This document shows, piece by piece, positions 1 through 64,000 of a stretch of DNA of 64,000 nucleotides. Made by a program: the position numbers and the translations under genes. The DNA comes from Candidatus Magasanikiibacteriota bacterium (GTDB lineage Bacteria > Patescibacteriota > Patescibacteriia > Magasanikbacterales > GWA2-37-8). The stretch's first letter is position 1, and the number at the start of each line of letters is the position of its first letter. The notes under the pieces are model-generated. The model was not told the DNA's origin. It ran no database searches and saw nothing but the letters and a program-made list of their open reading frames with translations. The stretch spans positions 2,513-66,512 of the forward strand of contig JBAYIZ010000005.1 in the NCBI GenBank assembly GCA_041665405.1, given 5' to 3'.

Positions 1-3
1 AAT

Positions 4-777
4 CTATTTTACTACCCACGTACTATCTGGAGAATTTGATAAAAAACTTTTTGCCAACACTCTACCATAAGGCGATGTAGCAATTTTAGTTCGGTCATCC
101 AACTTCTTTTCATCATCTTCCAAAAATATTTTATAAAGCGGCTCCAAGATATTACTTCCATTTAATAATCGCCAAATAAGAGTGTTATAAACACGATGAT
201 TATCATGAAGCCAACCCGATACTTCGTCATTGGCAAATTCACCAGTACAATCACAGTGATTTGGATCCTCCACTCCCATCATACATAGGTTGTTGGCAAT
301 TCCATTCATATCTCCAGTTTTTATTTCTTGTTCAAAATCATTGTACCATTTTTGTATTTCTAAGGGAGCTTTTTTGATATCAATTGCTTCTTCACGCGTT
401 TCCAAATCGTTATTAATAATATTCATTTTAAAACAGTTGGCACGACCAGAAAAAATTTTTTTAATATTATCAATTAAACGTTGAGCTTTTTCATTTGAGA
501 TATTTACAAAAGTTACACCACTAGCATCGTCCCATGTCTCAGTAATTGCTTGCATTGCTTCTATACTTATACCTAGCGTCACATGTCCGGACTTATTAAG
601 GTAATCAATTAAATCATCTTGCACACCAGCTTGATCCGGTGAACCAACAAAATGGATTACTAATGTTGCCCCAACTTGTTCTCTTCTCTCTGAGTTGGTT
701 GGTTCAACTAGGTGATCATGACTAATAGGAGATCTATCTGACATATAGGAATTTATTATATATAATTTTGAGTACAA
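4..777 (-). CDS. hypothetical protein; C-terminus runs off the window edge (no stop before position 1)
   Basis: 257-aa ORF on the minus strand. No motif I recognise. Leftmost cassette of the array; an extended -10 (tgttataat) lies upstream on the minus strand. Confidence 0.35.
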   Translation of the reverse strand: MYSKLYIINSYMSDRSPISHDHLVEPTNSERREQVGATLVIHFVGSPDQAGVQDDLIDYLNKSGHVTLGISIEAMQAITETWDDASGVTFVNISNEKAQRLIDNIKKIFSGRANCFKMNIINNDLETREEAIDIKKAPLEIQKWYNDFEQEIKTGDMNGIANNLCMMGVEDPNHCDCTGEFANDEVSGWLHDNHRVYNTLIWRLLNGSNILEPLYKIFLEDDEKKLDDRTKIATSPYGRVLAKSFLSNSPDSTWVVK

Positions 778-803
778 CTAGATTATAACATAATAGTCAA
801 AAT

Positions 804-860
804 AAAAAAGACGCCTTTTGATAAAAGCGTCTTATTCTGTACAGTGAAACTGGGTAGTTA
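804..860. repeat. cassette-boundary direct repeat R1: terminator-like hairpin AAAGACGCC..GGCGTCTT plus a divergent tail
   Basis: aaaaaagacgccttttgataaaagcgtctt is identical to the hairpin 3' of the tRNA at 8226. The tail tgtacagtgaaactgggtagtt is related to the tails of R2-R4. Confidence 0.6.
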
Positions 861-1286
861 TTAAGACGACCAATTCTCTCTAATGCACCATCTTTCATCT
901 TTTTGTATAACACTAATCTCAAACCAACCTGGCGGGTCAGAAGAATCAAATCGAAATACGAAAGTAGATGGATTACTACTAAATCGTACAAACTTCATCT
1001 CGAGCATCATCTTAGCTATACTATCTCGCCCGATTTCTCCAAAATCTGTATAAAAACGTTGTTCATCATCGGCGCGCTCAACATCACAGAGCACATCCGA
1101 TGGATATTTGAACGGTTCGATTTTTATTGCGTTCGCATACGATATTAACACGGAGCGCGTTTCGACTTTGTTTCGAATATATTTAATAGGATGTTTCATC
1201 CAGATCCAAATTGTCAACATTAATACACCCACCACTATTAACAGTAATAATATCAACTTTGATTTAAAAATTTTGAGATTATTCAT
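861..1286 (-). CDS. hypothetical protein with N-terminal membrane anchor
   Basis: 141-aa ORF with a hydrophobic N-terminal stretch (LILLLLIVVGVLMLTIWIW). No recognised domain. Confidence 0.4.
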   Translation of the reverse strand: MNNLKIFKSKLILLLLIVVGVLMLTIWIWMKHPIKYIRNKVETRSVLISYANAIKIEPFKYPSDVLCDVERADDEQRFYTDFGEIGRDSIAKMMLEMKFVRFSSNPSTFVFRFDSSDPPGWFEISVIQKDERWCIRENWSS

Positions 1287-1363
1287 ATTTGTTTCAGACA
1301 GGACTAATGCAAACTAATGTTTTACAATTTTGTATCAATCGGGTTTAATATAATTATTTATTT

Positions 1364-1609
1364 TTATAATTCATTTTTTATGTCCTCCCATTTTACTCCA
1401 CTAATTTTCTCAATTTCTTTTAACAAATAATACAGAACATCTTTTCTTAATTTTGATTGAATTGTAATTGATTTCTGAGTTTTAATCCATGTAGCTTTGT
1501 AATGACTACCGTCACCACCAGCTGTATCAATTATAAAACCGAGCCTTTGAAGAGCTCGGATAAATTTCCTACGCTTTATTTCTCCGGGTAAATCACTAAG
1601 CGAGGGCAT
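1364..1609 (-). CDS. hicA: HicA-like toxin of a type II toxin-antitoxin pair (mRNA interferase family)
   Basis: FIRALQRLGF...GGDGSHYKAT resembles the HicA GSH core. The track ORF extends to 1675, but the internal ATG at 1609 gives a typical 81-aa HicA and a 14-nt overlap with the upstream partner. Confidence 0.5.
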   Translation of the reverse strand: MPSLSDLPGEIKRRKFIRALQRLGFIIDTAGGDGSHYKATWIKTQKSITIQSKLRKDVLYYLLKEIEKISGVKWEDIKNEL

Positions 1610-1925
1610 ACTCTTCCTGTCTATCAGAAGTTTTGTAAATTTTGGCCTCTTTAGCGAACGAAGATGGTATATCAAAAGAAGTTAAAATTGCATCTTTAAC
1701 ATTTTCATCTAGTGTTTTCAAATCCTTACCAGAAGTTACTATTGAACCATATCTAAAATTGGTGCTAACTGCAACAATCATTCCGTCTTTCCCTTTTTCA
1801 TTTTTAAAATTAATCGGATCGTATAAACGAAAATATTGGTTTAATTCAAATAAACCCCTTGGTACAAATGATTTACCAAATAAAAATTTTATTAACTGAT
1901 CTTGGGCTTTTTTAGTTATAGACAT
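1596..1925 (-). CDS. hicB: HicB-like antitoxin (UPF0150/RNase-H-like fold), tentative
   Basis: 109-aa protein immediately upstream of and overlapping hicA. GMIVAVSTNF-RYGSIVTSGKDLKTLDENVKDAI loosely matches the HicB N-domain pattern. Confidence 0.4.
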   Translation of the reverse strand: MSITKKAQDQLIKFLFGKSFVPRGLFELNQYFRLYDPINFKNEKGKDGMIVAVSTNFRYGSIVTSGKDLKTLDENVKDAILTSFDIPSSFAKEAKIYKTSDRQEEYALA

Positions 1926-1995
1926 ATATTTATCGACTCACTAATATAACAATTTTTTACTAGTAAGTCAAGTATACCATAAACATAAATAATAC

Positions 1996-2170
1996 AAAAG
2001 ACCGCCCGTTGCCTAAATACAGAAACCAATTCTGAACTTAGGCAAGTGCGGGCGGTCGAGTGTCTGACCATATTCCCTTCCTTGTCTGACCTGGCGGTCA
2101 TAGGACGTCCTTTCGGACGGAACGACGGTCAACGTCGCTCTACCCCACCGTATTTCGGAGGATGGGGTGC
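1996..2170 (-). repeat. conserved ~175-nt GC-rich highly structured element, copy 1 (3' UTR of GC-rich ORF 2180..2509)
   Basis: About 90% identical to 7258..7430. On the minus strand it folds into: a hairpin CCCCAUC/GGUGGGG; a hairpin CGACG/CGUCG; a GAAA-tetraloop hairpin UCC-GAAA-GGA; GACC-GCCA-GGUC; GGUC..GACC; and a long terminal hairpin GACCGCCCGCACUUGCCUAA...UUAGGCAACGGGCGGUC followed by UUUU. Confidence 0.6.
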
Positions 2171-2179
2171 TTTTGATTA

Positions 2180-2509
2180 TCAGGCCTTCTTCCTTGGAGG
2201 GAAGATGTATGCGGACTCAGGCGAAAGAAGCCACCGATGATAGGACATCCGCATCGCCTCTGGATTTTGTCGAATTGACAGGGTAGTATCGAACCACTGC
2301 TGATAGGCTCGATTCAAGGCGTCCCCGTCTTTGCGCAACGTAGCGAGCGCAACTTGAGCCTCCTTTCGCCACACCGCTTCCTTCCTTTCTTGTGCTCTTC
2401 TAGGTTCATCCTTGGCGTCGTTGATGAACGGCAAAAACGCTACATACGCCAGGATCCAACAAAGCGCCAAGCCGAGAGTGATAGCACCCATTGCCTCGAG
2501 AATCTCCAC
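2180..2509 (-). CDS. GC-rich small membrane protein, hypothetical (foreign composition)
   Basis: 109-aa ORF with a GGAGG ribosome-binding site and an N-terminal transmembrane helix. Its Ala/Arg/Gly-rich, high-GC codon usage contrasts with the AT-rich flanks. Confidence 0.4.
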   Translation of the reverse strand: MEILEAMGAITLGLALCWILAYVAFLPFINDAKDEPRRAQERKEAVWRKEAQVALATLRKDGDALNRAYQQWFDTTLSIRQNPEAMRMSYHRWLLSPESAYIFPPRKKA

Positions 2510-2735
2510 GATTTCCTCCCTACTTCAGTGCAAAAACAAACAACAAGTTCTGCTGAGACAAACGCAAAGCAAAAAAGTTGTTTACAAAGCCAGTTCGTGT
2601 CTGAAGATTTAATTCTGCAAACATAAACTGGCTTTTGTTTTAGAGGGAATTATTAAAGAACTAATTAATTAGATAGTACTATCTATTATAGTGAGAAAAG
2701 ACAATCCAGTTGTGTATCTCTATTAAAATTTCTTA

Positions 2736-3311
2736 TCAAATATTCTTTAAAATAATATTCAATACATTATCCCAATCCATCCGACTGGTATCAATAGAAA
2801 ATATTGGCATTGCTGATTCACTAAATAATTTTTTAAGATATTTCTGTTGTTCTATATAATAATTAACTCTCTCTTCAAGCGTTCCTACTTTCTTGTGTTT
2901 CCAAGTTGCACCTCGTTGTTTATCTGCCAATTCAATTCGGTTTGATATATAATCATCTTGCATTCTTAATAAAATTGTAATTGGGTCAAAACAATTCAGT
3001 ACCTCATTTTCTAGACCAGAAAAAATGTTTAACTTTGAATTAGTTCTAAAAGCATGAGTGATAAATAATCGTTCGACAATAATGTAGCTGGTTGAAATCT
3101 TTTTAATGTTTTCAATAACATTTTTTAGATACTCTACTGCTTTGAGAGGATCTCTGTTTTCAAACAAGGGAACAGTGGTTTCTTCTTCAGAAACAAAAGT
3201 GATCTGATGTTTTTCTTGAAGATGTGATATCAGGTTGGATATGGTGGTTGTTTTGCCAGATGTTGCTATACCTTCAAAAATGATAAGTTTTGGTTTTGAG
3301 ACATCTTTCAT
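2736..3311 (-). CDS. P-loop NTPase / nucleotide(nucleoside) kinase-like protein
   Basis: Walker A motif IIFEGIATSGKTT near the N-terminus; 191 aa; overlaps the upstream ORF by 4 nt (operon). Confidence 0.5.
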   Translation of the reverse strand: MKDVSKPKLIIFEGIATSGKTTTISNLISHLQEKHQITFVSEEETTVPLFENRDPLKAVEYLKNVIENIKKISTSYIIVERLFITHAFRTNSKLNIFSGLENEVLNCFDPITILLRMQDDYISNRIELADKQRGATWKHKKVGTLEERVNYYIEQQKYLKKLFSESAMPIFSIDTSRMDWDNVLNIILKNI

Positions 3312-3811
3312 AATAATAACTTTTGCACCTTTTCTTCAAAACTTTTGTAATGGTAATGCATTGGAAAAGGAATGACGACACCATTATTTAAAACATTAAA
3401 ACCGTCATCACATAAACGTTTTTCTAATAACTGACAAACTGTCTTTTTGGCCAGCATCAGATTGACTTTTTTGTCACCAATAATACCTTTTAAATCATCC
3501 ACAAAATTCGAATAATTTTTTAATATCAGTTCATCAGCCTCTTTGTCTGGTAATTTGTCTACTGGAATATAAATAGGATCAACTAAAAAATATCCGCTAT
3601 TGGCGAAACAAGTAAGACCGTCGTGTTTAGTGTTAAATTTTTTCCCAAACAAACATTTCATTAATGACCGAAACAGTAATTCACTTGGCCTACCATCTGG
3701 GTTGTAAAAATAACCACCACCCGTAGGAAGAGATTCAAAAATAAAGATCGTTTTAAGCGACTTTGGTAGATATTGATTGCGTAATTTTTTATAGGATGAC
3801 TCTGAAGTCAC
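3308..3811 (-). CDS. hypothetical protein, co-transcribed with the P-loop kinase
   Basis: 167-aa ORF whose stop overlaps the downstream start by ATGA. No recognised motif. Confidence 0.4.
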   Translation of the reverse strand: MTSESSYKKLRNQYLPKSLKTIFIFESLPTGGGYFYNPDGRPSELLFRSLMKCLFGKKFNTKHDGLTCFANSGYFLVDPIYIPVDKLPDKEADELILKNYSNFVDDLKGIIGDKKVNLMLAKKTVCQLLEKRLCDDGFNVLNNGVVIPFPMHYHYKSFEEKVQKLLL

Positions 3812-3835
3812 AAAATTATTTTTAAATAAATATAA

Positions 3836-4099
3836 TTATTTTACTTCCAATTCTTGCATTCTATCATTTAAAACAGAATCTAAATCTTTTATTCCCAATT
3901 GAGAAGCAAGCACGAACGCTCCATAAAAAACATTAGCAATTCGCAGTTCAATATCTTTGTTATTTTTTGAAGCAACCCAAAGTTTAGTCAGCGACTCTTG
4001 AGATCCCAATATACATTCTTCAATATTAATCGGACTATTCTGACGAATAAAATTATCTTGTTTTTGAATGATTTGCAAGTATGAAGTAAGGGTTGTCAT
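3836..4099 (-). CDS. MazG-like nucleotide pyrophosphohydrolase (small all-alpha NTP-PPase)
   Basis: The C-terminal ELRIANVFYGAFVLASQLGIKDLDSVLNDRMQELE matches the MazG/NTP-PPase helix pair (E..ADVL.YL..LA..LGIDLE). The track ORF starts at 4192, but the first 31 codons are AT-rich low-complexity sequence, so ATG 4099 is more plausible. Confidence 0.45.
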   Translation of the reverse strand: MTTLTSYLQIIQKQDNFIRQNSPINIEECILGSQESLTKLWVASKNNKDIELRIANVFYGAFVLASQLGIKDLDSVLNDRMQELEVK

Positions 4100-4219
4100 A
4101 AAATAATCGACATGAATATAATAAATCAAAGTAATATTATCAGATAATATATAAAAACAAAAGACCGCTACCAAGTGCTGATTTACAAACACACTAACAT
4201 ATTTAATAAAAAATGCAAC

Positions 4220-4293
4220 AAAAAAGACGCCTCTTTTAAAAGCGTCCTACATTGTGCAGCCGATCGGGTAAGGTAGCAAACTATTTTTGAGAT
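4220..4293. repeat. cassette-boundary direct repeat R2
   Basis: aaaaaagacgcctcttttaaaagcgtcc hairpin variant followed by tacattgtgcagccgatcgggtaaggtagcaaactatttttgag. Confidence 0.65.
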
Positions 4294-4297
4294 TATT

Positions 4298-5962
4298 TCA
4301 TCTATTATTCTGAGATATTCTTATGAAATTTTGTTTTAATAATTCATTTTTACTCATGTCTACTAATTCAGATAATGACGGATTTCCTTGATACAGAGTC
4401 CATGCATACAATGGTGTATATCCATTCCTCCTCATCCAACCAGAATGAAACTGGCCTCTAGTACGAGTAGGTAGCGATTGCCACTTAGAAAATGCCTCCT
4501 CTAATTCTTGCAAACTGAATTCAACTGAACGTTTCTGGTGCTCTCTCTGATCCTGTTTATAAAAATTCTTCTTCAAATTTTCGTCTTTACTCAAAACCAC
4601 TATATCCTCAATAGACAAACTCTTTTTCCTAGCCCATTCAACCAATCCTTTATACCCATTATGACTAAGCCAACCACGTGAAAATCCTTTCTTGTGATCT
4701 GACGTCCATTTTTTAAAAGCATTCTCTAATTCAGTTAAGGCGGATTCCATGTTTCGAATTATTCCTGGATGATACTCCTGTTTTATAAAACTATCTTTTA
4801 ATTCTTGATTATTACTGTTAACGACCAATTCTGTTAATTTTGGATTTTCACCCCTTTTTGTCCATGCATATAAATTTTCGTAACCATTTTTCCTTAACCA
4901 GGCAATACTAAAATTACCTCTTTCAATTTCTTGACACGTTTTATAAAGTTCAAATGCCTCTTCCAATTCAATGGTAGCGGAATACAAATCACGATCTTTG
5001 CCTTCATATGTTTTAAAACTATCTTTCAATTGTTGATTTTTGCTTTTCGCCACTAATTCTTCAATTGATAGATTAATTCTTTTGCCTTTTGAATCTTTCC
5101 TATATGTCCAAGACGTTAAAGCTATATGATTGATACTTAACCAACTAATATTAAAATCTCCTCTATTCTTTATGGGCAAAGCCAACCACTCCTGAAAAGC
5201 ATTCTCTAACTCTACCAAAGCAGTTTCAGGCGTTCTATTTTTCATCTCAGATATTTCTTTCGAAGATTCTCCAGTTTCAGTCGATTTGGATATTAATAAT
5301 CTAACAATTTCTTGTTTCCACTCATCCGATGATTTATTAAAAATTACCATTGAAACTTTGTCTGAACCCAAAGATTTCAATTGATTTTTTGTATACTCAC
5401 CATACTTTCTCCAATCCTCTTTTTCAACATCATGGACTACAAATGTAGCATTTCCTTCTTCGTTATTTACTAAAACTAACTTCTTTATTCCAGGAATTAC
5501 AAAAACTTTGTAGCTTAACCTCCTCATCATATTGGGTGAATTCACACCATCGTGTACCTCATATTTCAAATCTAGGTCACTGAGAATTTCAATAAGAAAT
5601 CTTGTTCTCGGTAAAATATCTTTCTCTTCTATACCAACTCCACTTCCAGGAATGATTTCCCCTTCATCAGGAGGTAGAATTGTCTCATTTTCTATCACAA
5701 TCAAATCTGGCATTAACAATGGATTCAATTCTTTTTTTACCCTTAATTCTTTTACAAAATTATTTACATCTAAATGCAGGACTGGAGCTTTATTTCGACC
5801 AACGTCAATAATACTGAGGTAATTTATGGCTCCTAACATTTCAGCTATTGTTCTTAGGCTACTATTTGGATTAGACCTAATGAGGGTAAAAATTCTTTGA
5901 CTAATTTCAAAAGATAAAGCCTCTTGAACTATCTCTGAATTTTGTTCATCGTATTGAGACAT
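4298..5962 (-). CDS. large hypothetical protein: N-terminal domain of unknown function plus five tandem ~48-aa C-terminal repeats (helicase-associated-domain-like)
   Basis: The repeats ELENAFQEW..G.FS..WL..NGY..L..W recur five times. ELE(N/E)AF...G.F..GWL resembles the HA-domain consensus. The N-terminal domain has a possible PD-(D/E)xK-like VVHDVEK. Confidence 0.5.
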   Translation of the reverse strand: MSQYDEQNSEIVQEALSFEISQRIFTLIRSNPNSSLRTIAEMLGAINYLSIIDVGRNKAPVLHLDVNNFVKELRVKKELNPLLMPDLIVIENETILPPDEGEIIPGSGVGIEEKDILPRTRFLIEILSDLDLKYEVHDGVNSPNMMRRLSYKVFVIPGIKKLVLVNNEEGNATFVVHDVEKEDWRKYGEYTKNQLKSLGSDKVSMVIFNKSSDEWKQEIVRLLISKSTETGESSKEISEMKNRTPETALVELENAFQEWLALPIKNRGDFNISWLSINHIALTSWTYRKDSKGKRINLSIEELVAKSKNQQLKDSFKTYEGKDRDLYSATIELEEAFELYKTCQEIERGNFSIAWLRKNGYENLYAWTKRGENPKLTELVVNSNNQELKDSFIKQEYHPGIIRNMESALTELENAFKKWTSDHKKGFSRGWLSHNGYKGLVEWARKKSLSIEDIVVLSKDENLKKNFYKQDQREHQKRSVEFSLQELEEAFSKWQSLPTRTRGQFHSGWMRRNGYTPLYAWTLYQGNPSLSELVDMSKNELLKQNFIRISQNNR

Positions 5963-6088
5963 TTTGATGAGGTTAAATATAGAAATATTATATCTGTTTT
6001 ATGTTTAATTGTCTATTTATAAAATAAATTAATGCGCAAAAAAACTACAATTTGAGTGGCAAACTCCATTTCAGCAGTTAATAGAGAT

Positions 6089-6164
6089 AAAAAAGACGCC
6101 TTTTGATAAAAGCGTCTTTACATGTGCAGCCGATCGATTAAGGTGGTAAACTATTTTTGAGAAT
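6089..6164. repeat. cassette-boundary direct repeat R3
   Basis: aaaaaagacgccttttgataaaagcgtctttacatgtgcagccgatcgattaaggtggtaaactatttttgagaat. Confidence 0.65.
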
Positions 6165-6175
6165 TTAAGATAATA

Positions 6176-7108
6176 TTATTTAATATCTTTGCGTTCCAAA
6201 ATATCAAACCCGTCTTTTACCGCATCACACAAAAAATTTTCCAACTGGCTATTGTCTTTTTTAGTTTGAGCTTTATATAAAAAAGTATAATATAAACGCT
6301 TCTGTTGTTGGTGGATAATCGCCGGAGCAAAATTTTCTTTCAATAACATAGCTGTCATAAGCAGACGGCCAACACGTCCATTGCCATCGGAAAATGGATG
6401 AACTTGTTCAAACTGTCTGTGAACATCGGCGGATAACGAAATAATATCACTGGTAGATTTTGAGGCTAAGATTATAATCTCTCCAACCAGTTTTGGCACA
6501 CTCATAAAATTAGCAGTCGCCAGATTCACTCCCAAAATTCTCACGCCATGTTGACGATACAAACCGGCATCAGATTGAATACCGTTCATCAAAATACTAT
6601 GCAATTTCAATACAAAGTTTTCATCAATTTTTTCTTTCTTAAGAATATGACTAAACAAATAATTTAAAGCAGTTTGATGATTCTTTGCTTCCATTTGTTC
6701 AGCCAAACTTTTATTTGGCAACGCTACATTATCAAAAATAACAGCCGCAGTGTCTGGTTCAGTCAAGGTACTACCCTCGATGCTATTACTATGGTAGGTC
6801 AGCTTTAAGATAAGCTGGTCGCGAATATCTGGGTTATTCAAAATCTCCGCTACAATATTTTTATGTTCAGAAGATTTTTTGTTTAGAAATTGTTTTTTGG
6901 CAATCAATTGATTGGATGGAATAACTTTCTGGCCAGTCATTTCCAAAAACAATTCATCGATAGCTATCTGCATTTTTGTTCTCGGGATAGACTTTTCATT
7001 CCACCAATTATTGAAAGCCACAAAAGACACGCCGAGTTTATCGGCCAATTTGGTCTGGGAAAGGCCAGACATCTTTTGAATAGTCTCAAGTTTTTGTTTA
7101 ATTGTCAT
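6176..7108 (-). CDS. Fic-family protein (AMPylase/Fic-Doc fold) with an N-terminal XRE-type HTH
   Basis: Canonical Fic motif HPFSDGNGRVGRLL. The N-terminus MSGLSQTKLADKLGVSFVAFNNWWNEK is an HTH_XRE. Confidence 0.8.
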   Translation of the reverse strand: MTIKQKLETIQKMSGLSQTKLADKLGVSFVAFNNWWNEKSIPRTKMQIAIDELFLEMTGQKVIPSNQLIAKKQFLNKKSSEHKNIVAEILNNPDIRDQLILKLTYHSNSIEGSTLTEPDTAAVIFDNVALPNKSLAEQMEAKNHQTALNYLFSHILKKEKIDENFVLKLHSILMNGIQSDAGLYRQHGVRILGVNLATANFMSVPKLVGEIIILASKSTSDIISLSADVHRQFEQVHPFSDGNGRVGRLLMTAMLLKENFAPAIIHQQQKRLYYTFLYKAQTKKDNSQLENFLCDAVKDGFDILERKDIK

Positions 7109-7170
7109 AATAATGTCATTATATCAAACTTTATAAAGTTTGTCAAATATTGGTATACTTTATAAAGTTA
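7109..7170 (-). promoter_or_regulatory. Fic promoter with a twice-repeated 14-bp palindrome (putative autoregulatory operator)
   Basis: On the minus strand: TTGACA-N17-TATAAT, then 9 nt to the ATG (near-leaderless). The perfect palindrome AACTTTATAAAGTT overlaps the spacer (7126-7143), and a second copy, ACTTTATAAAGT, is at 7157-7168. Confidence 0.5.
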
Positions 7171-7171
7171 T

Positions 7172-7247
7172 AAAAAAGACGCCTTTTGATAAAAGCGTCT
7201 TTATATGTGCAGCCGATCGGGTAAGGTGGCAAACTATTTTAGAGAAT
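7172..7247. repeat. cassette-boundary direct repeat R4
   Basis: aaaaaagacgccttttgataaaagcgtctttatatgtgcagccgatcgggtaaggtggcaaactattttagagaat. Confidence 0.65.
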
Positions 7248-7257
7248 ATTTAAAAAC

Positions 7258-7430
7258 AAAAAACCGCCCGTTGCCTAAATACAGAATTCAATTCTGAACT
7301 TAGGCAAGTGCGGGAGGTCGAGTGTCTGACCAATTCCCTTCCTTGTCTGACCTGGCGGTCATATGACATCCTTTCGGACGGAACGACTCTCAGCGTCGCT
7401 CTTCCCCACCGTATTTCGGAGGATGGGGTG
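7258..7430 (-). repeat. conserved ~175-nt GC-rich structured element, copy 2 (3' UTR of GC-rich ORF 7440..8114)
   Basis: Same hairpin series as copy 1. The differences fall mostly in loops: UUGACC vs CUGAGA in the second hairpin loop. Confidence 0.6.
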
Positions 7431-7439
7431 ATTGGTGGT

Positions 7440-8114
7440 CTAGTCTTCGACCACCTTAAATGGCGACGGCCGGTTACCCATGACAATCGCCGAGAAAGAC
7501 TCAACCGTAACTTGCCCGTTGGGCGAGATCACGGTCAACTTCTCAATGATTCTCAGGGCATCGACCACAGTCAGCCGAAGCCGGCTTCCGTAATCGCCCT
7601 GATAGAGCTCAACCGATGGATGAGCCCGAAACGGTCCGAAGAAATCCGAGCGTGAAAACGAACCGAAGTACGCTTCCACACGCCATTTTCTTTCGAACAG
7701 CACCTGTCCGATCCAGAGCGTGGGGGCGACCGGCCCCCAACCCGAAAGACGCATGATGATGACGGGCTGGTCGCCGGGTTTGGATGTAGCGTATTCGTTT
7801 TGCCTGACACCCACGGAGTACGGAAAGATCTGGCGCACCAGTTTCCCTTCCGCGTCCAGCTCAAACTGAGCTTTGTACCCGCGCACGTTACGCCGCCACC
7901 ACTCCCTCAGCCACCGCGTCCAACCGCCTTCATAGAAGATGCCGACCGACCAGATGGCGAAGATCCACCAAGCCGCCGCCATGGCGATGCCACTCTCCAC
8001 CTTGTAGATCAGTTCAGCGCTAATCCCGATGAGGACAGCGATGAAGACGCACAGGCAGAAAGTGCCGCAGCGCACCGGGGTCTTCGGATCCTGAACCTTA
8101 CTTTCCTTTGACAT
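7440..8114 (-). CDS. GC-rich membrane protein, hypothetical (two TM helices plus ~130-aa soluble domain; possibly bPH-like)
   Basis: 224-aa ORF with a strong GAGGAG ribosome-binding site. TM segments FCLCVFIAVLIGISAELIY and AAAWWIFAIWSVGIFY. High-GC codon usage. It is the sole cargo of the tRNA-proximal cassette. Confidence 0.45.
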   Translation of the reverse strand: MSKESKVQDPKTPVRCGTFCLCVFIAVLIGISAELIYKVESGIAMAAAWWIFAIWSVGIFYEGGWTRWLREWWRRNVRGYKAQFELDAEGKLVRQIFPYSVGVRQNEYATSKPGDQPVIIMRLSGWGPVAPTLWIGQVLFERKWRVEAYFGSFSRSDFFGPFRAHPSVELYQGDYGSRLRLTVVDALRIIEKLTVISPNGQVTVESFSAIVMGNRPSPFKVVED

Positions 8115-8190
8115 GGGTTCTCTCCTCGTCAGATGATTTGACGGGTTAAAAATTATTATACATTCTAAAAAATCATTTGTCTATCAAAAT

Positions 8191-8225
8191 AAAAAAGACG
8201 CCTTTTGATAAAAGCGTCTTTATTG
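8191..8225. repeat. R5: the native copy of the repeat hairpin (tRNA terminator), abutting the tRNA 3' end
   Basis: aaaaaagacgccttttgataaaagcgtctttattgtgca runs directly into the tRNA acceptor stem. Confidence 0.65.
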
Positions 8226-8297
8226 TGCACCCATTAGGAGTCGAACCTAAATTTTCGGCTTCGCAGGCCAATGTCCTATCCATTGAACGATGGGTGC
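8226..8297 (-). tRNA. tRNA, hand-folded as tRNA-Arg (anticodon GCG); anticodon call tentative
   Basis: Reverse complement: GCACCCA-TC-GTTC-AATGGATA-GGAC-A-TTGGC-CTGCGAA-GCCGA-AAAT-TTAGG-TTCGACT-CCTAA-TGGGTGC-A. All four stems pair. U33 and A37 are present. No encoded CCA. Confidence 0.75.
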
Positions 8298-8311
8298 AGG
8301 AACTTTTTCAA

Positions 8312-8815
8312 CTAAATTTTCAATATCCGCCCCATGCGTTCGCTTAACGGCTCTTCTTCTTGGTCGAGATCTTCTTCCAAATATAGAGCCAAATATTCAC
8401 GAATTGGCATCGGATCATAATCGTACAGCGGCACTTGAATACGGTGATTCAACACATTGTCTTGTGAAAAATATAGATTCTTGGTAAACGGTGGGTTGTA
8501 TATTACCCAAAAACCTGTTAGTTCACTATAGCGGTAGTATTTTTTCCCAATCACTACTCCAGTATTGGTGACGGCAAAATAGACATCCATCGGCGCTACC
8601 ATATCTTGCATGAATAAAATTATCCCAAACAAAACTGTAATTAGCGCAAACAGATAATTGCCGGCTATCACTCCATATACGGACAGGGCAATCCCGAGTC
8701 CTCCCATTATCCAATACCATTTTTGACTGCGGTCGTGCGATTCATACTCCTTCACCGTCCACTCATATTGGACTTCTCCAATATTTACTTCCTCTTTTAA
8801 AATATTTTTTGGCAT
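8312..8815 (-). CDS. hypothetical membrane protein
   Basis: 167-aa ORF with two central hydrophobic helices (WYWIMGGLGIALSVYGVIAGNYLFALITVLFGIILF). Lies between the two tRNAs. Confidence 0.4.
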   Translation of the reverse strand: MPKNILKEEVNIGEVQYEWTVKEYESHDRSQKWYWIMGGLGIALSVYGVIAGNYLFALITVLFGIILFMQDMVAPMDVYFAVTNTGVVIGKKYYRYSELTGFWVIYNPPFTKNLYFSQDNVLNHRIQVPLYDYDPMPIREYLALYLEEDLDQEEEPLSERMGRILKI

Positions 8816-8831
8816 AAAAAATTTTTAACCC

Positions 8832-8905
8832 GTGGATGATACTGGATTCGAACCAGTGACCTTTGCAATGTGAATGCAACGCTCTAACCAGCTGAGCTAA
8901 TCATC
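8832..8905 (-). tRNA. tRNA-Val (anticodon CAC) by hand fold
   Basis: Reverse complement: GGATGAT-TA-GCTC-AGCTGGTTA-GAGC-G-TTGCA-TTCACAT-TGCAA-AGGTC-ACTGG-TTCGAAT-CCAGT-ATCATCC-A. Canonical GTTCGAATC T-loop. Confidence 0.75.
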
Positions 8906-8984
8906 CGTTGATTAGAGGCCATTATTACTTTAACACAAACCTAAAATAAAATCAACCCCGGACAGTTGCTTATTATCCGTTTTT

Positions 8985-10499
8985 GTGGTACACTTTTCCT
9001 ATTATATGTCACTGCAACAGCCAATAAATTTATTGGAACCCCAAAATTTGGAACTGGACGAACCTAAGCCAAAAAGAAGTAAACTATTTTGGCTGTTTTT
9101 TATTTTGGTCGGAATCTTGTTTATTGTTGGCTGTAATGTATATCGCAACTATTCTTTGGCAAAATGGCCCAATGAGCCAGAAAGTTATGATCTCAAGACA
9201 TTGCAACCAAAAAATACTGGCATTTTACAAACTGTGAAAAATTTTATTTTTCATTCTGACAATATCCTTGAAGGACAAAAGGATGACCGCATCAATATTT
9301 TGTTACTAGGTATTGGCGGCCCTGGTCACGATGGACCATATTTATCTGATACCAATATTATTTTGAGCATCAAACCTAGTACCAATGAAGTGGCGATGAT
9401 TTCCGTACCACGCGATCTCGGAGTGACTATTGGCGAACATGGTGTTAGAAAAATAAATTCGGCTGATTCATTTGGCGAAGCTCAGGCCCCTGGTTCGGGT
9501 GGAGAATATGCTCGCCAAATTTTTGCCAAAACTTTTGGAATCGATATCCCCTATTATGCACGTGTAGATTTTCAAGCTTTCCAAGAATTGGTGGACGAAG
9601 TTGGTGGAGTGACAGTGAATGTACCGCGCGCATTTGTAGATTACGAATTTCCTGGGCCAAATTTTTCTTATCGCACTTTGTCTTTTGATGCTGGTATGCA
9701 AGTTATGGACGGACAACGCGCGCTCGACTTTGCTCGTTCTCGCCATGGCAACAACGGCGAGGGTTCGGACTTTGCTCGTTCTCGACGTCAACAACTGATG
9801 ATCTCTGCACTCAAAGAAAAATTGTTATCTGTCGGAACTTATACCAACCCAGTACGTATTCAAAGTATTTTACAATCTTTATCTAACCACATCACTACCA
9901 ATTTGAATTTTGGTCAGATGATGTACTTGGCTAGTCTGGCCAAGGATGCTGATAAAAATTTAAAAATGTTAGTATTAGATAATTCTGAAACTGGATTTTT
10001 GAAATCATACATTGCAGACAGTGGTGCTTATATCTTGGCCCCTCGTACTGGTAATTTTGATGACATCAATCTCGCTGTGGAAAATGTGTTTGATAGTACC
10101 AAGACAAAAGTTGCACAAAATTTGTCTACTGAAAACAAATCCATTTTCCCTAGCGGCAAGATTCAAATCCTAAATGGTACTTGGCGTGCCGGACTAGCTG
10201 CCAAATATCAGCTCGGATTACAAGAAAAAGGTTTTTCTACTTTACCCGCCGCCAACAGTCCCAAACGACCGATCGATGTTACTACTATATATATAGTTAA
10301 TTCCAAAATTTCGAATGATATAGTGGTAGCATTACAAAAAGAGATCGAGGCTAAAGTGGAAAAAGGTTTGCCCGCGTGGATGCAAGAAGGCAACCTAGCT
10401 ACAAATTCTACTACCGAACAAACAAACCCAAATTTGAAATTTAATACAGAAGCCGATATACTGATTATATTAGGATCGGACTTAAGTGAAAATCAATAA
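8985..10499 (+). CDS. LCP-family (LytR-CpsA-Psr) cell-envelope phosphotransferase with N-terminal TM anchor
   Basis: TM segment LFWLFFILVGILFIVG, then INILLLGIGGPGHDGPYLSDTNIILSI...VPRDL (LCP core), plus a C-terminal LytR_C-like region. The start is probably an internal or alternative codon. Confidence 0.65.
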   Translation: MVHFSYYMSLQQPINLLEPQNLELDEPKPKRSKLFWLFFILVGILFIVGCNVYRNYSLAKWPNEPESYDLKTLQPKNTGILQTVKNFIFHSDNILEGQKDDRINILLLGIGGPGHDGPYLSDTNIILSIKPSTNEVAMISVPRDLGVTIGEHGVRKINSADSFGEAQAPGSGGEYARQIFAKTFGIDIPYYARVDFQAFQELVDEVGGVTVNVPRAFVDYEFPGPNFSYRTLSFDAGMQVMDGQRALDFARSRHGNNGEGSDFARSRRQQLMISALKEKLLSVGTYTNPVRIQSILQSLSNHITTNLNFGQMMYLASLAKDADKNLKMLVLDNSETGFLKSYIADSGAYILAPRTGNFDDINLAVENVFDSTKTKVAQNLSTENKSIFPSGKIQILNGTWRAGLAAKYQLGLQEKGFSTLPAANSPKRPIDVTTIYIVNSKISNDIVVALQKEIEAKVEKGLPAWMQEGNLATNSTTEQTNPNLKFNTEADILIILGSDLSENQ

Positions 10500-11871
10500 T
10501 ATGGCCACACTAGCAAAAATAGTGAACCTCGAACTGCCTACTATCGCCCTTGTCGGCCGTGTAAATGTAGGCAAATCTACTTTGTTCAATCGTCTCACCG
10601 AAAGTGATAAGGCGTTGGTTTCTGATATCCCTGGCACCACTCGCACTCGCAATGAAGGCAAAGCCATTTGGCGTGGCAAACATGTTCGAATTGTCGATAC
10701 TGGTGGTCTGACATTTTCTGATGACGTACCTTTGGAAAAAGAAATCATTATGCAAACCGAAGCCGCTCTCAAAGAGGCGGATGTGATAGTGTTTGTGACG
10801 GATATCAAAGACAGTCTATTGCCTCAAGAAAAAGAACTAGCCAAATTGCTTTTACAAAAAAAGAAAAATTGCCCAGTGATTTTGGTAGCCAACAAAGCAG
10901 ACAGTCCAGTAGAAAACGCCTTAAAATATGAACGTGACTGGCTCAAACTTGGACTAGGTGAACCGATCGCAATTTCTGCGCAAAACGGTTCTGGTCTAGG
11001 AGATCTAATGGAAGAAATTTTTTCACACTTAAAAAAGACTTTGAAAAAACCTCAAGTTTTGCCAGACATCGAACCTATCAAAGTTGCTCTACTTGGAAAA
11101 CCAAATGTTGGCAAATCTTCTTTGTTCAACAAACTTATCGGCGAAGACAGAGTGATAGTGAGCGATATGCCTCATACTACTCGCGAACCACATGATACGC
11201 TGGTAGAAGTAGACGGTGAACATATTTTGTTTATTGATACTGCTGGTATTCGTCGCAAAGCCAAAGTTGGTGGTTTGCTCGAACGTGTCGGCATAGGCAA
11301 AAGTATCGAAGTGATGAAACGCGCTGATATCGTTTTGTTTTTGCTAGACACTTCCTCCCCTATTACCGACCAAGATCAACAGCTAGGTGGATTGTTGCGT
11401 GAGAGTACCAAGAGTGTTATTATCGTGGTCAACAAATGGGATCTCAGTGAAGACAACACCGATTCTTTCCGCAATGATGTGAAAGAAAAAATCATGAAAT
11501 ATTTTCCACATATTGCTTATGCGCCGATTGTGTTTGTGAGTTCCAAAACTAGTTACCGCATTCACCAATTGTTCCCTTTGATAAAACAAGCGTGGGAAGA
11601 AAGACATACCGAACTTTCTGAAGAGGTTTGCGAAGAATTTATTCGCCATGTCACCAAAGATCATTTGCCATCTCGTGGCAAAGGTGTAAATCATCCAAAA
11701 ATTTTGGGCTTCCGTCAGATCAATGTTAACCCACCGATTTTTGAATTGTTTATCAAATACAAAACTTCTTTGAACATGTCTTATGTTCACTACCTAGAAA
11801 ATCGTTTGCGTGATCAGTTTAGTTTTTTTGCAGCTCCGATTGTTATTAAGTTAACTAAAACTAGAAGATAA
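10486..11871 (+). CDS. der: ribosome-biogenesis GTPase Der (EngA), two tandem G domains
   Basis: Two G domains, IALVGRVNVGKSTLFNRL and KVALLGKPNVGKSSLFNKL, plus a C-terminal KH-like domain. The likely start is ATG 10501. Confidence 0.85.
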   Translation: MKINNMATLAKIVNLELPTIALVGRVNVGKSTLFNRLTESDKALVSDIPGTTRTRNEGKAIWRGKHVRIVDTGGLTFSDDVPLEKEIIMQTEAALKEADVIVFVTDIKDSLLPQEKELAKLLLQKKKNCPVILVANKADSPVENALKYERDWLKLGLGEPIAISAQNGSGLGDLMEEIFSHLKKTLKKPQVLPDIEPIKVALLGKPNVGKSSLFNKLIGEDRVIVSDMPHTTREPHDTLVEVDGEHILFIDTAGIRRKAKVGGLLERVGIGKSIEVMKRADIVLFLLDTSSPITDQDQQLGGLLRESTKSVIIVVNKWDLSEDNTDSFRNDVKEKIMKYFPHIAYAPIVFVSSKTSYRIHQLFPLIKQAWEERHTELSEEVCEEFIRHVTKDHLPSRGKGVNHPKILGFRQINVNPPIFELFIKYKTSLNMSYVHYLENRLRDQFSFFAAPIVIKLTKTRR

Positions 11872-12030
11872 AATTTTCTCTAAAGATTGACGCCTCACAG
11901 ATATGAATTTTCTTGCGCTCAGACTAGCACCGAATTGTGGGTTTTACAGACAGCCATATTTAGTTCTCGGTGCTTCGGACAGTTCGCGCGGCGAAAATTA
12001 ATATCTGTTCGGCTTACTTTATTATATTTT

Positions 12031-12576
12031 ATGAAATTAATCATTGGACTTGGAAATCCAGGAAAAGAATTTGAATATACTCGGCATAATGCTGGGTGGT
12101 TGGCTTTGGACAAATTAATTGAATCTGAAAAATTGACTTCCAAAAAATCTTCCAAATTACAGGCGGAAATTTCGGATTTTAAAGTTGGACGCAACAAAGT
12201 AATTTTGGCCAAGCCACAAACCTTCATGAACAATTCTGGTACTGCAGTCCATACCATGATAAATTATTATCGCCTCACTGCCAAAGATATAGTGGTGGTA
12301 CATGATGATAAAGATATCCCTACAGGTGAAATTCGTGTGCAGACCAACCGTGGGCCAGCTGGACACAATGGGATCAAATCAATTATTGAACAAATCGGCA
12401 CTCAAGATTTTACTCGCATTCGCATTGGCGTCGGTCCAACCCCAGACTCAAAAGAAAAAATCGACGTCATCAGTAATTTTGTCTTAAACAAATTCTCCAA
12501 GGAGGAGATTAAAATCTTACAGACTGCATTGGACAATGCGGTGACTGAGATAAAAAGATTATCAGCCGTTGAATAA
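12031..12576 (+). CDS. pth: peptidyl-tRNA hydrolase
   Basis: MKLIIGLGNPGKEFEYTRHNAGW is the Pth N-terminal signature. The track ORF starts at 11887, but the upstream 48 codons look non-coding. Confidence 0.8.
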   Translation: MKLIIGLGNPGKEFEYTRHNAGWLALDKLIESEKLTSKKSSKLQAEISDFKVGRNKVILAKPQTFMNNSGTAVHTMINYYRLTAKDIVVVHDDKDIPTGEIRVQTNRGPAGHNGIKSIIEQIGTQDFTRIRIGVGPTPDSKEKIDVISNFVLNKFSKEEIKILQTALDNAVTEIKRLSAVE

Positions 12577-12586
12577 TTTTTAATCT

Positions 12587-13666
12587 GTGAACTACCAAGT
12601 TCTTTTGGCGCACTTCCCCAAAATTACTTATGCGCGTTATACTCGACTTAAAGCGCGTTTTTTTGATTTTAAGGATTTGTGGCAAGCGGAGTTGGACGAA
12701 ATAGTGAAAGCCGGTATCGAAGAAAATATTGCATTTGAATTTTTAACTTGGAAAGATACTAATCCGGCTGAAAAAATTTTTGAACGATTAGAAAAAGAGG
12801 ATATCAAAACTACATGTCTAGGCGAACCAGATTATCCGACATTATTATCTCAAATCTCCGATCCACCACATACTTTATTTTATCGTGGACAACTTCCTCC
12901 AGACGAACAACCAAGCTTAGCGGTGGTAGGCACGCGACGAATTACCAGTTATGGAAAAATGGTTTGTGAAGATTTGGTTGGACCGCTGGCCGCGCAAGGA
13001 ATTGTGATTGTTAGCGGATTGGCATTGGGTATTGATGGTGTCGCCCACTCAGCCACATTGAATGTACATGGTACTACCGTGGCAGTTTTGGGAACAGGTA
13101 TAAACAAACAAAATGTTTATCCTGATGCTCACAAAATTTTGGCACAAAAAATTATTGATAATGGTGGTGCGATATTGTCTGAATATCCACCCGGATTTTT
13201 GCCGACTCAATATTCTTTTCCGGCACGCAATCGGATTATCGCCGGTCTTACTTTGGGTACTCTAGTTATTGAAGCTCCAATTAAATCTGGTGCTCTGATC
13301 ACCACTCGCTGTGCTTTAGATTATAATCGTGAAGTATTGGCGGTGCCACACGCGCTCACTTCTCCCACTGGTGCAGGGCCGAATAATTTAATAAAACAAG
13401 GTGCAAAATTGGTGACGGAACCAAATGATGTTTTGGAAGCATTAAATCTACAATCAATAAAACAAACTACACCCACAAAAAAATTGGTTGGCGCCAATCC
13501 GACTGAAGAAAAAATTATTCATCTGCTGACCAAGGAACCAAAAAATATTAATCAGATAATTTTGGAAAGCCAGCTAGATAGCCCAACGGCGAGTTCCACT
13601 TTGGTGCTGATGGAAATCAAGGGATTGATAAAAAATTTAGGCGGGATGAATTATGTGAGGAAATAA
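12587..13666 (+). CDS. dprA: DNA-processing protein DprA (Smf)
   Basis: LAVVGTRRITSYGKMV...IVSGLALGIDGVAHSATL Rossmann-like DprA core, plus a C-terminal winged-helix tail. Confidence 0.8.
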   Translation: MNYQVLLAHFPKITYARYTRLKARFFDFKDLWQAELDEIVKAGIEENIAFEFLTWKDTNPAEKIFERLEKEDIKTTCLGEPDYPTLLSQISDPPHTLFYRGQLPPDEQPSLAVVGTRRITSYGKMVCEDLVGPLAAQGIVIVSGLALGIDGVAHSATLNVHGTTVAVLGTGINKQNVYPDAHKILAQKIIDNGGAILSEYPPGFLPTQYSFPARNRIIAGLTLGTLVIEAPIKSGALITTRCALDYNREVLAVPHALTSPTGAGPNNLIKQGAKLVTEPNDVLEALNLQSIKQTTPTKKLVGANPTEEKIIHLLTKEPKNINQIILESQLDSPTASSTLVLMEIKGLIKNLGGMNYVRK

Positions 13667-13692
13667 AAAACAGCCATGATGGCTGTTTTTTC
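13664..13692. terminator. bidirectional intrinsic terminator between convergent dprA and ORF 13700..14491
   Basis: AAAAACAGCCATGATGGCTGTTTTTT: a perfect stem flanked by A-run and T-run. Confidence 0.6.
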
Positions 13693-13699
13693 AATATTT

Positions 13700-14491
13700 T
13701 TATTCAGTTATTTTTACGCTTTCACATAATACTTTCACTACTTTTACTTTGTCTGGATTTTTTTTATCAGGAACAACTAATGGTGTAAATTCTACTCTAA
13801 CAACTCTTTTATCATTAGGTCTATTAGATACAGGCACCTCTATGGTTTGTTTTTCTCCTTTTTTTGCCCCTGAAAATCCAGCATATTCCATTTTTCCACC
13901 AACTTCCCCCATCATTACTAGACTACCACTACCTAAAAGCATTTCTAAGTGTTGTTGGACGCTAATGGCTTGAGCTTCTACACTATTTGAAGGAGATTTT
14001 TTGATCAAAAATCCTCTTTGGCCTGGCGCTCGATTTGGGTCGTTCTTATTAATAGTCGCCAAATAGTCTCTAACTATTTCTCTGGTCATCAATTCAACTA
14101 CAGTCGAAGACTTTTTGTCTTGAAACAATTCAATAAGTTTGTCGTTTAGAGCATCTTCAATATTTTTCCTTCTGGTTATTTCCGGCGATACAGATTCGAT
14201 TGGTTGTTCTTTTGTAGTTTGCGCAACATCTCCACTGCTAGGTACGGCCTCAGGAATAACAAATTTTTTACCTTCTGACATATAATATCTCTCTCCGTTC
14301 GGATCTTCTATAATATCGGCCACAATCATATCATCTCCATTTTCTGAAGCTAATATACTAACTCCACCATCAACTGGAGCCTTCCAATCTTTATACCCTG
14401 ATTTATCTCCTCCATTTTTAATATCTGCATTCATAATATATTCTTTAGTTGTGGTTAAAAAACTGCAAAATCTATGTTTAAATACTAACAC
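13700..14491 (-). CDS. hypothetical protein (Lys/Asp-rich; no recognised domain)
   Basis: 263-aa ORF; the likely start is the internal ATG at 14434 (MNADIK...). Confidence 0.35.
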   Translation of the reverse strand: MLVFKHRFCSFLTTTKEYIMNADIKNGGDKSGYKDWKAPVDGGVSILASENGDDMIVADIIEDPNGERYYMSEGKKFVIPEAVPSSGDVAQTTKEQPIESVSPEITRRKNIEDALNDKLIELFQDKKSSTVVELMTREIVRDYLATINKNDPNRAPGQRGFLIKKSPSNSVEAQAISVQQHLEMLLGSGSLVMMGEVGGKMEYAGFSGAKKGEKQTIEVPVSNRPNDKRVVRVEFTPLVVPDKKNPDKVKVVKVLCESVKITE

Positions 14492-14580
14492 AAAACCCCG
14501 TGTTTAATCAACCCCACAAAAACCATAAAATTGACAAAACGGTAAAAATCCTTTATCTTAAGGAGGAAAATAAAAAAATT

Positions 14581-16635
14581 ATGTCAAAACTTGTTATCGT
14601 AGAGTCACCTGCCAAAGCCAAAACCATTTCCAAATTCTTGGGCAAAAATTTTGTCGTCAAGTCTTCTTTTGGTCATGTGCGTGATCTCCCAAAGAGTAAA
14701 ATGGGTATTGATATTGAACACAATTTTGAACCACAATATATCAATAGCAGAGACAAAAGCAAAGTTATCAAAGAACTAAAAGAAGCCGCAAAGAAAAATA
14801 AAGAGATCCTATTCGCTACCGATGAGGACCGTGAAGGAGAAGCTATTTCTTGGCATTTGGCGCAAGTTTTGGGCGTAGATCCAGCTGTTGCCCAGCGTAT
14901 TGCGTTTCATGAAATTACCAAAACTGCCATCGAACATGCTATCGCCAATCCTCGTGCACTAGATCTAAAGATGGTAGACGCTCAACAAGCTCGTCGTATT
15001 TTGGATAGATTGGTAGGTTATGAACTCTCGCCATTTTTGTGGCGCAAAGTGGCCAAAGGATTGTCCGCCGGCCGTGTACAAAGTGTGGCGATGCGATTGA
15101 CCGTCGAACGTGAACGAGAAATTTTGGCTTTCAAACCAGAAGAGTATTGGTCTGTCGAAGGTGTTTTTGAAAATAAAGAAAAAATAAGTTTCAATACTAA
15201 ACTACTATCCACTCCAGAAAAAAAGTTGGACAAATTAGATATTAAAAATAAAGAAACTGCTGATAAAATTCTTGCGGATTTAGCTGGTGTTTCCTATACC
15301 GTCAACGCAGTTGAAAAGAAAAATAGCAAACGCAACCCTCCCCCACCTTTTACTACTTCTACTTTACAACAAGATGCCAACAATCGCCTTGGTTTTTCTG
15401 CCAAACAAACTATGCGCTTGGCTCAACAACTTTATGAGGGTATGGAACTTGGTTCAGAAGGTTCACATGGTTTGATTACATATATGCGTACCGATTCGGT
15501 AAATTTGTCAGAGAAATTTTTGACAGACGCTCATGCTGTGATTGGTGAAGAATTTGGTAAAAAATATAATATCGAAAAACCACGCGCCTATACCAACAAA
15601 AGTAAAAACGCTCAGGAAGCTCACGAAGCTATTCGTCCAACTGAAGCCAAAAGAACTCCAGCATTGGTGGAACCATTTTTGGAAAAAAATCAATTCAAGC
15701 TATATGAACTGATTTGGTGTCGTGCGATGGGAACACAGATGGCCGCCGCCGAAGTTGCCTCTACTGGTGCCAATATTATTTCTACCAACAACTATACTTT
15801 CCGAGCTACTGGTCAGACTATTGTCTTTGACGGTTTCTTGAAATTGTACCCAGATAAAAATAAAGACAACGCTTTACCAAATTTGATCAATGGCGAAAAT
15901 GTAAATTGCCAAGAAATCAAAACCGAGCAACACAGCACTGAACCACCAGCTCGCTATAATGATGCTTCCCTAGTTAAGGCTTTGGAAGAATACGGCATCG
16001 GTCGTCCTTCTACTTATGCCCCAACTATAGCTACTATTGAAGACCGTGGTTATGTGGAACGCGACGAAAAGAAACGTCTCAAACCACGTGAAGTGGCCTT
16101 TGTGGTAAACGATTTATTAGTAAAACATTTTCCAAACATTGTTGATTTTTCTTTCACCGCTCAAATGGAAGAAAACTTCGACAGTATCGCTCGCGGTGAA
16201 AAACAATGGCAACCAGTAATCGCCGATTTTTATCATCCTTTCAAAGAAAATTTGGTATTAATGAATAAAGAAATTCCAGATAAAGAAAAAATTCCAGATG
16301 AAACCACAGATGAGGTTTGCGAAAACTGCGGCAAACCTATGGTGATAAAAACTGGTCGCTTTGGAAAATTCATGGCCTGCACTGGATACCCAGAATGTAA
16401 AACAACCAAGAATATTGCCAACCTCACTGGCATCAAATGTCCAAAATGTCTCGAAGGAGATCTGGCGCAGCGTCGCAGTAAACGCGGTAAAGTTTTTTAT
16501 GGATGCAATCGTTATCCAAAATGCGACTTTGCGCTTTGGGACAAACCTACTGGCGACAAATGTGAGAAATGTGGTTCGATGATGACTCAAACTTTCAAAG
16601 GCGAAGTAAAATGTTCCAATAAGGAGTGCAAATAA
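14581..16635 (+). CDS. topA: DNA topoisomerase I with C-terminal zinc-ribbon repeats
   Basis: MSKLVIVESPAKAKTI (TOPRIM), followed by CENCGKPM..C..YPEC / CPKC..C..YPKC zinc fingers. The track ORF starts 27 codons earlier. Confidence 0.85.
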   Translation: MSKLVIVESPAKAKTISKFLGKNFVVKSSFGHVRDLPKSKMGIDIEHNFEPQYINSRDKSKVIKELKEAAKKNKEILFATDEDREGEAISWHLAQVLGVDPAVAQRIAFHEITKTAIEHAIANPRALDLKMVDAQQARRILDRLVGYELSPFLWRKVAKGLSAGRVQSVAMRLTVEREREILAFKPEEYWSVEGVFENKEKISFNTKLLSTPEKKLDKLDIKNKETADKILADLAGVSYTVNAVEKKNSKRNPPPPFTTSTLQQDANNRLGFSAKQTMRLAQQLYEGMELGSEGSHGLITYMRTDSVNLSEKFLTDAHAVIGEEFGKKYNIEKPRAYTNKSKNAQEAHEAIRPTEAKRTPALVEPFLEKNQFKLYELIWCRAMGTQMAAAEVASTGANIISTNNYTFRATGQTIVFDGFLKLYPDKNKDNALPNLINGENVNCQEIKTEQHSTEPPARYNDASLVKALEEYGIGRPSTYAPTIATIEDRGYVERDEKKRLKPREVAFVVNDLLVKHFPNIVDFSFTAQMEENFDSIARGEKQWQPVIADFYHPFKENLVLMNKEIPDKEKIPDETTDEVCENCGKPMVIKTGRFGKFMACTGYPECKTTKNIANLTGIKCPKCLEGDLAQRRSKRGKVFYGCNRYPKCDFALWDKPTGDKCEKCGSMMTQTFKGEVKCSNKECK

Positions 16636-16636
16636 T

Positions 16637-17122
16637 ATGTGGGCGGATTGGAAAATAAAACTTGGAGCTTCAAATAACCAACGCATTATTGGCGTGGTTA
16701 TTTTTTATTTTTTAATAACTTTTATCATTTCACGTTTGATGGTCTATTTGGTAATCGGCAAATGGTTACCAAACTTTTTTCTGACTATTCGTGGTGTACA
16801 TATTCACCATTTTACTTATGGTGTTATCATTTTGGTTTTGATTGGACTCTATCTCATCCTCCGTCGTCCAGATGCTGAATCTGAAATTTTCAAAATCTGT
16901 ACGGCGATTTATGGTATCGGTCTCGGTCTAACCTTTGATGAATTTGGTATGTGGGTAAGACTAGAAGATGAATACTGGATTCGCCAAAGCTATGATGCCA
17001 TAATTATTATATTACTTATACTTCTAAATATTGCCTATTACCGCCAGGTGTTATTCGGCGTCCGCGAAGTGGGCAAGCTCTTCAAAAAAATATTTATTCG
17101 TCTGTTCTCTATGGGTGGATAG
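16637..17122 (+). CDS. hypothetical small membrane protein (3-4 TM)
   Basis: 161-aa ORF dominated by hydrophobic helices. Confidence 0.4.
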   Translation: MWADWKIKLGASNNQRIIGVVIFYFLITFIISRLMVYLVIGKWLPNFFLTIRGVHIHHFTYGVIILVLIGLYLILRRPDAESEIFKICTAIYGIGLGLTFDEFGMWVRLEDEYWIRQSYDAIIIILLILLNIAYYRQVLFGVREVGKLFKKIFIRLFSMGG

Positions 17123-17151
17123 TTGACAAAAATCCTATTTTAAGCTATAAA
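17123..17151 (+). promoter_or_regulatory. consensus sigma70-type promoter for rplA, followed by a ~85-nt GC-richer leader
   Basis: TTGACA-17nt-TATAAA. The leader gggatctcgaccactcgagagtttgtaccactagtctcgttcgcctcggcgg is much more GC-rich than its surroundings (possible L1 autoregulatory mimic). Confidence 0.5.
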
Positions 17152-17237
17152 TAAAGTATATTAACGGTGGGATCTCGACCACTCGAGAGTTTGTACCACT
17201 AGTCTCGTTCGCCTCGGCGGATGTGATAAAAAATAGT

Positions 17238-17924
17238 ATGGCTAAGTTAACAAAAAGAATGGCTGCAAATACAGCCAAAGTAGACAAAAATAAGGTCTAC
17301 TCCCTAGATGAAGCTATCAAGCTCATCAAAGAAACTTCTGGTGTAAAATTTGACGCCAGCGTTGAAGTTCATGCTCATTTGGGTATCGACCCAAAGAAGG
17401 GCGACCAATTGATCCGCGCCACTGTGGTATTGCCACACGGTATCGGCAAAACAAAAAAAGTAGCCGTCTTCGTTTCCAGTGAAAAAGAAAAAGAAGGCAA
17501 CGAATCAGGTGCTGATGTTGTTTATACTGAGGAAGGTATTAAAAAATTAAAAGATACTGGTAAAATCGACTTCGAAGTGGCTGTGACTACTCCAGATATG
17601 ATGCCTAAAATGGCTGCAGTTGCCAAAGTGCTTGGTCCAAAAGGTTTGATGCCTAGCCCAAAAACAGAAACTGTCGGACCAAACTTGAAAAAGATGGTGG
17701 AAGAATTGAAAAAAGGTAAAGTCACTTTCAAAAATGATGATACTGCCAACATTCACCAAATCGTGGGAAAAGTTAGTTTCGATGATGCCAAATTGAAAGA
17801 AAATTTATCTGCCTTTCTAGAAGCTTTGAAAAAGGCACGACCAACCACTATCAAAGGAACTTATATCAAAAATTTAATCCTCTGCTCTACCATGGGTCCA
17901 TCAATCAGAATAAACGAGAACTAA
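17238..17924 (+). CDS. rplA: 50S ribosomal protein L1
   Basis: MAKLTKRMAANTAKVDKNKVYSLDEAIKLIKE...FDASVEVHAHLGIDPKKGDQ is classic L1. No rplK upstream. Confidence 0.85.
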   Translation: MAKLTKRMAANTAKVDKNKVYSLDEAIKLIKETSGVKFDASVEVHAHLGIDPKKGDQLIRATVVLPHGIGKTKKVAVFVSSEKEKEGNESGADVVYTEEGIKKLKDTGKIDFEVAVTTPDMMPKMAAVAKVLGPKGLMPSPKTETVGPNLKKMVEELKKGKVTFKNDDTANIHQIVGKVSFDDAKLKENLSAFLEALKKARPTTIKGTYIKNLILCSTMGPSIRINEN

Positions 17925-17962
17925 ACCTGCACCCCTCATTTTTGAGGGGTGTTTTTTAAACT

Positions 17963-18991
17963 ATGATTATAGTCGCCTCCGTTGGAGTAAACTCTCTAAC
18001 CGATGAAAAAATTAGAAAAATGATTTTGGCTGGGGCTGATATATTCCGCTTTAATTTTTCTTATCGTTCAATAGATGAAAACATAAGAAATATTGAAACT
18101 ACACAGGACGTTATATCTGATTTACACGCTGGAACCAAAATATTATTTGATTTACCGGTTAAAAAATACCGACTTGGCTATTTTGATTTGAAAGCATTCG
18201 CAGTTAGAGAAAATGAAGAATTTATTTTCAAATACGCTTCTTATTCTCCAGATTGCAATGAGTTTATACCAGTAAATATTAATCAAATTGGCAATAAGGT
18301 TGATATAAATCAAACGGTTACTATCAGCGATGGCGAAATCGCCATACAAATAACTGAGATAATCGATTCCAATACGATTAGAGCAAAAATTCTTAACAAT
18401 GGAATAATCTATTTCAACAAATCTTTTAATATCAAATATTATCGACCTGAACAAGAATTATTAACAGAATACAAACAAATAATTGAACAAACAAAGCATT
18501 TGGAACCAAATTACATTGCCGTACCATTTATAAACGCAAATTTTAACATCGAATTTAAAAATCTTATCAAACAACAAAACATCAATACTAAACTAATAAT
18601 AAAAATTGAACACCAAATTGACGAGGGAGAATTAAAATCAATCATTCAAGACACAGACTACGACATGATATTGATGGATCGTGGCGAAATGGGAGTGAAT
18701 TTGCCGTTTGAAAAAGTCGGATTGTGGCAAAAGCATATTTGTATGATTGCAAAACAATATAAAAAGAAAATCCTAATTTCAACACAGATATTAGAAAGTA
18801 CAATCAATAATTTTGTCCCCCACCGCTCAGAGATTCTTGATCTTACTAATATGATTTTAGATAGAATAGACGGCATCATATTTTGTCATGAGACAGGTTT
18901 TGGTATGCGCCCGGCATATTCTATTCATGTCGCAAAAAAAATAATAAATGAAGTAGAAAAACACATAAATAACCACAAACAAAGTGAATAA
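17963..18991 (+). CDS. pyruvate-kinase-like protein (barrel A/B domains only; no C-terminal regulatory domain)
   Basis: N-terminus IVASVG...ILAGADIFRFNFSYRS resembles the pyruvate kinase (PK) K.VCTIGP...AGMNVARLNFSHG. KLIIKIEHQIDEG matches the PK signature (IISKIENQEG). MDRGEMGVNLP and ISTQILESTINN..P.R.E..D..N...DGID..FCHETGFG match PK ARGDLGVEIP and TQMLESM...P.PTRAE..DVANAVLDG.D.VMLSGETA. Confidence 0.55.
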   Translation: MIIVASVGVNSLTDEKIRKMILAGADIFRFNFSYRSIDENIRNIETTQDVISDLHAGTKILFDLPVKKYRLGYFDLKAFAVRENEEFIFKYASYSPDCNEFIPVNINQIGNKVDINQTVTISDGEIAIQITEIIDSNTIRAKILNNGIIYFNKSFNIKYYRPEQELLTEYKQIIEQTKHLEPNYIAVPFINANFNIEFKNLIKQQNINTKLIIKIEHQIDEGELKSIIQDTDYDMILMDRGEMGVNLPFEKVGLWQKHICMIAKQYKKKILISTQILESTINNFVPHRSEILDLTNMILDRIDGIIFCHETGFGMRPAYSIHVAKKIINEVEKHINNHKQSE

Positions 18992-20045
18992 GAATAAATT
19001 GGACAAACTAATCCCCCCTCTCACTACTTGGATGAAACTGATTAAAAAGAATACAGAGGATTTGATATTTGAAGATCGTACAAAATATGATCGTCTTGAA
19101 ATTTTGTCATCTCTAACTGGCATTCAGTGTAATATTCCTATTTATAAATTAAAAACAGCTGACATTTTATCAGGCAAAATCAAAATAAATTTTAAGGGGC
19201 GTTGCGGATGGAGATTAATCCCTACAAAAAATAGTTTGCCAAAATTACGAACGCGAGGGAAAAGCATGGTAGCTAACAATAGATGGCTCAAAAAAGAAAA
19301 CATCAACCCACAATTTTATCCGTTAATAGAAATTATCCCCCATTATAACCAAATAATTAATTCTGGGATTTTCGTGATTGATGAAAATAAAATATTTGGA
19401 GAAATCGTGTCTGGAGACTTGTGGCAACTAATTTATGGAACGGCTACAACAAATTCATCCTTCCATTTTTTATATGACTTTAAAAAATGGACTTTTTCCA
19501 GAAGAAATAGCTTAGCAGAAAAAATAATCAAAAAATTAGTAAAACAATTAAAAATAGAAAGTAAAGAAGTAAAAAGAGAAATAAAAAAACAATTAAATGG
19601 ACAATTAAATAATTTTGGATTTATAAAAGGATACTACGAATTTAGAGCGTGGAAAGATAAAATTTTATTAGTAGATTACGATAGAATATTATACAAATTA
19701 TTTGATAAGCACTTGCTAGTAGATAAATTATATTTAAAAGGATCTTGTATCAGCCAAGGAAAATCTTCTGGTAAAATTAAAATTATTACTAATCCCAAAA
19801 AACAATCGGTCTCAAAAAATGACATCATTTTATGTCCGATTATAACGGTGGACTATTTACCTTTGATAAGAATGAGTGCAGGCGTAATCATCAAACAAGG
19901 TGGAATGCTTTCTCACGCAGCGATAATTTTAAGAGAAATTAAAAAACCGTGTTTGGCATTACCTAGCAATATAATAAACAAATTGAAAAATAATGACATG
20001 GTAACTTTGGATGCATACACTAATCAAATTATTATCAACAACTAA
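18984..20045 (+). CDS. protein with C-terminal PEP-utilizing-enzyme mobile (phosphohistidine swivel) domain; ~250-aa N-terminal region of unknown function
   Basis: The C-terminal VIIKQGGMLSHAAIILREIKKPCLALP matches the PEP-utilizers motif GG.TSHAAI.ARE.GIP.VVG. Overlaps the PK-like gene by 8 nt. Confidence 0.5.
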   Translation: MNKNKLDKLIPPLTTWMKLIKKNTEDLIFEDRTKYDRLEILSSLTGIQCNIPIYKLKTADILSGKIKINFKGRCGWRLIPTKNSLPKLRTRGKSMVANNRWLKKENINPQFYPLIEIIPHYNQIINSGIFVIDENKIFGEIVSGDLWQLIYGTATTNSSFHFLYDFKKWTFSRRNSLAEKIIKKLVKQLKIESKEVKREIKKQLNGQLNNFGFIKGYYEFRAWKDKILLVDYDRILYKLFDKHLLVDKLYLKGSCISQGKSSGKIKIITNPKKQSVSKNDIILCPIITVDYLPLIRMSAGVIIKQGGMLSHAAIILREIKKPCLALPSNIINKLKNNDMVTLDAYTNQIIINN

Positions 20046-20169
20046 AAATAATCCTGTAAACAGTTTTATTTACATCGTTTTTTCCTCTAAAACAAGATAA
20101 AAAATAGCTATTGGCAACAGTAGCTATTTTTGTTAAAATACCCGTGTAATTTAAACCTATTTTTGCCTT

Positions 20170-20655
20170 ATGAATGATGAAATATACATTCGCCCTACTT
20201 GGGACGAGTACTTTATGGAGGTATGCCGAGCTGTAGCCAAACGTGCCACTTGTGACCGCGGTCGCAGTGGGTGTGTGATTGCCAAAAACAAACAAATTTT
20301 AGTGACTGGTTATGTTGGCTCCCCCAAGGGATTGCCCCATTGTGACGATGTCGGACACCAGATGAAATCTACCATTCACGAAGATGGACATCAATCTCAA
20401 CATTGTGTACGCACCGCTCATGCTGAACAAAATGCCATTTGTCAGGCGGCCAAAACTGGCATCGCCATTGATGGCGCTACTATCTACTGCAAAATGACCC
20501 CTTGCACAGTTTGCGCGAAAATGATTGTAAATTCCGGAATAAAAAAGGTAATTTGCGAAAAAAAATACCACGCTGGTGACGAAGCCACTTTGTTTGGTGG
20601 CGGCGTTGAGGTTGTCTTTTTAGATGAAAACATCGAACCATACGCTAATCAATAA
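20170..20655 (+). CDS. dCMP deaminase (zinc-dependent deoxycytidylate deaminase)
   Basis: HAEQNAI...PCTVCAKMI zinc-binding H(A)E / PC..C motifs. Confidence 0.75.
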   Translation: MNDEIYIRPTWDEYFMEVCRAVAKRATCDRGRSGCVIAKNKQILVTGYVGSPKGLPHCDDVGHQMKSTIHEDGHQSQHCVRTAHAEQNAICQAAKTGIAIDGATIYCKMTPCTVCAKMIVNSGIKKVICEKKYHAGDEATLFGGGVEVVFLDENIEPYANQ

Positions 20656-20743
20656 ATATAATAAGTTTCTACGAAACTTGAAATTACGTCGAGTTTCGTA
20701 AAAAATAAAATAAATTTTCTTTTTTAACTCAACTCTAGTAATT

Positions 20744-21301
20744 ATGAAAATCATTCTAGGATTTGTCGGGGATTTGGCCTCTGGAAAAGGTACAATTTGC
20801 AGATATCTAAAAGAAAAATACGGAGTTAACGCTTATCGTTATTCGACCATGTTACGTGATGTGACCAAACGATTATACATTCCAGAAAGTCGCGAAAATT
20901 TACAATTATTATCAAAAATATTGCGAGAAAACTTCGGCCAAGACCTCATGAGCAAAGTGATTGCTCTCGATGTGGAAAATGATTCGAACGAAATTGTCGC
21001 CGTTGAAGGTATTCGCCGACCAACCGATATCACCTACCTAGAAAAGATGCCGGGATTCAATTTGATTTATATCACAGCCGATTCCAAAACACGTTGGGAA
21101 AGATTGGTAAAACGATCAGAAAATCCTGGCGACTCTGAAAAATCTTATGAACAATTTTTACAGGATGAACAAGCTGAAGCAGACATACTGATAAAAGAAT
21201 TGGGACAAAAAGCTAAATACACACTTACCAATGATGGAACGTTTGAGGAATTTTATCAGGCTATGGAAAATATTTTGGCTGAATTAAGACTTCAAAAATA
21301 A
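20744..21301 (+). CDS. P-loop nucleotide/nucleoside kinase (dNMP-kinase or dephospho-CoA-kinase-like), specificity unknown
   Basis: Walker A motif LGFVGDLASGKGT. Embedded in the dTTP-synthesis cluster. Confidence 0.45.
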   Translation: MKIILGFVGDLASGKGTICRYLKEKYGVNAYRYSTMLRDVTKRLYIPESRENLQLLSKILRENFGQDLMSKVIALDVENDSNEIVAVEGIRRPTDITYLEKMPGFNLIYITADSKTRWERLVKRSENPGDSEKSYEQFLQDEQAEADILIKELGQKAKYTLTNDGTFEEFYQAMENILAELRLQK

Positions 21302-21303
21302 TT

Positions 21304-21738
21304 ATGCAAGTTTCGATTAAACGTCTCGACAAAACTATTCCTTTGCCACGATACCACACTCCCGGTTCGGCGGCTTTTGATTTATCGGCACGTGTCGAAA
21401 CTAAAATAGAACCAAAACAAATCGCTCGTATCCCATCTGGGCTGGTCATCGGCACACCCACAGGATATGTTCTCACTCTAGCCGCTCGTTCTAGTCTAGC
21501 TTCAAAAAAAGGGCTAATGTTGGCCAATGGAATTGGTACGATTGATAGTGATTATTGTGGTCCAGCCGACGAAATTTTAATTTCTGTTTACAATTTTACT
21601 GGACAGTCCGTCACCGTAGAAAAAGGTGAACGCATCGCTCAAGGTATGTTTGTAAAAATTGAACAAGGAGAGTGGGAGGAAGTCGAGGAGGTCGCTATTC
21701 AATCCCGTGGCGGTTTTGGCAGTACGGGAGATAAATAA
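21304..21738 (+). CDS. dut: dUTP diphosphatase
   Basis: PGSAAFDL...NGIGTIDSDYCG conserved dUTPase motifs. Confidence 0.8.
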   Translation: MQVSIKRLDKTIPLPRYHTPGSAAFDLSARVETKIEPKQIARIPSGLVIGTPTGYVLTLAARSSLASKKGLMLANGIGTIDSDYCGPADEILISVYNFTGQSVTVEKGERIAQGMFVKIEQGEWEEVEEVAIQSRGGFGSTGDK

Positions 21739-21747
21739 TTTAAACAT

Positions 21748-22620
21748 ATGCAAGCATATTTGGATATTGTAAAAAAAATATTAGAACAAGGAGAGAGAAA
21801 AGCTAATCGCACTGGGGTAGATACCGTGACCATTGCTGGCGCTATGTTTGAACACGACATGAGCAAAGGTTTTCCGTTGATCACAACCAAAAAAATGCCA
21901 TTTAAAATAATCGCCTCCGAATTAGAATTTTTTATTAAAGGACTAACTGATAAAAGATGGTTGCAAGATCGCAATAATCATATTTGGGACGAATGGGCCT
22001 ATCCAAAAAAAGCACCCTATGGTCATGATGAGGCTAGCAAAAAAAGAATGGCGGAAGAAAGAGATCTTGGTCCAATTTATGGTTTTCAATGGCGCCATTT
22101 CAATGCTCCCTATTATAGTTATGAAACTGACTACACTGGACAAGGTGTAGATCAATTAAAAAGAGTGGTAGATACATTGAAAAATAATCCTGGCGACCGA
22201 CGGATGATTGTAGCCGCTTGGAATCCTCTCGCTCTACAGGATATGGCTTTGCCTCCTTGTCATTACGCCTTTCAAGTAACAGTAATTAATGGCAAATTAA
22301 ATTTATTGTGGAATCAGCGCTCAGTGGATACGATGCTTGGCTTACCATTTAACATCGCTAGTTACGCTATTTTATTACATCTGTTAGCCAAAGAAACTGG
22401 ATTACAAGAAGGAAAACTGGTAGGCTTTTTGGGTGATGTACAGATATACGTTAATCATTTGGAAGGAGCAAAAGAACAGTTGGCTCGCGATCCAAATCTT
22501 TATCCCCTACCAAAAATTGTTACTGAAAATTTCACTTCCATTTTTGATTGGCAATACACTGATACCAAAATTGAAAACTATCAAAGTCATCCCGCCATTA
22601 AATTTGATATAGCTATATAA
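21748..22620 (+). CDS. thyA: thymidylate synthase (ThyA, folate-dependent)
   Basis: RTGVDT..GAMFEHDMSKGFPLITTKK...ALPPCH(Y)AFQ...DVQIYVNH motifs. Confidence 0.9.
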   Translation: MQAYLDIVKKILEQGERKANRTGVDTVTIAGAMFEHDMSKGFPLITTKKMPFKIIASELEFFIKGLTDKRWLQDRNNHIWDEWAYPKKAPYGHDEASKKRMAEERDLGPIYGFQWRHFNAPYYSYETDYTGQGVDQLKRVVDTLKNNPGDRRMIVAAWNPLALQDMALPPCHYAFQVTVINGKLNLLWNQRSVDTMLGLPFNIASYAILLHLLAKETGLQEGKLVGFLGDVQIYVNHLEGAKEQLARDPNLYPLPKIVTENFTSIFDWQYTDTKIENYQSHPAIKFDIAI

Positions 22621-22623
22621 ATT

Positions 22624-23094
22624 ATGTTTTCTCTCATCGCCGCCGTCGCCGATAATAATTGCATAGGAAAAAATAATAAAATTCCATGGAATATCCCGGA
22701 AGATTTTCAATATTTCAAAAAGATGACTTTAGGTAAAACTTGCGTGATGGGACAAGCCACATATGAATCTATTCTCGGCTATATTGGTAAACCATTGCCA
22801 GGTCGCCAAACCGTAGTGGTAACTTTAGACAAAAATTATCAAGCCGCCGAAGGAGTAAGAGTTTTTAATTCTCTAGACGACATTTTTGAAAAATTAAAAG
22901 ACGAGGATGTCTTTATTTGCGGTGGCGCCAGTATTTACCGCCAGACTATTGATCGTGTTGATACTCTATACATTACCCTTGTCCACCAATCTCCAGATGG
23001 AGATACTTTTTTCCCAGAAATCGATAAAAATATTTGGAAAGAAACAGCGCGCGAAGACCATGGTGGTTTTTCTTTTGTGACCTATAAAAAATAA
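22624..23094 (+). CDS. folA: dihydrofolate reductase
   Basis: MFSLIAAVADNNCIGKNNKIPW...KKMTLGKTCVMGQATYESI is a typical DHFR N-terminus. Immediately follows thyA. Confidence 0.8.
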   Translation: MFSLIAAVADNNCIGKNNKIPWNIPEDFQYFKKMTLGKTCVMGQATYESILGYIGKPLPGRQTVVVTLDKNYQAAEGVRVFNSLDDIFEKLKDEDVFICGGASIYRQTIDRVDTLYITLVHQSPDGDTFFPEIDKNIWKETAREDHGGFSFVTYKK

Positions 23095-23099
23095 ATTGT

Positions 23100-23804
23100 A
23101 TGTTTATCATAATCGATGGTATTGATGGAAGTGGCAAAAGTACCGTTGTTTCTGTTTGGAAAAAATATTTATCTGATCAAGGCAACGCGATTTTTGATTT
23201 AAAGAATTATATAAAAGAAAATAATCACTACCCCGAATCACATGAATTTTCGGGATATGATTTCATTTTTTCCGCTGAGCCAACTTATACTGGAATCGGA
23301 AAAGTTTTACGCGAAGAATTAATTAGTTCCTCAAACTTCTATCCACCCAAAGCCATCGCTGAAGCGTTTTCACTTGATCGATTGGTCCTCTACACCAAAG
23401 TTATTATCCCTTTATTAAAAGACGGGAAATTAGTGATCCAAGACAGGGGCGTTTCTTCATCTTTGGCCTATCAACCACTCACCCACCCAGATGTCACTAC
23501 TGATTTTGTCGCCCACTTGCCTGGAAATAATTTGGCTTTGGAAAATAGACCAGACTATTTGATTTTTGTAGATTGCGATGCCAAAACTTCTTTTGAGAGA
23601 CTCGACCAAAGAGCGGATAAACAAGACAACGCCATCTTCGAACGATTAGAATTTTTAGAAAAACTCACCGCCCGTTATACAGACGAAAACTACCAAAAAC
23701 TCTTTACAGACAGAGGTACAAAAATTTTACATTTGAACGGAAACGAAAAAATTGATATAATGAAAGAGCAGGCTATCGATTTATTAAAAACTATTTTAAA
23801 ATAG
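23100..23804 (+). CDS. tmk: thymidylate kinase
   Basis: MFIIIDGIDGSGKST P-loop and DRGVSSSLAYQ lid region. Confidence 0.75.
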   Translation: MFIIIDGIDGSGKSTVVSVWKKYLSDQGNAIFDLKNYIKENNHYPESHEFSGYDFIFSAEPTYTGIGKVLREELISSSNFYPPKAIAEAFSLDRLVLYTKVIIPLLKDGKLVIQDRGVSSSLAYQPLTHPDVTTDFVAHLPGNNLALENRPDYLIFVDCDAKTSFERLDQRADKQDNAIFERLEFLEKLTARYTDENYQKLFTDRGTKILHLNGNEKIDIMKEQAIDLLKTILK

Positions 23805-23805
23805 T

Positions 23806-24561
23806 ATGTTAACTAACATCTCAGAACTTATTCACCAAAGCTGGAACAACTACCTAAAGACTATGCGCCACTTCGCTCCATTCTTGGGAGTTTTGCTAGT
23901 TGGTTTTATTATTCGTTATTTTCTTGGCTTTGTTGGGCTTTATCTCAATGCCTACACCAAACTATCTGCTTTATCGGTAGATTTGGCTATCGCCTCGATT
24001 ATTTTTGCTCTGTCATTTTTAGGTATTTGGACATCATTTGCCATTATAAAATCCACTCAATTTATTCAAAAGAATTTACCTCTGATGACTTTTAAAGACA
24101 GTTACACCAAAACAGCCCATTACATTATTCCAACCTTTTTAATATCTTTACTGATAGCTGCCATTATATTTGCTGGTAGTATTCTGTTTTTGATTCCCGG
24201 TCTTATTTTTGCTATTTGGTATTATTTTGTAAACTATGTTATTATTTTTGAGGATCAGAAAAATTTGGGTAGTTTGAAAACTAGTAAACAATTGGTTGTA
24301 GGCCGTTGGTTCAAAATGGCTTTTCGAATTGTCTTGCCAAAAATTGTGTTTTTGATTGGAATAATTATCGTGAATCTTTTGATTACAACTTTGATTATCA
24401 AGATCTTTGATCCATCAGCAGTGAAGATTGAATTAATTACCGCATTGGTAAATGGGATTGTCACCTCTTTGACACTACCGCTATTTATTTGGAGCGATAC
24501 GGTTTTGTACTTTAGCGCCAAGGAAAATCCGGTTGTCTCTTTGACGCCACCAACTCCATAA
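23806..24561 (+). CDS. hypothetical polytopic membrane protein
   Basis: 251 aa, about 6 TM helices, no recognised motif. Confidence 0.4.
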   Translation: MLTNISELIHQSWNNYLKTMRHFAPFLGVLLVGFIIRYFLGFVGLYLNAYTKLSALSVDLAIASIIFALSFLGIWTSFAIIKSTQFIQKNLPLMTFKDSYTKTAHYIIPTFLISLLIAAIIFAGSILFLIPGLIFAIWYYFVNYVIIFEDQKNLGSLKTSKQLVVGRWFKMAFRIVLPKIVFLIGIIIVNLLITTLIIKIFDPSAVKIELITALVNGIVTSLTLPLFIWSDTVLYFSAKENPVVSLTPPTP

Positions 24562-24610
24562 TAACAAATGACTAAAAAATCCGCCTTTTAAAGCGGATTT
24601 TTTGTTTAGT

Positions 24611-25414
24611 TTAGTAAGGTTCAGAAATATTCCACAAAGTATCAAACATCGCTTGAATGGTAGAGTAAACATCCTCTGATTGAATCAATATAGCAGACAA
24701 TTCATTCACAGAAGAAACAAATACTACTTTCCTATCAAACAAATACACTACTGAAAAAAATTTTTCATTCATTTCTGCTGGCAAGTAACGCGGGTTACGT
24801 ATTGGAATTTCTTCTTTTTTTAAAGGTCCACCTCTATATTCATTAATACCGCGTTCATAAAGCGAACGTGCGGTAATATTTCTTTTTTTTCTTATTTCGA
24901 GATAATAATCCATGTACGCCTGATCAAACTGATAGAAAAAATTATTTTTTGGCGCAATCAAGTCCCAATGTCGCGAATTACAATAATACATTTGTTCAAA
25001 CAAAGCTTTTATACCTTCTATCCCCTCATAGTGATTAACTAAAACTTTTGGGATATTTACATGTTTAATTGTAGCCAATAATGGTATGGCCTCGTTTAAG
25101 ACAATCTTTTTTCTTTCCATCATACTAATCTGCTCATCTAGGATTTTTGGCAACAATGCAGGATCAGTAAAAGAAAATAATGTACCATTTCCCTGAATTT
25201 TTTTACTAACTAAACCTTTAGCCGACAGAGTGGATAACGCGTGGTAAACTGTGGGCCTTTTTATATCAGTCTTTTGAGATAATTCATTTGCACTAATATT
25301 AAAAATTCCAAGACCAGCCAAATAGATGTCGGACTCGGTTTTAGACAGACCGACAGACTCAAGTAATTGGCTCACTTTACCATTTTCAGCTGTTGATAAA
25401 TGTTTTATTTTCAT
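24611..25414 (-). CDS. TrmB-family transcriptional regulator (wHTH plus sugar-binding-like C-domain)
   Basis: The N-terminal ESVGLSKTESDIYLAGLGIFNISANELSQKTDIKRPTVYHALSTLSAKGLV is a TrmB HTH. Divergent from the ABC transporter operon. Confidence 0.6.
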   Translation of the reverse strand: MKIKHLSTAENGKVSQLLESVGLSKTESDIYLAGLGIFNISANELSQKTDIKRPTVYHALSTLSAKGLVSKKIQGNGTLFSFTDPALLPKILDEQISMMERKKIVLNEAIPLLATIKHVNIPKVLVNHYEGIEGIKALFEQMYYCNSRHWDLIAPKNNFFYQFDQAYMDYYLEIRKKRNITARSLYERGINEYRGGPLKKEEIPIRNPRYLPAEMNEKFFSVVYLFDRKVVFVSSVNELSAILIQSEDVYSTIQAMFDTLWNISEPY

Positions 25415-25560
25415 ACTGTCAAAGTAATATTATAAAGCGTTTATGGCTAATATTAAGGTATAATTGAACAAGTCAATAATACATTATAAACACACATTAA
25501 CACAAATCTATAATTTTGTTAAGCTTTCAATAAGATTAACCTAAAATTAACTTAATTTAT

Positions 25561-26538
25561 ATGTCAAAGAAATTTTGGTGGGCGATTTCAATATTTGTCG
25601 TAATAATTGTAAGCTTAGGCATTTTCGGATTTACAAAAAGCTTTAAACCGGTAGTCTCACAAAAGACTATAAAGATAGCTCACTTCAGAGAAACTTCGGC
25701 ATTGCCATTTTATATAGCTAATGAAAAAGGATATTTTAAGGCAGAAAATTTAAATGTAGAATTAGTTGAGGTAGATTCAAAACAATTGATTGACACCCTC
25801 GTGACTGGGAAAGTGGACTTCACCAGCGCGATTGCATGGCCATCGGTAGTCGGTTTCGAAATTGAACATCCAGAAATTCTTAAACCATTTGGAATTATGG
25901 GAGAATCAAATAGTGGAGACACGATTGACGGTTTTTTAGTTAAAGAAGATTCAAAAATTAATAAATTGGAAGATTTTAAAGGTAAGACTATCGCCTTTGA
26001 TAATCCGAGAGGTATCCCTTCTGCAAAAATGGTATTCAAAAAAATTGGTTTTGATCCAGATAAGGATGTTGTTCTAATGGATATGGGTAAAGATATTATT
26101 GCTAGTGCCCTACTCTCAGGAAAAGTTGACGCGGTTTGGACAACTCAACCATCCTTAACAATAATCGCTAATAAAATTAAAACAAAAATTGTTGAACCAA
26201 ACATGAGAACCAGATATCTGACCGATCCTTACTGGATTAGCCCGATGGGTTTAACAACCAATAATTTTATTTTACAAAACAGAGAAATAGTAAATAAAGT
26301 TGAGAATGCGCTGAAAGAATCGTTGGCTTTTATACAAAACAATCCAGTGGAAACAAGAATTATTGCTACTAAATATACCCCGCTTACCTCAGACATTACA
26401 GAAAAAATGGGAGTACAAACTTACAAATCCACACCAGATAATCAAGATTATCTTAGCATGCAATCAATAGTCGATTCCCTCGTTGAAGCACAGATCCTTA
26501 AAAAGGGAACTGGACTTATCCCAATGTATGCCAAATGA
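25561..26538 (+). CDS. ABC transporter substrate-binding protein (NMT1/SsuA/TauA-like)
   Basis: N-terminal TM/signal anchor, then a periplasmic-binding fold. Operon with an ATPase and a permease. Confidence 0.55.
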   Translation: MSKKFWWAISIFVVIIVSLGIFGFTKSFKPVVSQKTIKIAHFRETSALPFYIANEKGYFKAENLNVELVEVDSKQLIDTLVTGKVDFTSAIAWPSVVGFEIEHPEILKPFGIMGESNSGDTIDGFLVKEDSKINKLEDFKGKTIAFDNPRGIPSAKMVFKKIGFDPDKDVVLMDMGKDIIASALLSGKVDAVWTTQPSLTIIANKIKTKIVEPNMRTRYLTDPYWISPMGLTTNNFILQNREIVNKVENALKESLAFIQNNPVETRIIATKYTPLTSDITEKMGVQTYKSTPDNQDYLSMQSIVDSLVEAQILKKGTGLIPMYAK

Positions 26539-27268
26539 ATTTGGTTTGGAAATAATAAATCTATCAAAATCATTCGATAATCATACAGTTTTTGATGATT
26601 TCAATTTGGCTATACCCAAAGGCGAGATCATAGGTATATATGGCCCCAACGGTTGTGGTAAATCGACATTTCTTCATCTCTTGGCCGGAATACAGGAGCC
26701 AGATAAAGGGACAATCAGAATTAATAATAAAAAACCAAAAGAAATAAAACCCGGAATTGTTTTCCAAAATTATTCTGATCATCTACTACCATGGAAAAAG
26801 ACAATGGAAAACATTTTTTTGCAAGAAAAAATTCAGAAAAATACCAGAAGTGAAGAAATGTTAGATCATTTATCCGATTCACAAAAAAATCTTTTTCAGA
26901 ATTTATATCCATACGAACTCAGCGGAGGGCAACAACAATTATCATCTATTCTGAGGTCATTGATTAATACAGACGACTTAATATTATTGGACGAACCATT
27001 TTCTAGTTTAGATCAAAACATTAAAAATCAAGCTCATGATTTGATACTAAAGAACAGACAAAATGACCGGACCATTGTTTTGGTGACTCACGATTTACTA
27101 GATTCTGTATATTTATCAGATAGAATAATTGTATTAAAAGGGACTCCCGTCCATAACAAATATTTGAATCTAAATACAAAGTATAATTTCAAAGATAAAA
27201 TAGATCTTCTCCATTCATCGTTTTTCAGCGATATTTATAAACAAACAATGGAATACATAGCGTCATAA
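26483..27268 (+). CDS. ABC transporter ATP-binding protein
   Basis: GIYGPNGCGKSTFL (Walker A), LSGGQQQ (signature), LLLDEPFSSLD (Walker B). The likely true start is ATG 26528. Confidence 0.75.
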   Translation: MKHRSLKRELDLSQCMPNEFGLEIINLSKSFDNHTVFDDFNLAIPKGEIIGIYGPNGCGKSTFLHLLAGIQEPDKGTIRINNKKPKEIKPGIVFQNYSDHLLPWKKTMENIFLQEKIQKNTRSEEMLDHLSDSQKNLFQNLYPYELSGGQQQLSSILRSLINTDDLILLDEPFSSLDQNIKNQAHDLILKNRQNDRTIVLVTHDLLDSVYLSDRIIVLKGTPVHNKYLNLNTKYNFKDKIDLLHSSFFSDIYKQTMEYIAS

Positions 27269-27270
27269 AT

Positions 27271-28017
27271 ATGAAACGCTCTAAAATATTATACGCGATC
27301 GGTCCCATAGCTATTTTAGCTGGATGGTATTTTTTTGCGTATTATCCTACAAATTTTAATATCTTAATACCGAAACCTGTTCAGGTAATGCTATCGTTCA
27401 AAAATTTCCCACAGATTTTAATGAAGTCGACCATTGCGACTCTGTATACTTGGTCAACTGGAACATTATTGGGAATAATATTAGGAATTTTGATTGGATT
27501 TATTTGCGGCTATTATCAAAATTTATTTAAAATAATCGAAATTCCGCTTGATTTTTTTCGTTCGATTCCCTCAATAACGCTTTTGCCGATTGTCGCTCTT
27601 TTTTTAGGTTCAGGATTAACGGCTAAATTTTTCATTGTCACCTTCGTGACTTTTCTTTATGTATTTATTCACACAACTTATGGAATAAAATATAGTCGCA
27701 CCAGTAAACAAAATTTGGCGTTGGCTTGGCGACTAAATCCTTGGCAAAATTTTAGAGAAATTATATTTTATTCATCTCTGCCGAGCATATTTGCCGGCAT
27801 CCGAACGGCGATTACACTTGGTTTGATAGCTACCATATCATCAGAGATGACAATCCTAGGAACAGCAGGACTGGGGAAAAAAATAATTGATAATATGGTT
27901 ATTTATAACACGACCGAGATGTATGAAATAATAATTATTATTGGACTGATTGGATACGCTACCAATAAGTTAATTGTCATTTTAGAAAATAACGTCATTC
28001 ATTGGAAAGGACATTAG
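27271..28017 (+). CDS. ABC transporter permease (BPD_transp_1, NitT/TauT type)
   Basis: 6-TM protein carrying the EAA-like loop of the sulfonate/nitrate/taurine family. Confidence 0.65.
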   Translation: MKRSKILYAIGPIAILAGWYFFAYYPTNFNILIPKPVQVMLSFKNFPQILMKSTIATLYTWSTGTLLGIILGILIGFICGYYQNLFKIIEIPLDFFRSIPSITLLPIVALFLGSGLTAKFFIVTFVTFLYVFIHTTYGIKYSRTSKQNLALAWRLNPWQNFREIIFYSSLPSIFAGIRTAITLGLIATISSEMTILGTAGLGKKIIDNMVIYNTTEMYEIIIIIGLIGYATNKLIVILENNVIHWKGH

Positions 28018-28778
28018 CCATTTGGCAATGTTTTCCACCATGCTTTCCAAATCGAACGCAGAGTTTGTGCAATGGCCGCATCTTCGATAATCACCGCCGC
28101 CCCAGGACGACGAAAACTCATCATAGTGACTTTGTTATCGTAAATATTTATCTCGGTTTCAAATTCTACATCTTTTACCAATCTAGTTTCGCGTAATTGT
28201 TCATCGTCTTTCTTTTGTACATCTCGCGCAGTATGACTATCTTTGGCAATATTAAAATATTTTATTTTCCGTTTGGCACGCTCTTCTGGAATTCGCCAAA
28301 TCGAAAGTGAGTCCATTAGATAAAACATTTTTTCATAATCCGCAAAACCATAAATACTTCCTTGTGCGGTTAGAAGATCACTATAAGCATTTTTTATTCC
28401 CTCTACTCCCTGATAAAATTTAACTTTCGGTTTGTGTGATGGCAAATTAAATATACTCATCAATTCCGGTAGTGATTGTTTAAATTCTTCACTCTGTCTT
28501 TGCAAACGCAAAGATAAATTATTTGGATCTTCAGCGACCAAGACAACTTTTTTGCCCTCTTTTATTTCAGATACCAAACCTTTATTTTTCATTTCCTCCA
28601 AAAAATTATAAATACTAGTGCGCTTTACACCAGATTTCAACGACACCTCTTGAATTGTTCCTTTTCCCAATTCCAAACAAGCCAGATAAACCTGAGCTTG
28701 TTTTTCGTCTATTCCCATTGTTTTTAGAGTGTCTATGATTGCCATATGTGTTGAAAGGTGGTGTTTATTTTTAGCCAA
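28014..28778 (-). CDS. second TrmB-family transcriptional regulator
   Basis: N-terminal HTH LKTMGIDEKQAQVYLACLELGKGTIQEVSLKSGVKRTSIYNFLEEMKNKGLV. Convergent with the ABC operon, overlapping the permease stop by 4 nt. Confidence 0.6.
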   Translation of the reverse strand: MAKNKHHLSTHMAIIDTLKTMGIDEKQAQVYLACLELGKGTIQEVSLKSGVKRTSIYNFLEEMKNKGLVSEIKEGKKVVLVAEDPNNLSLRLQRQSEEFKQSLPELMSIFNLPSHKPKVKFYQGVEGIKNAYSDLLTAQGSIYGFADYEKMFYLMDSLSIWRIPEERAKRKIKYFNIAKDSHTARDVQKKDDEQLRETRLVKDVEFETEINIYDNKVTMMSFRRPGAAVIIEDAAIAQTLRSIWKAWWKTLPNG

Positions 28779-28994
28779 AACATTATATTGTCTATATTTT
28801 AGACAATATCATATTTTGATTATATTGTCAATTGTGGCTTATTATAGCTATAATTCTTATTACAATCGAATTGTAAATTGTTTTGACTATAATATGGACA
28901 ATAATATTCAAAGCCCATATAATAGGCTGTTTATTATAATAAATTCAAAAGGTCGAAATCTTTTTAAATTAAAAAACTAATCAATAAATTAACT

Positions 28995-30134
28995 ATGAAC
29001 ACAAAAAATAAAATAATTGCTTTAATAACAGTAGTGATGGTAGTCGTGATTGGCGTGAATTTTTATAAATCCAATAACTCATCCAATTCTACCAACATCA
29101 GCGAACCAATCAAAATTGGTTTTATACTTCCACTTAGCGGAGAAATTGCCAGTTTAGGAGAAAATATTAAAGACGGAGCCGTTGTCGCAGCCAATGAAAT
29201 AAACCAAGTGGGAGGAATTAATGGTCGCAAACTAGAATTAGTTTTCGAAGATGGCAAATGTAATCTTAAAGATGGAGTAAATGCAGCCAACAAGTTAATT
29301 AACATAGATAAAGTACCAATCTTAATAAGTGGCTGTTCAGACGAAACCTTGGGTGCCGCTCCCCTAGCCGAACAAAGCCATACCATAATCCTGACTCCTG
29401 TTTCCACCAATCCAAAAATTACTACCGCTGGTGATTATATTTTTCGATTGATACCGTCAGATTCTTTTCAAGGAAAATTCGCTGCCGATTATCTATACGA
29501 TACTTTAAGTAAACGAAAAGTAGCTATTCTTTTTAATACCGACAAAGAATGGAGTGTAGGTGTAAAAACTGTATTTGAAAAACGCTTTTTAGAAAAAGGT
29601 GGCCAAATTGTCGCCAACGAAGGCGTCACCTCAGAAAGTCGAGACTTGCGTACGACTTTAGAAAAAATAAAAGTTTCCCAACCAGATGTAGTATATGCTC
29701 CAACTTTTATTGATTCCGGAATAGTCTTATTAAAACAATCAACCGAAATCGGTCTAGACACACAAATTTTTGGAGGTGATGTCTGGGATGATGCTAAATT
29801 TGGCAAAGAAGCTGGTATTAGTGGTAATGGTGCCCGTTTTTCAGTTGTATCCAACCGACAAAATCCACAATTTTTTATTGATGCGATGAGTGCTCTACCA
29901 GGTGGTAAGGATATCAATGCATACGCCCCGCGCGCTTATGATGCCGTAAAAATTGTCTCTAATATTTTTGCTCGTGTTGGTACTGATACTGAAAAAATAA
30001 AAAACGAACTATACAAAATAAATAATTACATCGGCATTGCTGATACCTACAGTATTGACAACAACGGTGATCTATCCAACGCCCAATATTCAATCAAAGA
30101 ATTCCAAAACGGACAAATCATCGATGTGAAATAA
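28995..30134 (+). CDS. livJ: branched-chain amino-acid-type ABC substrate-binding protein (LivJ/Peripla_BP_6)
   Basis: Signal anchor, then IKIGFILPLSGEIASLGENIKDGAVVAANEINQVGGINGRKLELVFED, typical of the Leu/Ile/Val-binding family. Confidence 0.7.
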   Translation: MNTKNKIIALITVVMVVVIGVNFYKSNNSSNSTNISEPIKIGFILPLSGEIASLGENIKDGAVVAANEINQVGGINGRKLELVFEDGKCNLKDGVNAANKLINIDKVPILISGCSDETLGAAPLAEQSHTIILTPVSTNPKITTAGDYIFRLIPSDSFQGKFAADYLYDTLSKRKVAILFNTDKEWSVGVKTVFEKRFLEKGGQIVANEGVTSESRDLRTTLEKIKVSQPDVVYAPTFIDSGIVLLKQSTEIGLDTQIFGGDVWDDAKFGKEAGISGNGARFSVVSNRQNPQFFIDAMSALPGGKDINAYAPRAYDAVKIVSNIFARVGTDTEKIKNELYKINNYIGIADTYSIDNNGDLSNAQYSIKEFQNGQIIDVK

Positions 30135-30169
30135 ATAATAATAAAGGGCATTGGCAACCCAGTGCCCTT

Positions 30170-31039
30170 TTGATTTATATGCCTATCTTTCAAATTACTT
30201 TAAATGGAATTTTAACTGGATGTATCTACTGTTTGATAGCTGTTAGTTTTGGTTTGTCCTATAAAACCGTAAAATTTTATAACTTGGCGCACGTCAGTTT
30301 AATTTTAATTGGAGGTTATACCATGTTGTTGTTTTATAAAATATGGAGTCTTCCTTTCATTCCATCATTGATTATTTCTATTTTATTGACGGCAGTTATT
30401 GCCTATTTAATTCAAAAATATATTTACACGCCATTACGCAACCGCGGAGCCACTGACATGGCTATGCTAATCGCCTCTTTAGGAATTAACGCGATTATTA
30501 GTGGTCTGATTGCCATAATTTTTTCTAACCAATTTCAGTCAATCGCCAACGCTAATCTTCCGACAATTATTTATACTTTTTTTAATTTAAGTATTACAAA
30601 AATTCAATTATTCAATTTTATTACTACCACCTTTGTATTAATTTTTGTCTTTTCAATTAATAAATATTCCAACTTGGGTAGGGCAATATCTGCTATCGGT
30701 GACAACGAGGAAACGGCAAAAATTTTCGGCATCGATACAAAAAAAATTATTGGTCGAACGGCTTTTTTATCGGGCGCGATAGCTGGTCTCTCAGGCATAA
30801 TTATTGGCTTTGATACGGGATTAAAACCAACCTTTGGAACAATGATTGTATATAAAGGTATCGCCGCCAACATAATTGGTGGCATTGGCAACCTTCCTTT
30901 ATCCGCCCTGACTTCGATTATTTTGGGAATTACTGAAAACTTTGGTACCTATATTTTAAACAGTCAATGGCGGGACTTAATTGTATTTTTATTAATGATT
31001 ATTTTTATGTATTGCCGATCATTAAAAAACGCCCGATAA
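30170..31039 (+). CDS. livH: branched-chain amino acid ABC permease LivH-type
   Basis: BPD_transp_2 polytopic protein; first permease of the operon. Confidence 0.7.
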   Translation: MIYMPIFQITLNGILTGCIYCLIAVSFGLSYKTVKFYNLAHVSLILIGGYTMLLFYKIWSLPFIPSLIISILLTAVIAYLIQKYIYTPLRNRGATDMAMLIASLGINAIISGLIAIIFSNQFQSIANANLPTIIYTFFNLSITKIQLFNFITTTFVLIFVFSINKYSNLGRAISAIGDNEETAKIFGIDTKKIIGRTAFLSGAIAGLSGIIIGFDTGLKPTFGTMIVYKGIAANIIGGIGNLPLSALTSIILGITENFGTYILNSQWRDLIVFLLMIIFMYCRSLKNAR

Positions 31040-31040
31040 T

Positions 31041-31907
31041 ATGTTTTACCTAACCCACATTTTAATTTTATTATCGATTTATATTATTTTATGTTTGGGA
31101 TTAAATCTGTTAGCAGGTAATACTGGCCTAATGAACCTATCCCAAGCGGCATTTTATGGTTTAGGTTCCTATTTATCCGCCATTTTTTTAACTAATTTTC
31201 ATCTAAATTTTTTTATAATAATATTGTTGACCATTATTATTATGATGGCAATTAGCTGGCCAATTGGTTATATTTTAAACCGTATTAAAGGTGATGATTT
31301 TGCTTTAGCTACACTAGGCATTAATATCATTATGTACGAATTGGTCATGAATTTGACTTCCATCACCAACGGGCCAGTGGGAATAGTTGGAGTCCCTAGG
31401 CCAACCATCGGAAATTTTACATTGAACAATAATTATTCTTTTCTATTTTTGTGTGTTGTGGCCCTAGTTATAATTTATATTCTGACTCTCATAATTTCTC
31501 GTTCATCGTTTGGTAGAGTTTTAAAATTTATTCGTGATGATGAAGATACTGCAAAAAGTTTTGGATACAAAACTGGACAATACAAATTGACTGTTTTTAT
31601 TTTTAATGCTTCCATCACCGCCGTGGCTGGAACTTTATTCGCTTCTTTCGCTAGAATGATTGAACCCACTGCCCTTTATACCAGTGAATCTATTTTAATA
31701 CTATCTGCTGTGATTTTAGGCGGATTGAGTAATCATATCGGATCAATATTTGGCGCAGTAATCATAGTCACCCTGCCAGAAATTTTACGCTTTATTGGCT
31801 TACCCAGTGCGATAGAAACTCAAGCTCGACAAATATTATATGGTTTAATGTTAGTGTCATTTATGTTTTATCGTCCACAGGGAATTTTTGGTCGATATAA
31901 ATTATAA
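31041..31907 (+). CDS. livM: branched-chain amino acid ABC permease LivM-type
   Basis: Second BPD_transp_2 permease. Confidence 0.7.
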   Translation: MFYLTHILILLSIYIILCLGLNLLAGNTGLMNLSQAAFYGLGSYLSAIFLTNFHLNFFIIILLTIIIMMAISWPIGYILNRIKGDDFALATLGINIIMYELVMNLTSITNGPVGIVGVPRPTIGNFTLNNNYSFLFLCVVALVIIYILTLIISRSSFGRVLKFIRDDEDTAKSFGYKTGQYKLTVFIFNASITAVAGTLFASFARMIEPTALYTSESILILSAVILGGLSNHIGSIFGAVIIVTLPEILRFIGLPSAIETQARQILYGLMLVSFMFYRPQGIFGRYKL

Positions 31908-32616
31908 TATGAATATTTTAGAATTAAAAAATATTACCAAAAAATATGGTGCTACTACCGCTCTAGATAATTTATCTATCGCTTTTAGGGCAGGTAGAAT
32001 TTCGGGCGTAACTGGACCAAACGGCTCAGGAAAAAGTACTATGTTCAACATTATCAGCGGAAGACAAAACACCGATGAGGGAGAAATTTTTTTGAACAGA
32101 AAAAAAATACCCTATTTGAATATTGAAAGCGCCAATATATGCGGCATAATTTATGTTTTTCAGGAGCCAAAACTGTTTGATCAAATTTCAGTTTTAGATA
32201 ATATATTAGCACCGAAAATGATCAAACCGATTTTTGCTGCCATGAGAGAAATGAACTACGACCGACATATTCAATCAATTTGCCCAATACTCAAAAAAAT
32301 GGGTTTATGGGATAAACGAAACGAACTTGCATCTAATCTTTCTTATGGACAGAGAAAACTATTACAATTGTCGCGAGCGGTAGCGAGCAACGCCTCAATA
32401 ATTTTGTTGGATGAACCATTTGCCGGATTATTTTCTGAAACTAAACAAATTATCAAACAAATTATAATTGAACTAAAAAAACAAAATAAAACCATTATCT
32501 TAATTGAACATAACCAAAAGATACTACAGGATTTATGCGACAAAATATTTTTATTAAATAACGGCCATTTGGTTAATTGCGAGAAACCAGAAAAAATATG
32601 GGGCAAATTATTATAA
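31888..32616 (+). CDS. livG: ABC ATP-binding protein LivG-type
   Basis: GVTGPNGSGKST, LSYGQRK, ILLDEPFAGL. Confidence 0.75.
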   Translation: MVDINYNMNILELKNITKKYGATTALDNLSIAFRAGRISGVTGPNGSGKSTMFNIISGRQNTDEGEIFLNRKKIPYLNIESANICGIIYVFQEPKLFDQISVLDNILAPKMIKPIFAAMREMNYDRHIQSICPILKKMGLWDKRNELASNLSYGQRKLLQLSRAVASNASIILLDEPFAGLFSETKQIIKQIIIELKKQNKTIILIEHNQKILQDLCDKIFLLNNGHLVNCEKPEKIWGKLL

Positions 32617-33242
32617 AAAATATAACGGTAAAATTTGGAGATACACCAATTTTGGATAATATCTCATTGACTGTGAATCGTGGACAAATAATTGGCATTG
32701 TGGGAGAAAACGGTTCTGGAAAAACCACTTTACTGAAAACAATCTTTGGTATAATAAAACCAAAAGAAGGTACTATTATTATTGAAAAAGATTCCGGTCC
32801 GTTTGAATCCAATAGAGATATTATGTACTTGCCTCAAGAGGAAAAAATCTTTTCCAATTTGACCGTAGAAGAAAATTTAAAAATGAATATTTTTTATTTA
32901 AATAATAAAAAAGAATTAAACATGAAAATAGCCAAGGCTTTAATTTATTTTCCAATCTTAAAAAGCCGACTAAAAAACAAAGCTGGTTATTTATCTGGCG
33001 GAGAGCAACAAATGCTCGCCCTGTCACGCATTATCATTATAAAGCCAAAAATTGTACTACTGGACGAACCAACCCTGGGACTTTCGGAAAAATTGATTGC
33101 CGAGATATTCCAAAGAATTAAGGAAATTAATCAACAATATCAAACTACTGTGCTAATAGCGGAACATAACGTCGAAGCTTTGAAAGTAATTTCTGACCAT
33201 ATTTTGACCATAGATAACAACAAAATTAAAACCATTACTTAA
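32577..33242 (+). CDS. livF: ABC ATP-binding protein LivF-type
   Basis: GIVGENGSGKTT, LSGGEQQ, VLLDEPTLGL. Confidence 0.75.
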   Translation: MRETRKNMGQIIIKNITVKFGDTPILDNISLTVNRGQIIGIVGENGSGKTTLLKTIFGIIKPKEGTIIIEKDSGPFESNRDIMYLPQEEKIFSNLTVEENLKMNIFYLNNKKELNMKIAKALIYFPILKSRLKNKAGYLSGGEQQMLALSRIIIIKPKIVLLDEPTLGLSEKLIAEIFQRIKEINQQYQTTVLIAEHNVEALKVISDHILTIDNNKIKTIT

Positions 33243-33320
33243 TCCTTGCCCAAACCTAGCAAAAATGATAATATTGACATTGAAAGATCCCCGCGTTTGC
33301 GAGGATAACAATGTCTAAAT

Positions 33321-34883
33321 ATGCCAAAATACATCCCTATTATCGGTCTAGAAATCCATGTGGAACTCAAAACCAAGAGCAAAATGTTTTGTGCCTGTGC
33401 GAACAATCCAGACCGCGATGCTCCCAACACCAATATCTGTGAAATTTGTCTCGCCCACCCTGGCACTATTCCTGTACCAAATAAAACCGCGATTGAATGG
33501 ACGGTAAAAATCGCCTCCGCTTTGGGATGTAAAATAAATGAATATTCCAAATTTGATCGCAAACATTATTTTTATCCAGATTTACCAAAAGGTTATCAGA
33601 TTTCTCAGTATGACCAACCAGTTGGTGAACATGGCGCGGTGGAATTAAATTTTGTAAATACCAAAAATCATCGTGACTCTGCTCGTATCGGTATCACCCG
33701 CGTTCACCTCGAAGAAGATACTGCCAAACTCACTCACGGCACCGATGGTAGTTCACTAGTAGATTTCAATCGTGCTGGTGTACCATTGGTGGAAATTGTT
33801 TCTGATCCAGACATACAAAGTAGCACCGAAGCCAAAGCGTATTGCCAAGAATTGCAAACCATTTTGCGCTATCTAGATGTGAGTGATGCTGATATGGAAA
33901 AAGGCCACATGCGTTGTGAGGCCAATATTTCGATTCAAGAAGAAGGAAAATTTCAGATTATCAATGGTGTTGTAAAACCAGTTGGTAGTTATACATTAAA
34001 TAATAAAGTAGAAGTAAAAAATATCAATTCATTCAAGGCAATGGAAAAAGCGATTGATTTTGAAATCAAACGCCAAACTGCTCTCGCAGAAAAAGGCGAA
34101 AGTTGGGGTCCAGAAACTCGCGGGCTTGACGATGCCAAAGGCGAAACCGTACTGCAACGCGTGAAAGAATCCGCCGCTGATTATCGTTATTTCCCTGAGC
34201 CAGATATTCCTCCATTTCACCCATTACAAATTGCTGGCGAATTACATCTACCAGAATTACCTTCCACTCGTCGCAATCGTTTTCATTCTGAATATGGCTT
34301 TTCTTACGCTGATGCCCAAATTCTCACTACCGATAAATATTGGGCCGAATTTGCGGAAAATGTTTTCAGTGAATTAAAAAATTGGTTGAGTGATTTAAAA
34401 AATAATTTACTGATTGAAGAAACTATTAAAAATAAAAAAGAAGGAACACCTTCCCAACAGTTGGCTCGCCTTACTGGTGGTTGGCTTACTACCAAATTAG
34501 CGGGCGCGATGGCTGAAAGAAAAATCGATATTAAAGTTTTAAAAATTAAGCCAGAAAATTTTGCCGAATTGATCGCTCTAATTTTTACCAACCGTTTAAA
34601 TTCTACCAATGCTCAAAAAGTACTAAACGAAATGTTGGACTCTGGAGTAGATATGGATCCTACCCATATTATGGAAGAAAAAGGCTACGGACAAGTAACA
34701 GATGAAGGAAAACTAACCGAGATTGTAGCCGAAGTGATAAAAAATAATCCTAAACAAGTAGAACAATTTAAGGCTGGCAAAGAGCCAATTCTTCAATTCC
34801 TAAAAGGGATGGCGATGAAAGCGACCGAAGGTAGCGCAGATCCAGTGGTGGCAGAAAAATTATTGAGAGACCAATTAAAATAA
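33321..34883 (+). CDS. gatB: Asp/Glu-tRNA(Asn/Gln) amidotransferase subunit B
   Basis: MPKYIPIIGLEIHVELKTKSKMFCAC N-terminus and GatB/YqeY C-domain. 520 aa, with insertions relative to typical GatB. Confidence 0.8.
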   Translation: MPKYIPIIGLEIHVELKTKSKMFCACANNPDRDAPNTNICEICLAHPGTIPVPNKTAIEWTVKIASALGCKINEYSKFDRKHYFYPDLPKGYQISQYDQPVGEHGAVELNFVNTKNHRDSARIGITRVHLEEDTAKLTHGTDGSSLVDFNRAGVPLVEIVSDPDIQSSTEAKAYCQELQTILRYLDVSDADMEKGHMRCEANISIQEEGKFQIINGVVKPVGSYTLNNKVEVKNINSFKAMEKAIDFEIKRQTALAEKGESWGPETRGLDDAKGETVLQRVKESAADYRYFPEPDIPPFHPLQIAGELHLPELPSTRRNRFHSEYGFSYADAQILTTDKYWAEFAENVFSELKNWLSDLKNNLLIEETIKNKKEGTPSQQLARLTGGWLTTKLAGAMAERKIDIKVLKIKPENFAELIALIFTNRLNSTNAQKVLNEMLDSGVDMDPTHIMEEKGYGQVTDEGKLTEIVAEVIKNNPKQVEQFKAGKEPILQFLKGMAMKATEGSADPVVAEKLLRDQLK

Positions 34884-34887
34884 AAAT

Positions 34888-36108
34888 ATGGCGATTGTAC
34901 TAGGAAAAGAAACAAAAAAAGCCAAGGATAACTTCAACTTCAGCGGACAACCTTTTTCTACAAAATTGGCAAAGAATATTGCTTTGATCAAATCGGTGTC
35001 GGCAGAAGCTAATGCCGATTTAAAAGTATTGGATAAAACAATTGCTCAGGCGATTGTTTTGGTGTGCAATGAAATATTGAACGACAAACATTTGGAACAA
35101 TTTGTAGTCGACCAATATCAAGGTGGTGCCGGGACCTCGATGAATATGAACGCCAACGAAGTGATTACTGGACTAGCGCAAAAATTATTAAAAAATAAAA
35201 TCGCTGTGCATCCTTTGGACCATGTAAACCGTTCACAATCCACCAACGATGTTGTCCCTAGCGCAGCTAAAATTACTGTCCTACAATTATTAGATGACCT
35301 AGATCAAGAATTGGATAGTTATATAAAAATAACCAAAGAAAAAGCGCAACAATTTAAAAATATTAAAAAAAGTGGCCGTACTCACTTACAAGATGCCGTA
35401 CCGATGACGTTGGGACAAGAATTTTCCGCGCACGCTTGCGCAATAGAAAAAGATATTGCGCGATTAAACAAAACTCGTGCCAATCTTTATGAATTAAACT
35501 TAGGCGGGACTGCCATTGGTACAGAAATAAATTGTCCAAAAGGTTTTCGTCAATCGGTAATAAAAAAACTGGCCATTGCTACACACTATCCCCTGCGTTC
35601 CGCTTCAAATTTAATTTATTCTACTCAATATTGCGATCAATTTTTAGAAGTTGGATCAACTCTGACGATTCTGTCTTCAAATTTAATTAAATTTTTAAAT
35701 GATTTGCGCTTATTGGCATCCGGACCAAATACTGGACTAAACGAAATTAATTTTGCTCCTGTACAAAACGGTTCTACCATCATGCCAGGAAAAGTAAATC
35801 CTGTGATGGCCGAAGCTCTCACTCAAATTTGTTTTCAAGTAATTGGTAACTACCAAACAATGTTATTATCCGCTCAAGCGGGACAACTGGAATTAAATGT
35901 AATGGCACCAGTGCTGTATAAAAATCTATTTGAATCGTTGGAACTGATGACCAACGGTGTACACCAATTTTCTAAATTAGGCATGAATACTATTACCGCT
36001 AGTCCAGAAAAATGTAAAAAATGGTTGCAAGATAACACGACCGCTCAAAAAACTAAATTTGCGAATGAAATTGGTTATGATCAGGCCGAAAAAAAGAAAG
36101 GTGGATAA
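34888..36108 (+). CDS. class II fumarate hydratase / aspartate ammonia-lyase family lyase
   Basis: GTSMNMNANEVI and GSTIMPGKVNPVMAEAL (the GSSxMPxKxN signature). 406 aa, about 25 aa shorter at the N-terminus than FumC/AspA. Confidence 0.7.
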   Translation: MAIVLGKETKKAKDNFNFSGQPFSTKLAKNIALIKSVSAEANADLKVLDKTIAQAIVLVCNEILNDKHLEQFVVDQYQGGAGTSMNMNANEVITGLAQKLLKNKIAVHPLDHVNRSQSTNDVVPSAAKITVLQLLDDLDQELDSYIKITKEKAQQFKNIKKSGRTHLQDAVPMTLGQEFSAHACAIEKDIARLNKTRANLYELNLGGTAIGTEINCPKGFRQSVIKKLAIATHYPLRSASNLIYSTQYCDQFLEVGSTLTILSSNLIKFLNDLRLLASGPNTGLNEINFAPVQNGSTIMPGKVNPVMAEALTQICFQVIGNYQTMLLSAQAGQLELNVMAPVLYKNLFESLELMTNGVHQFSKLGMNTITASPEKCKKWLQDNTTAQKTKFANEIGYDQAEKKKGG

Positions 36109-36329
36109 GTATTTTTATATCGAATCTTAGCCAATAACCGGCCATTGACAGCACATCGAAAAAATGGGAGAATATCTTAGATAAAAATATGAATACTCCC
36201 CTAAATTATCACAAAAAGCAACACGAAAAAACCGCAGGGGGAGCATTTTTCATTTTTACAAGTATTTCACAAAACCACCGTTAATCGGTGGTTTTTTATA
36301 GTTCTTTTACAATTTGTTGTTCATTGAAA

Positions 36330-36394
36330 AAGCGAAGTTTGTTCGCACTCTTTAGAATCTTCCTGGATTTTGAAGAGTGCGCACAGCTTCGTTT
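36330..36394 (+). promoter_or_regulatory. 65-nt imperfect hairpin in the leader of the GC-rich UPRT-like gene
   Basis: AAGCGAAGTTTGTTCGCACTCTT...AAGAGTGCGCACAGCTTCGTTT; GGAG ribosome-binding site 11 nt before the ATG. The GC content rises here, so the hairpin probably belongs to the insert. Confidence 0.4.
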
Positions 36395-36445
36395 GATTTC
36401 ACCAACCCACACCGTCGCTGAAGTAGCGATTGGAGATTAGAAGCC

Positions 36446-37267
36446 ATGGCCGAAAAGACTTACATGTCCCTGACTGCAGCCCCCGGAGAGATCCACCACA
36501 TGTACGGCGACAACGTGCACCTGATGCACGACCCGCTGGCCCTGACGTGGCTCGCCCGGCTGTGTCATCCGTCCTGCGTGCAGCCCGAGATCAATCGGCT
36601 CATCACCCTGCTGTACCAAAACCTCGTTCGCGAGGTGATCAACCGCGAGCTCCCGCGGCGGATCGTGCGCTCCGAGACCCGCATGCGCGAGTACACCGAG
36701 CACGGCTACTACGACGGCATCGTCATCGACCCCGACTTCGAGGTGACGACCGTCGACATCATCCGGGCGGGCATGTTGCCTTCGATGGTGTGCTACGACA
36801 GACTCAACGAGATCCTCGACCCCAGCCGCGTCCGCCAAGACCACATCATGATGAGCCGACTGGTCAACGTCGACCAACAGGTCACGGGCGCCGGTCTCTT
36901 CGGCAACAAGATCGCTGGTCCGGTCGCCGGTCGGTTGATCTTGTGCCCGGATCCGATGGGGGCTACTGGTGGTTCCATGGTCGAGGCCGTGCACTTCTAC
37001 ATGAACGAACTGGACGGACCGCCGGAGCGTTTCTGCACGCTGAACCTGATCATCACCCCGGAGTACCTGAAGAAGATCCAGAGCGAGTTCCCCGACGGCC
37101 TCGTGACCGTCTACGCGTACCGCCTGGACCGTGGCTTGTCCGACCCCGACGTGCTGGCCGACATCCCCGGCGCTCAGTGGGACCGCGAACGCGGCCTGAA
37201 CGATCGCCAGTACATCGTGCCGGGCGCCGGCGGCATGGGTGAGATCATGAACAACGCGCTGTCGTGA
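36446..37267 (+). CDS. divergent uracil phosphoribosyltransferase-family protein, GC-rich foreign gene (273 aa, insertions and extended N-terminus)
   Basis: IIRAGML.SMV resembles Upp ILRAGLGM. LILCPDPMGATGGSMVEAV resembles Upp ALIVDPMLATGGS. RQYIVPGAGGMGE resembles Upp GYIIPGLGDAGD. Three long overlapping ORFs on both strands are typical of high-GC coding DNA. Confidence 0.55.
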   Translation: MAEKTYMSLTAAPGEIHHMYGDNVHLMHDPLALTWLARLCHPSCVQPEINRLITLLYQNLVREVINRELPRRIVRSETRMREYTEHGYYDGIVIDPDFEVTTVDIIRAGMLPSMVCYDRLNEILDPSRVRQDHIMMSRLVNVDQQVTGAGLFGNKIAGPVAGRLILCPDPMGATGGSMVEAVHFYMNELDGPPERFCTLNLIITPEYLKKIQSEFPDGLVTVYAYRLDRGLSDPDVLADIPGAQWDRERGLNDRQYIVPGAGGMGEIMNNALS

Positions 37268-37292
37268 TAGACAGCGAAGGAGGACAACGTGT

Positions 37293-37330
37293 CGCCCCTT
37301 CTCCTCCCTTGTCGGGACGGAGAAGGGGCG
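37293..37330 (+). terminator. GC-rich hairpin 3' of the UPRT-like gene (actinomycete-style; no U-tract)
   Basis: CGCCCCTTCTCC...GGAGAAGGGGCG. Confidence 0.35.
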
Positions 37331-37379
37331 GCGCATTCACTTAAATCAAAAAAAAATTAATTGTTTTTTTAATTTATAC

Positions 37380-37964
37380 CTATTTTATTTTCCGTAACGC
37401 CTCCTTGAACAATTGCTCTGTCTTCTTCCCTTTCACCTCAATTTTCTTTATCACCTCCCGCGCCTGCAAAGCAGTATATCCCAAAGTAATCAACCCTTCC
37501 ACCACATCATTCACAATCGCATTATCACTTTCCACATAATCCTTACCAGAATTTTTTTGTTCCTTCGCCAATTTTTCTCGCAACTCCACGATTATTCTCT
37601 CTGCAGTTTTTTTACCAATACCACTCACCTTGGTCAGATACTCCAAATCCCCTCGCCCAATCGCCAAAGCAGTTTCTTCTACACTTCCTAGAGACAACAA
37701 ATGCAACGCTGTCTTTGGACCAACACCCGAAACTGATACAAAATTTTTAAATAATTTTTTCTCCAAATCATTGGCAAACCCAAACAAATCTAGCACATCT
37801 TCACGCACCACCAAATAAGTATCCAAACTAACTTCATTGCCAACCTGGCACACCTTGGACGCCTCTGGACTTACCATCACGCGATAACCAACACCACCAG
37901 CGGTCATAATTACCACTTCCAATCCACTATTAATAACCACTTTCCCATTAATTAGAGCAATCAT
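37380..37964 (-). CDS. ruvA: Holliday-junction branch-migration protein RuvA
   Basis: MIALINGKVV...GGVGYRVMVS N-terminus; HhH motifs GVGPKTALHLL and VSGIGKKTAERI. Confidence 0.8.
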   Translation of the reverse strand: MIALINGKVVINSGLEVVIMTAGGVGYRVMVSPEASKVCQVGNEVSLDTYLVVREDVLDLFGFANDLEKKLFKNFVSVSGVGPKTALHLLSLGSVEETALAIGRGDLEYLTKVSGIGKKTAERIIVELREKLAKEQKNSGKDYVESDNAIVNDVVEGLITLGYTALQAREVIKKIEVKGKKTEQLFKEALRKIK

Positions 37965-38031
37965 ACAAAATATTATAACAACCTTATTTTAACATAAAAA
38001 AACCGCCCCGCAAAGGGCGATTTTAAATATT

Positions 38032-39003
38032 TTATTTTTTGCCTTTTTTCACCCGACTAACACGGATCAGGCCACTGCATGGTACAATTTCGATTCCTTT
38101 CTTTTCCAATTCATCCAAGAACAAATTCATACCAAGCGAGTCTGAAGAGATATGGCCGGCAATTACGATATTCATACTGTGTTCATTGGCCTTATTCATA
38201 GAATCATCACGCATATGCATACCAATAATAGTACTTACACCCGCTCGCGAGAGTGATTCGTAAACCTTACTGGACGGGTTGGTGCCACCAGTCATCTCAA
38301 TCAAAAATTTACCAACACGATTTCGTGGACTGCCACTGATAATTTTTGGGCCAACGCCACGATGTTTGGCTTCTTGATATTCCGGTATCTCCATTAAAGC
38401 TTCAACTACCTCTCCCAAAGTATCGGGATGTTTTTCTTCCAAATATGATTGAACAAATTTTAAAACTAAATTATCAGTAATAGTGTGAGTGTTAATTAAA
38501 TTTACTTTTAATATTTTGGCTAAATCGATCAGCTGATAATTATTTATTGGATGAGTACTACGTCCCACTTCTTTTATTCTTTCTTCCATTACTTTTTCTG
38601 CGATATGAATGGGCATACCCAACGACTCATATATATCTACAGTCATATCCATCACATCATGAAGGCCGGCCAGCGCTTTGCCTATTGGGTGGTGTCCGAT
38701 AACCAAATCAATAGTTTTACCTCGTTCATTTAGTTGTGATGCTAGCAATACTTCTCCACTGCCAATATCAATACCGGCCAAAACTCTTTTGACCTGAGTT
38801 TTTTCGTCTATGTTATGAATTAAACTGTCGGAATAAGGATTCTCTAACAAGGATTTGTCAAAATATTTTTTATCCTCTACTTTCAATTCTTCATAATCTC
38901 TTTTAATTCGATCCAAATACTTCTTTAAGATTTTTGGTCCACGGGGATCAGCCGCCATACCCAACTTTACGCCTGTTTCAAATACTTGTCTTACAGTCAA
39001 CAT
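38032..39003 (-). CDS. Nif3-family (YqfO/YbgI-like) dinuclear-metal protein, tentative
   Basis: DLVIGHHPIGKA resembles the Nif3 LIISHHPLIF. The C-terminal NIVIAGHISSDSLGMNLFLDEL resembles the Nif3 AGHYATE..GV.AL.E.L. Confidence 0.45.
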   Translation of the reverse strand: MLTVRQVFETGVKLGMAADPRGPKILKKYLDRIKRDYEELKVEDKKYFDKSLLENPYSDSLIHNIDEKTQVKRVLAGIDIGSGEVLLASQLNERGKTIDLVIGHHPIGKALAGLHDVMDMTVDIYESLGMPIHIAEKVMEERIKEVGRSTHPINNYQLIDLAKILKVNLINTHTITDNLVLKFVQSYLEEKHPDTLGEVVEALMEIPEYQEAKHRGVGPKIISGSPRNRVGKFLIEMTGGTNPSSKVYESLSRAGVSTIIGMHMRDDSMNKANEHSMNIVIAGHISSDSLGMNLFLDELEKKGIEIVPCSGLIRVSRVKKGKK

Positions 39004-39121
39004 ATATTAAAAAATTAATTGTAATATGGCTATCTTAACGAAAAACAACTGGATTGTCAACTAACCTATCATACTCAAATAGTATAAATTTCACATAACA
39101 CCAAAAGAGAGAAGATAAAAA

Positions 39122-40075
39122 TTAATTTAATCCTATGCTGTATATTTTATCAGCAGTAATATTCAAATTTTTATCAACGTACATATACTGATATTCACTA
39201 GAGAAATGCCACGACTCTTTCCAGCCATAGTCTCCTGTACCTATATCAAATATGCCTGATTCAATCTGTTTGGATTTCTCTATATTCTTTATTATTATAT
39301 ATTTCCATAGATTGGAAACACCGTCAGATGAAACCCCGAACAATCGACGTGAAAAATATTTTTTATAATTTAACGCTAAAGACACCCCTTGCTTCTTACC
39401 GTCTACCAAAAAAGTAAGAAATTCAACATTAACTTCATTCAAATGTACTAAATCTCTATATATTTCTTTTCTATATGGTTTAATAAACGTAGACTCGGAA
39501 CCATATTTCTTTAAATTAAAATCGAACAATAGGTCTAAATCTATCAAATTTGCTTCTACCACTTCCAAATTATTAGTTAAAATTTTTCTAAACTGACTCT
39601 TTAGATTATTTTTAGATTTCCTAGAAAAATATTTATCATAATATTCTTCTATATTGACAAACGAACTCAGATCTAAAAAAAACCTTTTATCCTGCTCAAT
39701 AAAATTCTGTTCCTTAAATCTGCTTAAATTTTTCGAACTTATGTTCGTCAAACAAAAATTTTTATCTAAATGTTGATAAAACAAATCCTCAAATTCGAGA
39801 TAATTTTCATCAATAAAAACGTGATTGCATTCCATGTTAATACCCCCGAAAAATTGCAGCATCTTCTTGTCTTTATCAAATTGGAGCGGCAACAAACCAA
39901 TTGGCTTTTTGTCCAAAAAACCAACCAAGAAACGCAACTCTGTATTAAAATATTTAAAATGAATATACCTAAAATCCCAAAAATCATAGATTGTTTGCGC
40001 GGGAGAAAAAATATTCCACCATTTTTTTGCCTCTTCCAAATCATTCACTTCCAGAATTTCAAAACCATTATTCAT
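39122..40075 (-). CDS. FemAB/CelD-like GNAT-fold protein (putative aminoacyl/peptidyl transferase), low confidence
   Basis: 317-aa ORF whose size and bipartite layout fit FemAB/Acetyltransf_6. Lies 8 nt downstream of the double ATP-grasp gene on the same strand. Confidence 0.3.
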   Translation of the reverse strand: MNNGFEILEVNDLEEAKKWWNIFSPAQTIYDFWDFRYIHFKYFNTELRFLVGFLDKKPIGLLPLQFDKDKKMLQFFGGINMECNHVFIDENYLEFEDLFYQHLDKNFCLTNISSKNLSRFKEQNFIEQDKRFFLDLSSFVNIEEYYDKYFSRKSKNNLKSQFRKILTNNLEVVEANLIDLDLLFDFNLKKYGSESTFIKPYRKEIYRDLVHLNEVNVEFLTFLVDGKKQGVSLALNYKKYFSRRLFGVSSDGVSNLWKYIIIKNIEKSKQIESGIFDIGTGDYGWKESWHFSSEYQYMYVDKNLNITADKIYSIGLN

Positions 40076-40083
40076 AATTTATA

Positions 40084-42483
40084 TTAATACAGCGGATTCT
40101 TTTTTGATTTATATCTTTTTATTGATAGACTTAATATTTCTTCCAACAAATCCCCAAAACTCAAACCTGTTAATTTGGCCGCCTTTACAAAATCTGAATT
40201 CATATTCAAAGGTGGGTTGGTGTCTATCTCCAATATATATGGATTGCCGTCCTTGTCTACTCTAAAACCTACCCGTCCGTAATCACGACACTTCATAATT
40301 TGGTAAACATCAAGTGCAATTTCCGTAAGTAATGACTCTAGTTTGGGGTTGATATTTTTGGCAGGGCTTTGTAAAACAATTTTTTTGTAAGCAGAATTAC
40401 CATATTGTTTGGCCTCGTGAGCATAGATATGCCAGTAACCTTTAGGCATTTTTTTGAAAACCGAACGAGAGATTGGCAGTACTCGTAAATCATCACCACT
40501 ATTACCAATAATAGAAACATCATATTCATCTCCTTCAACATATTCTTCTACTATTACCGGTCTTCCCAAATCATCGATAATTCTTTTCATTTGTTTATCC
40601 AATTCTTTTTTGTTTGTCACCACTGAACTATTGGTGATACCAAAAGAATTATCAGAATTTCCTGGCTTGACCACGAGTGGATATACAAGATCTTTATTAA
40701 TAACATCACTAGTATTAAAGGCATAGTCCCAGGCTGACATCGGGATATTATGAAAATTCAGTAATTTTTTAGTTTTTATTTTATCCTGACAAAAGGCCGC
40801 AGTGAATGAGCTTGACCCAGTAAAAGGAATTTGCAACGACTCCAGTATAGCCGCCGCTTGTGATTTCAGTTGTTCATTATTATTAATTCCCTCAGCTACA
40901 TTAAACACCAAATTGACGTCGCTATCCTTGAGATACATGAAAGCGCGTTCAAAATTGTTGAAATTGAATGTGGTTGTCAAATAACCACGTTTTTTTAATT
41001 CATCTTCTATAAATTTTACGGTTTCTATTGTATCGTCAGAATCATGATTAAAATGAGTTTTGTTTCCCACAATTCCGATATGCAATCTACGTTGATCAGA
41101 AATAGATATCCGACGGACTTTTTCAATCTTCGCGGCCTGAATAATAAAATCTTTTTTAACTGTCGCGGCAGATAACCGACTCTGACGTGAAGTTTTGCCC
41201 AGCACTGAATCCTGATCAAAATGAACTACTTTATAATTTATCAATCTCAAAACTTCCTGCAAATTATCCTGAGCATCAATACCGTTATCTCCCGTTACTG
41301 TCACCCAACCTAAACTATCATATCCTTCTGGTGGACGCAAAATAGCATCACCAATTTCTTTGGATAAATACATTTCTTCAAAAAATTTCAGCGATTTTAA
41401 TTTGGGAGATACTTCCAATTCTACCAAAATACCAGATGATTCTGGTTGCATATCCCAGCCAATAATATATTTGTATGGTCGGTCTGGTTTTTCTATTTTT
41501 ATAAAATTTCCCAGCGAAATATTCACCGACTGCTCTACCAAATCTACATGCCAGGCAGTTTTGAGATAAGAATAAACATAATCTCCACCCATGCGCATAT
41601 TTACCTCAATCGGACAGGGCCCTTTTGGAGATGATTTGGCTTCAAAGTGAATACAAGCATTTTGGATGCCCAGTTTTTCCAAAGTTTCTTCAGCCATTTT
41701 TATCAGATCATCTTGTTCTTTGTTTGGTAAATTAGACGGAATGGCTTGCCCACTATCCACAAAGAAACGACTGTGGCTCTTATTAAAATTATCAGAAACG
41801 GAATAAAATTTTATCTTTCCATTTTGTACCAAAATATCCATATCTACTTCTTCTCCATCAATATATTCTTCCACCAACAAATCAAAATTCTCCCATTCCG
41901 AAGCCAACCAAAATGATTTTATATTATTTTTAATATAATCATATGTTTCCATCAACTCAGCGCGATTATTGACGCGCACCACATAAGCACTACAGGCGCC
42001 ATATATTGGTTTCACTACCAGTGGATATTTCAATTCTTTTTCCAGAGCGTGTATTTCATTTTTACTGCGTAACAATTTGTGTTTTGGCGCCAAAATTCCA
42101 TTGACTGAACAAAAATCACGAAAGGTATATTTGTTTTTTACTTTCTTGGCGATGTCATAAGGAATACCAATCAGATTCAAAGATTCTGCTACATGAGCAG
42201 TCAATAATACCGCCTCATCCCAAAAAGTAACCGCGCCTTGTACTGACATATCAGGATGTTCACGATTATATTTTTTTACGGCCTCAATACATTCCTTATG
42301 ATTTTGCAAATCAGCCAAAACCCATTTGTCGACATATGGTATTGCCCAATCAGCTTTCTCTTTACTCAAACACACCAGATGAAGTCCCATTTTTTTTATT
42401 TTTTGTAAAACAAATTTCTTTGATGGGCTCATTGCATGTACTAACAATATTGTCTGTTGATGTTTATTTTTTCTCAACCGCAT
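40084..42483 (-). CDS. fused double ATP-grasp ligase: N-terminal carboxylate-amine-ligase-type plus C-terminal D-Ala-D-Ala-ligase-like domain
   Basis: 799 aa. First half: PLVVKPIYGACSAYVVRVNNRAEL...EEYIDGEEVDMD. Second half: YPLVVKPGNSDNSFGITNSSVV...EEYVEGDEYDVSIIGN...LEIDTNPPL, the Ddl/ATP-grasp signatures. Confidence 0.6.
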   Translation of the reverse strand: MRLRKNKHQQTILLVHAMSPSKKFVLQKIKKMGLHLVCLSKEKADWAIPYVDKWVLADLQNHKECIEAVKKYNREHPDMSVQGAVTFWDEAVLLTAHVAESLNLIGIPYDIAKKVKNKYTFRDFCSVNGILAPKHKLLRSKNEIHALEKELKYPLVVKPIYGACSAYVVRVNNRAELMETYDYIKNNIKSFWLASEWENFDLLVEEYIDGEEVDMDILVQNGKIKFYSVSDNFNKSHSRFFVDSGQAIPSNLPNKEQDDLIKMAEETLEKLGIQNACIHFEAKSSPKGPCPIEVNMRMGGDYVYSYLKTAWHVDLVEQSVNISLGNFIKIEKPDRPYKYIIGWDMQPESSGILVELEVSPKLKSLKFFEEMYLSKEIGDAILRPPEGYDSLGWVTVTGDNGIDAQDNLQEVLRLINYKVVHFDQDSVLGKTSRQSRLSAATVKKDFIIQAAKIEKVRRISISDQRRLHIGIVGNKTHFNHDSDDTIETVKFIEDELKKRGYLTTTFNFNNFERAFMYLKDSDVNLVFNVAEGINNNEQLKSQAAAILESLQIPFTGSSSFTAAFCQDKIKTKKLLNFHNIPMSAWDYAFNTSDVINKDLVYPLVVKPGNSDNSFGITNSSVVTNKKELDKQMKRIIDDLGRPVIVEEYVEGDEYDVSIIGNSGDDLRVLPISRSVFKKMPKGYWHIYAHEAKQYGNSAYKKIVLQSPAKNINPKLESLLTEIALDVYQIMKCRDYGRVGFRVDKDGNPYILEIDTNPPLNMNSDFVKAAKLTGLSFGDLLEEILSLSIKRYKSKKNPLY

Positions 42484-42638
42484 ATTTTATAATTGAATAT
42501 AAAAATAACACAAAAATTAGGTCTTTGTGTTATTGATAAAAATTAAAGTTTTTATAGTTGGATACGGATCTTCAATAGAAGAACAGACCATATTTATTTA
42601 TTTGAACTCCAATAGTATACCCAACTATGAGCCAAATG

Positions 42639-45581
42639 TCAATTGGCCTTTACTATGGCCAAACCACATTTTTTTCCATCTACTTCAATCAATACTTCAA
42701 TATTGGCTGTTTTTTCTATCGAATCAGCCAAAACCGATACCTTGATTTGAGCTTTATACTCCTCAAAAATACCACCCAAAACTGCGTCTTCGGTGTCATA
42801 TTTTACCGCTATTTTGTCATTGATGGTTAGCCCTTGTTCCTTACGCATCTGATTGATAGTGCGCACGATTTCACGAACCAAACCTTCTTTTTTTAGTTCA
42901 TCATCTATTTTAATATTCAACCACACTTTCAATTTGCCCTCTTCTTTACTTACCCATTCTGGACTGTCTGAAACAAATTCGCTATACGCTATTTTTTTTA
43001 CATTCAATTCATCCGCCAAAATTCCCAACAAACCATGCGACAAATGTTCGCTGTTCATCATCAATTCGGCCAACGGCTGACGCACTTTTATTTTATTTTC
43101 CGCGCGCAAAGATAACCCCAACTCAACCATCTCGCGAATCTCAACCATTTCTTCTAATATTTTTCTCTCATGCACATTTTCTTCTGGCGCTACTGGCCAT
43201 TCTTCAAGATGCACACTCATGCCTAGAGTTTTTTCTGTATTAACTTCCAAAAATATTCTCTCGGCAATAAATGGAGTAAATGGCGCCATTACTTTGGACA
43301 AAGTTAATAATATTTCTCGTAAAGTGGCAACGGCATATTGTTTATCTTCCTCATCATCACCTTTAAAACGGTCACGACTACGACGGACATACCATGTAGA
43401 TAGATCGTCAATAAAATCCTTGATAGGACGACCAGCTTGGACAGTGTCGTAATTATCCATATTCTCAGTAACTTCTTTTATCAACATATTCATGCGCACA
43501 ATAATCCATTTATCCAAAATATTTTCACTCTCCTCTTCACTTGAAATACCACTGTTGGCATACATCTTATAAAATTCAACAACATTCCACAAAATATTTA
43601 TTACCTTATTATAATTTTCTTTTACTTCGCGCTCATTGAACAACAAATCATCAGCTTGCATCACCGCACTGGTCATCAAATAATAACGCATGGCATCCAC
43701 ACCATACTTTTCAATCATAATCCATGGATCTGGGTAATTTTGTTTTGATTTGGATAATTTTTCGCCTTTTTCATTCAAAATATTTCCAGTGGTTACACAA
43801 TTCTTAAAACTGACATCATCAAACAATAACACCGACATCGCATGCATATAATAAAACCAAGCACGAGTTTGAGCAATATATTCAGCAATATATTGTCCTG
43901 GGAAACGCGCTTTAAACACCTCTTTATTTTCAAACGGATAATGAAATTCGGCAAACGGCATGGAGGCGGATTCTACCCAACAATCTATCACCTCAGGAAT
44001 ACGAGTCATTTCACTTTTACATTTTTCACAATGCAGTTTTATTTTATCCATTTTATCTTTGTGTAAATCTATGTCTTCTACTTTATCTGTTTTGTATACC
44101 TCACCAAAATTAGAAGCTTTGGTTTTTAATTCAGATACACTCCCAATACATTCTATATGGGTGCACTCCAAATTATTACATTTCCAAAATGGCAAAGGTG
44201 TCGCCCAATAACGATTGCGTGAGATATTCCAGTCCGGCGCAGTTTCCAAAATATTTAAAAATCGGCCGTGTTTAAGATGTTCTGGATACCAGTTTATTTT
44301 TTCATTCAATTCAATTAAACGCGGTTTTATTTTTTGAATATCTATAAACCATGCCGAAATGGCATTGTAAAATAATTGTGTCTCACAGCGCCAACAATGT
44401 GGATATGAATGTGTGTGATTTTTCTTTTCAAAAATCAAATCGCGATTGTCCAAATCTTCTTTGATCGCTTTTTCCGCCTTTTTAAAATATTGACCGCGAA
44501 TTAATTCTGGCGCGTCATTATTGAAATGACCTTTTTCATCCAATAGTGGCACCATTGGTAAATCAATTTTTACACCGAGATTATAATCGTCTTCACCATA
44601 AATTACAGCGGTGTGCACAATACCGGTTCCCTCTTCGGTGGTCACAAAATCCGCGGCGGTGACATACCACGCTTTTTTACCTGAATCTTTTACAGCTGGG
44701 ATATCAAAAAGTGGTTCATATTCTATATCAACCAAATCTGCACCATTAATTTCTTTCTCTATTTTATACTCTTTATCTTTAAAAACCTCTCCAATTCTAT
44801 CCTTAGCTAAAATATATTTTTGATTTTCAAATCCAACTACCACATATTCAATTTTCTCCCCCACCGCCAACGCTACATTCCCCGGCAATGTCCATGGTGT
44901 AGTTGTCCAGGCTAAAATATATATGTTTTCCGGTAGTTTGTATTTTTTTGAATTTTTTATTTTAAATTTAACAATCGCAGTTTCTTCTGTAATGTCTTTA
45001 TAACTATTATCCATTGCAATTTCCGCCTTGGATACTGGCGTCTCACAACGCGGACAATACATCAAAACCTTACGACCTTCATAAATCAAACCTTTGTCCC
45101 AAATAGTTTTCAAAGACCACCAAACAGATTCCATATAAGTAGAGTCCATGGTCTTATAAGAATTATCAAACTCCACCCAACGACCAATTCTGTCCACCAT
45201 CTTTTTCCATTCTTGCACATACATCAAAACCTTGGAACGGCAAGTTTCGTTGAACTTGGCCACACCCATTTTTTCTTCAATATCTTTTTTACCAGACACT
45301 TTTAATTCTTTTTCCACAATATTTTCAATCGGCATACCATGACAATCCCAACCCCAACGACGACGCACACGATAACCCTTCATCGTCCAATATCTTGGTA
45401 CTACATCTTTGATAACCGAACTCAAAATATGCCCATAATGAGGCAAACCGGTGGCAAAAGGCGGACCATCATAAAAAACATACGGCTTGCTCTCTGGCCT
45501 TTGTTCGACTGATTTTTCAAAAGATTTATTATTCTCCCAATACTTTAATATTTCTTGCTCGTTTTGTTCTGAATTGTACAT
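42639..45581 (-). CDS. ileS: isoleucyl-tRNA synthetase
   Basis: GLPHYGHIL (HIGH variant), KLSKSK (KMSKS), CP1 editing domain. 980 aa. Confidence 0.9.
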   Translation of the reverse strand: MYNSEQNEQEILKYWENNKSFEKSVEQRPESKPYVFYDGPPFATGLPHYGHILSSVIKDVVPRYWTMKGYRVRRRWGWDCHGMPIENIVEKELKVSGKKDIEEKMGVAKFNETCRSKVLMYVQEWKKMVDRIGRWVEFDNSYKTMDSTYMESVWWSLKTIWDKGLIYEGRKVLMYCPRCETPVSKAEIAMDNSYKDITEETAIVKFKIKNSKKYKLPENIYILAWTTTPWTLPGNVALAVGEKIEYVVVGFENQKYILAKDRIGEVFKDKEYKIEKEINGADLVDIEYEPLFDIPAVKDSGKKAWYVTAADFVTTEEGTGIVHTAVIYGEDDYNLGVKIDLPMVPLLDEKGHFNNDAPELIRGQYFKKAEKAIKEDLDNRDLIFEKKNHTHSYPHCWRCETQLFYNAISAWFIDIQKIKPRLIELNEKINWYPEHLKHGRFLNILETAPDWNISRNRYWATPLPFWKCNNLECTHIECIGSVSELKTKASNFGEVYKTDKVEDIDLHKDKMDKIKLHCEKCKSEMTRIPEVIDCWVESASMPFAEFHYPFENKEVFKARFPGQYIAEYIAQTRAWFYYMHAMSVLLFDDVSFKNCVTTGNILNEKGEKLSKSKQNYPDPWIMIEKYGVDAMRYYLMTSAVMQADDLLFNEREVKENYNKVINILWNVVEFYKMYANSGISSEEESENILDKWIIVRMNMLIKEVTENMDNYDTVQAGRPIKDFIDDLSTWYVRRSRDRFKGDDEEDKQYAVATLREILLTLSKVMAPFTPFIAERIFLEVNTEKTLGMSVHLEEWPVAPEENVHERKILEEMVEIREMVELGLSLRAENKIKVRQPLAELMMNSEHLSHGLLGILADELNVKKIAYSEFVSDSPEWVSKEEGKLKVWLNIKIDDELKKEGLVREIVRTINQMRKEQGLTINDKIAVKYDTEDAVLGGIFEEYKAQIKVSVLADSIEKTANIEVLIEVDGKKCGLAIVKAN

Positions 45582-45589
45582 AGTAAAAA

Positions 45590-45770
45590 ATTAATAAAAA
45601 AAACACGATCATTTCGTGCCAAGAGCCACCGACTGAGTCGGGGCGGTACCATCTTGAGCTTTTACTTAATTGGGCTATAACGGGCCACCCGGAAAGATCT
45701 ACTTTTTGCTAAAATAAGCAAATTTCTACTTTCAGCTCCCCGGTGATAGCCGGGTTGAATGCTTTTATTT
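45590..45770 (-). ncRNA. possible T-box-type leader of ileS (tentative)
   Basis: The minus-strand RNA contains UGGUACCGC (matching the T-box core GGUGGUACCGCG), GC-rich stems in an otherwise AT-rich gap, an AUC triplet in a candidate specifier region (AGUAGAUCUUUC), and a terminator CACGAAAUGAUCGUG+U8 about 22 nt before the ATG. Confidence 0.3.
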
Positions 45771-45930
45771 ACAGAATAATTATATAAAAATAAACGAAAA
45801 AAGTCAAATAAACTAAAAGAACATCAACTAGTGATGTTCTTTTAGAGACGGGCGACTAATTCAAGTCGCCCTTCCCCCCTTTGGTGGGCCGCGTCCAACC
45901 TTGTGGTTCGAACGTGGCCACGTTGACTAT

Positions 45931-46680
45931 CTACGCCCGCATCTCCTGCAGGCGCTTCTCGATCTCGGCCAGACGGACGCGAATCGTCTGGTAATGAGAA
46001 CGCAACTTCTCCATGGTGATGTCGAGCTCTCGAATGACCCCTCGCTCGATCTCAACTTCGGCAGGCGTGATGATCGGGGTCTTCCTCCGCCGCCATTCGC
46101 CATCTTCCAACAACCTGTCGTTCAAGGCAAGCTGGAGACGATAGGCGGCGGCCTCGGTTCGGACATATCGTGGCTCTAGGGCATGCATCTCGTCGACGAG
46201 ATTGCACGCCTCAGCGATCAGTTCGTCCTCTTCGACCGACACGACGTCAGCTTCGTCGGCTACGCGTTCGACTTCGACGTCTGGTGAGTGCTCCGACTTC
46301 TGTTCGACAGTCTCTTCTGCCTTCTTCAGTTGCTGGAAAAACTCCTCCGCCCTCAGCCCTGGTGGAACTATCAGGTGGAACGATGCCCGAGAGTTCCGGT
46401 CAGTGGAAGCCTGAACCCAAACCAAGACAGCTGTGGGTCCTTCTGCCATTCTGATGCTGATGCCAGGCGAAGGTGCCGGTCTGATCTTGGTGACAAACCG
46501 AGCCCTGAACACACCCTCAAACCCGGCGCGTTCAAGAAGACTCGCCATCGCCTTGGCCGATTCAGCAATCCATTGGCCGTTGCCTGCTGGCCTCTTGATT
46601 TCCACTCGAACCTTGCACATGTTGCCTCCTGCAACGTTGCGTACAGACACCCCAAACGACGACCTCCGCCGAAGGGACAT
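45931..46680 (-). CDS. GC-rich hypothetical protein (N-terminal ~100-aa domain, acidic linker, C-terminal coiled coil); foreign composition
   Basis: 249-aa ORF with multiple shadow ORFs. The likely start is an internal Met (MCKVRVEIKRPAGNG). No recognised domain. Confidence 0.4.
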   Translation of the reverse strand: MSLRRRSSFGVSVRNVAGGNMCKVRVEIKRPAGNGQWIAESAKAMASLLERAGFEGVFRARFVTKIRPAPSPGISIRMAEGPTAVLVWVQASTDRNSRASFHLIVPPGLRAEEFFQQLKKAEETVEQKSEHSPDVEVERVADEADVVSVEEDELIAEACNLVDEMHALEPRYVRTEAAAYRLQLALNDRLLEDGEWRRRKTPIITPAEVEIERGVIRELDITMEKLRSHYQTIRVRLAEIEKRLQEMRA

Positions 46681-46720
46681 TAGAACCTACATTAAAAATG
46701 GGGTTTTGTCAATACTCAGT

Positions 46721-46749
46721 TTGCCTATCTAAGCCAAAAAAGGTATAAT
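46721..46749 (+). promoter_or_regulatory. rpiB promoter
   Basis: TTGCCT-17nt-TATAAT, 26 nt upstream of the rpiB ATG. Confidence 0.5.
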
Positions 46750-46774
46750 AATATTGCTTAAAATTTATTACTTT

Positions 46775-47218
46775 ATGTTATACATTGCTAGTGATCATCG
46801 CGGTTTTCAGTTAAAAAAACATCTTCTCACTTTTATCAAAACCCAACTCGGTAAAAAAATTACTGATCTTGGCCCAAAAAAATATGACAAGGAAGATGAC
46901 TACACAAAATTTTCTATTTTGTTAACTCAAAAAGTAGTTTCAAAAAAAGACAACCTCGGAATTTTGATTTGTGGTACTGCCCACGGTGTTTGTATGGTAG
47001 CAAATAAAATAAAAGGTGGACGTGCTATCGTCGGCTATAGTATCGAGGGCGCCGAAAGAGGTCGCCAACACGAAGACGCCAACATACTTTGTTTAGCTGC
47101 CGATTATCTCTCCAACGAACATGCCAATGCAATAGTAAAAAAATTTTTAGAAACAAAATTTGATGGGCTAGAACGACGTATCCGTCGCAATAAAATCATG
47201 GCTGATTTAGAAAAATAA
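46775..47218 (+). CDS. rpiB: ribose-5-phosphate isomerase B
   Basis: MLYIASDHRGFQLKKHL resembles the RpiB MKIAIGSDHAGF. The track ORF starts at the TTG at 46754. Confidence 0.8.
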   Translation: MLYIASDHRGFQLKKHLLTFIKTQLGKKITDLGPKKYDKEDDYTKFSILLTQKVVSKKDNLGILICGTAHGVCMVANKIKGGRAIVGYSIEGAERGRQHEDANILCLAADYLSNEHANAIVKKFLETKFDGLERRIRRNKIMADLEK

Positions 47219-47222
47219 TATT

Positions 47223-47861
47223 ATGATTATTCCTGCTATACTCGAAAAAAACTTTATCAATTTTGAAGACAAGGCCAAAAAATTATCCTTTGCTCCACTA
47301 ATTCAAATTGACGTGATGGATGGAGAATTTGTTCCAGCCAAATCTTTTTCTGAAATTGAAAAAATTAATAATTTAAATTTACCCAATGAATGGGAAATTC
47401 ATTTGATGGTCAGTCACCCGTTAAATGAATTAAAAAAATGGCAAGAGGTAAAAAATTTGAAGCGCATTCTATTTCATATTGAGTCAGAAGATAATCCACA
47501 AACTGTGATCCATGCTATAAAAAATGCAGGATACGAAGTTGGTATAGTCATTAATCCAGAAACAAAAATCACAGAAATATTACCATTCTTAAATCAAATT
47601 AATGTGGTAATGTTTATGACCGTTCATCCTGGAGGCCAAAACGCACCCTTTGTTCCAGAGGTACAAGAAAAAATCATTAGTTTTAAAAACCTTGTCGATA
47701 GCAAAGAAATCGATCTGACAATCGCGGTTGATGGCGCAATAAACAAAGACAATATCCAAGAAATTAAAAAATGGGGCGTAAATAATTTTTGTGTTGGTGG
47801 GGCTATATTAAGGGCGCCTGACCTCCAAAAAGCTTACGAGGAATTAACCAATTTAATATAA
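47223..47861 (+). CDS. rpe: ribulose-phosphate 3-epimerase
   Basis: IIPAILEKNF...IQIDVMDGEFVP...HLMV...H.E TIM-barrel Rpe motifs. Confidence 0.8.
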   Translation: MIIPAILEKNFINFEDKAKKLSFAPLIQIDVMDGEFVPAKSFSEIEKINNLNLPNEWEIHLMVSHPLNELKKWQEVKNLKRILFHIESEDNPQTVIHAIKNAGYEVGIVINPETKITEILPFLNQINVVMFMTVHPGGQNAPFVPEVQEKIISFKNLVDSKEIDLTIAVDGAINKDNIQEIKKWGVNNFCVGGAILRAPDLQKAYEELTNLI

Positions 47862-47862
47862 T

Positions 47863-48807
47863 ATGTTTGATCTTATCATCATCGGAGCGGCTGCGGCAGG
47901 TAGTAGCGCGGCTATATATAGTGCTAGAAGAAAATTAAATTTCAAAATTGTCACCGATGATTTGGGTGGTGAAGTGGCATTGTCCGGAGTGGTAAACAAT
48001 TGGCCAGGTACTATTGATATTCAAGGATATGAGTTGGCACAAAAATTTGCTGAACATGTAAAATCTTATGGCGTAGAAATCGACCAAGGGTTTAGAGTAG
48101 AAAAAATTGTTTCGAAAAATAATCATCACGTAATATTTGCAAAAAGTGCTAGTGACGAAGAAAAACAATACCAAACCAAAACTGTAATTATTGCTACTGG
48201 TATTCACCCCCGCCAACTGGGTGTGAAGGGCGAAGCGGAATACAATCGCAAGGGTGTCACCTATTGTACTGTTTGTGATGGCCCATTATTCAAAAATAAA
48301 ATTACCACCACTATTGGATCTGGAAACTCCGCTCTCGAATCTGCCCTCATGATGGCTGGTATCGCCAAAAAGGTATATCTGATCAGCAAGTATACAAACA
48401 CAGCTGAAAACAACTTTGGCTTTCCAAAAGGTGAAAATATTTTGATTGATAAAATCAAAGCTTTGTCAAATGTGGAAATAATTTATGGAGCAGTGACCAC
48501 CGAGATTATTGGTGATAAAAATGTAACGGGTGTAAAATATACTGATAGTACTGGTACAGAAAAAAATATAGAAACACAGGGTGTGATGGTCCATATTGGC
48601 CAAACACCTAATTCGCAATTTGTTGAAGTAGAAAAAAATGGCATGAAAGAAATAAAAGTTGATGCCAAATGTCGCACTAGTGTAAAGGGAATTTTTGCCG
48701 CCGGAGATGTGACTGACGTCGCCTACAAACAAATCGGCATTTCGGCTGGACAAGGTATTATCGCCGCCCTAGCCGCGATTGAATATACTAATAGATGGAG
48801 TGAATAA
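47863..48807 (+). CDS. trxB: thioredoxin-disulfide reductase
   Basis: FDLIIIGAAAAGSSAAIY (FAD), CTVCDGP (redox-active CxxC), GSGNSALE (NADPH). Confidence 0.85.
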   Translation: MFDLIIIGAAAAGSSAAIYSARRKLNFKIVTDDLGGEVALSGVVNNWPGTIDIQGYELAQKFAEHVKSYGVEIDQGFRVEKIVSKNNHHVIFAKSASDEEKQYQTKTVIIATGIHPRQLGVKGEAEYNRKGVTYCTVCDGPLFKNKITTTIGSGNSALESALMMAGIAKKVYLISKYTNTAENNFGFPKGENILIDKIKALSNVEIIYGAVTTEIIGDKNVTGVKYTDSTGTEKNIETQGVMVHIGQTPNSQFVEVEKNGMKEIKVDAKCRTSVKGIFAAGDVTDVAYKQIGISAGQGIIAALAAIEYTNRWSE

Positions 48808-48822
48808 TTAATTATAATTTTT

Positions 48823-49299
48823 ATGAAAGATACAGAAAACGGAGGATTATCAAAAGAAGAGATGGACAGATATTTTCCCTCTTCGGACAGGCCGACCGAC
48901 CGAGAGGGTGTCCTTATTGATACTGGAAACAGACCAAGGAGGACAGATAGTGTTACTCCAAAACAAGATGATGAAGCTAGGTCAAGAGAAAACCGAGAAA
49001 AAAATAATTTTAGTGTACTATCTGGTGATCTAGATACCATCAACACTAAAATCAAAAATTTTTTGACAGCCAGACGGGGCGGATCCAAAGATACTATATC
49101 TACTGTAATTATTAGAGATATGGCTGAGGCTATCATCGACAAGATGAATAATATTAGAAGAAATAAACCTGGCGAAGAGTTTACAGATATTCAAGCTAAA
49201 CTTGATCAACTGACAGATGGGCTGGATCAAATGGGTATGAGAACCTTCGCTGATAATTATTTCAAAAGCCAAAAGCCGCCTATGCGTAAAGCTGCTTAA
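48823..49299 (+). CDS. hypothetical charged protein
   Basis: 158 aa, Asp/Arg/Lys-rich, no motif. Confidence 0.35.
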   Translation: MKDTENGGLSKEEMDRYFPSSDRPTDREGVLIDTGNRPRRTDSVTPKQDDEARSRENREKNNFSVLSGDLDTINTKIKNFLTARRGGSKDTISTVIIRDMAEAIIDKMNNIRRNKPGEEFTDIQAKLDQLTDGLDQMGMRTFADNYFKSQKPPMRKAA

Positions 49300-49326
49300 T
49301 TTTATCTATTATTAAAATACAAGCCT

Positions 49327-49641
49327 ATGAACTTTTTCTTTAATTTATTTCCTCATCTTCCATGGGGTATGACGGAAATAATCGTTAATGTGGTGGCCAT
49401 GATTGGTGTCATCTTACATATCTATGGTGTATTTTTAGAAAAAGAAAAACGTCGTGATTTGGTGTTTGTTATCGGTGGCACTTGTCTATTTGTTTATTCT
49501 CTTTGGATACAAAACAAAATTTTCTCTTTTGCTATGGCCGGTTTTACCCTGGCCAGTCTAGTAGAATATATAGAAATTTTGACTGGGCATCATTTACATA
49601 ATACAAAATTAGTAGAAGATTATAAACATCCAAATCAATAA
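49327..49641 (+). CDS. hypothetical small membrane protein
   Basis: 104 aa, 3 TM helices. Confidence 0.35.
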   Translation: MNFFFNLFPHLPWGMTEIIVNVVAMIGVILHIYGVFLEKEKRRDLVFVIGGTCLFVYSLWIQNKIFSFAMAGFTLASLVEYIEILTGHHLHNTKLVEDYKHPNQ

Positions 49642-49644
49642 TCT

Positions 49645-50628
49645 ATGTACAAAATTATTGCCATTGGTGACGTTATTTTAGACACTCATATCAAAATAGA
49701 TGACGCCTCGGTAGAATGCGATTTGGACGGACGCAGATGTAAGTTGTGTCTAGATTATGCCACCAAAATACCAGTCACAGACAGTTTTCAAACCATAGGA
49801 GGTAATTCCGCCAATTTGGCGTTTAGCACAACAAAGTTAGGCCTCAGCACCGCTATTTTGAGTACTGTGGGCTATGATTCCAATGGCCAAATAATTGTTG
49901 ACGCTTTAAAAAAGTCAAAAATAAATACTGAATTTATTTTTTCAGACAAAAAAGCCAAAACCAGATATTCTACAATTTTGAACTTCCAAGGTGAAAGAAC
50001 AATTTTATCTTATCACCAAAAAAGAAACTACATCTGGCCAAAAGATTTCCCCGCTACCGATTGGATATATTACACCAGTCTAAGTGAAGGGTTCGATTTG
50101 TTGCAAACAAAACTACTAAAATTTTTAGAAAAACATTCTTCTGTTCGTTTGGCTTTTAATCCTGGATCGTTTCAATTGAAGAACGATTTGGAACTAACTA
50201 AAACAATTATCGCCAAAAGTGATTTGTTGATTGTTAATTTGGAAGAAGCTGAAAAGTTGGCTGGTGCAAATTTAAATAAATCAAAATCCGTCCAAAGTAT
50301 AATACATAAATTATTGGAACTTGGAGCACATGAAGTGGTTATCACGGACGGGGCAAACGGGGCGTGGGCGGGAAATGTGGATAGCGTCTGGTACAGTGAA
50401 TCATACCCAGTGAAAATAGTATCCAAAACTGGGGCCGGCGATGCTTTCTCCGCAGGATATTTGTCTGCCAAACTATATGGCCACGACCTCCCTACTTGTC
50501 TAACCTGGGGTATCGCCAACAGCTGTTCAGTGTTGGGACATTTTGGAGTGCAGGATGGGTTATTGGATAGAAACGGACTCAAAAAAATGATAGAAAAATA
50601 TTCTAAAATAAAACCCCAAGAAAAATAA
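49645..50628 (+). CDS. PfkB-family carbohydrate/ribokinase-like kinase
   Basis: GGNSAN (N-terminal), GAGDAFSAGY (ATP-binding signature 2). Confidence 0.7.
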   Translation: MYKIIAIGDVILDTHIKIDDASVECDLDGRRCKLCLDYATKIPVTDSFQTIGGNSANLAFSTTKLGLSTAILSTVGYDSNGQIIVDALKKSKINTEFIFSDKKAKTRYSTILNFQGERTILSYHQKRNYIWPKDFPATDWIYYTSLSEGFDLLQTKLLKFLEKHSSVRLAFNPGSFQLKNDLELTKTIIAKSDLLIVNLEEAEKLAGANLNKSKSVQSIIHKLLELGAHEVVITDGANGAWAGNVDSVWYSESYPVKIVSKTGAGDAFSAGYLSAKLYGHDLPTCLTWGIANSCSVLGHFGVQDGLLDRNGLKKMIEKYSKIKPQEK

Positions 50629-50679
50629 AACAAAAATCCTCCAACTAACGGAGAATTTTTTTATTGGTTAATTTGCGAT

Positions 50680-51402
50680 TTATTCTTGTGAATAAAAATC
50701 GATTTCAATTGTTTCGTGAATACCACGCATTCTGTTTAATTCTTGCTTGCGGCCAACAAAAAATTCGTGAGATTTTTCAACATCTTCATGCGCAAATTCT
50801 GGCGCCAACAAACATAGCCCATGCTCAAATGCATCCACGCGAGCGCGAATTTCATCGGCCAAGGTAGCGTGATTTTCTTCTTTGTCGGCCAACTCATTCA
50901 AGCGACCCAAATGATGTTTTATCTCATCTAATATTTCTTTGAACTCTTGAACTTTTTTCAAATAAAATTCTTTCTTCATTCCGACTGCTTCTCTGGTGGC
51001 GAAATCACGTATTTGAATTTGCATATTTATTAGAGCCTCACTCAAAATCATTCTTTGTTCTTCATCGAAATAGTTGGCCATTTTCCCAGAAAAAAAATCT
51101 CTCAAACTTAAACCAAGTTGTCTATATTCCAAATATTTTTCTTGCAATTCCGTTGGCAAACTTGCCAACAAAAATTGTTCACCAACTTTTTCTTCAGCGG
51201 AAGTTAATAGCTCTCTAAATGCACGGCTCCAAGGCCAAACTTCATAACCATGTTGTACCATCAATTTTTCTAGATCTTTTATATCTATCTCGTTTTCTTG
51301 AACATTTTTCAAATCTTTTCTCATCTGGTATTTCAAATCCTCTGGAAAAAGTGGCGGGATACTATCCACCAATTGTTTAAATAAGGCTATTGTAGATTGC
51401 AT
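50680..51402 (-). CDS. hypothetical helical protein
   Basis: 240 aa, predicted all-alpha, no motif. Confidence 0.35.
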   Translation of the reverse strand: MQSTIALFKQLVDSIPPLFPEDLKYQMRKDLKNVQENEIDIKDLEKLMVQHGYEVWPWSRAFRELLTSAEEKVGEQFLLASLPTELQEKYLEYRQLGLSLRDFFSGKMANYFDEEQRMILSEALINMQIQIRDFATREAVGMKKEFYLKKVQEFKEILDEIKHHLGRLNELADKEENHATLADEIRARVDAFEHGLCLLAPEFAHEDVEKSHEFFVGRKQELNRMRGIHETIEIDFYSQE

Positions 51403-51408
51403 ATTATT

Positions 51409-51870
51409 TTATTTACTTTTGGAAGAAATGTAATACATAGTAATACCGGCGGCCACGCTCACATTCAAACTCTTTTTCTTGCCTTTCATGTCCAACTCGA
51501 TATCCTTGTCACAATATTTCAATAAACTCTTGGTGACACCGGTTTTTTCATTACCGACAATCAAAGCCAGCGGAAATTTTGGCTCCCACTCATATATATT
51601 AACACTTTTTGGCGTCTGTTCCAAGGCGACAATATTATATCCATCCTCTTTCAGTTTTTTTAATAAACGTCCAGTTTGTTTGGTGTACTCCCATGGCACC
51701 CATTTTTCTGCACCTAAAGATACTTTATCTAGACGAGGATGTGGAGGACACGGGGTGTAGCCGGTGAGATATATTTTATCTACCCCTGCCCCATCGGCAG
51801 TACGAAACATAGCACCGACATTGTGGGCACTGCGGATATTGGGTAAAATGATAACAAATTTTGGCAACAT
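51409..51870 (-). CDS. SpoU/TrmH-family RNA 2'-O-methyltransferase (SPOUT)
   Basis: MLPKFVIILPNIRSAHNVGAMFRTADGAG plus the C-terminal LNVSVAAGI knot motif. The track start is 5 codons earlier. Confidence 0.7.
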   Translation of the reverse strand: MLPKFVIILPNIRSAHNVGAMFRTADGAGVDKIYLTGYTPCPPHPRLDKVSLGAEKWVPWEYTKQTGRLLKKLKEDGYNIVALEQTPKSVNIYEWEPKFPLALIVGNEKTGVTKSLLKYCDKDIELDMKGKKKSLNVSVAAGITMYYISSKSK

Positions 51871-51973
51871 ATATTTTCTTGTCACTCTGTATCTTATGGT
51901 ATATAATCAATTTATACTGATGTGAGCTTTTACAACAAAATTATAGCTTATTTATCACAAAAAATCAACGAAT

Positions 51974-52387
51974 ATGGACAACAGACCATCGGTAGGAATC
52001 GGAGTAATTGTCATCAAGGATAATATGGTTCTTTTGGGTAAAAGAAAAAACGCCCACGGTGAAGGAGCGTGGAGCTTTGGTGGTGGTCATCTAGAATTGA
52101 AAGAATCATGGGAAGAATGTGCCGCACGAGAAGTTATGGAGGAAGTCGGGATTACAATAAAAAATATTCGTTTTGGAACTGCGACCAATGATATTTTTGA
52201 TAAGGAAGAAAAACATTACATTACCATATTTATGATCGGAGATTATGATTCTGGTGAAGTCAAAACCATGGAACCAGAAAAATGTGAAGGATGGGAGTGG
52301 TTTGAATGGGATCAATTACCAAGACCACTTTTTTTACCAATCGAAAATTTATTAAAGCAAAGTTTTGACCCCTTCAAAGCCAGCTAG
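51974..52387 (+). CDS. NUDIX hydrolase
   Basis: Nudix box GGGHLELKESWEECAAREVMEEVGI. Confidence 0.75.
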   Translation: MDNRPSVGIGVIVIKDNMVLLGKRKNAHGEGAWSFGGGHLELKESWEECAAREVMEEVGITIKNIRFGTATNDIFDKEEKHYITIFMIGDYDSGEVKTMEPEKCEGWEWFEWDQLPRPLFLPIENLLKQSFDPFKAS

Positions 52388-52391
52388 AAAA

Positions 52392-53117
52392 TTATTTTCC
52401 AATATAACTAATTTCGTCCTCATGCAAACGACGCAAACCAGCGTCGTTTGTCATTTCTTCATAAATATGAGCTACCAACCCAGGTACGCGAGCGGTGATA
52501 AAAATCCCTTTCATCATGTCTGGATCAAAACCCATATCCGCCAATATTGCTCCCATAGCACCGTCAATATTTAATGGTAATTGTTTTGAAGAAATTTTAT
52601 TTAATTCTTTTTGACTATCAACAGCCACTTGGCAGGCTTGTTTAAAAAACCCAGTCTTTTTGGCAATTTTTAGAAGCTCTTCCGCGCGTTCATCTCTCTC
52701 CAATACTGCATGTCCAAATCCAGCCAAACGCACTTTTTTGTCCTTTAGCTCTCCAATGGTCTGAACCAAATTTTTATTTTTTATATTTTTCAAAAAGAAT
52801 TTAGCGGCATTTTCGATTGCGCTACCATGCCTTTCTCCCATCGCTAGAATACCAGCAGTAAGAGCAGTATGCATACTATTTTTGGCTGAGGCCACAATAC
52901 GCGCAGTCATGGCTGAAGCGGTACCAATACCATGATCAATGGCCGCGGTAAGCAGAGCATCCAACATTTTAGTTTCTTTCGCTTTAGGCATTCTCCCCTG
53001 CCAAATTAAAAAAATAGTTTCTGTAAAAGTATTATTTTTAATCAAACCAGACAATTTTTTGCCACGAATAGTTTCTTTACCACTATTAACATTAGTAATT
53101 TTTGTTTCCCATTTCAT
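52392..53117 (-). CDS. citrate-synthase-fold small protein (citryl-CoA-lyase-like / ACL C-terminal-domain-like)
   Basis: LAGFGHAVLERDERA matches the CS-family catalytic GFGH.VY...DPR. 241 aa covers only the C-terminal CS region. Confidence 0.55.
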   Translation of the reverse strand: MKWETKITNVNSGKETIRGKKLSGLIKNNTFTETIFLIWQGRMPKAKETKMLDALLTAAIDHGIGTASAMTARIVASAKNSMHTALTAGILAMGERHGSAIENAAKFFLKNIKNKNLVQTIGELKDKKVRLAGFGHAVLERDERAEELLKIAKKTGFFKQACQVAVDSQKELNKISSKQLPLNIDGAMGAILADMGFDPDMMKGIFITARVPGLVAHIYEEMTNDAGLRRLHEDEISYIGK

Positions 53118-53267
53118 AATATTTTAAAAAAGTATTAAAGCCGATTAAATATTAATTTTCGCAGTGCGAATTGTTTGAAGTGGCGAGAATCAAACAAGGC
53201 TGTCTGCAATAAGATAAATTCGCCACAAGTCTGAGCACAAGAAAATTCATATTTATGAGGCGTCAAA

Positions 53268-54164
53268 TCATGCGAAAGGCTTAATCTTAGTTACTAAATC
53301 CTCATAAGTATCCGCAATCAATACCCCCACAGACTTCAAAGCCGCTTTCTTTTCCTCCGCACTTTGCCCCTTACCAACAATCGCCCCCGCATGTCCAATG
53401 TTCATTCCCTCTGGAAATAGATTAGCAAATTTACCTCCAATATACACCGCCAATGGTTTGGTCCATTCTTTATTTTTGATCATATCTACTATTTCGAATT
53501 CATATCCTCCACCATGTTCACCGAAAATAACCACCGCTTTGGTTTGTTCGTCTTTTTCAAACAATTTTAACAAGTCAGCATAAGTGGTACCCATTAAAAG
53601 GTCGCCGCCCACATGTACCGCTGTACTTTGTCCTAGACCAGCTTTGCGAATTTGCCATGATAATTCGTTGGTCATACCACCAGATCTAGAAATCACTCCA
53701 ATGCTACCAGGCTGAAAAACTTCATTAGCCAAACTTAATGGACCGCCCACTACCCCAATCCTCCCCTCTCCTGGACTAATATAGCCAAGTGAACTAGGAC
53801 CAATCAGGCGAATATTTTTTTCTTTGGCGGCCGCTAAACAATAGGCAGTATCTTGAATGGGAATTCTTTCAACGATGGTATTTATAATTGCGATATTATT
53901 TTCAATCGCTTCCAATATCGCCTCCTTGGCGGCAAATGGTGGCACATAAATTGTAGTGGTAGAAATATCGGGATGCGCCGACATTGCTTCTTTTACCGAA
54001 TTGTAAACTGGCACTCCTTCTACAATTTCTCCACCTTTGCCGGGACGCACACCGGCTATCACTTGAGTACCATATTCACGCATGGCCGCCGCCGCTTTTT
54101 GCCCCTCTTTGCCAGTAATCCCCTGTACCAAAACTTTAGTATTTTTATTTATTAAAATCGACAT
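53268..54164 (-). CDS. sucD: succinyl-CoA-synthetase alpha-type subunit (CoA-binding plus phosphohistidine)
   Basis: MSILINKNTKVLVQGITGKEG, SRSGGMT, NIGHAGAIV (catalytic His loop). Confidence 0.8.
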   Translation of the reverse strand: MSILINKNTKVLVQGITGKEGQKAAAAMREYGTQVIAGVRPGKGGEIVEGVPVYNSVKEAMSAHPDISTTTIYVPPFAAKEAILEAIENNIAIINTIVERIPIQDTAYCLAAAKEKNIRLIGPSSLGYISPGEGRIGVVGGPLSLANEVFQPGSIGVISRSGGMTNELSWQIRKAGLGQSTAVHVGGDLLMGTTYADLLKLFEKDEQTKAVVIFGEHGGGYEFEIVDMIKNKEWTKPLAVYIGGKFANLFPEGMNIGHAGAIVGKGQSAEEKKAALKSVGVLIADTYEDLVTKIKPFA

Positions 54165-54167
54165 ATA

Positions 54168-55310
54168 TTATTTGTTTATCATATCAACTAAAACGGCGGC
54201 AGTCTCGCCCATGGCTATTTCTTTACCAAAAATTTTTAAATTTAAATTATTTCTTTTCGCACATTCTTCCATCAGTCGTTTACCTTCAACTTCATTGGGT
54301 CCAGCCCTACGAATTACGATAGGATAGCTCGGTTTAACTTCATCTAGCGCGTCAATAATTCCACTAAAGGTAGCGGCTATATCTGTAAAGTTGGCCGTTC
54401 CGCCAGCAATCCATAAACCACGTAATCCTGGTTTTGACAGTACTATTTTAGCTAATTGATAAACTTTTTCTCGAGGAGGATTACCAGAATATTCGGTGTA
54501 ATTGTCCGGTTTTAAACCGACTTGAATGAGTGCGTCCATATTGGCAATACTAGCACCGCCTCCAGAAAATAATACGGCCACATCTCCATCCATTTCAATA
54601 TATTTACCAGCTGTACCACGATAATAATTTTCACCTTCATCGATTTTTTTCACTTCTATTTCTCTTTCAGTCGGCAAACGACCAAGCATAGTGCGTGGTT
54701 CAAAATTCCAATCTTTATGACGATAAAAAGCATCCTCATCTAAAGCTATTTTGGCATCAGCCGCCACAAAATTTCCTTCAACAGTTTTTACCAATGGATT
54801 GATCTCCACCACTCGAGCATCGCTTTGCAAAAAGCAACGCCACAACTCATTGGCAAAAGGAATATCTGAATTTATTTCAGATTGTCTGATATCCAAATAT
54901 TGTTTTTTGATTTTTTCTTCTGACACATCTTCAATATCCATACCACCATCTTGAGAATATACTAGCACCGGCTGTTTTTTATTAGTGTCATAGGTAATAG
55001 ACAAATAATGCTCAGCTTCAATATTTAATTTTTCTTCCATCAATACTGCCGATACATATTGTCCACGGATATTACTAGCAAAAATTTTCTCGGCTGCCTG
55101 TTTGGCCTCAGCTGGTGAAACGGCAAATAGAATTCCATTATTTTTACCGCGCTTACCAGATAAAACCTGGGCTTTCAATACTACTCCCGCTATACCTAAC
55201 TGATTATATTTTTCTATAACATTATCTTCACGGCGTAACAAAACAGACTTTGGCACCGTAATACCAAACTTGGAAAAAATATTTTTTCCTTCAAATTCGT
55301 AAAGATTCAT
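54168..55310 (-). CDS. sucC: succinyl-CoA-synthetase beta-type subunit (ATP-grasp); C-terminal half divergent
   Basis: MNLYEFEGKNIFSKFGI resembles the SucC MNLHEYQAK. The track ORF starts 32 codons earlier and overlaps the upstream gene; ATG 55310 leaves a 1-nt gap. The GIIDALDEV...IVIRRAGPNE region is SucC-like, but the central segment (NYYRGTAGKYIEMDGD) is atypical. Confidence 0.7.
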   Translation of the reverse strand: MNLYEFEGKNIFSKFGITVPKSVLLRREDNVIEKYNQLGIAGVVLKAQVLSGKRGKNNGILFAVSPAEAKQAAEKIFASNIRGQYVSAVLMEEKLNIEAEHYLSITYDTNKKQPVLVYSQDGGMDIEDVSEEKIKKQYLDIRQSEINSDIPFANELWRCFLQSDARVVEINPLVKTVEGNFVAADAKIALDEDAFYRHKDWNFEPRTMLGRLPTEREIEVKKIDEGENYYRGTAGKYIEMDGDVAVLFSGGGASIANMDALIQVGLKPDNYTEYSGNPPREKVYQLAKIVLSKPGLRGLWIAGGTANFTDIAATFSGIIDALDEVKPSYPIVIRRAGPNEVEGKRLMEECAKRNNLNLKIFGKEIAMGETAAVLVDMINK

Positions 55311-55311
55311 A

Positions 55312-56196
55312 TTAGTTGCTATTCCACCTAGAAAAAATACCACAAGGTAACAAACGTTCACTATTACTTTCAGCGATAGCCAATTCTCCTTTCTCCAACT
55401 TACCACCGTACTTTGTAACTAACGATAACAAATTATTTTCATAGGCAATGGCTGAATAGCCGCTGGCGTAGCCATTAACTAAAAAGAATAGTGGATCGTC
55501 TGATAAAATTTGAGAACACAGATCTATTAAGCCAACAAAGTCTTTTTCTACCTTCCACATCTCCCCTTTTGGTCCATGACCAAAAGCTGGCGGGTCCATT
55601 AGGATACCATCATATTTTTTGCCACGCTTTACTTCACGTCGGACAAATTCTACTGCATCATCTAGTATCCAACGAATTGGTTTTTCTCGAAGCCCAGACA
55701 GCTCAGCATTATCTCTTGCCCAACCAATAGCTACCTTCGAACCGTCCACATGACAAACCTGTGCTCCAGCTTGAGCGCAAGCCAGACTAGCACCGCCAGT
55801 ATAACCAAATAGGTTCAGCACATTAATTTCTGGCTGATTGGGTAAACGTTTATTAATCATTTTGCGCATCCAGTGCCAATTACCTTCTTGTTCTGGAAAA
55901 AGTCCCGTGTGTTTAAAGGCAGTCGGACGAATATGAAATTTTAAACCACCAAAATTTATTGTCCACTTTTCTGGAGTACCTGGTTTTATTTTCCAATCGG
56001 CGTTGCGACCGTCGCGCACAAAAACCGCGTCAGCATCATTCCATGTTTTTACTGGTAAATTTTTCTTCCATAACGCTTGGGGATCAGGACGTCGAAAAAC
56101 TACTTTCCCGTAGCGTTCGAGTTTTTCACCATCACCACTGTCTAAAAGTTCATAATCTGGACTTGATGGGGTCGATAAAATAGATAGGTTTGACAT
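55312..56196 (-). CDS. class I SAM-dependent rRNA methyltransferase (RlmI/YccW-like)
   Basis: NLFGYTGGASLACAQAGA (motif I), ILMDPPAF (motif IV). N-terminal PUA-like region. Confidence 0.65.
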   Translation of the reverse strand: MSNLSILSTPSSPDYELLDSGDGEKLERYGKVVFRRPDPQALWKKNLPVKTWNDADAVFVRDGRNADWKIKPGTPEKWTINFGGLKFHIRPTAFKHTGLFPEQEGNWHWMRKMINKRLPNQPEINVLNLFGYTGGASLACAQAGAQVCHVDGSKVAIGWARDNAELSGLREKPIRWILDDAVEFVRREVKRGKKYDGILMDPPAFGHGPKGEMWKVEKDFVGLIDLCSQILSDDPLFFLVNGYASGYSAIAYENNLLSLVTKYGGKLEKGELAIAESNSERLLPCGIFSRWNSN

Positions 56197-56208
56197 AAGA
56201 TATAATTA

Positions 56209-56541
56209 TTATTTAAAATCCATTCTAAATTCTAAACCATGTTCTTTAAATCCTTTACGTTTATACCACTCATGCACTTCAGTTCGAACTTTTCTGCTAG
56301 TACTAATTAATTTATAACACTTTCTTGCTTGTGCTTCTGTAATAATAGTTTGTAATAATTCATTTCCAATCCCCTTTTTTCGACTATTTTCTTCTACAAA
56401 TACATCTTCCAACAAACCATACGGTTCTTGGTGTAAATCATTATAAATTAAATACAACCATGCCCGTCCCAGCTCTTGTCCATTTTCTTCTATAGAAATT
56501 TTTATTCCAACAGTAGATTTTTCAATTTTTTTTATATTCAT
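56209..56541 (-). CDS. GNAT-family N-acetyltransferase
   Basis: RKKGIGNELLQTIITEAQARKCYKL acetyl-CoA-binding motif A. Confidence 0.65.
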   Translation of the reverse strand: MNIKKIEKSTVGIKISIEENGQELGRAWLYLIYNDLHQEPYGLLEDVFVEENSRKKGIGNELLQTIITEAQARKCYKLISTSRKVRTEVHEWYKRKGFKEHGLEFRMDFK

Positions 56542-56542
56542 A

Positions 56543-57499
56543 TTACGATTTCAAGATTTCTTTTAACTTTTTTCCTAATTTTATCGAACAAAGACCACCA
56601 CCTGTGCGTGAAAAATCAAAAGCAACAATACTGCGTTTTGGTAAATTTTTTGGATCATATTTTATTGTCCCCCAATTTCTAGTTTTATAAAATGCCAATT
56701 CTTTATTAGTCAATTTATGAATATTATACAAAATCCAATCAGCTGGTCTAGGTAAATACATCTCCAGCTCTTTGACGGTCTCGCTCAGATACTCCGGACC
56801 AGTTTCTCCATCGGTGTGATAGGCGTTCCCCACCACAAATACCATTTTAGCATTAGATTTTTTTATTGCTTCTTTGATACCATTAGGTAATAATGTCGCT
56901 ACCACACTGGTATACAAACTACCAGGACTCAACACAATATAATCGGCTGATAAGATCGCGGAGATAGCTTCTTTATTGGCTTTTACTTGTGGATCCAACC
57001 ATACTTTTTTAATTCTTAAGTCACGACTATAATTTGGTTTATCTATCGCCGCTTCGGTTCGGATTATTTTTTTATTATTTAATTCTGCAACCAAATCACA
57101 ATTGGCTAAAGTAACTGGGTAAACCCGCCCCATAGCTTCGACACTTTCCTCTAGCGCTCTTATTGCCATATTAAAATCTCCGGCATATTGCTCGGTCAAG
57201 GTTAAAAATATATTGCCAAGATTATGACCAGATAACTTGTTGTTAGCAGAAAAACGGTTACCGTTAAATATTTTTTTTAATAATAAATAATCATACCTAG
57301 ATAGCGCCAAAATTGCTCGTAATACATCTCCTGGTGGCAAAGTACCAAATTCTTTTCTCAATTTACCGGAGGAACCACCAGAATCACTCATGGCAATCAC
57401 CGCCGAAATATCAAAAAGATCCACATTTTGTTTCAATGCCACCAACGAAATAGCACTGCCATTGCCTCCACCGATTACTACCACATTCTTTTTTTTCAT
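56543..57499 (-). CDS. YvcK/CofD-family (UPF0052, gluconeogenesis-factor-like) protein
   Basis: VVVIGGGNGSAISL N-terminus and the fold-wide pattern of YvcK. Confidence 0.65.
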   Translation of the reverse strand: MKKKNVVVIGGGNGSAISLVALKQNVDLFDISAVIAMSDSGGSSGKLRKEFGTLPPGDVLRAILALSRYDYLLLKKIFNGNRFSANNKLSGHNLGNIFLTLTEQYAGDFNMAIRALEESVEAMGRVYPVTLANCDLVAELNNKKIIRTEAAIDKPNYSRDLRIKKVWLDPQVKANKEAISAILSADYIVLSPGSLYTSVVATLLPNGIKEAIKKSNAKMVFVVGNAYHTDGETGPEYLSETVKELEMYLPRPADWILYNIHKLTNKELAFYKTRNWGTIKYDPKNLPKRSIVAFDFSRTGGGLCSIKLGKKLKEILKS

Positions 57500-57500
57500 A

Positions 57501-59324
57501 TTATTCTACAGTTACACTCTTTGCTAAATTACGCGGACGATCGACATCTTTTCCCAAAATTACGGCCATATGATAAGCAAACAACTGCAATACGATAGTA
57601 TTCAACAATGGTTCAAGTAATTCCATTGTTGTTGGTACATAAATAACATCTTCCGATAATTCTTTTGCTTCCTCATCTCCTTGCGTCGCGATCAAAATCA
57701 CTGGCGCTTTTCGCGCTAAAATTTCTTCTACGTTACTGCGCATTTTTTCATATAATTGATTTTTTGTCATAATCGCTAACACTGGAAAATCTGGCGCAAG
57801 CAATGCTATCGGACCATGTTTCATTTCACCACCTGGATATGCTTCACAATGTATATAAGAAATTTCTTTTAATTTTAATGCCCCCTCTAAAGCTACGGGG
57901 CAATTTATTCCTCTACCTAAATATATACAATTCTTATAATTTTTATATTTCTCCGCTAATGCTTTTATTTTTTCATTTTGTTCCAAAACTATTTTCATTT
58001 TATCAGGTATCTCCAATAAAGCATTTAGTAATCTTCCACCGGTAGCCACACTCACTCGATTGAGACGTCCAAATTGTAAAGCATACAAAATCAAAACAGC
58101 CACCATGTTGGTATAAGCTTTGGAAGAAGCTACCGCCAATTCTGGACCAGCATGGATATACGTACCGCCATCAGTTTCACGAGCGATAGTTGATCCGACC
58201 ACATTCACTATACCACGCACAAACGCTCCTTTGCGTTTTGCTTCGCGCAAAGCCGCCAAAGTATCGGCGGTCTCACCAGATTGGGAAATCGCAAACACCA
58301 ATGTGTGTTTATCAATAATCGGGTCGCGATAACGAAACTCACTAGCCACGTCTGCTTCTGTAGGCAAACCAGCCAAACGTTCAAAAGCATATTTTCCAAC
58401 CATACCAGCGTAATATGCCGTACCACAAGCCAGCATTACCACTCGTTTTACTTGATGCATCTGTTCATCAGTCATATTCAAACCGCCCAAATGAGCAGTG
58501 CCTTCTTCAAGACTATAACGTCCACGAATTGCATCTTTGATAACTGTCGGCTGATCAAAAATTTCTTTCAACATAAAATGATCAAACCCTTGCTTCTCTG
58601 CCTGAGCTTCATCCCATTCTATTTTTTCAATACTTTTATCTATTACTTTATGTTCAACATTATAAATTTTTAATGCATCTGGTGTTATTTCTGCCACTTC
58701 ACCATCATCCAAAAATACAACATTTTTTGTATGTGCCAACATTGGTGATGTATCCGAGGCAATATAATATTCATTTTCTCCCACCCCAATAACCAAAGGG
58801 CTACCCAAACGAGCGGCAATAATTTTGTGTGGTTCACCTGCATGCATCGCCACCAAACCATAAGTACCGCGCACTTCACCGAGAGCTTTTTGTACCGCCT
58901 TTAACAAATCACCTTCATAAAAAACTTCAATTAGATGCGCCATCACTTCGGTATCTGTTTGAGATCGCAAAGTATGCCCCTTCAAAAATTTTTCTTTCAA
59001 CTCACGATAATTTTCAATAATACCATTGTGACAAATCACCAAATCATCATTGCAAGCGGTATGTGGATGAGCATTTTCTTCAGTCACACCTCCGTGCGTA
59101 GCCCAGCGAGTATGGGCTATTCCGATCTGTCCGATTAAATCAGCTGTTTTCACTTTTTCGGCCAATGAATCTATTTTACCTACTGCCCGAATTTTTTTCA
59201 TTTTTCCTGCACTAATAATCGCTACTCCAGCGCTATCATACCCGCGATATTCCAAACGTCTCAAACCACTAATCAAAATCGGTAGTGCTTGTTTTTGTCC
59301 AATATATCCAACAATTCCGCACAT
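57501..59324 (-). CDS. glmS: glutamine--fructose-6-phosphate aminotransferase
   Basis: MCGIVGYIG (N-terminal nucleophile Cys1), two SIS domains, 607 aa. Confidence 0.9.
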   Translation of the reverse strand: MCGIVGYIGQKQALPILISGLRRLEYRGYDSAGVAIISAGKMKKIRAVGKIDSLAEKVKTADLIGQIGIAHTRWATHGGVTEENAHPHTACNDDLVICHNGIIENYRELKEKFLKGHTLRSQTDTEVMAHLIEVFYEGDLLKAVQKALGEVRGTYGLVAMHAGEPHKIIAARLGSPLVIGVGENEYYIASDTSPMLAHTKNVVFLDDGEVAEITPDALKIYNVEHKVIDKSIEKIEWDEAQAEKQGFDHFMLKEIFDQPTVIKDAIRGRYSLEEGTAHLGGLNMTDEQMHQVKRVVMLACGTAYYAGMVGKYAFERLAGLPTEADVASEFRYRDPIIDKHTLVFAISQSGETADTLAALREAKRKGAFVRGIVNVVGSTIARETDGGTYIHAGPELAVASSKAYTNMVAVLILYALQFGRLNRVSVATGGRLLNALLEIPDKMKIVLEQNEKIKALAEKYKNYKNCIYLGRGINCPVALEGALKLKEISYIHCEAYPGGEMKHGPIALLAPDFPVLAIMTKNQLYEKMRSNVEEILARKAPVILIATQGDEEAKELSEDVIYVPTTMELLEPLLNTIVLQLFAYHMAVILGKDVDRPRNLAKSVTVE

Positions 59325-59325
59325 A

Positions 59326-60108
59326 TTATTTTTTTGTTATTCTTAAAGTGGTATAAAAAGAATTTTCAAGTTTTATTCGTTTTATTTCACAAACTTCCGA
59401 TAACTGCTCAATTATTTTTTTTAAACCTTCAGGCTGATAAATAGATTCTTTAATTTTGTCACCAAGATTTATGGCATAATTCCCAAATGGAAATATTGTA
59501 GCCACACCACCAGGCTTTAATTTCGCAACTATAGTATATAAATATTTTTCCAATTTACCTATATCGCCATCCAACCCATAATGCTGTTCTCCATATGTAT
59601 CTGTAATAAGATCAAACTCTTCTTTTGGTTTACCCTCTTCATCAGTCTTATTTAATTGAAAAACAGAATGCATTTTACTATCATCGGGATGAAGTTCTGT
59701 TTTTATTAGTCCAGCATGCGGTATAGCATATTGTTTTTTTACCATATTACCCCTCATCTTCTCTGCGACATTATGTGATAGGCCAGTTGAAATAACTTTT
59801 ACCTTTGAACCAAATTCGGCCCGGAGTTGATCGCTAAACAAATGCATACCACCGCCCAAATCCAAAACCATTGCAGGGTTTTTTCTAGTAGAATTTTTTC
59901 TTTCAATCACATCACCTACAAAAGAAACCAAATCCATACCATGAATTACATTCAGATCGTAAAAACCAATTGAGTCAGCAAATCTTTCCATGACATAGGC
60001 GGGCCGTCCAATTCGTCTAATATTATCTTCTTCCAATTTTACTCCTTCTCTCCAACCTTCTATCTGCTGTGCATACTCTGGTGGCGTTAAAAATGGTGAC
60101 TCTGACAT
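59326..60108 (-). CDS. probable class I SAM-dependent methyltransferase, substrate unknown
   Basis: VLDLGGGMH glycine-rich motif I; 260 aa. Confidence 0.4.
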   Translation of the reverse strand: MSESPFLTPPEYAQQIEGWREGVKLEEDNIRRIGRPAYVMERFADSIGFYDLNVIHGMDLVSFVGDVIERKNSTRKNPAMVLDLGGGMHLFSDQLRAEFGSKVKVISTGLSHNVAEKMRGNMVKKQYAIPHAGLIKTELHPDDSKMHSVFQLNKTDEEGKPKEEFDLITDTYGEQHYGLDGDIGKLEKYLYTIVAKLKPGGVATIFPFGNYAINLGDKIKESIYQPEGLKKIIEQLSEVCEIKRIKLENSFYTTLRITKK

Positions 60109-60113
60109 ATTTG

Positions 60114-60581
60114 TTATTTTAAAATATTTTTTATTTCTTCCCAGTTGGATTTTTTACCCAATTTGTCTTCTAATGTTGTATACAAATCTTTGGTCGATAC
60201 AATATTTTTTTCTTCCAAAATTTTAGCCAACAATGTTAAGAAAAAAATATTTAAATTTTGTGGATTTATTTTTTTATTTTCAATTTCACTTTTAAAATCA
60301 CTGACATCCAACAATATACCACTACCTAAATACTGTTTAGCGCGCTCACGGGCTTGATCAGACATAACTACCAGAACATCTGGAGTAGAAAATTTGGGAT
60401 AACCAATTTTTTCATCCGAAATTTGAATAAAAGCCAAAGACACCCCACCACGTTGTTCCAAACCATAATTGGGAATATGTGAAACCTGATAATCTTTTTT
60501 GAAGGCAGTTTTACAAATGAGATCAGCAATGGTCTGAACCCCCTGGCCACCATCACCAGCGATTAAAATTTTTAAAATCAT
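60114..60581 (-). CDS. 2-oxoacid:ferredoxin oxidoreductase gamma subunit
   Basis: MILKILIAGDGGQGVQTIADLI N-terminus, typical of POR/KOR gamma. Confidence 0.7.
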   Translation of the reverse strand: MILKILIAGDGGQGVQTIADLICKTAFKKDYQVSHIPNYGLEQRGGVSLAFIQISDEKIGYPKFSTPDVLVVMSDQARERAKQYLGSGILLDVSDFKSEIENKKINPQNLNIFFLTLLAKILEEKNIVSTKDLYTTLEDKLGKKSNWEEIKNILK

Positions 60582-61252
60582 ATAATACCAAGTTTAAAAG
60601 TTTCTTTTAATTCATTTAGATGCGCAATGGTGTCTGCTCCTTTGGTTTTCCAATGAGTGGGACAAAAAGACATTATTTCTACCATAGAGAAATGTCCCGC
60701 CTGTTGAGTCTCGAATGCTTTTCTAAAATATTCTTGTATTTGTTTTGGTTCATTCACAGCACTACGAGCAAAAAAGGCATCTTTATGAGCTAAAGGACGG
60801 AAAAATTCTGGCCCAGAAATCGGATTGTCGATATTACCTTCCAAACTGGTGTCGGTTTTTTGTCCGTGCAATGTAGTGGGAGCGGTCTGTCCGCCAGTCA
60901 TACCATATACAGTATTGTTGACCACTATCACGGTAATAGGCTCATCTCTTTTGATGGCATGTGCCAAACTTTGCATACCGATAGCATAGGCGCCACCATC
61001 ACCGGTCATACCAATACAAATGGAATTAGGTCGAGCCCGTTTGAAACCGAGCATCGTGGGCGTGACTCGACCATGGTGTGTCTGAAAAGTATTGATTGGT
61101 AAAAAATTCCAAGCCAATAATGAACAGCCGATATCCAAACCCAAAACAGCACGAGTATTCAAATTCAACTCTTTCAAAATATTATGCATCATCATGAGCA
61201 CGATAGGATAACCACACCCTGGGCAAAATTTTGCGGGAATAAAATCGGTCAT
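60578..61252 (-). CDS. 2-oxoacid:ferredoxin oxidoreductase beta subunit (TPP-binding)
   Basis: FCPGCGY (Cys cluster region) and GDGGAYAIGMQSL (TPP GDG motif). Confidence 0.75.
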   Translation of the reverse strand: MTDFIPAKFCPGCGYPIVLMMMHNILKELNLNTRAVLGLDIGCSLLAWNFLPINTFQTHHGRVTPTMLGFKRARPNSICIGMTGDGGAYAIGMQSLAHAIKRDEPITVIVVNNTVYGMTGGQTAPTTLHGQKTDTSLEGNIDNPISGPEFFRPLAHKDAFFARSAVNEPKQIQEYFRKAFETQQAGHFSMVEIMSFCPTHWKTKGADTIAHLNELKETFKLGII

Positions 61253-62286
61253 AGAGTTATTTTTTCAATTTGATTAATAATTTCCTGTGTCTCTACACCC
61301 AAACCGGCATAATGTAAACTAACCAGTGATTTATCTATTTCTGGAGCTAATTCGTCGCGTACTATTCGAGCCAGTTGTCCCATACTAGATTCGATAACTA
61401 CTACCTTTTTCACCTGGCTGGCGCCAATCACTTTGTCCAACTGTTTCTTGGCAAATGGACGTAAGGTAATTGGTCTAAACATTCCAACCTTAAAACCATC
61501 AATGCGTAATTGTTTAATCGCTTCTTTGGTACTACTACCGACGATGCCGTGGGCGACAATGATAATTTCAGCATCTTCTACTTCAATAGTTTCCGCAGAA
61601 GCTACCTCATCGGCAATATTTTCAAAATCCGCTTTGGCACTATTTAATTCTTCAAAAAGTTCTTCTTCAAAAGTATAAATATTTGGCCAATGAATAATTT
61701 TATCTTCTGGCACCAAAGCATGCGGAGGAATATTTTCAATTTTTTGAAGATTTTCTAAATCTACCACTGCAGTGGTTTTTAAAGTATATCCATCGGTCAA
61801 AACAATGGCTGGAAAACGATACTTCCATGATTCATTGAAAGCCCGTCTAGTCAGTTCATAAAGTTCTTCTAATCCGCAAGGTGAATATACCAACCGCAAG
61901 CCTTCGCCATTTCCACCATAACAAGCCAAAGTAACTTCCTGTTGCGAATAAATGACGGTTCCCGAACTCGGCCCACCACGTTGTGCAGCAATCAGAACAA
62001 ACGGCAGGCGCATCGCCTCGGCCATAGACAAACCATCCTGCATCAATACGTGTCCAGGACCAGAGGTGGCTGTAAAGGCCTTCTGACCAGCCAATACCGC
62101 ACCACAAATAGCAAAACCAGCCGCGATTTCATCTTCCGTCTGTAGATATGGTTGCTTATTTTTTATCCAACCAGTAAACACTTCCGTCGCTGGTGTAATA
62201 GGATAACCATACATCATTTGTGCACCCGCATCTATTGCCGCCTGCACGGCGACTTGTGATCCGCTGATGAATTTTTTTTCAGACAT
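61249..62286 (-). CDS. 2-oxoacid:ferredoxin oxidoreductase alpha subunit
   Basis: Pyr-binding domain GSQVAVQAAIDAGAQMMYGYPITPATEV; translationally coupled to the beta subunit. Confidence 0.75.
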   Translation of the reverse strand: MSEKKFISGSQVAVQAAIDAGAQMMYGYPITPATEVFTGWIKNKQPYLQTEDEIAAGFAICGAVLAGQKAFTATSGPGHVLMQDGLSMAEAMRLPFVLIAAQRGGPSSGTVIYSQQEVTLACYGGNGEGLRLVYSPCGLEELYELTRRAFNESWKYRFPAIVLTDGYTLKTTAVVDLENLQKIENIPPHALVPEDKIIHWPNIYTFEEELFEELNSAKADFENIADEVASAETIEVEDAEIIIVAHGIVGSSTKEAIKQLRIDGFKVGMFRPITLRPFAKKQLDKVIGASQVKKVVVIESSMGQLARIVRDELAPEIDKSLVSLHYAGLGVETQEIINQIEKITL

Positions 62287-62290
62287 ATTA

Positions 62291-63037
62291 TTATTTTGAT
62301 TTTAATTTATCTGCCAAATTTAATTCTTCTAAAGTATTTACTCCGTGCCACTCGTTGGCATCGGACAATTTTATTACTTGAAACTTTTGTTTTTCATCGC
62401 GTGCTATAGCTAGTGCTGTCGGAAGTCCATACTCACCCAATTTTCTCAGTTGCGGCATCCGCGGAAAAATGTCTTCAAACCATTGTCGATCAAATACAAA
62501 TGTGCCTGTGCTAATTTCTTTAATTAATTTTTGTTCATCGGTCAAATATTCTTTTTCAATAATTTCAATTTTGTCGTTCTGTCTTACCACTCTTCCTAGT
62601 TGATACGGATTTTCAACTTCGGCACTTAATAGCGACAAAACACAATTATTATTTTCATGTTGCTCTATCACACTTAATAATGTTTCTGGTTTATAAAACG
62701 CGCTATCATCTCCGCCCAATACCAATACCTGTTCAATGTTTTTTGGTAAACTTTTCATACCCAAATAAGTGGCATGGGCGGTACCCAACAATTCATCCTG
62801 CACCACATAAGAAACCTGATCATTAAAATATTTTTGAATTACTTCTTTTTTAAACCCAACCACTAAACAAATTTGATCATTTTTAAAACCAGCATTTTTT
62901 AAGGTTTCTACAACATATGACACAATTGGACGCCCACCAATTTCAAGCATTACTTTTGGTTTGTCCAAACAGTTCAGCCGAGTGCCTTTGCCGGCCGCTA
63001 ATATCACGGTCGCTACATTATTTATGCTCTTCAACAT
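62291..63037 (-). CDS. sugar-phosphate nucleotidyltransferase (NTP_transferase fold)
   Basis: ATVILAAGKGTRL (the G.G.R nucleotide-binding loop). Confidence 0.7.
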   Translation of the reverse strand: MLKSINNVATVILAAGKGTRLNCLDKPKVMLEIGGRPIVSYVVETLKNAGFKNDQICLVVGFKKEVIQKYFNDQVSYVVQDELLGTAHATYLGMKSLPKNIEQVLVLGGDDSAFYKPETLLSVIEQHENNNCVLSLLSAEVENPYQLGRVVRQNDKIEIIEKEYLTDEQKLIKEISTGTFVFDRQWFEDIFPRMPQLRKLGEYGLPTALAIARDEKQKFQVIKLSDANEWHGVNTLEELNLADKLKSK

Positions 63038-63650
63038 ATTTATAAATACCTAATAAATCATTAAAAAAATTAAAACCAGATTTTATATATTCATCTTGCC
63101 CAAATCGTGAGGATTTTTTTAATACAATTTTTAATATCGGAAATTGCTTGTGCAGATCGATAGATTCTTGCGGCTTGTCGTTTATCAGCCAAACATTTTT
63201 GTCTTTTGTCATAGCCAATAACTGCTCTATAATTTCTGCTTTTGATTTATCAACCATAAAAACCTGATCAAAAAAATCCATTATACCTGCCCCTTCCACC
63301 TTTATTTGCTGAAATGACGGATCTCCCAAACTCAATAACACAACTTGTTCGTTTGATGATTTTATTTTATTTAGGAATGATATTGTGCCACTGAATCTAA
63401 ATTGATCTAGTTTTGAAATAATATTTTGTAATTTTTCTTTAATTTTATTTTTATCAAAACCCATCTCCCCCAAAACTTCTGCATGCCTGTCGGTATGATA
63501 TGCAAACCGTCCATCTGGCAAATGATAAGCCTGCTTATATGATTGCCAAAATACTTCTTCGGAAACACCACATTCACTAGCCGCTTTTAGAAGAGCGCGT
63601 TTGAGAGCTTGCGAATCAAATAGAGTATCATCAAAATCAACTAAAAACAT
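63018..63650 (-). CDS. HAD-superfamily hydrolase/phosphatase
   Basis: MFLVDFDDTLFDS (the DxDxT motif I). Confidence 0.65.
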   Translation of the reverse strand: MFLVDFDDTLFDSQALKRALLKAASECGVSEEVFWQSYKQAYHLPDGRFAYHTDRHAEVLGEMGFDKNKIKEKLQNIISKLDQFRFSGTISFLNKIKSSNEQVVLLSLGDPSFQQIKVEGAGIMDFFDQVFMVDKSKAEIIEQLLAMTKDKNVWLINDKPQESIDLHKQFPILKIVLKKSSRFGQDEYIKSGFNFFNDLLGIYKYVEEHK

Positions 63651-63651
63651 A

Positions 63652-64000
63652 TTATTTTAATTTCTCCCACAAGGCATCAAAAATACCTTTCTGCGTTTGA
63701 TAAACACCACTGTTTTCTATTACCACTCCCACCAAATCTCCATGCGTGTCCAGCGAAATATAAGCGGTACAACCAGGATAAATAATAATATAAGTTGGTG
63801 AATCTTTTTTTATTTCCAGCCACTTACGTTCATCCAATCCGCGCAATTCGCCACCGCCACCAATGGCAATCGCTTTTACTTTTATGCCTTTGGCGATGCG
63901 TGCATCCGAAAAAGATTCAAACCCTTCATAAAGATAATCGCGGATAGAAAGATCCGAATACACTCGATATTCCAATTCACCAGTTTCTACACAACGTTCC
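63652..64000 (-). CDS. hypothetical protein, N-terminus beyond the window edge
   Basis: The ORF is open to the window end in frame; the track start is a TTG. No motif recognised. Confidence 0.3.
   Translation of the reverse strand, partial: ERCVETGELEYRVYSDLSIRDYLYEGFESFSDARIAKGIKVKAIAIGGGGELRGLDERKWLEIKKDSPTYIIIYPGCTAYISLDTHGDLVGVVIENSGVYQTQKGIFDALWEKLK

Follow-up and report, generated by a model that had tools for sequence, protein, structure and literature searches.

How did a series of small, unrelated genes come to lie in one orientation behind a single tRNA gene, several of them ending in the same repeat? The question is raised by one end of the window, the 64-kb stretch of Candidatus Magasanikbacteria (CPR) DNA analysed here, which is part of a 73.9-kb contig. 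The initial annotation proposed serial site-specific integration at the tRNA 3' end. We interpret the region, with a probability of roughly 0.6, as a hotspot of site-specific integration, where a genomic island has grown by tandem accretion behind the 3' end of tRNA-Arg(GCG). Islands of this type are already known; apparently none has been described in the Ca. Magasanikbacteria group.

The ~75-bp repeat, announced in five copies, is real, with an exact hairpin at four sites, a diverged one at the fifth (4224–4248, with a 1-nt indel), and a ~35-nt "tail" at three (Table 1). The copy at 8191 is, as proposed, the terminator of the tRNA itself, a terminator also found behind tRNA-Arg in relatives (L005, L007, L015, and L011). 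This native terminator, together with the preceding TGCACA, recurs four times and inside the island only (at 802, 4217, 6087, and 7170), which we count as evidence for the hotspot. The hairpin (AAAAGACGCCTTTTGATAAAAGCGTCTT) matches exactly at 806, 6091, 7174, and 8193, and has no additional match at three or fewer mismatches in the 64-kb window (chance expectation, 0). The conserved tail (GCCGATCGGGTAAGGTGGCAAACTATTTT) belongs to three of the four extra copies, at 4259, 6129, and 7212 only; the copy at 802 lacks it and carries TGTACA (838–843) in place of TGCACA, its hairpin matching the tRNA copy with identity extending 7 nt past the T run.

When the copies are aligned, their shared core starts at TGCACA, which comprises the final 4 nt of the tRNA and a further 2 nt. 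Upstream of this point the tRNA copy runs on as tRNA and the tail-bearing copies run on as tail. Element-side copies read CTGCACA and the tRNA reads GTGCACA, a difference that puts the crossover no earlier than that base. In a structure comparison of the copies, the conserved fold is confined to the terminator and the tail is unpaired, which fits a DNA-level site. A further module, P', adjoins repeat copy 2 to form an attP-like tail-core-P' junction. The junctions of the array recur in independent JGI and Logan contigs (L003, L004, and L035), so the array is not an assembly artefact. The tail and P' each contain TCTCAA...AGTTTGCCAC in direct orientation, and may be protein-binding arms.

Table 1. 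Features of the island and its anchor, listed outward from the tRNA (window positions).
Feature	Position	Strand	Evidence
tRNA-Arg(GCG), intact; anchor (attB side)	8225..8297	-	ARAGORN; Rfam tRNA, 62 bits
Core copy 0: TGCACA (8224-8229), intrinsic terminator hairpin (8194-8221), T run	8189..8229	-	Sequence comparison of copies
Promoter-like site of K224 cassette, TAGACA-17-TATAAT	8155..8183	-	Consensus match
K224: GC-rich 224-aa membrane-type ORF, nearly orphan	7440..8114	-	GC 0.57, third-position GC 0.72
180-nt structured 3' module, copy 1, ending in its own terminator	7253..7433	-	
Repeat copy 1: tail (7213-7247), CTGCACA (7206-7212), hairpin (7175-7202); distal end of K224 cassette	7170..7247	-	
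Predicted Fic promoter, TTGACA-17-TATAAT (12/12 match), AACTTTATAAAGTT palindromes on both sides	7118..7169	-	Consensus match
HTH-Fic protein, 310 aa	6176..7108	-	Pfam Fic, E 1e-17
Repeat copy 2: tail, CTGCACA, terminator; distal end of Fic cassette	6087..6164	-	
P' module, TTATCTCTATTAACTGCTGAAATGGAGTTTGCCAC	6050..6086	-	
Promoter-like site of 554-aa gene	5987..6015	-	Consensus match
554-aa protein, internal repeats of ~75 aa	4298..5962	-	
Repeat copy 3: tail, CTGCACA, diverged terminator	4217..4294	-	
Ghost cassette	4142..4216	-	
Three-gene unit: 87-aa MazG-like (weak), 167-aa ORF, 191-aa P-loop dNMP-kinase-like (weak)	2736..4099	-	
E109: GC-rich 109-aa ORF	2180..2509	-	
180-nt structured 3' module, copy 2, 93% identical to copy 1	1991..2172	-	
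Promoter-like site of HicB/HicA pair	1943..1971	-	
Presumed HicB (1596-1925) and HicA (1364-1609)	1364..1925	-	
141-aa ORF, hydrophobic helix at N-terminus	861..1286	-	
Repeat copy 4: hairpin (808-833) after TGTACA, no tail	802..845	-	
246-aa ORF, still within the island	4..744	-	

As in a tandem integrative island, the array begins where an intact tRNA ends (3' end, at 8224), and core direct repeats, which include only 4 nt of the tRNA, lie at unit boundaries. Every plausible ORF is encoded on the minus strand, as originally described; ten of the 11 lie between repeats, and the 246-aa ORF lies past the last copy. Each unit has its own promoter-like site right after the preceding T run, and those immediately preceding K224, Fic, and the 554-aa gene match 11–12 of 12 positions (consensus evidence only). 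The full tail and core end only three of the ~9 transcription units of the island, and the four units between 834 and 4216 have no repeat separating them. The base composition of the cassettes is foreign to the host. In the ghost cassette, what is left of the promoter and 5'UTR of the cytidine-deaminase cassette is joined to the final ~30 nt of the 180-nt module and the beginning of a tail.

Of the defence and addiction cargo initially suggested, HicA (28 bits against a cutoff of 27) and Fic stand, the MazG-like and P-loop kinase matches fall under Pfam thresholds, a family search gave no match for the presumed HicB, and PADLOC returned one weak match.

The island extends ~940 nt past window position 1. 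An integrase had been suggested as possibly lying left of the window; what is found there is a further pair of small GC-rich ORFs, then a 182-aa gene, tuf, and the S10 operon, and no recombinase is encoded there, in the island, or elsewhere in the 73.9-kb contig. The empty site was mis-specified as the tRNA followed by the ORF at 8312, an ORF located on the opposite (5') side; distally, the island is in fact flanked by the 182-aa gene and tuf.

Related genomes show that occupancy of this site varies. Measured from the conserved 167-aa gene immediately before tRNA-Arg to the 182-aa gene and tuf, the span is 1.1, 1.4, 2.0, 2.3, 4.4, 8.7, 9.3 (the Magasanikbacteria genome under study), and 9.8 kb in eight genomes, with different gene content each time. 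L010/L019 carry a 2.6-kb element with a gene for a large serine recombinase (Resolvase, Recombinase, and Zn ribbon domains) on the reverse strand, adjoining the tRNA. This element is inserted exactly after ...GGGTGCACA|, and its far end, GCGCTGCACA|, is followed by the displaced native terminator. Additionally, a 160-bp insert in L008 lies between perfect 33-bp direct copies of the tRNA 3' end (CTCCTAATGGGTGCACAAAAATAAATACGCCAT; 16 nt of tRNA included), and L158 has a partial tRNA 3' end (~18 nt), TGCACA, and half a terminator before a cassette. TGCACA is invariant at seven junctions from five genomes. The proposal of serial integration is partly supported, by a tRNA-anchored hotspot of variable content and by TGCACA junctions in L010/L019, L008, and L158, and lacks a recombinase in the contig itself.

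The same cassette also occupies different positions with the same ends. The Fic cassette is first in L011, second in the genome under study, and late in L010, and in these three genomes homology runs from its promoter to the tail, CTGCACA, and terminator; the HTH-Fic homologues in L010/L011 are 87–91% identical. Its left end, which includes the promoter, is conserved in L010, L011, L020, and L021. The frame of P', gene, and tail surrounds three unrelated genes, encoding Fic, the 554-aa protein, and a 752-aa helicase. Cassette left boundaries fall right after the T run of whichever terminator precedes; a deaminase cassette is preceded by three different upstream sequences in different genomes.

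We propose that the attachment core would consist of TGCACA and the intrinsic terminator of the tRNA, and that small incoming elements would bring a matching core flanked by an element-side arm (the tail), some with P' as a second arm beside the core. Every tRNA-adjacent insertion would duplicate the core, displace earlier cassettes from the tRNA, and set their orientation. Older core copies would decay (as at 4217 and 802), and cassettes may be lost by deletion, as the ghost cassette suggests. Small cassettes that each end in the terminator of the tRNA are best read as the scar pattern of repeated site-specific insertion at one spot, and the tail-type cassettes probably entered by such recombination. 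The cassettes resemble cis-mobilizable or decayed elements; because they encode no recombinase, the enzyme would have to work in trans, unless it has been lost. In the present chromosome, the repeat doubles as a terminator insulating each promoter-gene unit.

Several findings count against a hotspot. The tRNA and cassette copies share ~40 nt of identity, including an identical hairpin, which far exceeds the 6 nt that the ends of the L010 serine-recombinase element have in common. No recombinase is present in the contig, full tail and core ends are few, the Fic gene also occurs without the tail in L020 and in an unrelated chromosomal context in L021, and no circular or excised form, or element-borne attP outside a chromosome, was seen. 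Gene conversion or homologous recombination could be another source of the long identity and the genome-specific hairpin.

An explanation by homologous rather than site-specific recombination is the most serious alternative; we regard it as unlikely. The repeated terminator and conserved linkers would serve as portable homology through which DNA imported from related strains swaps, adds, or deletes cassettes (cf. the minimal mobile elements of Neisseria and capsule-locus switching), with gene conversion maintaining uniform repeat copies. This accords with a hairpin that is uniform within a genome (four copies in the genome under study, two in L011) and different between genomes, with long shared tracts (40–130 nt for tail-core-P'; 180 nt at 93% identity for the GC-rich 3' module), with dprA in the window (12587–13666) and a contig lacking a recombinase, and with the internal deletion behind the ghost cassette, which is not a site-specific event. 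However, it leaves the origin of the tRNA-end duplications unexplained (the 33-bp repeat of L008, the partial tRNA of L158, and the TGCACA junctions of L010); cassettes such as that of the deaminase sit after non-homologous terminators in different genomes, and the constant C/G difference one base ahead of TGCACA points to a fixed crossover.

A hotspot at tRNA-Arg also agrees with known accretion systems. The ssrA islands of Dehalococcoides are tandem, delimited by repeats (20 bp) of the 3' end of ssrA, and have a conserved element-side motif beside the repeat that does not align with the RNA gene, as well as, at attL, a CcrB-type serine recombinase encoded on the reverse strand; many of their units lack an integrase and are read as cis-mobilizable (McMurdie et al., 2011; PMC3146451). 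Integrase-less units are, as CIMEs, accepted members of such arrays (PMC3146451; PMC5704250), and the CIME accretion model has been reviewed (PMC5704250). Here too, tandem units lie directly downstream of a small stable-RNA gene and are bounded by its 3'-end repeat, with the tail as counterpart of the element-side motif; the large reverse-strand serine recombinase beside attL is seen for the Magasanikbacteria site in the relatives L010/L019. Unlike in Dehalococcoides, integration is at tRNA-Arg and not at tmRNA, the repeat in this genome includes just 4 nt of the RNA gene plus the terminator, most units consist of one gene, measure 1–2 kb, and have their own promoter (vs. multi-gene islands of 10–30 kb), and the island has no integration module.

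Tandem stacking at one attachment site with decayed older units is likewise shared with CIME/ICE/IME arrays (Pavlovic et al., 2004; PMC5704250) and with SCC composite islands at rlmH, arrays in which recombinase-less elements keep attL and attR. Unlike CIME/ICE/IME arrays, the Magasanikbacteria island has no conjugation or mobilisation genes, far smaller elements, and a CPR host, and is only putatively mobile. The tycheposon islands of Prochlorococcus arise by serial tRNA integration (10.1101/2020.12.28.424599), and have in common with this locus a streamlined genome, tRNA-seeded islands in which later arrivals displace older elements inwards, scars of partial tRNAs, and decayed remnants. Tycheposons have tyrosine recombinases and replication modules and duplicate ~40 nt of tRNA, whereas here there is only a serine recombinase, in relatives, and the duplicated segment is mostly terminator.

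That the repeat is no more than a regulatory module in repeated use (a strong terminator plus a conserved element of the 3' UTR), copied with genes or repeatedly selected and without a role in gene arrival, is improbable. The hairpin is a textbook intrinsic terminator, every unit starts with a promoter-like site after the preceding T run, and further 3' modules are common to unrelated genes, all as this explanation would have it; however, the repeat starts not at the hairpin but inside the tRNA, at TGCACA, no RNA structure is conserved in the tail, the unit is restricted to the variable island in the sequences searched, and at the same base relatives have a recombinase and true att-type duplications.

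A dispersed REP or generic terminator family was also considered and rejected: there are no copies outside the island in the 73.9-kb contig, and every copy in ten related 20-kb loci lies either at tRNA-Arg or within the island. Among JGI metagenome contigs, the one match to the repeat is the tRNA copy of a relative; neither repeat nor tail was found in viral contigs.

Like integrons, the island has co-oriented, compositionally foreign cassettes at one entry point, each ending in a hairpin-containing site. The integron likeness initially noted nevertheless fails on three counts: there is no IntI, attI, or Pc beside the array, which is flanked by tRNA-Arg and by the 182-aa gene and tuf; on inspection of the aligned copies, the site is a sequence-conserved, near-perfect terminator hairpin identical to that of the tRNA, not attC; and the cassettes are not promoterless, judging from the consensus matches upstream of K224, Fic, and the 554-aa gene. 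Least probable of all is integron-like capture, in which a recombinase encoded elsewhere would act on folded hairpins (the terminator or the 180-nt module as attC analogue) and stack single-gene cassettes in one orientation from a fixed tRNA-side entry, as co-oriented single genes or small operons ending in shared hairpin-bearing modules, foreign composition, and left boundaries immediately after the preceding T run might suggest, but against which stand the lack of an IntI-type gene in the contig, of RYYYAAC/GTTRRRY cores, and of the imperfect-palindrome design of attC, the promoter-like sites of the cassettes, a repeat conserved in sequence and not in structure alone, and a serine recombinase as the only recombinase seen at the site in relatives.

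A more unusual side observation concerns the two GC-rich genes (GC 0.53–0.57), which are confirmed as real. These nearly orphan cassette genes have structured untranslated modules in common that are absent from Rfam, and other 3' modules are likewise common to unrelated genes.

The terminator hairpin of the repeat is exact at four places in the 64-kb window, with no further match at ≤3 mismatches (0 expected by chance), and a fifth copy carries a 1-nt indel (Table). On the minus strand, each copy reads TGCACA, 4–6 variable nucleotides, the hairpin, and a T run. Where the copy ends tRNA-Arg(GCG), TGCA constitutes the final four bases of the tRNA; three non-tRNA copies carry a tail (a segment of ~35 nt) in its place, found nowhere else in the window; and the copy at 802 is tail-less and has TGTACA instead of TGCACA. 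The repeat is present as initially annotated (exact hairpins, tail, and tRNA junction), and independent JGI and Logan contigs show the same junctions. A JGI metagenome scan for the hairpin returned one locus only, which limits the population evidence. Short contigs of the same population from other assemblies (L003, L004, L035) start in or beside the repeated terminator; such breaks are expected of an assembly-graph repeat, and limit the reading of population variants. The terminator GACGC-TTTTATCAAAAG-GCGTC, or a close variant, natively ends tRNA-Arg in several related species; thus, the additional copies here are duplicates of host sequence. A dispersed REP element, the reading that the initial annotation set against its own, is dismissed by the restriction of the repeat unit to the island in every sequence examined.

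The tail is not a partial tRNA: the window holds no second match to the 3' half of the tRNA (≤3 mismatches), and the resemblance in alignment is weak, so that at best the tail may be a very diverged tRNA mimic. A DNA-uptake-type motif was rejected because the tail decamer AGTTTGCCAC is confined to the island, and an RNA structure because conserved pairing is absent.

The island extends ~940 nt beyond window position 1 (surrounding contig of 73.9 kb searched, ENA ERZ27249449 k141_1224158). This stretch, proposed earlier as a possible location of the integrase, instead encodes two further GC-rich ORFs, both short; a gene for a 182-aa acidic protein comes next, then tuf and the S10 ribosomal operon. 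No recombinase was found left of the window or elsewhere on the contig. All credible ORFs share the strand of tRNA-Arg, as annotated. A promoter-like site directly follows the preceding T run in each unit (12/12 positions for the HTH-Fic gene; 11/12 for both the GC-rich 224-aa ORF, K224, and the 554-aa gene), so that the array consists of successive promoter–gene–terminator units, each self-contained. The attribution of a defense/addiction character to the cargo holds for HicA and HTH-Fic, which are securely assigned, but not for the MazG-like protein and P-loop kinase, which are sub-threshold; the other cargo proteins have no family match, and PADLOC defense annotation gave one weak match only. 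The 554-aa protein has 4–5 internal repeats of ~75 aa (period 225–237 nt) and nothing above Pfam thresholds. Rfam searches of the window, island, and related loci, at gathering and permissive thresholds, returned tRNAs only.

Coordinates and sequences of island features (plain numbers, window; L numbers, related loci or contigs)
Feature	Coordinates	Strand	Sequence
tRNA-Arg(GCG)	8225-8297	minus	
Hairpin, exact	806, 6091, 7174, 8193		AAAAGACGCCTTTTGATAAAAGCGTCTT
Hairpin, 1-nt indel	4224-4248		
Tail	4259, 6129, 7212	plus	GCCGATCGGGTAAGGTGGCAAACTATTTT
Distal (tail-side) cassette end			...GCCACCTTACCCGATCGGCTGCACA-terminator
Left end of K224 cassette			ATTTTGATAGACAAATG
Left end of Fic cassette			ATAACTTTATAAAG
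Fic cassette	6176-7169 (gene and promoter)		
554-aa gene	4298-5962		
P' module	6050-6086		TTATCTCAACTAAC..GAAATGGAGTTTGCCAC
Ghost cassette	4142-4216		
33-bp direct repeat	L008 1241-1273, 1434-1466		
Inverted T-arm copy	L010 ~10695-10720		GGTTCGACTCCTAA
GC-rich ORFs	7440-8114 (K224), 2180-2509; L002 10858-11061, 11283-11513 (left of the window)		
Shared leader	L002 11197-11285; L005 596-683; L007 12014-12102; L008 1490-1573; L010 18590-18675; L011 19549-19633; L012 14367-14454; L015 2087-2175	minus (L005)	
AAGGAG-loop 3' module	L007 10998-11077, 12350-12429; L012 14254-14353, 14714-14813; L015 1968-2015, 2413-2460; L002 11085-11230		
180-nt 3' module	1991-2172, 7253-7433; L010 ~18390-18560; L012 ~11195-11335; L158 ~810-950		
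Nucleotide-metabolism GC-rich cassettes	L011 13753-17473; L010 17412-18385; L156 1095-3672		

Ten Candidatus Magasanikbacteria MAG loci were found via a conserved 167-aa gene immediately upstream of tRNA-Arg; three of the ten carry the record label Gammaproteobacteria. Eight loci have the same flanks, namely the 167-aa gene with tRNA-Arg and, opposite, the 182-aa gene with tuf. From the 167-aa to the 182-aa gene, the distance is 9.3 kb in this genome and 1.1, 1.4, 2.0, 2.3, 4.4, 8.7, and 9.8 kb in the others, with largely different gene content. An empty site consisting of the tRNA followed directly by the ORF at 8312, as previously specified, is wrong.

In two near-identical loci (L010 and L019), a 2.6-kb element begins after the tRNA at GGGTGCACA and ends in ...CTCCTGAGCGCTGCACA, after which the displaced native terminator follows. 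Adjoining the tRNA, on the reverse strand, the element carries the gene for a large serine recombinase with Resolvase, Recombinase, and zinc-ribbon domains. Within the 3' end of this gene, ~100 nt from the tRNA, 14 nt of the tRNA-Arg T arm recur in inverted orientation. L008 has a 160-bp GC-rich insert, itself holding an inverted T-arm-like stretch, between the two copies of a perfect 33-bp repeat in direct orientation that comprises the last 16 nt of tRNA-Arg and 17 nt beyond (half its terminator). The cytidine-deaminase cassette of L158 is preceded by a partial tRNA 3' end (ACTCCTAACGGGTGCACA) and half a terminator. Across an alignment of seven junctions from five genomes, TGCACA is invariant; G precedes it in the tRNA, and C in element-side copies.

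The Fic cassette (87–91% protein identity) directly follows the tRNA in L011, comes second in this genome, and is a late unit in L010, with homology extending from the palindrome-flanked promoter to the tail, CTGCACA, and terminator; the promoter palindromes (AACTTTATAAAGTT) are retained in every context. HTH-Fic has ~2,900 relatives at E ≤ 1e-40, including proteins of ~75% identity in MAGs that their sources assign to various CPR groups (Parcubacteria group, Kaiserbacteria, Uhrbacteria, and Staskawiczbacteria). A further module, P', follows the terminator four times: once in L011, behind the tRNA; twice in L010, behind the recombinase element and ahead of Fic; and once here, between Fic and the 554-aa gene. 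The P'–gene–tail arrangement surrounds three unrelated genes, and both tail and P' contain TCTCAA..AGTTTGCCAC in direct orientation, the decamer being island-only. Given this framing, the shared motif, and a tail without conserved fold, tail–core–P' (the core being TGCACA plus terminator) resembles an attP-type junction joining stacked elements. There are signs of decay as well: the copies at 4217 and 802 have diverged, and in the ghost cassette a promoter and 5'-UTR remnant of the cytidine-deaminase cassette (present in L010, L015, and L158) is fused to the last ~30 nt of a 180-nt module and to where a tail begins. A phage origin found no backing in viral contigs, where the terminator, tail–core, and tail gave no match; a 15-nt P' pattern gave >120 chance matches and was uninformative, a 17-nt linker gave 10 matches, and the single match to the 180-nt-module loop was a phage ribosome-binding-site context and was discarded.

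We infer that the region arose by tandem accretion through site-specific insertion at a tRNA attachment site (probability roughly 0.6). The serial integration proposed initially stands in outline (a variable island with TGCACA junctions), though not in its integrase location or empty-site form. The cassettes of this genome would be recombinase-less units, cis-mobilizable or decayed, with the repeat now serving as the terminator of each unit. The closest published parallel is the ssrA islands of Dehalococcoides, in which tandem units, many of them integrase-less, are bounded by repeats of the RNA gene 3' end with a conserved element-side motif, and a CcrB-type serine recombinase lies on the reverse strand at attL (PMC3146451); the CIME accretion model (PMC5704250) and tycheposon islands (10.1101/2020.12.28.424599) are additional precedents. 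Accretion is weakened by a contig that lacks a recombinase, by the lack of any circular form seen, and by Fic genes that are tail-less (L020) or elsewhere in the chromosome (L021). Gene conversion or homologous recombination through shared linkers is an unlikely, though credible, alternative; it could also explain the long identity tract, which likewise weakens accretion and is uniform per genome (the hairpin is identical in four copies here, and L011 has two copies of another variant). All remaining readings combined are still less probable.

The tRNA-Arg island is a new member, from a poorly studied group, of a known class of island. CPR genomes are tiny, and their routes of gene gain and loss are little documented; this locus supplies a specific entry site, apparently lineage-wide (tRNA-Arg, then TGCACA and terminator). 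The candidate att arms, together with the large serine recombinase of relatives as candidate enzyme, could serve as an integration tool for organisms without genetics. The locus also reveals a pool of GC-rich cassette genes of host-foreign composition, encoding nucleotide-salvage enzymes and many small membrane proteins, which deserves most further attention.

The island has four such ORFs (relatives have many), with GC of 0.53–0.63 and third-position GC of 0.59–0.78 (0.23–0.36 in neighboring genes). K224 has no close relatives in a set of 5.8 billion proteins. An exhaustive search gave only three that are full-length (31–33% identity), and the gene of one is likewise GC-rich, in a contig that is AT-rich, and adjoins a tRNA. 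The 14 members of a GC-rich deaminase family all come from AT-rich CPR contigs, and no high-GC donor was found for K224 or this family. The two GC-rich proteins of the window proved unrelated to each other on comparison. GC-rich cassettes of relatives encode GTP cyclohydrolase II, an OMP-decarboxylase-like protein, guanylate kinase, cytidine deaminase, and nucleoside phosphorylase.

AT-rich promoters recur across these cassettes, as do several untranslated modules. A shared leader comprises the promoter TTGACTTTTTGGCTAAAATATGCTAT, a two-stem 5'-UTR hairpin (outer stem TCCGG/CCGG, TCCGAG/CTCGG, or TCGGG/CCCGA; inner stem GGCC/GGCC or GGCT/AGCC), and a CAAAAGGGG-type ribosome-binding site. Small GC-rich cassettes share a 3' module whose GC-rich hairpin varies in its stems but has a conserved loop containing AAGGAG; (T)TTGTGGATAGAGCAAAA / TTTGTGGATAGAGCAAAA and a terminator follow. 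The structured 180-nt 3' module occurs in five copies behind four unrelated GC-rich genes, with compensatory changes in three stems, an invariant loop (TCCGAAATA), its own terminator at the end, and a folding z-score of -5.7. None of the three structured modules is in Rfam. A broader reading, which we regard as doubtful, is that Magasanikbacteria, and perhaps other CPR lineages, maintain a dedicated cassette-capture locus beside tRNA-Arg, supplied by a pool of single-gene expression cassettes that would include GC-rich near-orphan genes. AT-rich promoters, covarying 5'-UTR hairpins, and 3' modules (180-nt and AAGGAG-loop) would be swapped among unrelated ORFs, and the modules, not only TGCACA, would be recombination sites of an undescribed integron-analogous system with its recombinase encoded elsewhere. 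The likeness to an integron proper fails, as there is no IntI on the contig, there are no attC cores, and the cassettes are not promoterless. Within single islands of relatives, one protein of 109–121 aa has both GC-rich and AT-rich paralogues.

Follow-up and report, generated by a model that had tools for sequence, protein, structure and literature searches.

Two unrelated open reading frames (ORFs) on the AT-rich chromosome of an ultra-small bacterium, a member of Candidatus Magasanikbacteria in the Candidate Phyla Radiation (CPR), are each followed by nearly the same structured, GC-rich sequence, which raises the question of what this common tail is and how it came to stand behind two different genes. 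The locus lies in a 64-kb stretch of DNA (64,000 nt, referred to here as the window) with an overall GC content of 37.1%. A preliminary description of the window, made from the letters alone, read the tail as a conserved structured RNA attached to unrelated cargo ORFs, and proposed either a small mobile unit or a shared cis-acting 3' RNA, that is, a stability element, ribozyme or recombination site. Here, we find that a new ribozyme or a mobile element is a less likely reading of the tail than a shared 3' untranslated region (3' UTR) with a transcription terminator, which is the most likely one.

Results

Two GC-rich modules with a common 3' tail

Each module consists of an ORF and the tail behind it, and ORF109, ORF224 and both copies of the element are all on the minus strand:

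1991-2172, minus strand: element copy 1, the 3' tail of ORF109 (repeat search and fold; 229.5 bits with covariance model R1)
2180-2509, minus strand: ORF109, 109 aa, with a single hydrophobic segment at the N-terminus and a helical, charged tail (hydropathy)
2510-2530, minus strand: short 5' leader at the beginning of the GC-rich stretch of module 1, with GGGAGG 5 nt before the GTG (read from the sequence)
7253-7433, minus strand: element copy 2, the 3' tail of ORF224 (93% identity to copy 1; 223.4 bits with covariance model R1)
7440-8114, minus strand: ORF224, 224 aa, with two N-terminal transmembrane helices, from a small uncharacterised family

A 175-nt element with an approximately 90% identical copy at 7258-7430 had been described. 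The repeat itself stands, at the corrected positions above, with a length of 179-182 nt and 11 mismatches and 1 indel across 179 nt, and is far beyond chance. Blocks of 24-31 nt are identical in both copies, and the element has its 13 differing columns distributed rather uniformly over its length. Similarity between the copies stops at the element edges: the ORFs, leaders and flanks are unrelated, and modules 1 and 2 share no 5' regions. The copies are 5.26 kb apart with ordinary AT-rich genes between them, and the tail has a GC content of 50-53% in a 37% GC genome. In both modules the element starts approximately 10 nt past the stop codon, in agreement with the earlier observation that it follows within 10 nt of the ORF.

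The tail is non-coding. No reading frame persists past the 1-nt indel between the two copies. Read-through from ORF109 and ORF224 was rejected, given that the two would enter the tail in different frames, as was a small ORF behind AAGGAAGGG (AUG in copy 1, UUG in copy 2), for which the stops differ and three of four changes are non-synonymous.

In 200-nt windows the GC content is 0.23-0.385 before module 1, 0.53-0.545 inside it (2001-2500) and 0.26-0.33 after it, and the highest 150-nt window reaches 0.56. The sharp step noted for 1996-2530 is thus real, although the figure of more than 60% GC given for it is not; only module 2 reaches such values (0.62-0.63). ORF109 has the GGAGG-type ribosome-binding site (RBS) that had been reported, here GGGAGG at 2520-2515, with a GTG start and a TGA stop. 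A promoter scan of 2510-2735 found no good match to a sigma-70-type promoter. Among 5.8 billion proteins the sole match to ORF109 is itself (a 103-aa JGI gene call), and no Pfam, PHROG or PADLOC family scores above cut-off. The putative coding status of ORF109 rests on the RBS, the hydrophobic N-terminus and the pattern of GC by codon position (GC1/2/3 of 0.56/0.44/0.59).

ORF224 is a real gene. HMMER, run in full against 1.84 billion cluster representatives, gave seven distant relatives with 31-38% identity, which have in common the two N-terminal transmembrane helices and the family motif GW..WLREYW.RNVRG. These homologues come from several samples and include L013 3331-3990, L014 4080-4775, L017 113-793 and L022 4001-4831. 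Five of the relatives are distinct and readable, and each is followed by an unrelated 3' hairpin. The genes are clearly GC-elevated in four of these five (51-62%), on contigs of 42-45% GC with a CPR-like look, and mildly so in the fifth (47.6% versus 41.7%); one relative adjoins the end of a tRNA gene. The family seems to consist of rare membrane proteins that travel as a GC-rich insert. As had been claimed, the second copy of the tail follows a different cargo ORF: ORF109 and the ORF224 family are unrelated by comparison and hydropathy.

The ORFs of both modules and the tail are foreign in composition. GC3 is 0.59 for ORF109 and 0.71 for ORF224 against 0.21-0.36 in neighbouring host genes, which bears out the foreign look first ascribed to the GC-rich blocks.

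Other GC-rich inserts on the contig

Besides modules 1 and 2, the same contig carries at least four GC-rich single-ORF blocks. One block at 36330-37345 (plus strand; 63% GC, GC3 0.88), between an aspartase/fumarase-like gene and ruvA, contains a uracil phosphoribosyltransferase (UPRTase) gene (36446-37267) that has 78% protein and 78.7% DNA identity to a Myxococcota gene over exactly the ORF span. The match suggests a transfer between phyla, and may also hint at what the host is. For Patescibacteria, horizontal acquisition of genes from diverse donors has been documented (PMC12455944). A related Magasanikbacterium (L024) has a GC-rich upp (58% GC) with a conserved 3' hairpin at the same locus, and hence GC-rich genes can be long-term residents.

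A GC-rich (58%) single ORF at 45840-46700 (minus strand) lies between ileS and rpiB and has its own GC-rich 3' hairpins. It is listed with 249 aa, although the true start is probably an internal AGGAGG-ATG, and no match to it was obtained in Pfam, PHROG or PADLOC. Immediately beyond the left edge of the window, two GC-rich mini-units with ORFs of 64 and approximately 76 aa are found on L018 (12020-12300 and 12395-12750). Their RBS is GGAGG or GGAG, a TTGACA -35-like box precedes the second unit, and each lies between AT-rich upstream DNA and a second host terminator repeat family (AAAAAAGCCGCATGTTTAGCGGTTTTTTT and AAAAAACTGCTAAATTTAGCGGTTTTTT).

The tail folds on the sense strand and ends like a terminator

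The fold of copy 1 contains the following features:

~2168-2142, 2140-2120, 2118-2107 (GAAA loop) and 2100-2087, minus strand: short hairpins (fold)
2057-2000, minus strand: long terminator-like hairpin, followed by a U-tract at 1999-1991 (fold)

On the sense strand, copy 1 folds with -82.7 kcal/mol (z = -6.6) and copy 2 with -68.1 kcal/mol (z = -4.0), and the antisense strand folds 6-7 kcal/mol weaker. For the first ~110 nt without the terminator hairpin the z-scores are -3.0 and -1.6 (sense) and -0.9 and -0.3 (antisense). The terminal 23-24-bp hairpin and the U-tract thus account for most of the folding signal, with the rest marginally better than shuffled sequence, and the fold is beyond chance in part only.

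Five or six hairpins, a GAAA tetraloop and a 20-bp stem with a U-tract had been described; we recover four short hairpins and the long one, the GAAA loop and the U-tract, and find a stem of 23-24 bp with interruptions. The hairpins present in both copies are ACCCCAUC/GGUGGGGU; GAGCGAC/GUCGUUC, with its three differences all in the loop; CGUCC-GAAA-GGACG, in which G-U replaces G-C in one copy; and UGACC-GCCA-GGUCA. The long interrupted hairpin is followed by UCUUUUGU in copy 1 or UUUUUUGUUUUU in copy 2, and the U-tract lies on the minus (coding) strand, with none on the plus strand. Both copies have the form of an intrinsic terminator, a GC-rich hairpin with an immediate U-tract on the coding strand at a gene end, and are predicted to work as one. 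A simple terminator scanner left the long hairpin unflagged because bulges interrupt its stem.

Whether the differences between the copies concentrate in loops, as had been proposed, depends on the structure used. Two of the 13 differing columns are in paired positions of the two-sequence consensus, which makes for a circular test, as opposed to nine of 13 in the fold of copy 1 alone, where six break a pair. The consensus fold of the two copies gives no covariation support for the conserved RNA that had been suggested: the 55 predicted pairs contain no compensatory changes, two changes from G-C to G-U and one broken pair.

A separate intergenic repeat of ~130 nt with host composition is present at 11887-12015 (plus strand) and 53138-53266 (minus strand) with 78-84% identity, immediately upstream of pth in one case and, in the other, of a gene encoding a citrate-synthase C-terminal domain. 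A single long interrupted hairpin is predicted by RNAalifold, one of 28 pairs with six compensatory double changes between the two copies, and there is no Rfam match, making this repeat a candidate for a new structured 5' leader RNA. The six compensatory pairs mean that covariation is detectable here when copies have diverged enough. Between them, three adjacent genes at 52392-55406 (minus strand) encode ATP-grasp_2 with a citrate-binding domain, CoA-ligase domains and the C-terminal domain of citrate synthase, a set that resembles ATP-citrate lyase or citryl-CoA synthetase/lyase and is probably uncommon in CPR genomes.

Searches for further copies and known RNA families

Further copies in this or other genomes had been anticipated, and none was found. 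The covariance model R1 detected no third copy on the 66.5 kb of contig with search filters off, nor a further copy over all fetched loci. The large collections were scanned for exact 19-30-nt patterns only: five element blocks of 19-30 nt gave one chance match, in a GC-rich phage, among viral contigs; two blocks gave no further copy in 185,579 species genomes; and one block gave nine matches in JGI metagenomes, all of them chance matches of the 20-mer only, on contigs of 66-74% GC, none an Rfam RNA. A blastn search of phages and plasmids gave no further copy either. Two copies on 66.5 kb, with none in the other collections scanned, speak against the small mobile unit of the preliminary description.

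The ribozyme, or any other known RNA, found no backing in a cmscan-type Rfam check, in which no family matched the element even at E = 10 as an accepted hit; the best scores (E 0.38-7) were to eukaryotic miRNA, snoRNA and lncRNA families and were taken as noise, and within the window only two tRNAs were at the Rfam threshold. Several specific candidates were also rejected. A likeness of the core (CCAGGUCAG...GGAAGG) to SRP RNA helix 8 has no Rfam support, and for a GAAA tetraloop receptor (CCUAAG/UAUGG), CCUAAG forms part of an ordinary helix and copy 2 no longer has UAUGG. The differences between the copies are not adenine-specific and no reverse transcriptase domain is present among the window ORFs with a Pfam match, which speaks against the template/variable pair of a diversity-generating retroelement. 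For a retron non-coding RNA the same reverse transcriptase result applies, and the element flanks pair (a1/a2-type) in copy 1 only. A miniature inverted-repeat or IS-derived element was discarded because there are no terminal inverted repeats, and the junctions show low-complexity T-rich 5-7-mers only (read from the sequence) where a target-site duplication would be expected.

The modules lie in a variable island next to tRNA-Arg

Modules 1 and 2 are within a variable island that extends from tRNA-Arg (8225-8297) to tuf, with all island genes on the minus strand. An ENA contig (L001, k141_1224158, 73.9 kb) is 100% identical to the window and reaches 2.5 kb past its left edge, toward tuf. Two further features are needed here:

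802-879, 4217-4294, 6087-6164, 7170-7247 (minus strand at 7170-7247) and 8184-8220: host repeat D1, 37-78 nt (repeat search)
8155-8183, minus strand: promoter-like site TAGACA-17-TATAAT, 11/12 matches, AT-rich and just upstream of the GC-rich stretch of module 2

D1 consists of an AT-rich terminator hairpin and a conserved 40-nt spacer, and bounds module 2 on the 3' side, 5 nt from copy 2 (the D1 copy at 7170-7247). In four of the five copies it also has GGCTGCACA, a sequence similar to the 3' end of the neighbouring tRNA-Arg. There are five same-strand slots, and in each of them D1 comes after the stop codon of the final gene, which gives a cassette-like array adjoining tRNA-Arg, with no integrase in sight near the array; a scan places a terminator-like site at 8221-8194, in a D1 copy. 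Module 2 exactly fills one D1-delimited slot behind the TAGACA-17-TATAAT site, which is predicted from its sequence to work as a promoter. Module 1 is situated between a P-loop kinase-like gene and hicB/hicA, and hicB/hicA have their own predicted promoter after the tail. The downstream host genes each have their own predicted promoter past the tail, and the tail is hence no leader for downstream genes.

No phage genes and no PHROG matches were found around the modules. The context is one of chromosomal core genes, and core functions in the window include ribosomal proteins, thymidylate synthesis, ABC transporters, isoleucyl-tRNA synthetase and RuvA. ORF554 (4298-5962, minus strand) contains four to five tandem protein repeats of ~75-79 aa (DNA period 225-237 nt) with the motif ELE.AF..W......RG.F...WL..NGY..L..W, and has no significant Pfam family.

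Discussion

A proposed 3' UTR acquired with two genes

We see roughly an even chance that the tail is a common 3' UTR with an intrinsic terminator, which two foreign genes brought with them from a shared source pool. Of the readings first offered, the shared cis-acting 3' RNA or stability element fits best, given a non-coding sense-strand 3' tail with a terminator-like end. We infer termination, stabilisation and co-transfer from a common source as follows. ORF109 and ORF224 would be single-gene units, each acquired horizontally by the Candidatus Magasanikbacteria chromosome. The tail would be transcribed as the 3' UTR of each mRNA and act in cis, where the last hairpin and U-tract would end transcription and the stacked short GC-rich hairpins (~110 nt) would probably shield the 3' end from exonucleases. 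The source gene pool from which the common tail would derive may have been the genome of a donor or else a transfer vehicle. Many genes there probably had the tail behind them as a widespread extragenic or terminator repeat, and it would have travelled with each gene.

The UPRTase-Myxococcota match is independent support for transfer into this genome, and the relatives of ORF224 are again GC-elevated in CPR-like contigs. The better fold of the sense strand and the two of 13 differing columns that change G-C to G-U also favour this explanation. However, no donor or third copy was found in the scanned collections, which counts against the source-pool repeat, and the long interrupted hairpin went unflagged by the simple scanner. 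The exact spacing of ~10 nt from the stop in both copies looks more like cassette design than like a randomly placed extragenic repeat, and GC3 values of 0.59 and 0.71 are not what one donor predicts.

Alternative explanations

The cassette-like features could instead mean that the tail works at the level of DNA, as a site of capture or recombination similar to integron attC, at which a hairpin-recognising recombinase encoded elsewhere inserts promoterless ORFs. Each module has a leader of 20-35 nt, one small ORF with no or few relatives and a structured element at a fixed distance past the stop, the units measure 0.54 and 0.9 kb, and module 2 occupies precisely one slot of the repeat-delimited array by tRNA-Arg. 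The GCCTAA/TTAGGC arms in the long hairpin (read from the sequence) recall attC arms. We nevertheless consider such a site unlikely. A regular-expression scan of both copies with 30 nt on each side found no RYYYAAC or GTTRRRY attC core sites on either strand. The element has no terminal inverted repeats (best end-to-end inverted match 11/20), and its ends do not pair with each other, the fold consisting of several local hairpins instead. No recombinase, transposase or reverse transcriptase domain is present among window ORFs matching Pfam or in the gene tables, which include the 2.5 kb beyond the left edge. The recombination site of the preliminary description therefore finds no support in core sites, inverted repeats or a recombinase. 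The AT-rich genes between the distant copies also count against a capture site, and the U-tract points to a role at the RNA level.

A regulatory RNA would make the tail either a 3'-UTR-derived small RNA or a switch that acts through its CCUCC and AAGGAAGGG stretches to control translation of its own or other mRNAs. Alternative pairings do exist, in which CCCAUCCU pairs locally with GGUGGGG or over a long range with AGGAAGGG; GGUCAGAC is present twice in the element, and the identical blocks and the favoured sense strand would suit such a function. In spite of this, it appears improbable: compensatory changes are absent from the predicted pairs, the even spread of differing columns is as for neutral divergence, the fold without the terminator is hardly better than shuffled sequence and there is no Rfam relative.

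The common origin of the copies could also be local. The tail could have been copied within the genome through ectopic recombination or gene conversion, or a gene inserted just upstream of a resident copy, with the tail having a terminator role only. The only two copies share both their orientation and their location, a variable island of 8 kb, and the island is rich in repeats able to drive recombination. However, the copies have diverged by 7% and share no flanks, and the equal distance to the stop codon at both junctions would be rare for random ectopic events, making local copying a doubtful explanation.

A more far-reaching proposal, and to us a very unlikely one, sees in the tail the signal by which a hitherto undescribed CPR cassette system would capture or mobilise its cargo, dropping promoterless foreign ORFs with a structured 3' site into host 'expression slots'. 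An AT-rich promoter together with a repeated terminator, for instance D1, would make up each slot. If true, it would explain the at least six GC-rich single-gene inserts on the contig.

Finally, the preliminary description had allowed for GC-rich contaminant contigs mis-joined into an AT-rich genome, which is extremely improbable despite the sharp composition steps, given that other assemblies carry the same modules and junctions and that host-type promoter, RBSs and terminators fit the inserts. Over 1,528 nt that span module 2 and both AT/GC junctions, a JGI contig (L002, sample 3300037810) is identical. A Logan contig (L019, run SRR6484324) has 100% identity to window 2101-804, across the junction between the element and hicB; it begins inside a 31-nt block common to both copies and ends in D1, as expected because repeats cause contig breaks. 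An NCBI metagenome-assembled genome carries ORF224, and ORF109 and the UPRTase gene are on record (JGI and NCBI, respectively) on a 68,186-nt contig. Hence, a chimeric join is unlikely, with the modules present in three other assemblies, although their samples may not be independent of one another. No empty-site allele was seen in other strains, and every fetched ORF224 or hicB contig has the adjoining module.

On its own, the tail is a two-copy orphan 3' UTR of modest interest. It gains value from its context, a streamlined CPR genome with at least six GC-rich single-gene inserts in 66 kb. Being common to two inserts, it is the only sequence clue that ties separate acquisitions to a common source or mechanism, and it could be used as a probe for the donor or vehicle, and possibly for the host of the episymbiont.

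Comparison with known systems

The modules resemble integron gene cassettes in being small, single-ORF foreign units with a short leader and few or no relatives; as with attC, unrelated ORFs have a conserved structured element right behind their stop codon. In contrast to attC, the tail has no R''/R' core sites, forms several hairpins rather than one bulged hairpin, measures 179 nt instead of 57-141 nt and ends in a U-tract terminator. There is no IntI or attI here, and the copies are not adjacent but 5.26 kb apart, farther than the ~4 kb used as the span for at least two neighbouring attC sites.

REP/BIME, ERIC, pneumococcal BOX and Neisseria Correia elements are likewise structured repeats behind unrelated genes, and can terminate transcription or stabilise mRNA. 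The tail differs from such repeats in having two copies on 66.5 kb and a composition foreign to its host; it has no terminal inverted repeats or target duplications, and no REP-type transposase was seen in the 66.5 kb.

Similar to phage morons, the modules stand between resident genes as inserted, self-contained transcription units whose composition deviates, with the predicted order promoter-ORF-terminator in module 2. Unlike morons, they are located among bacterial core genes and not in a prophage, and a common 3' tail is no moron feature.

Compared with 3'-UTR-derived small RNAs such as CpxQ and SroC, the tail is without signs of processing, targets or conservation; what it has in common with them is a structured 3' UTR that ends in the mRNA's own intrinsic terminator.

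Follow-up and report, generated by a model that had tools for sequence, protein, structure and literature searches.

On the minus strand of the window, i.e. the whole stretch of 64,000 nucleotides analysed, lies a complete open reading frame of 554 codons whose product is 100% identical to WCV83_01910, an NCBI protein from a MAG of Candidatus Magasanikbacteria annotated as hypothetical. Its features are collected in Table 1. An earlier note had described this gene as a single-gene cassette, and this is borne out: a 78-nt direct repeat stands on both sides, and the unit has its own near-consensus promoter and terminators, the hairpin listed in the table and a second terminator-like site reported at 6119-6092. 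In an integron test no integrase or recombinase was found annotated within ±10 kb of the ORF, and a metagenome scan with the core of the cassette repeat returned chance matches only, in high-GC contigs. The neighbouring cassettes include a HicA toxin and a Fic protein, the latter matching PDC-S04/SoFic of PADLOC. In this genome, the gene is one of a series of repeat-bounded cassettes, located between tRNA-Arg and tuf, in the company of toxin and defence-like genes, and not part of a core neighbourhood.

Table 1. Features of the gene and of its flanks (positions in the window; residue numbers refer to the 554-aa protein).
Feature	Position	Strand	Remarks
Complete ORF, 554 aa + stop, ATG start	4298..5962	-	member of a large, so far undescribed family, apparently of Patescibacteria
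Promoter-like site TAGACA-17-TATAAT	5987..6015	-	11/12 matches, 25 nt upstream of ATG; consensus match only
Hairpin with trailing T run, resembling an intrinsic terminator	4224..4248	-	downstream of the ORF, inside the 78-nt repeat
78-nt cassette-bounding direct repeat, downstream copy	4217..4294	-
78-nt cassette-bounding direct repeat, upstream copy	6087..6164	-	marks the end of the adjacent Fic cassette
Conserved N-terminal head, aa 1-228	5279..5962	-	acidic, pI 5.2; AF2 pLDDT 84, pTM 0.81
HTH-like/winged-helix-like segment of the head, about aa 15-75	5738..5920	-	low conservation
Conserved alpha/beta core of the head, aa 85-228	5279..5710	-	conservation over 152 representatives
Linker, aa 229-243	5234..5278	-	between the envelopes of the N-domain and of the first repeat
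Type-A repeat 1, aa 244-325	4988..5233	-	i-E 2.9e-24
Type-A repeat 2, aa 326-403	4754..4987	-	i-E 2.2e-24
Type-A repeat 3, aa 404-478	4529..4753	-	i-E 4.3e-21; AF2 five-helix unit, pLDDT about 91
Type-A repeat 4, aa 479-554	4301..4528	-	i-E 2.8e-24; AF2 five-helix unit

Head and repeat array of the protein

The head carries, over 152 representatives of its family, the signature P97, G106, R119, Y134, G139, R147, Y151, E168, N171, T173 and K192; the protein holds every one of these residues and is the top match of the family profile (E 4.9e-92). E168 is the only acidic residue conserved at 90% or more in the family, so that no recognisable metal-nuclease motif is present. The HTH-like character of the first segment rests on weak alignments with SinR and PH1932 and on a predicted secondary structure H-H-beta-beta-H, and scattered weak matches to HTH families recur in the first 70 residues or so of several members. 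Apart from weak HTH matches of this kind, the head was assigned to no family of Pfam, NCBIfam, PHROGs or PADLOC. Head profiles gave nothing significant against PDB sequences; the single match, the N-terminus of TnpB (8h1j; E=0.84), was treated as chance. Foldseek against PDB and BFVD gave no fold match at E≤1e-3, nuclease folds included. A resemblance of the head to the KTSC domain does recur (TM about 0.45-0.5 over 60-80 columns, E 0.2-1), and we mention it as a lead, not as evidence.

A possible PD-(D/E)xK segment, VVHDVEK, had been pointed out in this part of the protein. Among the 11 closest relatives H177 alone is conserved there, and in the 152 family representatives no residue of the segment reaches 80%, D178, E180 and K181 not being conserved; since the residues proposed for it are not maintained, the PD-(D/E)xK reading by way of this segment fails.

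The second half of the protein is truly repetitive and the quoted motif, ELE(N/E)AF..W......G.F...WL..NGY..L..W, is present, but its count and period had been misjudged: instead of five repeats of ~48 aa over the C-terminal 260 aa, there are four of 73-82 aa (225-237 nt), which we call type A and which span 311 aa (aa 244-554). The boundaries of the units were obtained with hmmsearch and a profile built from the repeats of other proteins, the target being left out. The units are old and diverged, sharing 34-41% pairwise identity, and TRF detects no tandem repeat in the array at the DNA level. The AF2 model of two repeats displays five helices per unit with confidence (pLDDT 90.8), whereas the arrangement of the two relative to each other is not confidently predicted (pTM 0.57). 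As to charge, the array is basic (pI 9.1, net charge +6) compared with the acidic head, although this amounts to only about +1 per unit, with -2 for repeat 2 and a type-A family mean of +1.3.

These repeats had been thought to resemble helicase-associated (HA) domains, a kinship which fails in the HMM, profile-profile and structure comparisons alike. The HA model of Pfam (PF03457) matched neither the whole protein at E≤1 nor any of 22 single type-A units at E≤10, whereas in the same scan it recovers the true HA arrays of two family members, P0089 and P0102, at E about 1e-63. When the type-A profile, with single and double units, was compared by hhalign with the 8 HA units of these two proteins, the probability was 0.1-0.2%. 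The solved HA structure 2KTA was present in the library searched and the confident two-repeat model did not match it. The units also differ in their build, five helices and 73-82 aa against the 64 positions of the Pfam HA model. More generally, no Pfam family matches the type-A repeats, Foldseek found no PDB fold for their two-repeat model, and hhalign probabilities stayed below 2% throughout against type B (see below), INT_rpt, HNH_repeat-like and two further repeat types. In a collection of 5.8 billion proteins, the sole match of the type-A profile was a 91-aa fragment, P0153.

A conserved head with exchanged arrays

The profile of the head retrieves 1020 clusters (at 50% identity) at E≤1e-3, and 574 at E≤1e-10; the domain is nearly always N-terminal and followed by 200 to 1000 aa. 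The family is large, and searches of the literature found no description of it. It appears confined to Patescibacteria (CPR), to which the named sources belong; this restriction is provisional because five TPA MAG contigs with relatives are labelled Gammaproteobacteria or Bdellovibrionales, labels that are unconfirmed.

What follows the head varies widely. Among the top 152 representatives, 15 have type-A arrays and 111 arrays of another unit, type B, which is wHTH-like (weak HTH and wHTH signals); the two types account for 126 of them, and most of the 26 others have other repeats. The above-mentioned HA arrays of P0089 and P0102, with 3 and 5 copies, are genuine and stand behind the head; INT_rpt arrays are found in P0016, P0029 and P0149 (E 1e-13 to 1e-15), and P0034 shows a weak match to HNH_repeat (PF18780). 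In all, at least six unrelated types of small helical repeats, in 1 to 15 copies, are found behind related heads. The clearest case is that of P0076 and P0072: they are 77% identical over aa 1-264 and unrelated beyond, the first with type A and the second with type B. P0089 (HA) and P0114 (INT_rpt) likewise have related heads and unrelated arrays, and the bearers of type A do not form a single clade on the tree of the heads. Because heads as close as 77% carry different arrays, it is whole arrays that have been swapped between heads.

Genomic context and possible role

The neighbourhoods of relatives were surveyed at about 22 loci, the genome scan having used a narrow peptide pattern. Most neighbours are housekeeping genes: mur and fts genes, aminoacyl-tRNA synthetases, RNase J, FolD and TK. 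The family gene directly follows ftsW-murG in three loci (L010, L012 and L030) and lies near mur genes in two more (L002 and L003). The copies of L010 and L012, which are 49% identical, maintain their synteny with flanking genes that are 52-71% identical. Relatives from oral metagenomes lie between tilS-ftsH-murJ and lepA-gmk, and genes of M23 peptidases are also linked to members of the family. An all-vs-all comparison of the neighbours at 16 loci found no conserved partner gene. Defence-like neighbours occur only in this window, in L007 (a Fic gene near the relative) and in L015, where the relative adjoins a gene for a DUF2726 protein that weakly matches Shedu-C. The defence-flavoured surroundings described earlier are real for this copy, with its Fic/PDC-S04 and HicA neighbours, but most relatives lie among housekeeping genes. 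Collections of phages, plasmids and IMG/VR yielded no homologue, and these searches, together with the small sample of about 22 contexts, reveal no enrichment in defence islands or mobile elements. The 554-aa protein itself matched no family of PADLOC-DB v2 at E≤1 and nothing in PHROG or NCBIfam.

Taken together, we consider that the protein is probably DNA-tethered rather than an HA-domain nuclease. It would be cytoplasmic and modular, a constant head being combined with an exchangeable tail. The head, with its HTH-like segment and an alpha/beta core bearing the near-invariant R119, R147, Y151, E168, N171, T173 and K192, would exert the function common to the family, presumably as the effector or partner-binding part. 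The tail would be a string of four mildly basic beads, each a five-helix unit folding on its own; it would act as a multivalent nucleic-acid tether, most likely for DNA, and be exchanged in evolution as a cassette. Because relatives hold genuine HA or INT_rpt units in the same slot, the array very probably belongs with them functionally, as a module that binds nucleic acids; by this analogy, type A may well bind DNA. On the other side, type A has no detectable kinship to HA, INT_rpt or type B and no PDB fold match, and its net charge is only about +1 per unit.

For the role of such a protein, a cellular and chromosome-associated one seems the most likely, and likelier than that of an anti-phage nuclease, because the family is chromosomal, mostly found among core genes and repeatedly placed directly after ftsW-murG; this role might be tied to division or to the growth of the envelope. 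The cassette array around this genome's own copy, with Fic/PDC-S04 and HicA, speaks against this role, and a fast exchange of arrays with changes in copy number would also be expected of a conflict (defence) protein. As a whole, the explanation by a swappable DNA-tethering array on a conserved head with a cellular, chromosome-associated role has in our opinion about an even chance of being right.

A single-gene defence effector in the style of type IV restriction, whose head would be a novel enzyme directed against foreign DNA, the array its specificity module and the swapping the trace of an arms race, is possible but unlikely, and less supported than the DNA-tethered head. It would account for the self-contained cassette of this window and its neighbours, for the Fic and DUF2726 genes of L007 and L015, for the tandem paralogs found in L008 and L011, and for arrays that differ between 77%-identical heads and range from 1 to 15 copies; moreover END and SauUSI-type enzymes do pair a nuclease with HA or another C-terminal reader (PMC12191111). 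Against it stand the silence of PADLOC, PHROG and NCBIfam, the single conserved acidic residue and hence no recognisable metal-nuclease motif, the lack of a nuclease fold match for the head, the operon-like housekeeping contexts with conserved synteny of most relatives, and the absence of members from phage, plasmid and viral collections. Of the nucleic-acid-targeting effector proposed in the earlier note, the targeting is made plausible by the HA and INT_rpt arrays of the relatives, while no PADLOC match and no conserved partner gene speak for the effector.

In a bolder form, which we put forward as a tentative and rather unlikely reading, the family might be a retargetable, CPR-specific DNA-acting system: a head of new fold, with the R/R/Y/E/N/T/K residues as a catalytic or sensing site, would be redirected by exchange of its arrays, type A being a new DNA-binding fold, and would serve conflict, be it as immunity conferred by one protein or, in these episymbionts, as an effector directed at the DNA of hosts or competitors.

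It is improbable, in turn, that the arrays are scaffolds binding proteins, RNA or ligands and recruiting partners to the head, e.g. in envelope or division complexes. The type-A units resemble no DNA-binding fold, their charge is near neutral and the genes of relatives show linkage to ftsW-murG and to those of M23 peptidases, all of which would fit such scaffolds; but the HA, INT_rpt and wHTH-like repeats that fill the slot in relatives are otherwise met with on enzymes that act on DNA, and it is an HTH-like segment that starts the head. Finally, five HA repeats fused to a PD-(D/E)xK nuclease with a VVHDVEK motif are hardly credible, since the loose resemblance of pattern (aromatic/Trp residues spaced along short helices) and the true HA arrays of P0089 and P0102 are outweighed by four repeats of another length, matched to HA by no method, a motif that is not conserved and a head without nuclease fold match.

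Significance and comparison with known systems

CPR/Patescibacteria form a large share of bacterial diversity, and the majority of the proteins peculiar to their lineages have yet to be characterised. The present data define one family apparently specific to these bacteria; at 50% identity it comprises at least 1000 clusters, and neither its head nor its type-A repeat has recognisable relatives. They also show the exchange of modules with unusual clarity, since one conserved head bears at least six unrelated families of repeats. As HA and INT_rpt appear interchangeable as tethers, this gives a functional clue for these poorly understood repeats; and since the gene repeatedly follows ftsW-murG, it is a candidate for a factor peculiar to CPR bacteria and associated with the chromosome or with division. 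Were the defence explanation true, it would represent a new single-protein defence architecture.

Tandem arrays of similar helical units in variable number are known from TAL effectors, DNA binders whose units of 33-35 aa form a superhelix. The likeness to type A suggests a modular, additive binding. By contrast, type-A units are of about 75 aa and predicted as separate domains (pTM 0.57), and our protein shows no evident secretion signal in its sequence.

Other modules comparable with type A are INT_rpt (PF14882, the integrase repeat unit) and HNH_repeat (PF18780): both are small helical tandem modules occupying the same slot in relatives, although hhalign reveals no sequence relationship with the type-A unit. 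The slot therefore accepts accessory repeats typical of DNA enzymes. HA proteins (PF03457; 2KTA is from Bacteroides vulgatus BVU_0683) likewise end in short all-helical tandem units, and in P0089 and P0102 HA arrays sit at exactly the type-A position; the larger unit of our protein, with its five predicted helices, and a head that is not a helicase set it apart from them.

In an account of END nucleases an NMR study of the HA domain is cited as indicating DNA binding, and HA is among the C-terminal domains reported for these enzymes and their kin (PMC12191111). Here the head has no PLD, PD-(D/E)xK or other recognisable nuclease signature, and the contexts are mostly housekeeping, without defence-database match. 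Yet END nucleases, SauUSI and BfiI (PMC12191111) follow the same logic as the family described here: a constant N-terminal module is combined with an exchangeable C-terminal module, which in these enzymes recognises DNA.

The target protein and its family

The 554-aa ORF at 4298-5962 (-), hereafter the target, is real: it starts with ATG and its product is identical to the hypothetical protein WCV83_01910 of a Candidatus Magasanikbacteria MAG. From its predicted promoter and the terminator-like hairpins on either side (see the table), it would be a transcription unit of its own. The protein joins an acidic N-terminal head (aa 1-228, pI 5.2) to a mildly basic C-terminal array (pI 9.1, net charge +6). 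The earlier note had rightly seen that the C-terminal part is repetitive but miscounted it as five repeats of about 48 aa: a profile built solely from the repeats of other proteins detects four units (each i-E-value about 1e-21 to 1e-24), with a period of 73-82 aa (225-237 nt) over 311 aa. These type-A repeats, of consensus TxESALxELEEAFxKWxxLPxxxRGxFNxxWLxxNGYxxLYxWxxxxxNxSxxxLVxxSxNxELKxxFxKQE, must be old, since units of the target are 34-41% identical and Tandem Repeats Finder detects no repeat in its DNA. The AlphaFold2 model of two consecutive units (31-sequence alignment, pLDDT 90.8) has five helices per unit; its pTM of just 0.57 indicates two confident domains whose mutual orientation is undefined. 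A 91-aa ORF on another contig (L016, 6001-6276), lying among short ORFs, is made up of about 1.2 type-A units, lacks the head and may be a degenerate family member.

A word-indexed search returned ten homologues, five of which share the N-terminal domain only. Scored against 1.84 billion cluster representatives, the head profile matched 1020 at E<=1e-3, 574 at E<=1e-10 and 156 at E<=1e-30; in these matches the head is nearly always N-terminal and followed by 200-1000 more residues. Going by record labels, the family appears restricted to CPR. The head model is confident (pLDDT 84, pTM 0.81), with a predicted HTH-like or winged segment (about aa 15-75) ahead of an alpha/beta core, and with a flexible Gly-rich loop (106-110). 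Neither head nor type-A repeat is found in Pfam, NCBIfam, PHROGs or PADLOC, or has a detectable PDB relative: PDB-sequence profiles gave no match for the type-A unit and, as in the other libraries, nothing for the head save scattered weak HTH matches in its first 70 residues, while Foldseek found no match for the two-unit model in PDB and none for the head at E<=1e-3 in PDB or BFVD. Likenesses of the head to the KTSC domain and to the TnpB N-terminus were weak and not significant. A literature search found no description of the head family or of the type-A repeat.

Positions conserved at >=90% in the best 152 representatives are A45, P85, P97, G106, R119, L127, Y134, G139, R147 (99%), Y151 (99%), E168, N171, T173 and K192. 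The VVHDVEK segment, read earlier as PD-(D/E)xK-like, is absent from them, and only one of them is acidic, which argues against a classical metal-dependent nuclease.

Arrays exchanged on a conserved head

The tail is an exchangeable cassette on a conserved head, and this is our key result. Type-A arrays (2-8 units) occur in 15 of the top 152 representatives, type-B arrays in 111 and other tails in 26. The type-B unit (68-69 aa, up to 15 copies, consensus APEGWMTNKALAKELGVDEKTVKRIAEKYRESHPEWFKEYLDKKGREREHYHPELVEIIKKEIEER) is unrelated to type A; it gives weak HTH or winged-helix signals to HTH_29, MerR_1, KorB and WHD_BrxR, and weak matches to HTH proteins of the PDB (E 0.2-1). The other tails comprise genuine Pfam HA arrays (three units in P0089, E 2e-63; five in P0102, E 1e-63), INT_rpt arrays (P0016, P0029, P0149), a weakly matched HNH_repeat-like array (P0034) and at least two kinds of unnamed repeats. 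Profile comparisons detected no relationship of type A to any other tail repeat. The type-A proteins do not form one clade in the head tree. Over residues 1-264, P0076 (type A) shares 77% identity with P0072 (type B), and the similarity ends where the first repeat begins; P0089 (HA) and P0114 (INT_rpt) likewise have similar heads and unrelated arrays. Whole arrays have thus been swapped repeatedly onto the head.

Genomic surroundings

We sampled, on a small scale, 15 GTDB loci and seven further contigs. By record labels, nine of the former are Patescibacteria (Magasanik-, Moran-, Doudna-, Uhrbacteria, Saccharibacteria and one just "Patescibacteria group"), one is unclassified and five are TPA MAGs of uncertain label. 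No partner gene common to the GTDB loci was found. On three independent contigs (L010, L012, L030) a relative directly follows ftsW-murG, in L010 and L012 immediately before murC; the short intergenic gaps point to transcription together with cell-wall genes. The copies of L010 and L012 share 49% identity within conserved synteny (flanking genes 52-71% identical), which fits vertical inheritance. Mur genes also lie near the relative in L002 and L003, oral-metagenome relatives sit between tilS-ftsH-murJ and lepA-gmk, and others adjoin RNase J, thymidine kinase, FolD or an FtsJ-like methyltransferase. Two loci carry tandem paralogs, one pair in a complete 844-kb Saccharibacteria chromosome. In L007 a Fic gene lies two genes away from the relative. 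The proposed defence neighbourhood does not hold as a general setting: neighbours are mostly housekeeping genes, and no relative was found in 50,697 phage records, 72,556 plasmids or IMG/VR.

For this genome, on the other hand, the description as a single-gene cassette in a defence-flavoured array is accurate. The target is one of several units delimited by a 78-nt direct repeat, in which a conserved 45-nt segment that includes CCGATCGG precedes an intrinsic terminator. The units lie in a variable stretch that is flanked by tRNA-Arg/tRNA-Val on one side and tuf/S10 on the other, and that encodes a Fic protein and a HicA toxin besides several genes of no known function. From tRNA-Arg to the tuf/S10 operon, the repeats delimit cassettes of one or few genes. 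The 37-nt core is 100% identical between the two outermost copies, and about 8 nt are common to the repeat and the tRNA-Arg 3' end. The variable stretch has no integrase and none is annotated within +-10 kb; an exact-pattern metagenome scan for the repeat gave chance matches only. The 109-aa ORF overlapping the HicA-like ORF has no family match and could be its HicB-type partner. The three genes 3' of the target, whose 191-aa product has a P-loop and weak dTMP-kinase and VakA matches, recur 3' of it in a different sample, on an independent contig (L021). A repeat of about 185 nt, GC-rich within an AT-rich genome, is present in two copies (93% identical), each close behind a GC-rich ORF in the minus-strand direction. 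It ends in a terminator; as minus-strand RNA its predicted fold reaches -75 kcal/mol (z = -5.1 vs shuffles). It has no Rfam match and could be a structured RNA or the end of a mobile element.

Coordinates of the features in the window, in the target (aa) and in loci carrying relatives
Feature	Position	Strand	Remark
Type-A repeat 1	aa 244-325		profile search
Type-A repeat 2	aa 326-403		profile search
Type-A repeat 3	aa 404-478		profile search
Type-A repeat 4	aa 479-554		profile search
Promoter TAGACA-17-TATAAT	6015-5987	-	near-consensus; 25 nt 5' of target ATG
Terminator-like hairpin	6119-6092		intrinsic type; upstream of target, ends neighbouring gene
Terminator-like hairpin	4248-4224		intrinsic type; downstream of target
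78-nt direct repeat	802-879
78-nt direct repeat	4217-4294
78-nt direct repeat	6087-6164
78-nt direct repeat	7170-7247
37-nt core of repeat	8184-8220		directly after tRNA-Arg
tRNA-Arg	8225-8297	-
HTH-Fic protein	6176-7108	-	neighbouring cassette; motif HPFSDGNGRVGR; PADLOC PDC-S04 E 1e-44, SoFic 4e-27
HicA-toxin-like ORF	1364-1675	-	Pfam E 4e-6
109-aa ORF	1596-1925	-	upstream of, overlapping HicA-like ORF
Three closely packed genes	2736-4192	-	118, 167, 191 aa; directly 3' of target
GC-rich repeat, ~185 nt	1991-2172
GC-rich repeat, ~185 nt	7253-7433
GC-rich repeat, remnant	4142-4168
Family member after ftsW-murG	L010 4419-5936
Family member after ftsW-murG	L012 7878-9731
Family member after ftsW-murG	L030 4890-6650
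Tandem paralogs	L008 5597-10067		both type B, differing repeat numbers
Tandem paralogs	L011 7989-11442		both type B, differing repeat numbers

Possible function and known architectures

With the architecture, the family size, the exchange of arrays and the lack of HA, PD-(D/E)xK or known defence family membership established, we propose, at about an even chance for the whole, that the type-A array would act as a multivalent DNA tether of independent units, that the head would provide a constant activity or partner contact, and that the role would be cellular and chromosome-associated, possibly tied to envelope growth or division. A cellular role is favoured because the contexts are chromosomal, core-like and partly syntenic, and because the family is absent from mobile-element collections. 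The main rival, a novel enzyme that would serve as a single-protein defence effector and be retargeted by array swapping, draws on the local cassette context of this genome and on the diversification pattern of the arrays; we consider it rather unlikely. That the arrays form a scaffold not binding nucleic acid is the next alternative, and an improbable one. The original model, HA repeats with a PD-(D/E)xK nuclease, is essentially excluded: Pfam HA (PF03457) matches neither the whole target (E<=1) nor 22 single type-A units (E<=10), type A and genuine HA units reach a probability of 0.1-0.2% when their profiles are compared, and the PDB library in which Foldseek found no match includes the solved HA domain 2KTA.

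HA, INT_rpt and HNH_repeat belong to the accessory repeats that helicases, integrases and homing endonucleases carry. A constant head with accessory nucleic-acid-binding repeats is an already known kind of architecture. DNA binding by HA was reported in an NMR study of PF03457, as cited in PMC12191111. The intuition of HA in the earlier note was in part sound: the type-A array is not HA, yet it occupies the slot that HA holds in relatives.

Follow-up and report, generated by a model that had tools for sequence, protein, structure and literature searches.

Insertion at a tRNA gene classically leaves direct repeats that extend over the 3' end of that gene. In integrons, attC sites carry an R'' (RYYYAAC) and an R' (GTTRRRY) core site 35–140 nt apart at the cassette 3' end, and the cassettes are generally promoterless and expressed from Pc. 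Klein and Eddy reportedly used GC-rich intergenic islands as markers of structured noncoding RNAs in AT-rich genomes, and later GC-IGR screens from the Breaker laboratory are said to have followed the same lines. A moron, finally, is a unit with its own promoter and terminator and a deviant GC content (PMC3594210).

We analyzed a 64,000-nt stretch (the window) of contig JBAYIZ010000005.1 from a Candidatus Magasanikbacteria genome of 37% GC (assembly GCA_041665405.1), in which positions 7252–8135 form a sharply bounded block of 57% GC. The block lies on the minus strand next to the gene for tRNA-Arg(GCG) and makes up a complete predicted transcription unit, module 2. Our preferred reading, to which we assign a probability of roughly 0.6, is that module 2 is a moron-like single-gene transcription unit with a new conserved RNA 3' module, drawn from a CPR-associated cassette pool. 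CPR bacteria have tiny genomes, and their gain of accessory genes is little understood; here, a recurrent insertion hot spot at one tRNA gene, with no recombinase gene found nearby, is filled with single-gene, compositionally foreign units that are predicted to be self-expressed.

The GC content, 0.371 over the whole window, steps from 0.23–0.35 to 0.56–0.60 at about 7253 and about 8135, and these transitions coincide with the ends of the transcribed part of module 2; the block as a whole stands at 0.57 versus 0.30–0.40 in its flanks. The predicted sigma-70-type promoter (TAGACA, 17-nt spacer, TATAAT; 8155–8183, minus strand), called by consensus match only with 11 of 12 positions matching, directly adjoins a repeat at the tRNA gene and is AT-rich, unlike the transcribed part. 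A Shine–Dalgarno sequence read from the DNA (GAGGAG; 8122..8127, minus strand) lies 7 nt 5' of the ATG of a 224-aa ORF from the ORF list (7440..8114, minus strand; GC 0.57), which NCBI annotates as hypothetical protein WCV83_01920. An earlier note on this DNA, whose interpretation is partly supported overall, had described a GC-rich unit of this ORF plus a 175-nt element at 7258–7430, self-contained and alone between repeat R4 and the tRNA-proximal repeat. The sharply bounded unit with its ORF is confirmed, its foreign composition is evident from a GC3 of 0.72 versus 0.22–0.43 in resident genes, and it is indeed self-contained, since promoter, Shine–Dalgarno sequence, ORF, structured 3' tail and terminator were all found. 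The element is real as well, but its extent is rather about 180 nt (7252–7432); it accompanies the ORF, but everything is on the minus strand and the element lies 3' of the ORF. Between the repeats we find the GC-rich block but also a 48-nt AT-rich stretch that bears the promoter. R4 (7170–7247) lies 5 nt beyond the end of the element.

Module 2 resembles a moron in that it carries a single small ORF for a membrane protein, which HK97 gp15 is too, with its own predicted promoter, its own intrinsic (factor-independent) terminator and a GC content unlike that of its neighbors, and in that it is placed between unrelated genes. It is not in a recognizable prophage, so that we use the term as an analogy only: no phage structural or integrase genes occur within 10 kb on either side, and the whole module has no blastn match in phage (50,697 records) or plasmid records. 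It differs further in ending in a 180-nt multi-hairpin module that is common to different cargo genes; to our knowledge, such a conserved 3' module is not a described feature of morons.

The encoded protein is predicted to have two N-terminal transmembrane helices, in agreement with the earlier description of it as a 2-TM protein, followed by a third helix and a beta-rich C-terminal domain (AF2 model, pLDDT 71.6). Exhaustive HMMER searching of 1.84 billion representatives yielded just seven remote relatives (E 6e-15 to 7.5e-4), which share conserved GW..WLRE.W..NVRG and EDAL..L..LT motifs. Remote relatives down to E 6e-15 with common motifs argue that the protein is real and, judged by its sequence, it is a member of a very rare family; it has no match in Pfam, PADLOC, PHROGs, PDB or BFVD. 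We consider the family a candidate for a membrane-acting accessory function, for example exclusion or defense. The idea that homologs would likewise be followed by the element fails in L004–L008 and L022, where none was found behind the homologous gene. In type I toxin–antitoxin loci, an antisense RNA overlaps the gene for a hydrophobic toxin of fewer than 60 aa; we rejected this identity for module 2, with its 224-aa ORF and no plus-strand promoter-like site within 7250–7440.

The 3' module, which we term type A, begins 7 nt past the ORF stop codon, with its first stem about 10 nt past. Its predicted architecture comprises hairpins P1 (with the 11-nt loop CCUCCGAAAUAC), P2, P3 (with a GNRA loop) and P4; a linker rich in purines then leads to a long terminator hairpin with bulges. 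This terminator, a long GC-rich hairpin and then the U-run UUUUUUGUUUUU on the minus strand, is kept in four copies of the module, and the combination of hairpin and U-run occurs on the minus strand only. The copy in module 2 (copy 2; 7252..7432, minus strand) is 93–94% identical to 1990–2171, folds with an MFE of -75 kcal/mol (z = -5.1 on the minus strand versus -3.3 on the plus strand) and scores 189 bits with the covariance model R1; the corresponding values for copy 1 (1990..2171, minus strand; 93% identity) are -84.9 kcal/mol, z = -7.8 and 197 bits. Loops and junctions contain most of the substitutions that separate these two window copies. Pairing is maintained in 98.3% of the cells of the consensus structure, with double changes at nine pairs, compared with 31–45% pairing and 0–3 double-change pairs in slid-partner controls. 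These compensatory base changes support the fold, with the proviso that the counts are small and come from four related sequences in three species.

Against Rfam 15, the best hits of type A were miRNA and snoRNA models at 10–22 bits (E 0.17–9), which assign it to no family, and a scan of 1–12000 and of each element singly gave no match to the elements above noise. On this sequence evidence, type A is a new covarying RNA motif of about 180 nt that is not in Rfam. Like the products of GC-IGR screens, it is a GC-rich, highly structured, covarying noncoding stretch in an AT-rich genome; unlike them, it does not stand by itself in an AT-rich intergenic region but is joined to protein-coding cargo that is also GC-rich, and it forms a 3' element rather than a riboswitch-like 5' element. 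A riboswitch or attenuator for the downstream gene was rejected, as the downstream genes are unrelated and have their own promoters and copy 2 is followed by a further terminator. A group II intron domain V/VI, a ribozyme, a tmRNA and a tRNA-like remnant were likewise set aside, with no support from Rfam and no T-loop motif on inspection.

Type A occurs in four copies in three species, each behind a different GC-rich ORF and all within a hypervariable stretch between tRNA-Arg and a conserved gene for a 182-aa protein, and the motif marks such units across species. This recurrence points to a cassette-like gene pool and away from a single transfer out of a high-GC bacterium. Copy 1 follows a GC-rich 109-aa ORF (2180..2509, minus strand; GC3 0.59) with a GGGAGG Shine–Dalgarno sequence, a GTG start and an N-terminal hydrophobic helix; this ORF is likely coding and showed no homolog. 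The copy in L015 (2176–2353) follows a cytidine-deaminase-like ORF, and the one in L011 (8496–8637), which lacks P2 and P3, follows a 147-aa ORF that directly adjoins tRNA-Arg. Exact 16–25-mer scans of genome contigs with the element and the R/T repeat gave no match, as did five patterns scanned against the viral contigs of IMG/VR. A single metagenome match (L001) falls within a coding region, on an unrelated contig of 36% GC, and none of twelve viral-contig matches to a 16-mer passed the covariance model; we attribute all of these to chance. From copies 1 and 2, the earlier note had argued for a mobile module. The shared element does accompany different ORFs, but copy 1 (1990–2560) lacks bounding R repeats, and such borders do not characterize the module in general: of its four copies, three have no bounding repeats and one lies between T repeats. 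Whole-unit insertion may have nothing to do with the type A module.

The 3' end of the tRNA-Arg gene (anticodon GCG; 8225..8297, minus strand; ARAGORN, 62 bits with the Rfam tRNA model) anchors the variable island, and 10 of 13 syntenic loci carry this tRNA at the corresponding position. The tRNA-proximal T repeat (8184..8229, minus strand) consists of the intrinsic terminator of the tRNA plus TGCACA and extends over the last tRNA nucleotides; a terminator scan called it as a terminator. At 8184–8220 it is identical at 37 of 37 positions to 797–833, and the 30-mer core of the repeat has four exact sites in the window versus zero expected. The distal T repeat (7165..7211, minus strand), which reads TGCACA plus TATAAAGACGC..GCGTCTTTTTTAT and equals the tRNA-proximal copy save for a 1-nt indel, forms the core of R4, closes module 2 and precedes the promoter of a Fic gene. 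R4 also includes an a-arm of about 36–43 nt (7212..7247, minus strand), which precedes the T core and contains AGTTTGCCAC. The identity of R4 is 94% to R3 and 73% to R2, a homologous a-arm lies downstream of Fic in L015, and the motif AGTTTRCCAC occurs four times versus 0.18 expected.

Module 2 is thus bounded by direct repeats of about 41 nt (8184–8229 and 7165–7211) that overlap the tRNA 3' end. In L015, from a sister species, a 38-nt version of the T repeat flanks the Fic unit directly on both sides and shares 5 nt with the tRNA. Taken together, the repeat over the tRNA 3' end and the bracketing of Fic in L015 suggest that the T repeat behaves as an attachment core, as proposed here from sequence comparison. 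Compared between the window and L015, Fic has 91% identity and LytR 67%; Fic is thus better conserved than the core genome, which argues that T-bounded units move between lineages. The gene table holds no integrase, transposase or relaxase within 10 kb on either side, and Pfam found no recombinase domain among 44 window ORFs; with no recombinase nearby, the mechanism of insertion is offered as a proposal. The likeness to islands that target tRNA genes lies in the position directly 3' of a tRNA and in the flanking repeats over its 3' end. The differences are that no tyrosine or serine integrase was found, that the units are 1.0–1.9 kb with one gene each, and that the repeat core is mostly the post-tRNA terminator with 4–5 nt of the tRNA.

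Within the window, the accessory island linked to tRNA-Arg (834..8183, minus strand), as delimited by repeats, Pfam, the L002 gene table and synteny, contains four T-delimited units: module 2, the Fic unit with its own near-perfect predicted promoter, a unit for a 554-aa protein, and a mixed unit with MazG-like and kinase-like genes, module 1 and HicAB. Beyond the window start, the island continues for about 1.9 kb, as far as the conserved 182-aa gene, and measures about 9 kb overall. As in tandem accretion, the units stand in series, each closed by a repeat copy, and the content varies in close relatives. The site between tRNA-Arg and the 182-aa gene is hypervariable in one Candidatus Magasanikbacteria clade: islands between the same conserved flanks measure 1.3, 1.9, 4.3, more than 9 and about 9 kb, and the loci have in common only EF-Tu, p182, p167, LytR and tRNAs. 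PHROGs gave no match for the cargo or most neighboring island ORFs, the single match being a thymidylate-kinase family for a 191-aa ORF, and our literature search turned up no pertinent report of GC-rich or tRNA-linked islands in Magasanikbacteria or Patescibacteria.

In the moron-like reading, an AT-rich host-type promoter would drive a GC-rich mRNA for the 224-aa two-TM, beta-rich membrane protein, and this mRNA would end in a conserved structured 3' UTR of about 180 nt whose last hairpin acts as the intrinsic terminator. The unit would be the tRNA-proximal member of the roughly 9-kb island in the gap between tRNA-Arg(GCG) and the 182-aa gene. Units would enter or be exchanged at a core of about 40 nt made up of the 3' terminal nucleotides of the tRNA and the terminator hairpin, that is, the T repeat; every insertion event would leave one more copy of the core, and R4 may be such a copy with a 43-nt arm. 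Type A would work as RNA, a common 3' end with a role in termination, stability or regulation, and would be the component that stays constant across a pool of GC-rich cassettes with differing ORFs. Its sequence conservation probably also supplies homology for the swapping of ORFs in front of it. Even on a conservative interpretation, the covariance model provides a handle for finding this gene pool in metagenomes.

A bolder proposal, which we regard as doubtful, is that the island belongs to an undescribed cassette system. GC-rich ORFs from a dedicated mobile pool would be exchanged within fixed, structured UTR frames (a 3' frame for type A, and both 5' UTR and 3' frames for type B), the conserved modules, as RNA or DNA, would serve as recognition or homology sites, and the life cycle of the cassettes would keep their GC high in a 37% GC genome. 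In type B units, the promoter, 5' UTR and 3' module are kept while the ORF is replaced. Should this pattern of fixed frames and swapped ORFs recur in further genomes, it would suggest a form of cassette exchange distinct from that of integrons and would raise the question of why the gene pool stays GC-rich inside an AT-rich genome.

The constancy of the type B frame also fits an integron-like system, in which the type A, type B and R modules would be DNA sites analogous to attC and a recombinase encoded elsewhere would insert single-gene cassettes beside the tRNA and swap ORFs within fixed frames. The resemblance extends to a one-orientation array of single-gene units, each closed by a conserved hairpin-containing repeat, to cargo that is mostly ORFan, as in integron cassettes (including those of CALINs, the attC clusters that lack an integrase), to one 3' module joined to four unrelated ORFs, and to the exchange of the Fic unit between lineages. 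Nevertheless, a regex scan of both strands found zero R''(RYYYAAC)...R'(GTTRRRY) pairs in 700–8300, and neither intI nor another recombinase was found in the 10 kb on either side or in the 44 window ORFs. The units have their own predicted promoters, type A ends in a U-run and is strand-specific as RNA terminators are, and in L011 and L015 the module lies away from repeat boundaries. We therefore judge an integron-like system to be unlikely.

Similarly unlikely, in our view, is that type A works mainly in trans, as a small RNA released by processing of the 3' UTR, with the upstream ORF no more than its carrier. The exposed C/U-rich loop of P1 (CYUCCRAAAUAY), a mimic of the anti-Shine–Dalgarno sequence, would then pair with the ribosome-binding sites of other mRNAs. 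Among the single-stranded stretches, this loop shows the highest conservation, with 3 of 12 positions variable across species, and is predicted to be unpaired in three of the four full-length mRNAs. In addition, type A is compact and terminator-ended, as are the 3'-UTR-derived sRNAs of enterobacteria. The absence of P2 and P3 from the L011 copy, on the other hand, implies that much of the body is dispensable. Folding of the loop back onto the Shine–Dalgarno sequence of its own unit is predicted in one of the four units only, which counts against the sRNA and led us to reject such a fold-back as a general mechanism.

The earlier note had favored acquisition from a high-GC donor with actinobacterial-like codon usage, in which case the 175-nt element would be donor sequence carried along by a recent import. 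The contrast in GC3 is strong, and the window holds two other GC-rich single-gene islands, one with a GC3 of 0.88. The relatives of the 224-aa protein speak otherwise: searches of 1.84 billion representatives and 5.8 billion clusters returned none in high-GC genomes, and the placeable ones are GC-elevated genes (0.48–0.62) in contigs with backbones of 0.41–0.45. A GC3 of 0.72 is too low for a source of about 70% GC and lies near or overlaps the range of Magasanikbacteria of about 50% GC, such as the MAG L019, whose housekeeping genes have GC3 values of 0.49–0.64. Moreover, the promoter is host-type, and the element is conserved at one locus in three Magasanikbacteria species. Neighboring GC-rich minigenes are orthologous across species, and those of L010 and L011 have kept their high GC although they have diverged to 54–65% amino acid identity, so that high GC is not simply a sign of recent transfer; a simple model of import followed by amelioration does not predict such persistence. 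We thus find an actinobacterial-like donor very improbable, and within the moron-like reading the donor pool would be CPR-associated and of moderate GC (about 50–58%).

Least tenable is a chimera or contamination, in which a GC-rich fragment of another organism was joined into a low-GC contig: the composition jump is the sole point in its favor, and it is already refuted by the interlocking of promoter and repeats with the GC-rich part, by analogous modules at the same locus in MAGs of unrelated studies, and by an independent JGI assembly from another data set, whose 1,619-nt contig L003 reproduces both junctions at 100% identity over the terminator repeat, the module, R4 and the start of Fic, so that the module junctions are not an assembly artefact.

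Module 2, the GC-rich unit beside tRNA-Arg(GCG) (8225–8297), is best supported as an autonomous, moron-like transcription unit. Along the minus strand, on which all of these features lie, the tRNA is followed by the T repeat, which is its terminator hairpin (8184–8229), a predicted promoter of 29 nt (TAGACA-17-TATAAT, 8183–8155) that agrees with the consensus at 11 of 12 positions, a Shine-Dalgarno sequence (GAGGAG) and the 224-aa ORF (8114–7440). A non-coding element of ~180 nt begins 7 nt past the ORF (7432–7252), its 3′ end formed by a long hairpin and UUUUUUGUUUUU, and 5 nt past it lies repeat R4 (7247–7170), a 43-nt arm plus a copy of T. The coordinates that an earlier note had given for the unit are thus borne out, as is its statement that the unit is the sole content between the repeats, except that an AT-rich promoter stretch is enclosed too. 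Together with its promoter and the arm of R4 that precedes the T core, module 2 forms a unit of 1.02 kb. The GC content is 0.56–0.60 from about 7253 to 8135 and 0.23–0.35 in the flanks on either side, with 37% for the whole window. NCBI places the 224-aa protein in a Candidatus Magasanikbacteria MAG.

The arrangement is not an assembly artefact. The 224-aa gene is present in two assemblies, the 73.9-kb ENA contig that contains the window and an independent 1.6-kb JGI contig (L003), which are identical across T, the promoter, the ORF, the element, R4 and the initial 420 nt of Fic. Every one of the 18 mismatches lies within the final 90 nt of L003 (1529–1616, equivalent to window 6599–6686), in Fic codons 141–170, a clustering that may mean that another allele of Fic or a tract of recombination is present in the sample from JGI.

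The element behind the ORF constitutes a structured 3′ module, type A. Its minus-strand fold is much more stable than those of shuffled sequences, with z-scores of −5.1 and −7.8 for the two copies in the window, and the plus-strand fold gives −3.3. The element matches no Rfam family, and when genomes, metagenomes and viral contigs were scanned for exact words, there were either no matches or chance ones. Using the neighboring LytR-family protein, we retrieved 13 syntenic loci (43–87% identity), the majority from Magasanikbacteria-labelled MAGs, and searched them with blastn and a covariance model built in this analysis (R1), which located two further copies. The copy in locus L015 (2176–2353) is full length, about 70% identical and situated behind a cytidine-deaminase-like GC-rich ORF, and that in L011 (8496–8637) is a natural deletion variant without two hairpins, behind a GC-rich ORF of 147 aa, unrelated to the former, which comes first past tRNA-Arg. 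Counting the two copies in the window, the second of which lies behind a 109-aa ORFan, one 3′ element accompanies four unrelated ORFs in three species, beginning about 10–13 nt past the stop codon in all four copies. The consensus structure consists, in order, of P1, P2, P3, P4, a purine-rich linker and a bulged 24-bp terminator hairpin, with a conserved 11–12-nt P1 loop (CYUCCRAAAUAY) and a P3 loop of the GNRA type (GAAA in one species, GUAA in a second). Under this consensus, 98.3% of cells pair, compared with 31–45% when the partners are slid. Compensatory double changes at nine pairs, of which the upper part of the terminator stem accounts for six and P4 for one, back the fold, and with four related sequences they are suggestive, not conclusive. 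The P1 loop is predicted to fold back onto the Shine-Dalgarno sequence of its own unit in one of the four units and to be exposed in the other three.

The 224-aa ORF has a GC3 of 0.72, with 0.22–0.43 in resident genes. Among 5.8 billion clusters, a word-indexed search returned only the protein itself, and phmmer, run exhaustively against 1.84 billion representatives, detected seven remote relatives, mostly of similar length (31–38% identity, E = 6e-15 to 7.5e-4). They have the motifs GW..WLRE.W..NVRG, SGW and EDAL..L..LT in common, and the ORF is therefore a genuine gene, one whose family is very rare. The AF2 model (pLDDT 71.6) contains two transmembrane helices, a third helix and a beta-rich domain; it has no significant structural likeness in PDB or BFVD, and the protein has no match in Pfam, PADLOC, PHROGs or PDB sequences. 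The placeable relatives are on contigs of 41–45% GC, where their genes are GC-elevated (0.48–0.62), and one adjoins a tRNA-remnant 3′ end at a contig end, as read from the sequence and not called by ARAGORN. No element was found behind these relatives. Downstream of one of them, a 276-aa protein in L022, is a G/C-stemmed hairpin (8832–8906) whose loop contains CAUCCUCCGA, the same 10-mer as in the type A P1 loop; the contig ends 75 nt past the gene.

Four sites carry the T 30-mer without a mismatch (0 expected), and the repeat of TGCACA plus hairpin recurs at R2, R3, R4 and beside the tRNA, with the outermost T copies (797–833 and 8184–8220) identical. In L015, Fic is the first unit past the tRNA and is bracketed by a 38-nt direct repeat, which includes the terminator of the tRNA and overlaps the final 5 nt of the tRNA itself. 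The Fic/DOC stretch, which includes promoter-operator palindromes and the R repeat, is 91% identical in protein sequence between the window (6176–7108) and L015 (8119–9048), as against 67% for LytR and 75% for the 167-aa gene, which points to a recent lateral transfer of the T-bounded unit between lineages. The motif AGTTTRCCAC occurs in the arms that flank the T core on either side (window 6056–6065, 6143–6152 and 7226–7235; L015 ~9128–9137), four times against 0.18 expected, and is a possible protein-binding (arm-type) site. Repeats in this pattern are the mark that serial, site-specific insertion leaves at a tRNA 3′ end, and the 1.02-kb unit is one member of the series. In a distant relative (L021, 8990–9175), an insert of ~170 nt, rich in GC and in hairpins, directly follows tRNA-Arg; it is bounded by 13 duplicated nucleotides from the 3′ end of the tRNA (GGTGGGGGCACAA) and is a miniature insertion footprint at the same tRNA.

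A simple integrative-element or integron model is disfavored by the lack of a recombinase domain within 10 kb on either side or among the 44 window ORFs scanned, the lack of attC-type core sites in the island, and the absence of bounding repeats from the three remaining type A units. Morons carry their own promoter, their own terminator and deviant GC (PMC3594210), and module 2 is like prophage morons in these three respects. It nevertheless lies outside the integron, prophage-moron and integrase-bearing island families, because one defining feature of each was tested and did not hold. On the best-supported reading, the 3′ end of this moron-like unit is a new conserved structured RNA module, common to a pool of GC-rich cassettes, and the unit occupies a tRNA-linked hot spot where units are probably exchanged at the tRNA terminator core.

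At this locus EF-Tu, a 182-aa gene, tRNA-Arg, the 167-aa gene, tRNA-Val and LytR are conserved, and all content from the 182-aa gene to tRNA-Arg differs from species to species. Its length is 1.3 kb (L009), 1.9 kb (L010), 4.3 kb (L011), more than 9 kb (L015) or, for the window strain, ~9.2 kb. More GC-rich minigenes lie in this gap, and every one of them has a promoter of the host type. Those adjoining the 182-aa gene, two beside it in three species, have in common a second conserved 3′ module, type B, made up of a hairpin with loop AUUCRAAGGAG, an AT-rich spacer and a terminator (L002, the longer contig of the window strain, 18115–19057, just past window position 1; L010 7395–7862 and 8755–9235; L011 5000–5900). 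One type B position also has a conserved 5′ UTR. Within this conserved frame, the ORF of the window strain is unalignable with the one present in L010 and L011. Between these two loci the minigenes are orthologs (54–65% amino acid identity); they use the same codon at fewer than half of conserved residues and are both still 52–61% GC; high GC is therefore persistent here and not a signal of fresh import alone.

Other cargo was observed in these stretches. A GC-rich gene set within the 42% GC locus L015 (2359–6079) encodes GTP cyclohydrolase II-like, OMP decarboxylase-like, guanylate kinase-like and cytidine deaminase-like proteins and two paralogous Cys-rich proteins of ~110–120 aa, and looks like a module imported for nucleotide metabolism or modification. 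The window itself encodes a 554-aa cargo protein (4298–5962) with four internal repeats of ~225 nt (75 aa) and no family match. At 1364–1925 and 2736–4192 of the same island are a HicA-like ORF (weak Pfam match) beside a 109-aa ORF situated where HicB would be expected, a thymidylate-kinase-like protein that PADLOC matches weakly to VakA and mad8, and a MazG-like protein, content with a typical toxin and defense-island flavor.

The earlier proposal of an actinobacterial, high-GC donor does not hold up well, as none of the relatives found for the 224-aa protein is in a high-GC genome. Type-A-linked ORFs have a GC of 0.53–0.57 and a GC3 of 0.58–0.72, and L019, a syntenic locus from a Magasanikbacteria MAG of about 50% GC, has a housekeeping GC3 of 0.49–0.64. 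Composition, host-type promoters and the distribution of the relatives make a moderate-GC donor pool of the same radiation the better fit. A truly high-GC source would be needed for a third GC-rich single-gene island (36330–37340), whose 273-aa UPRTase-like gene (Pfam 1.9e-13) is 63% GC with a GC3 of 0.88. Besides a long 5′ hairpin, this island has a terminator of its own, and it is flanked by ruvA and a 406-aa gene that by inspection looks like a member of the fumarate-lyase family. A fourth island (45840–46700), between ileS and a 154-aa gene, contains a 249-aa ORFan without a Pfam, PADLOC or PHROGs match; it is 58% GC with a GC3 of 0.66 and is followed by the hairpin GGGCGACTTGAATTAGTCGCCC.
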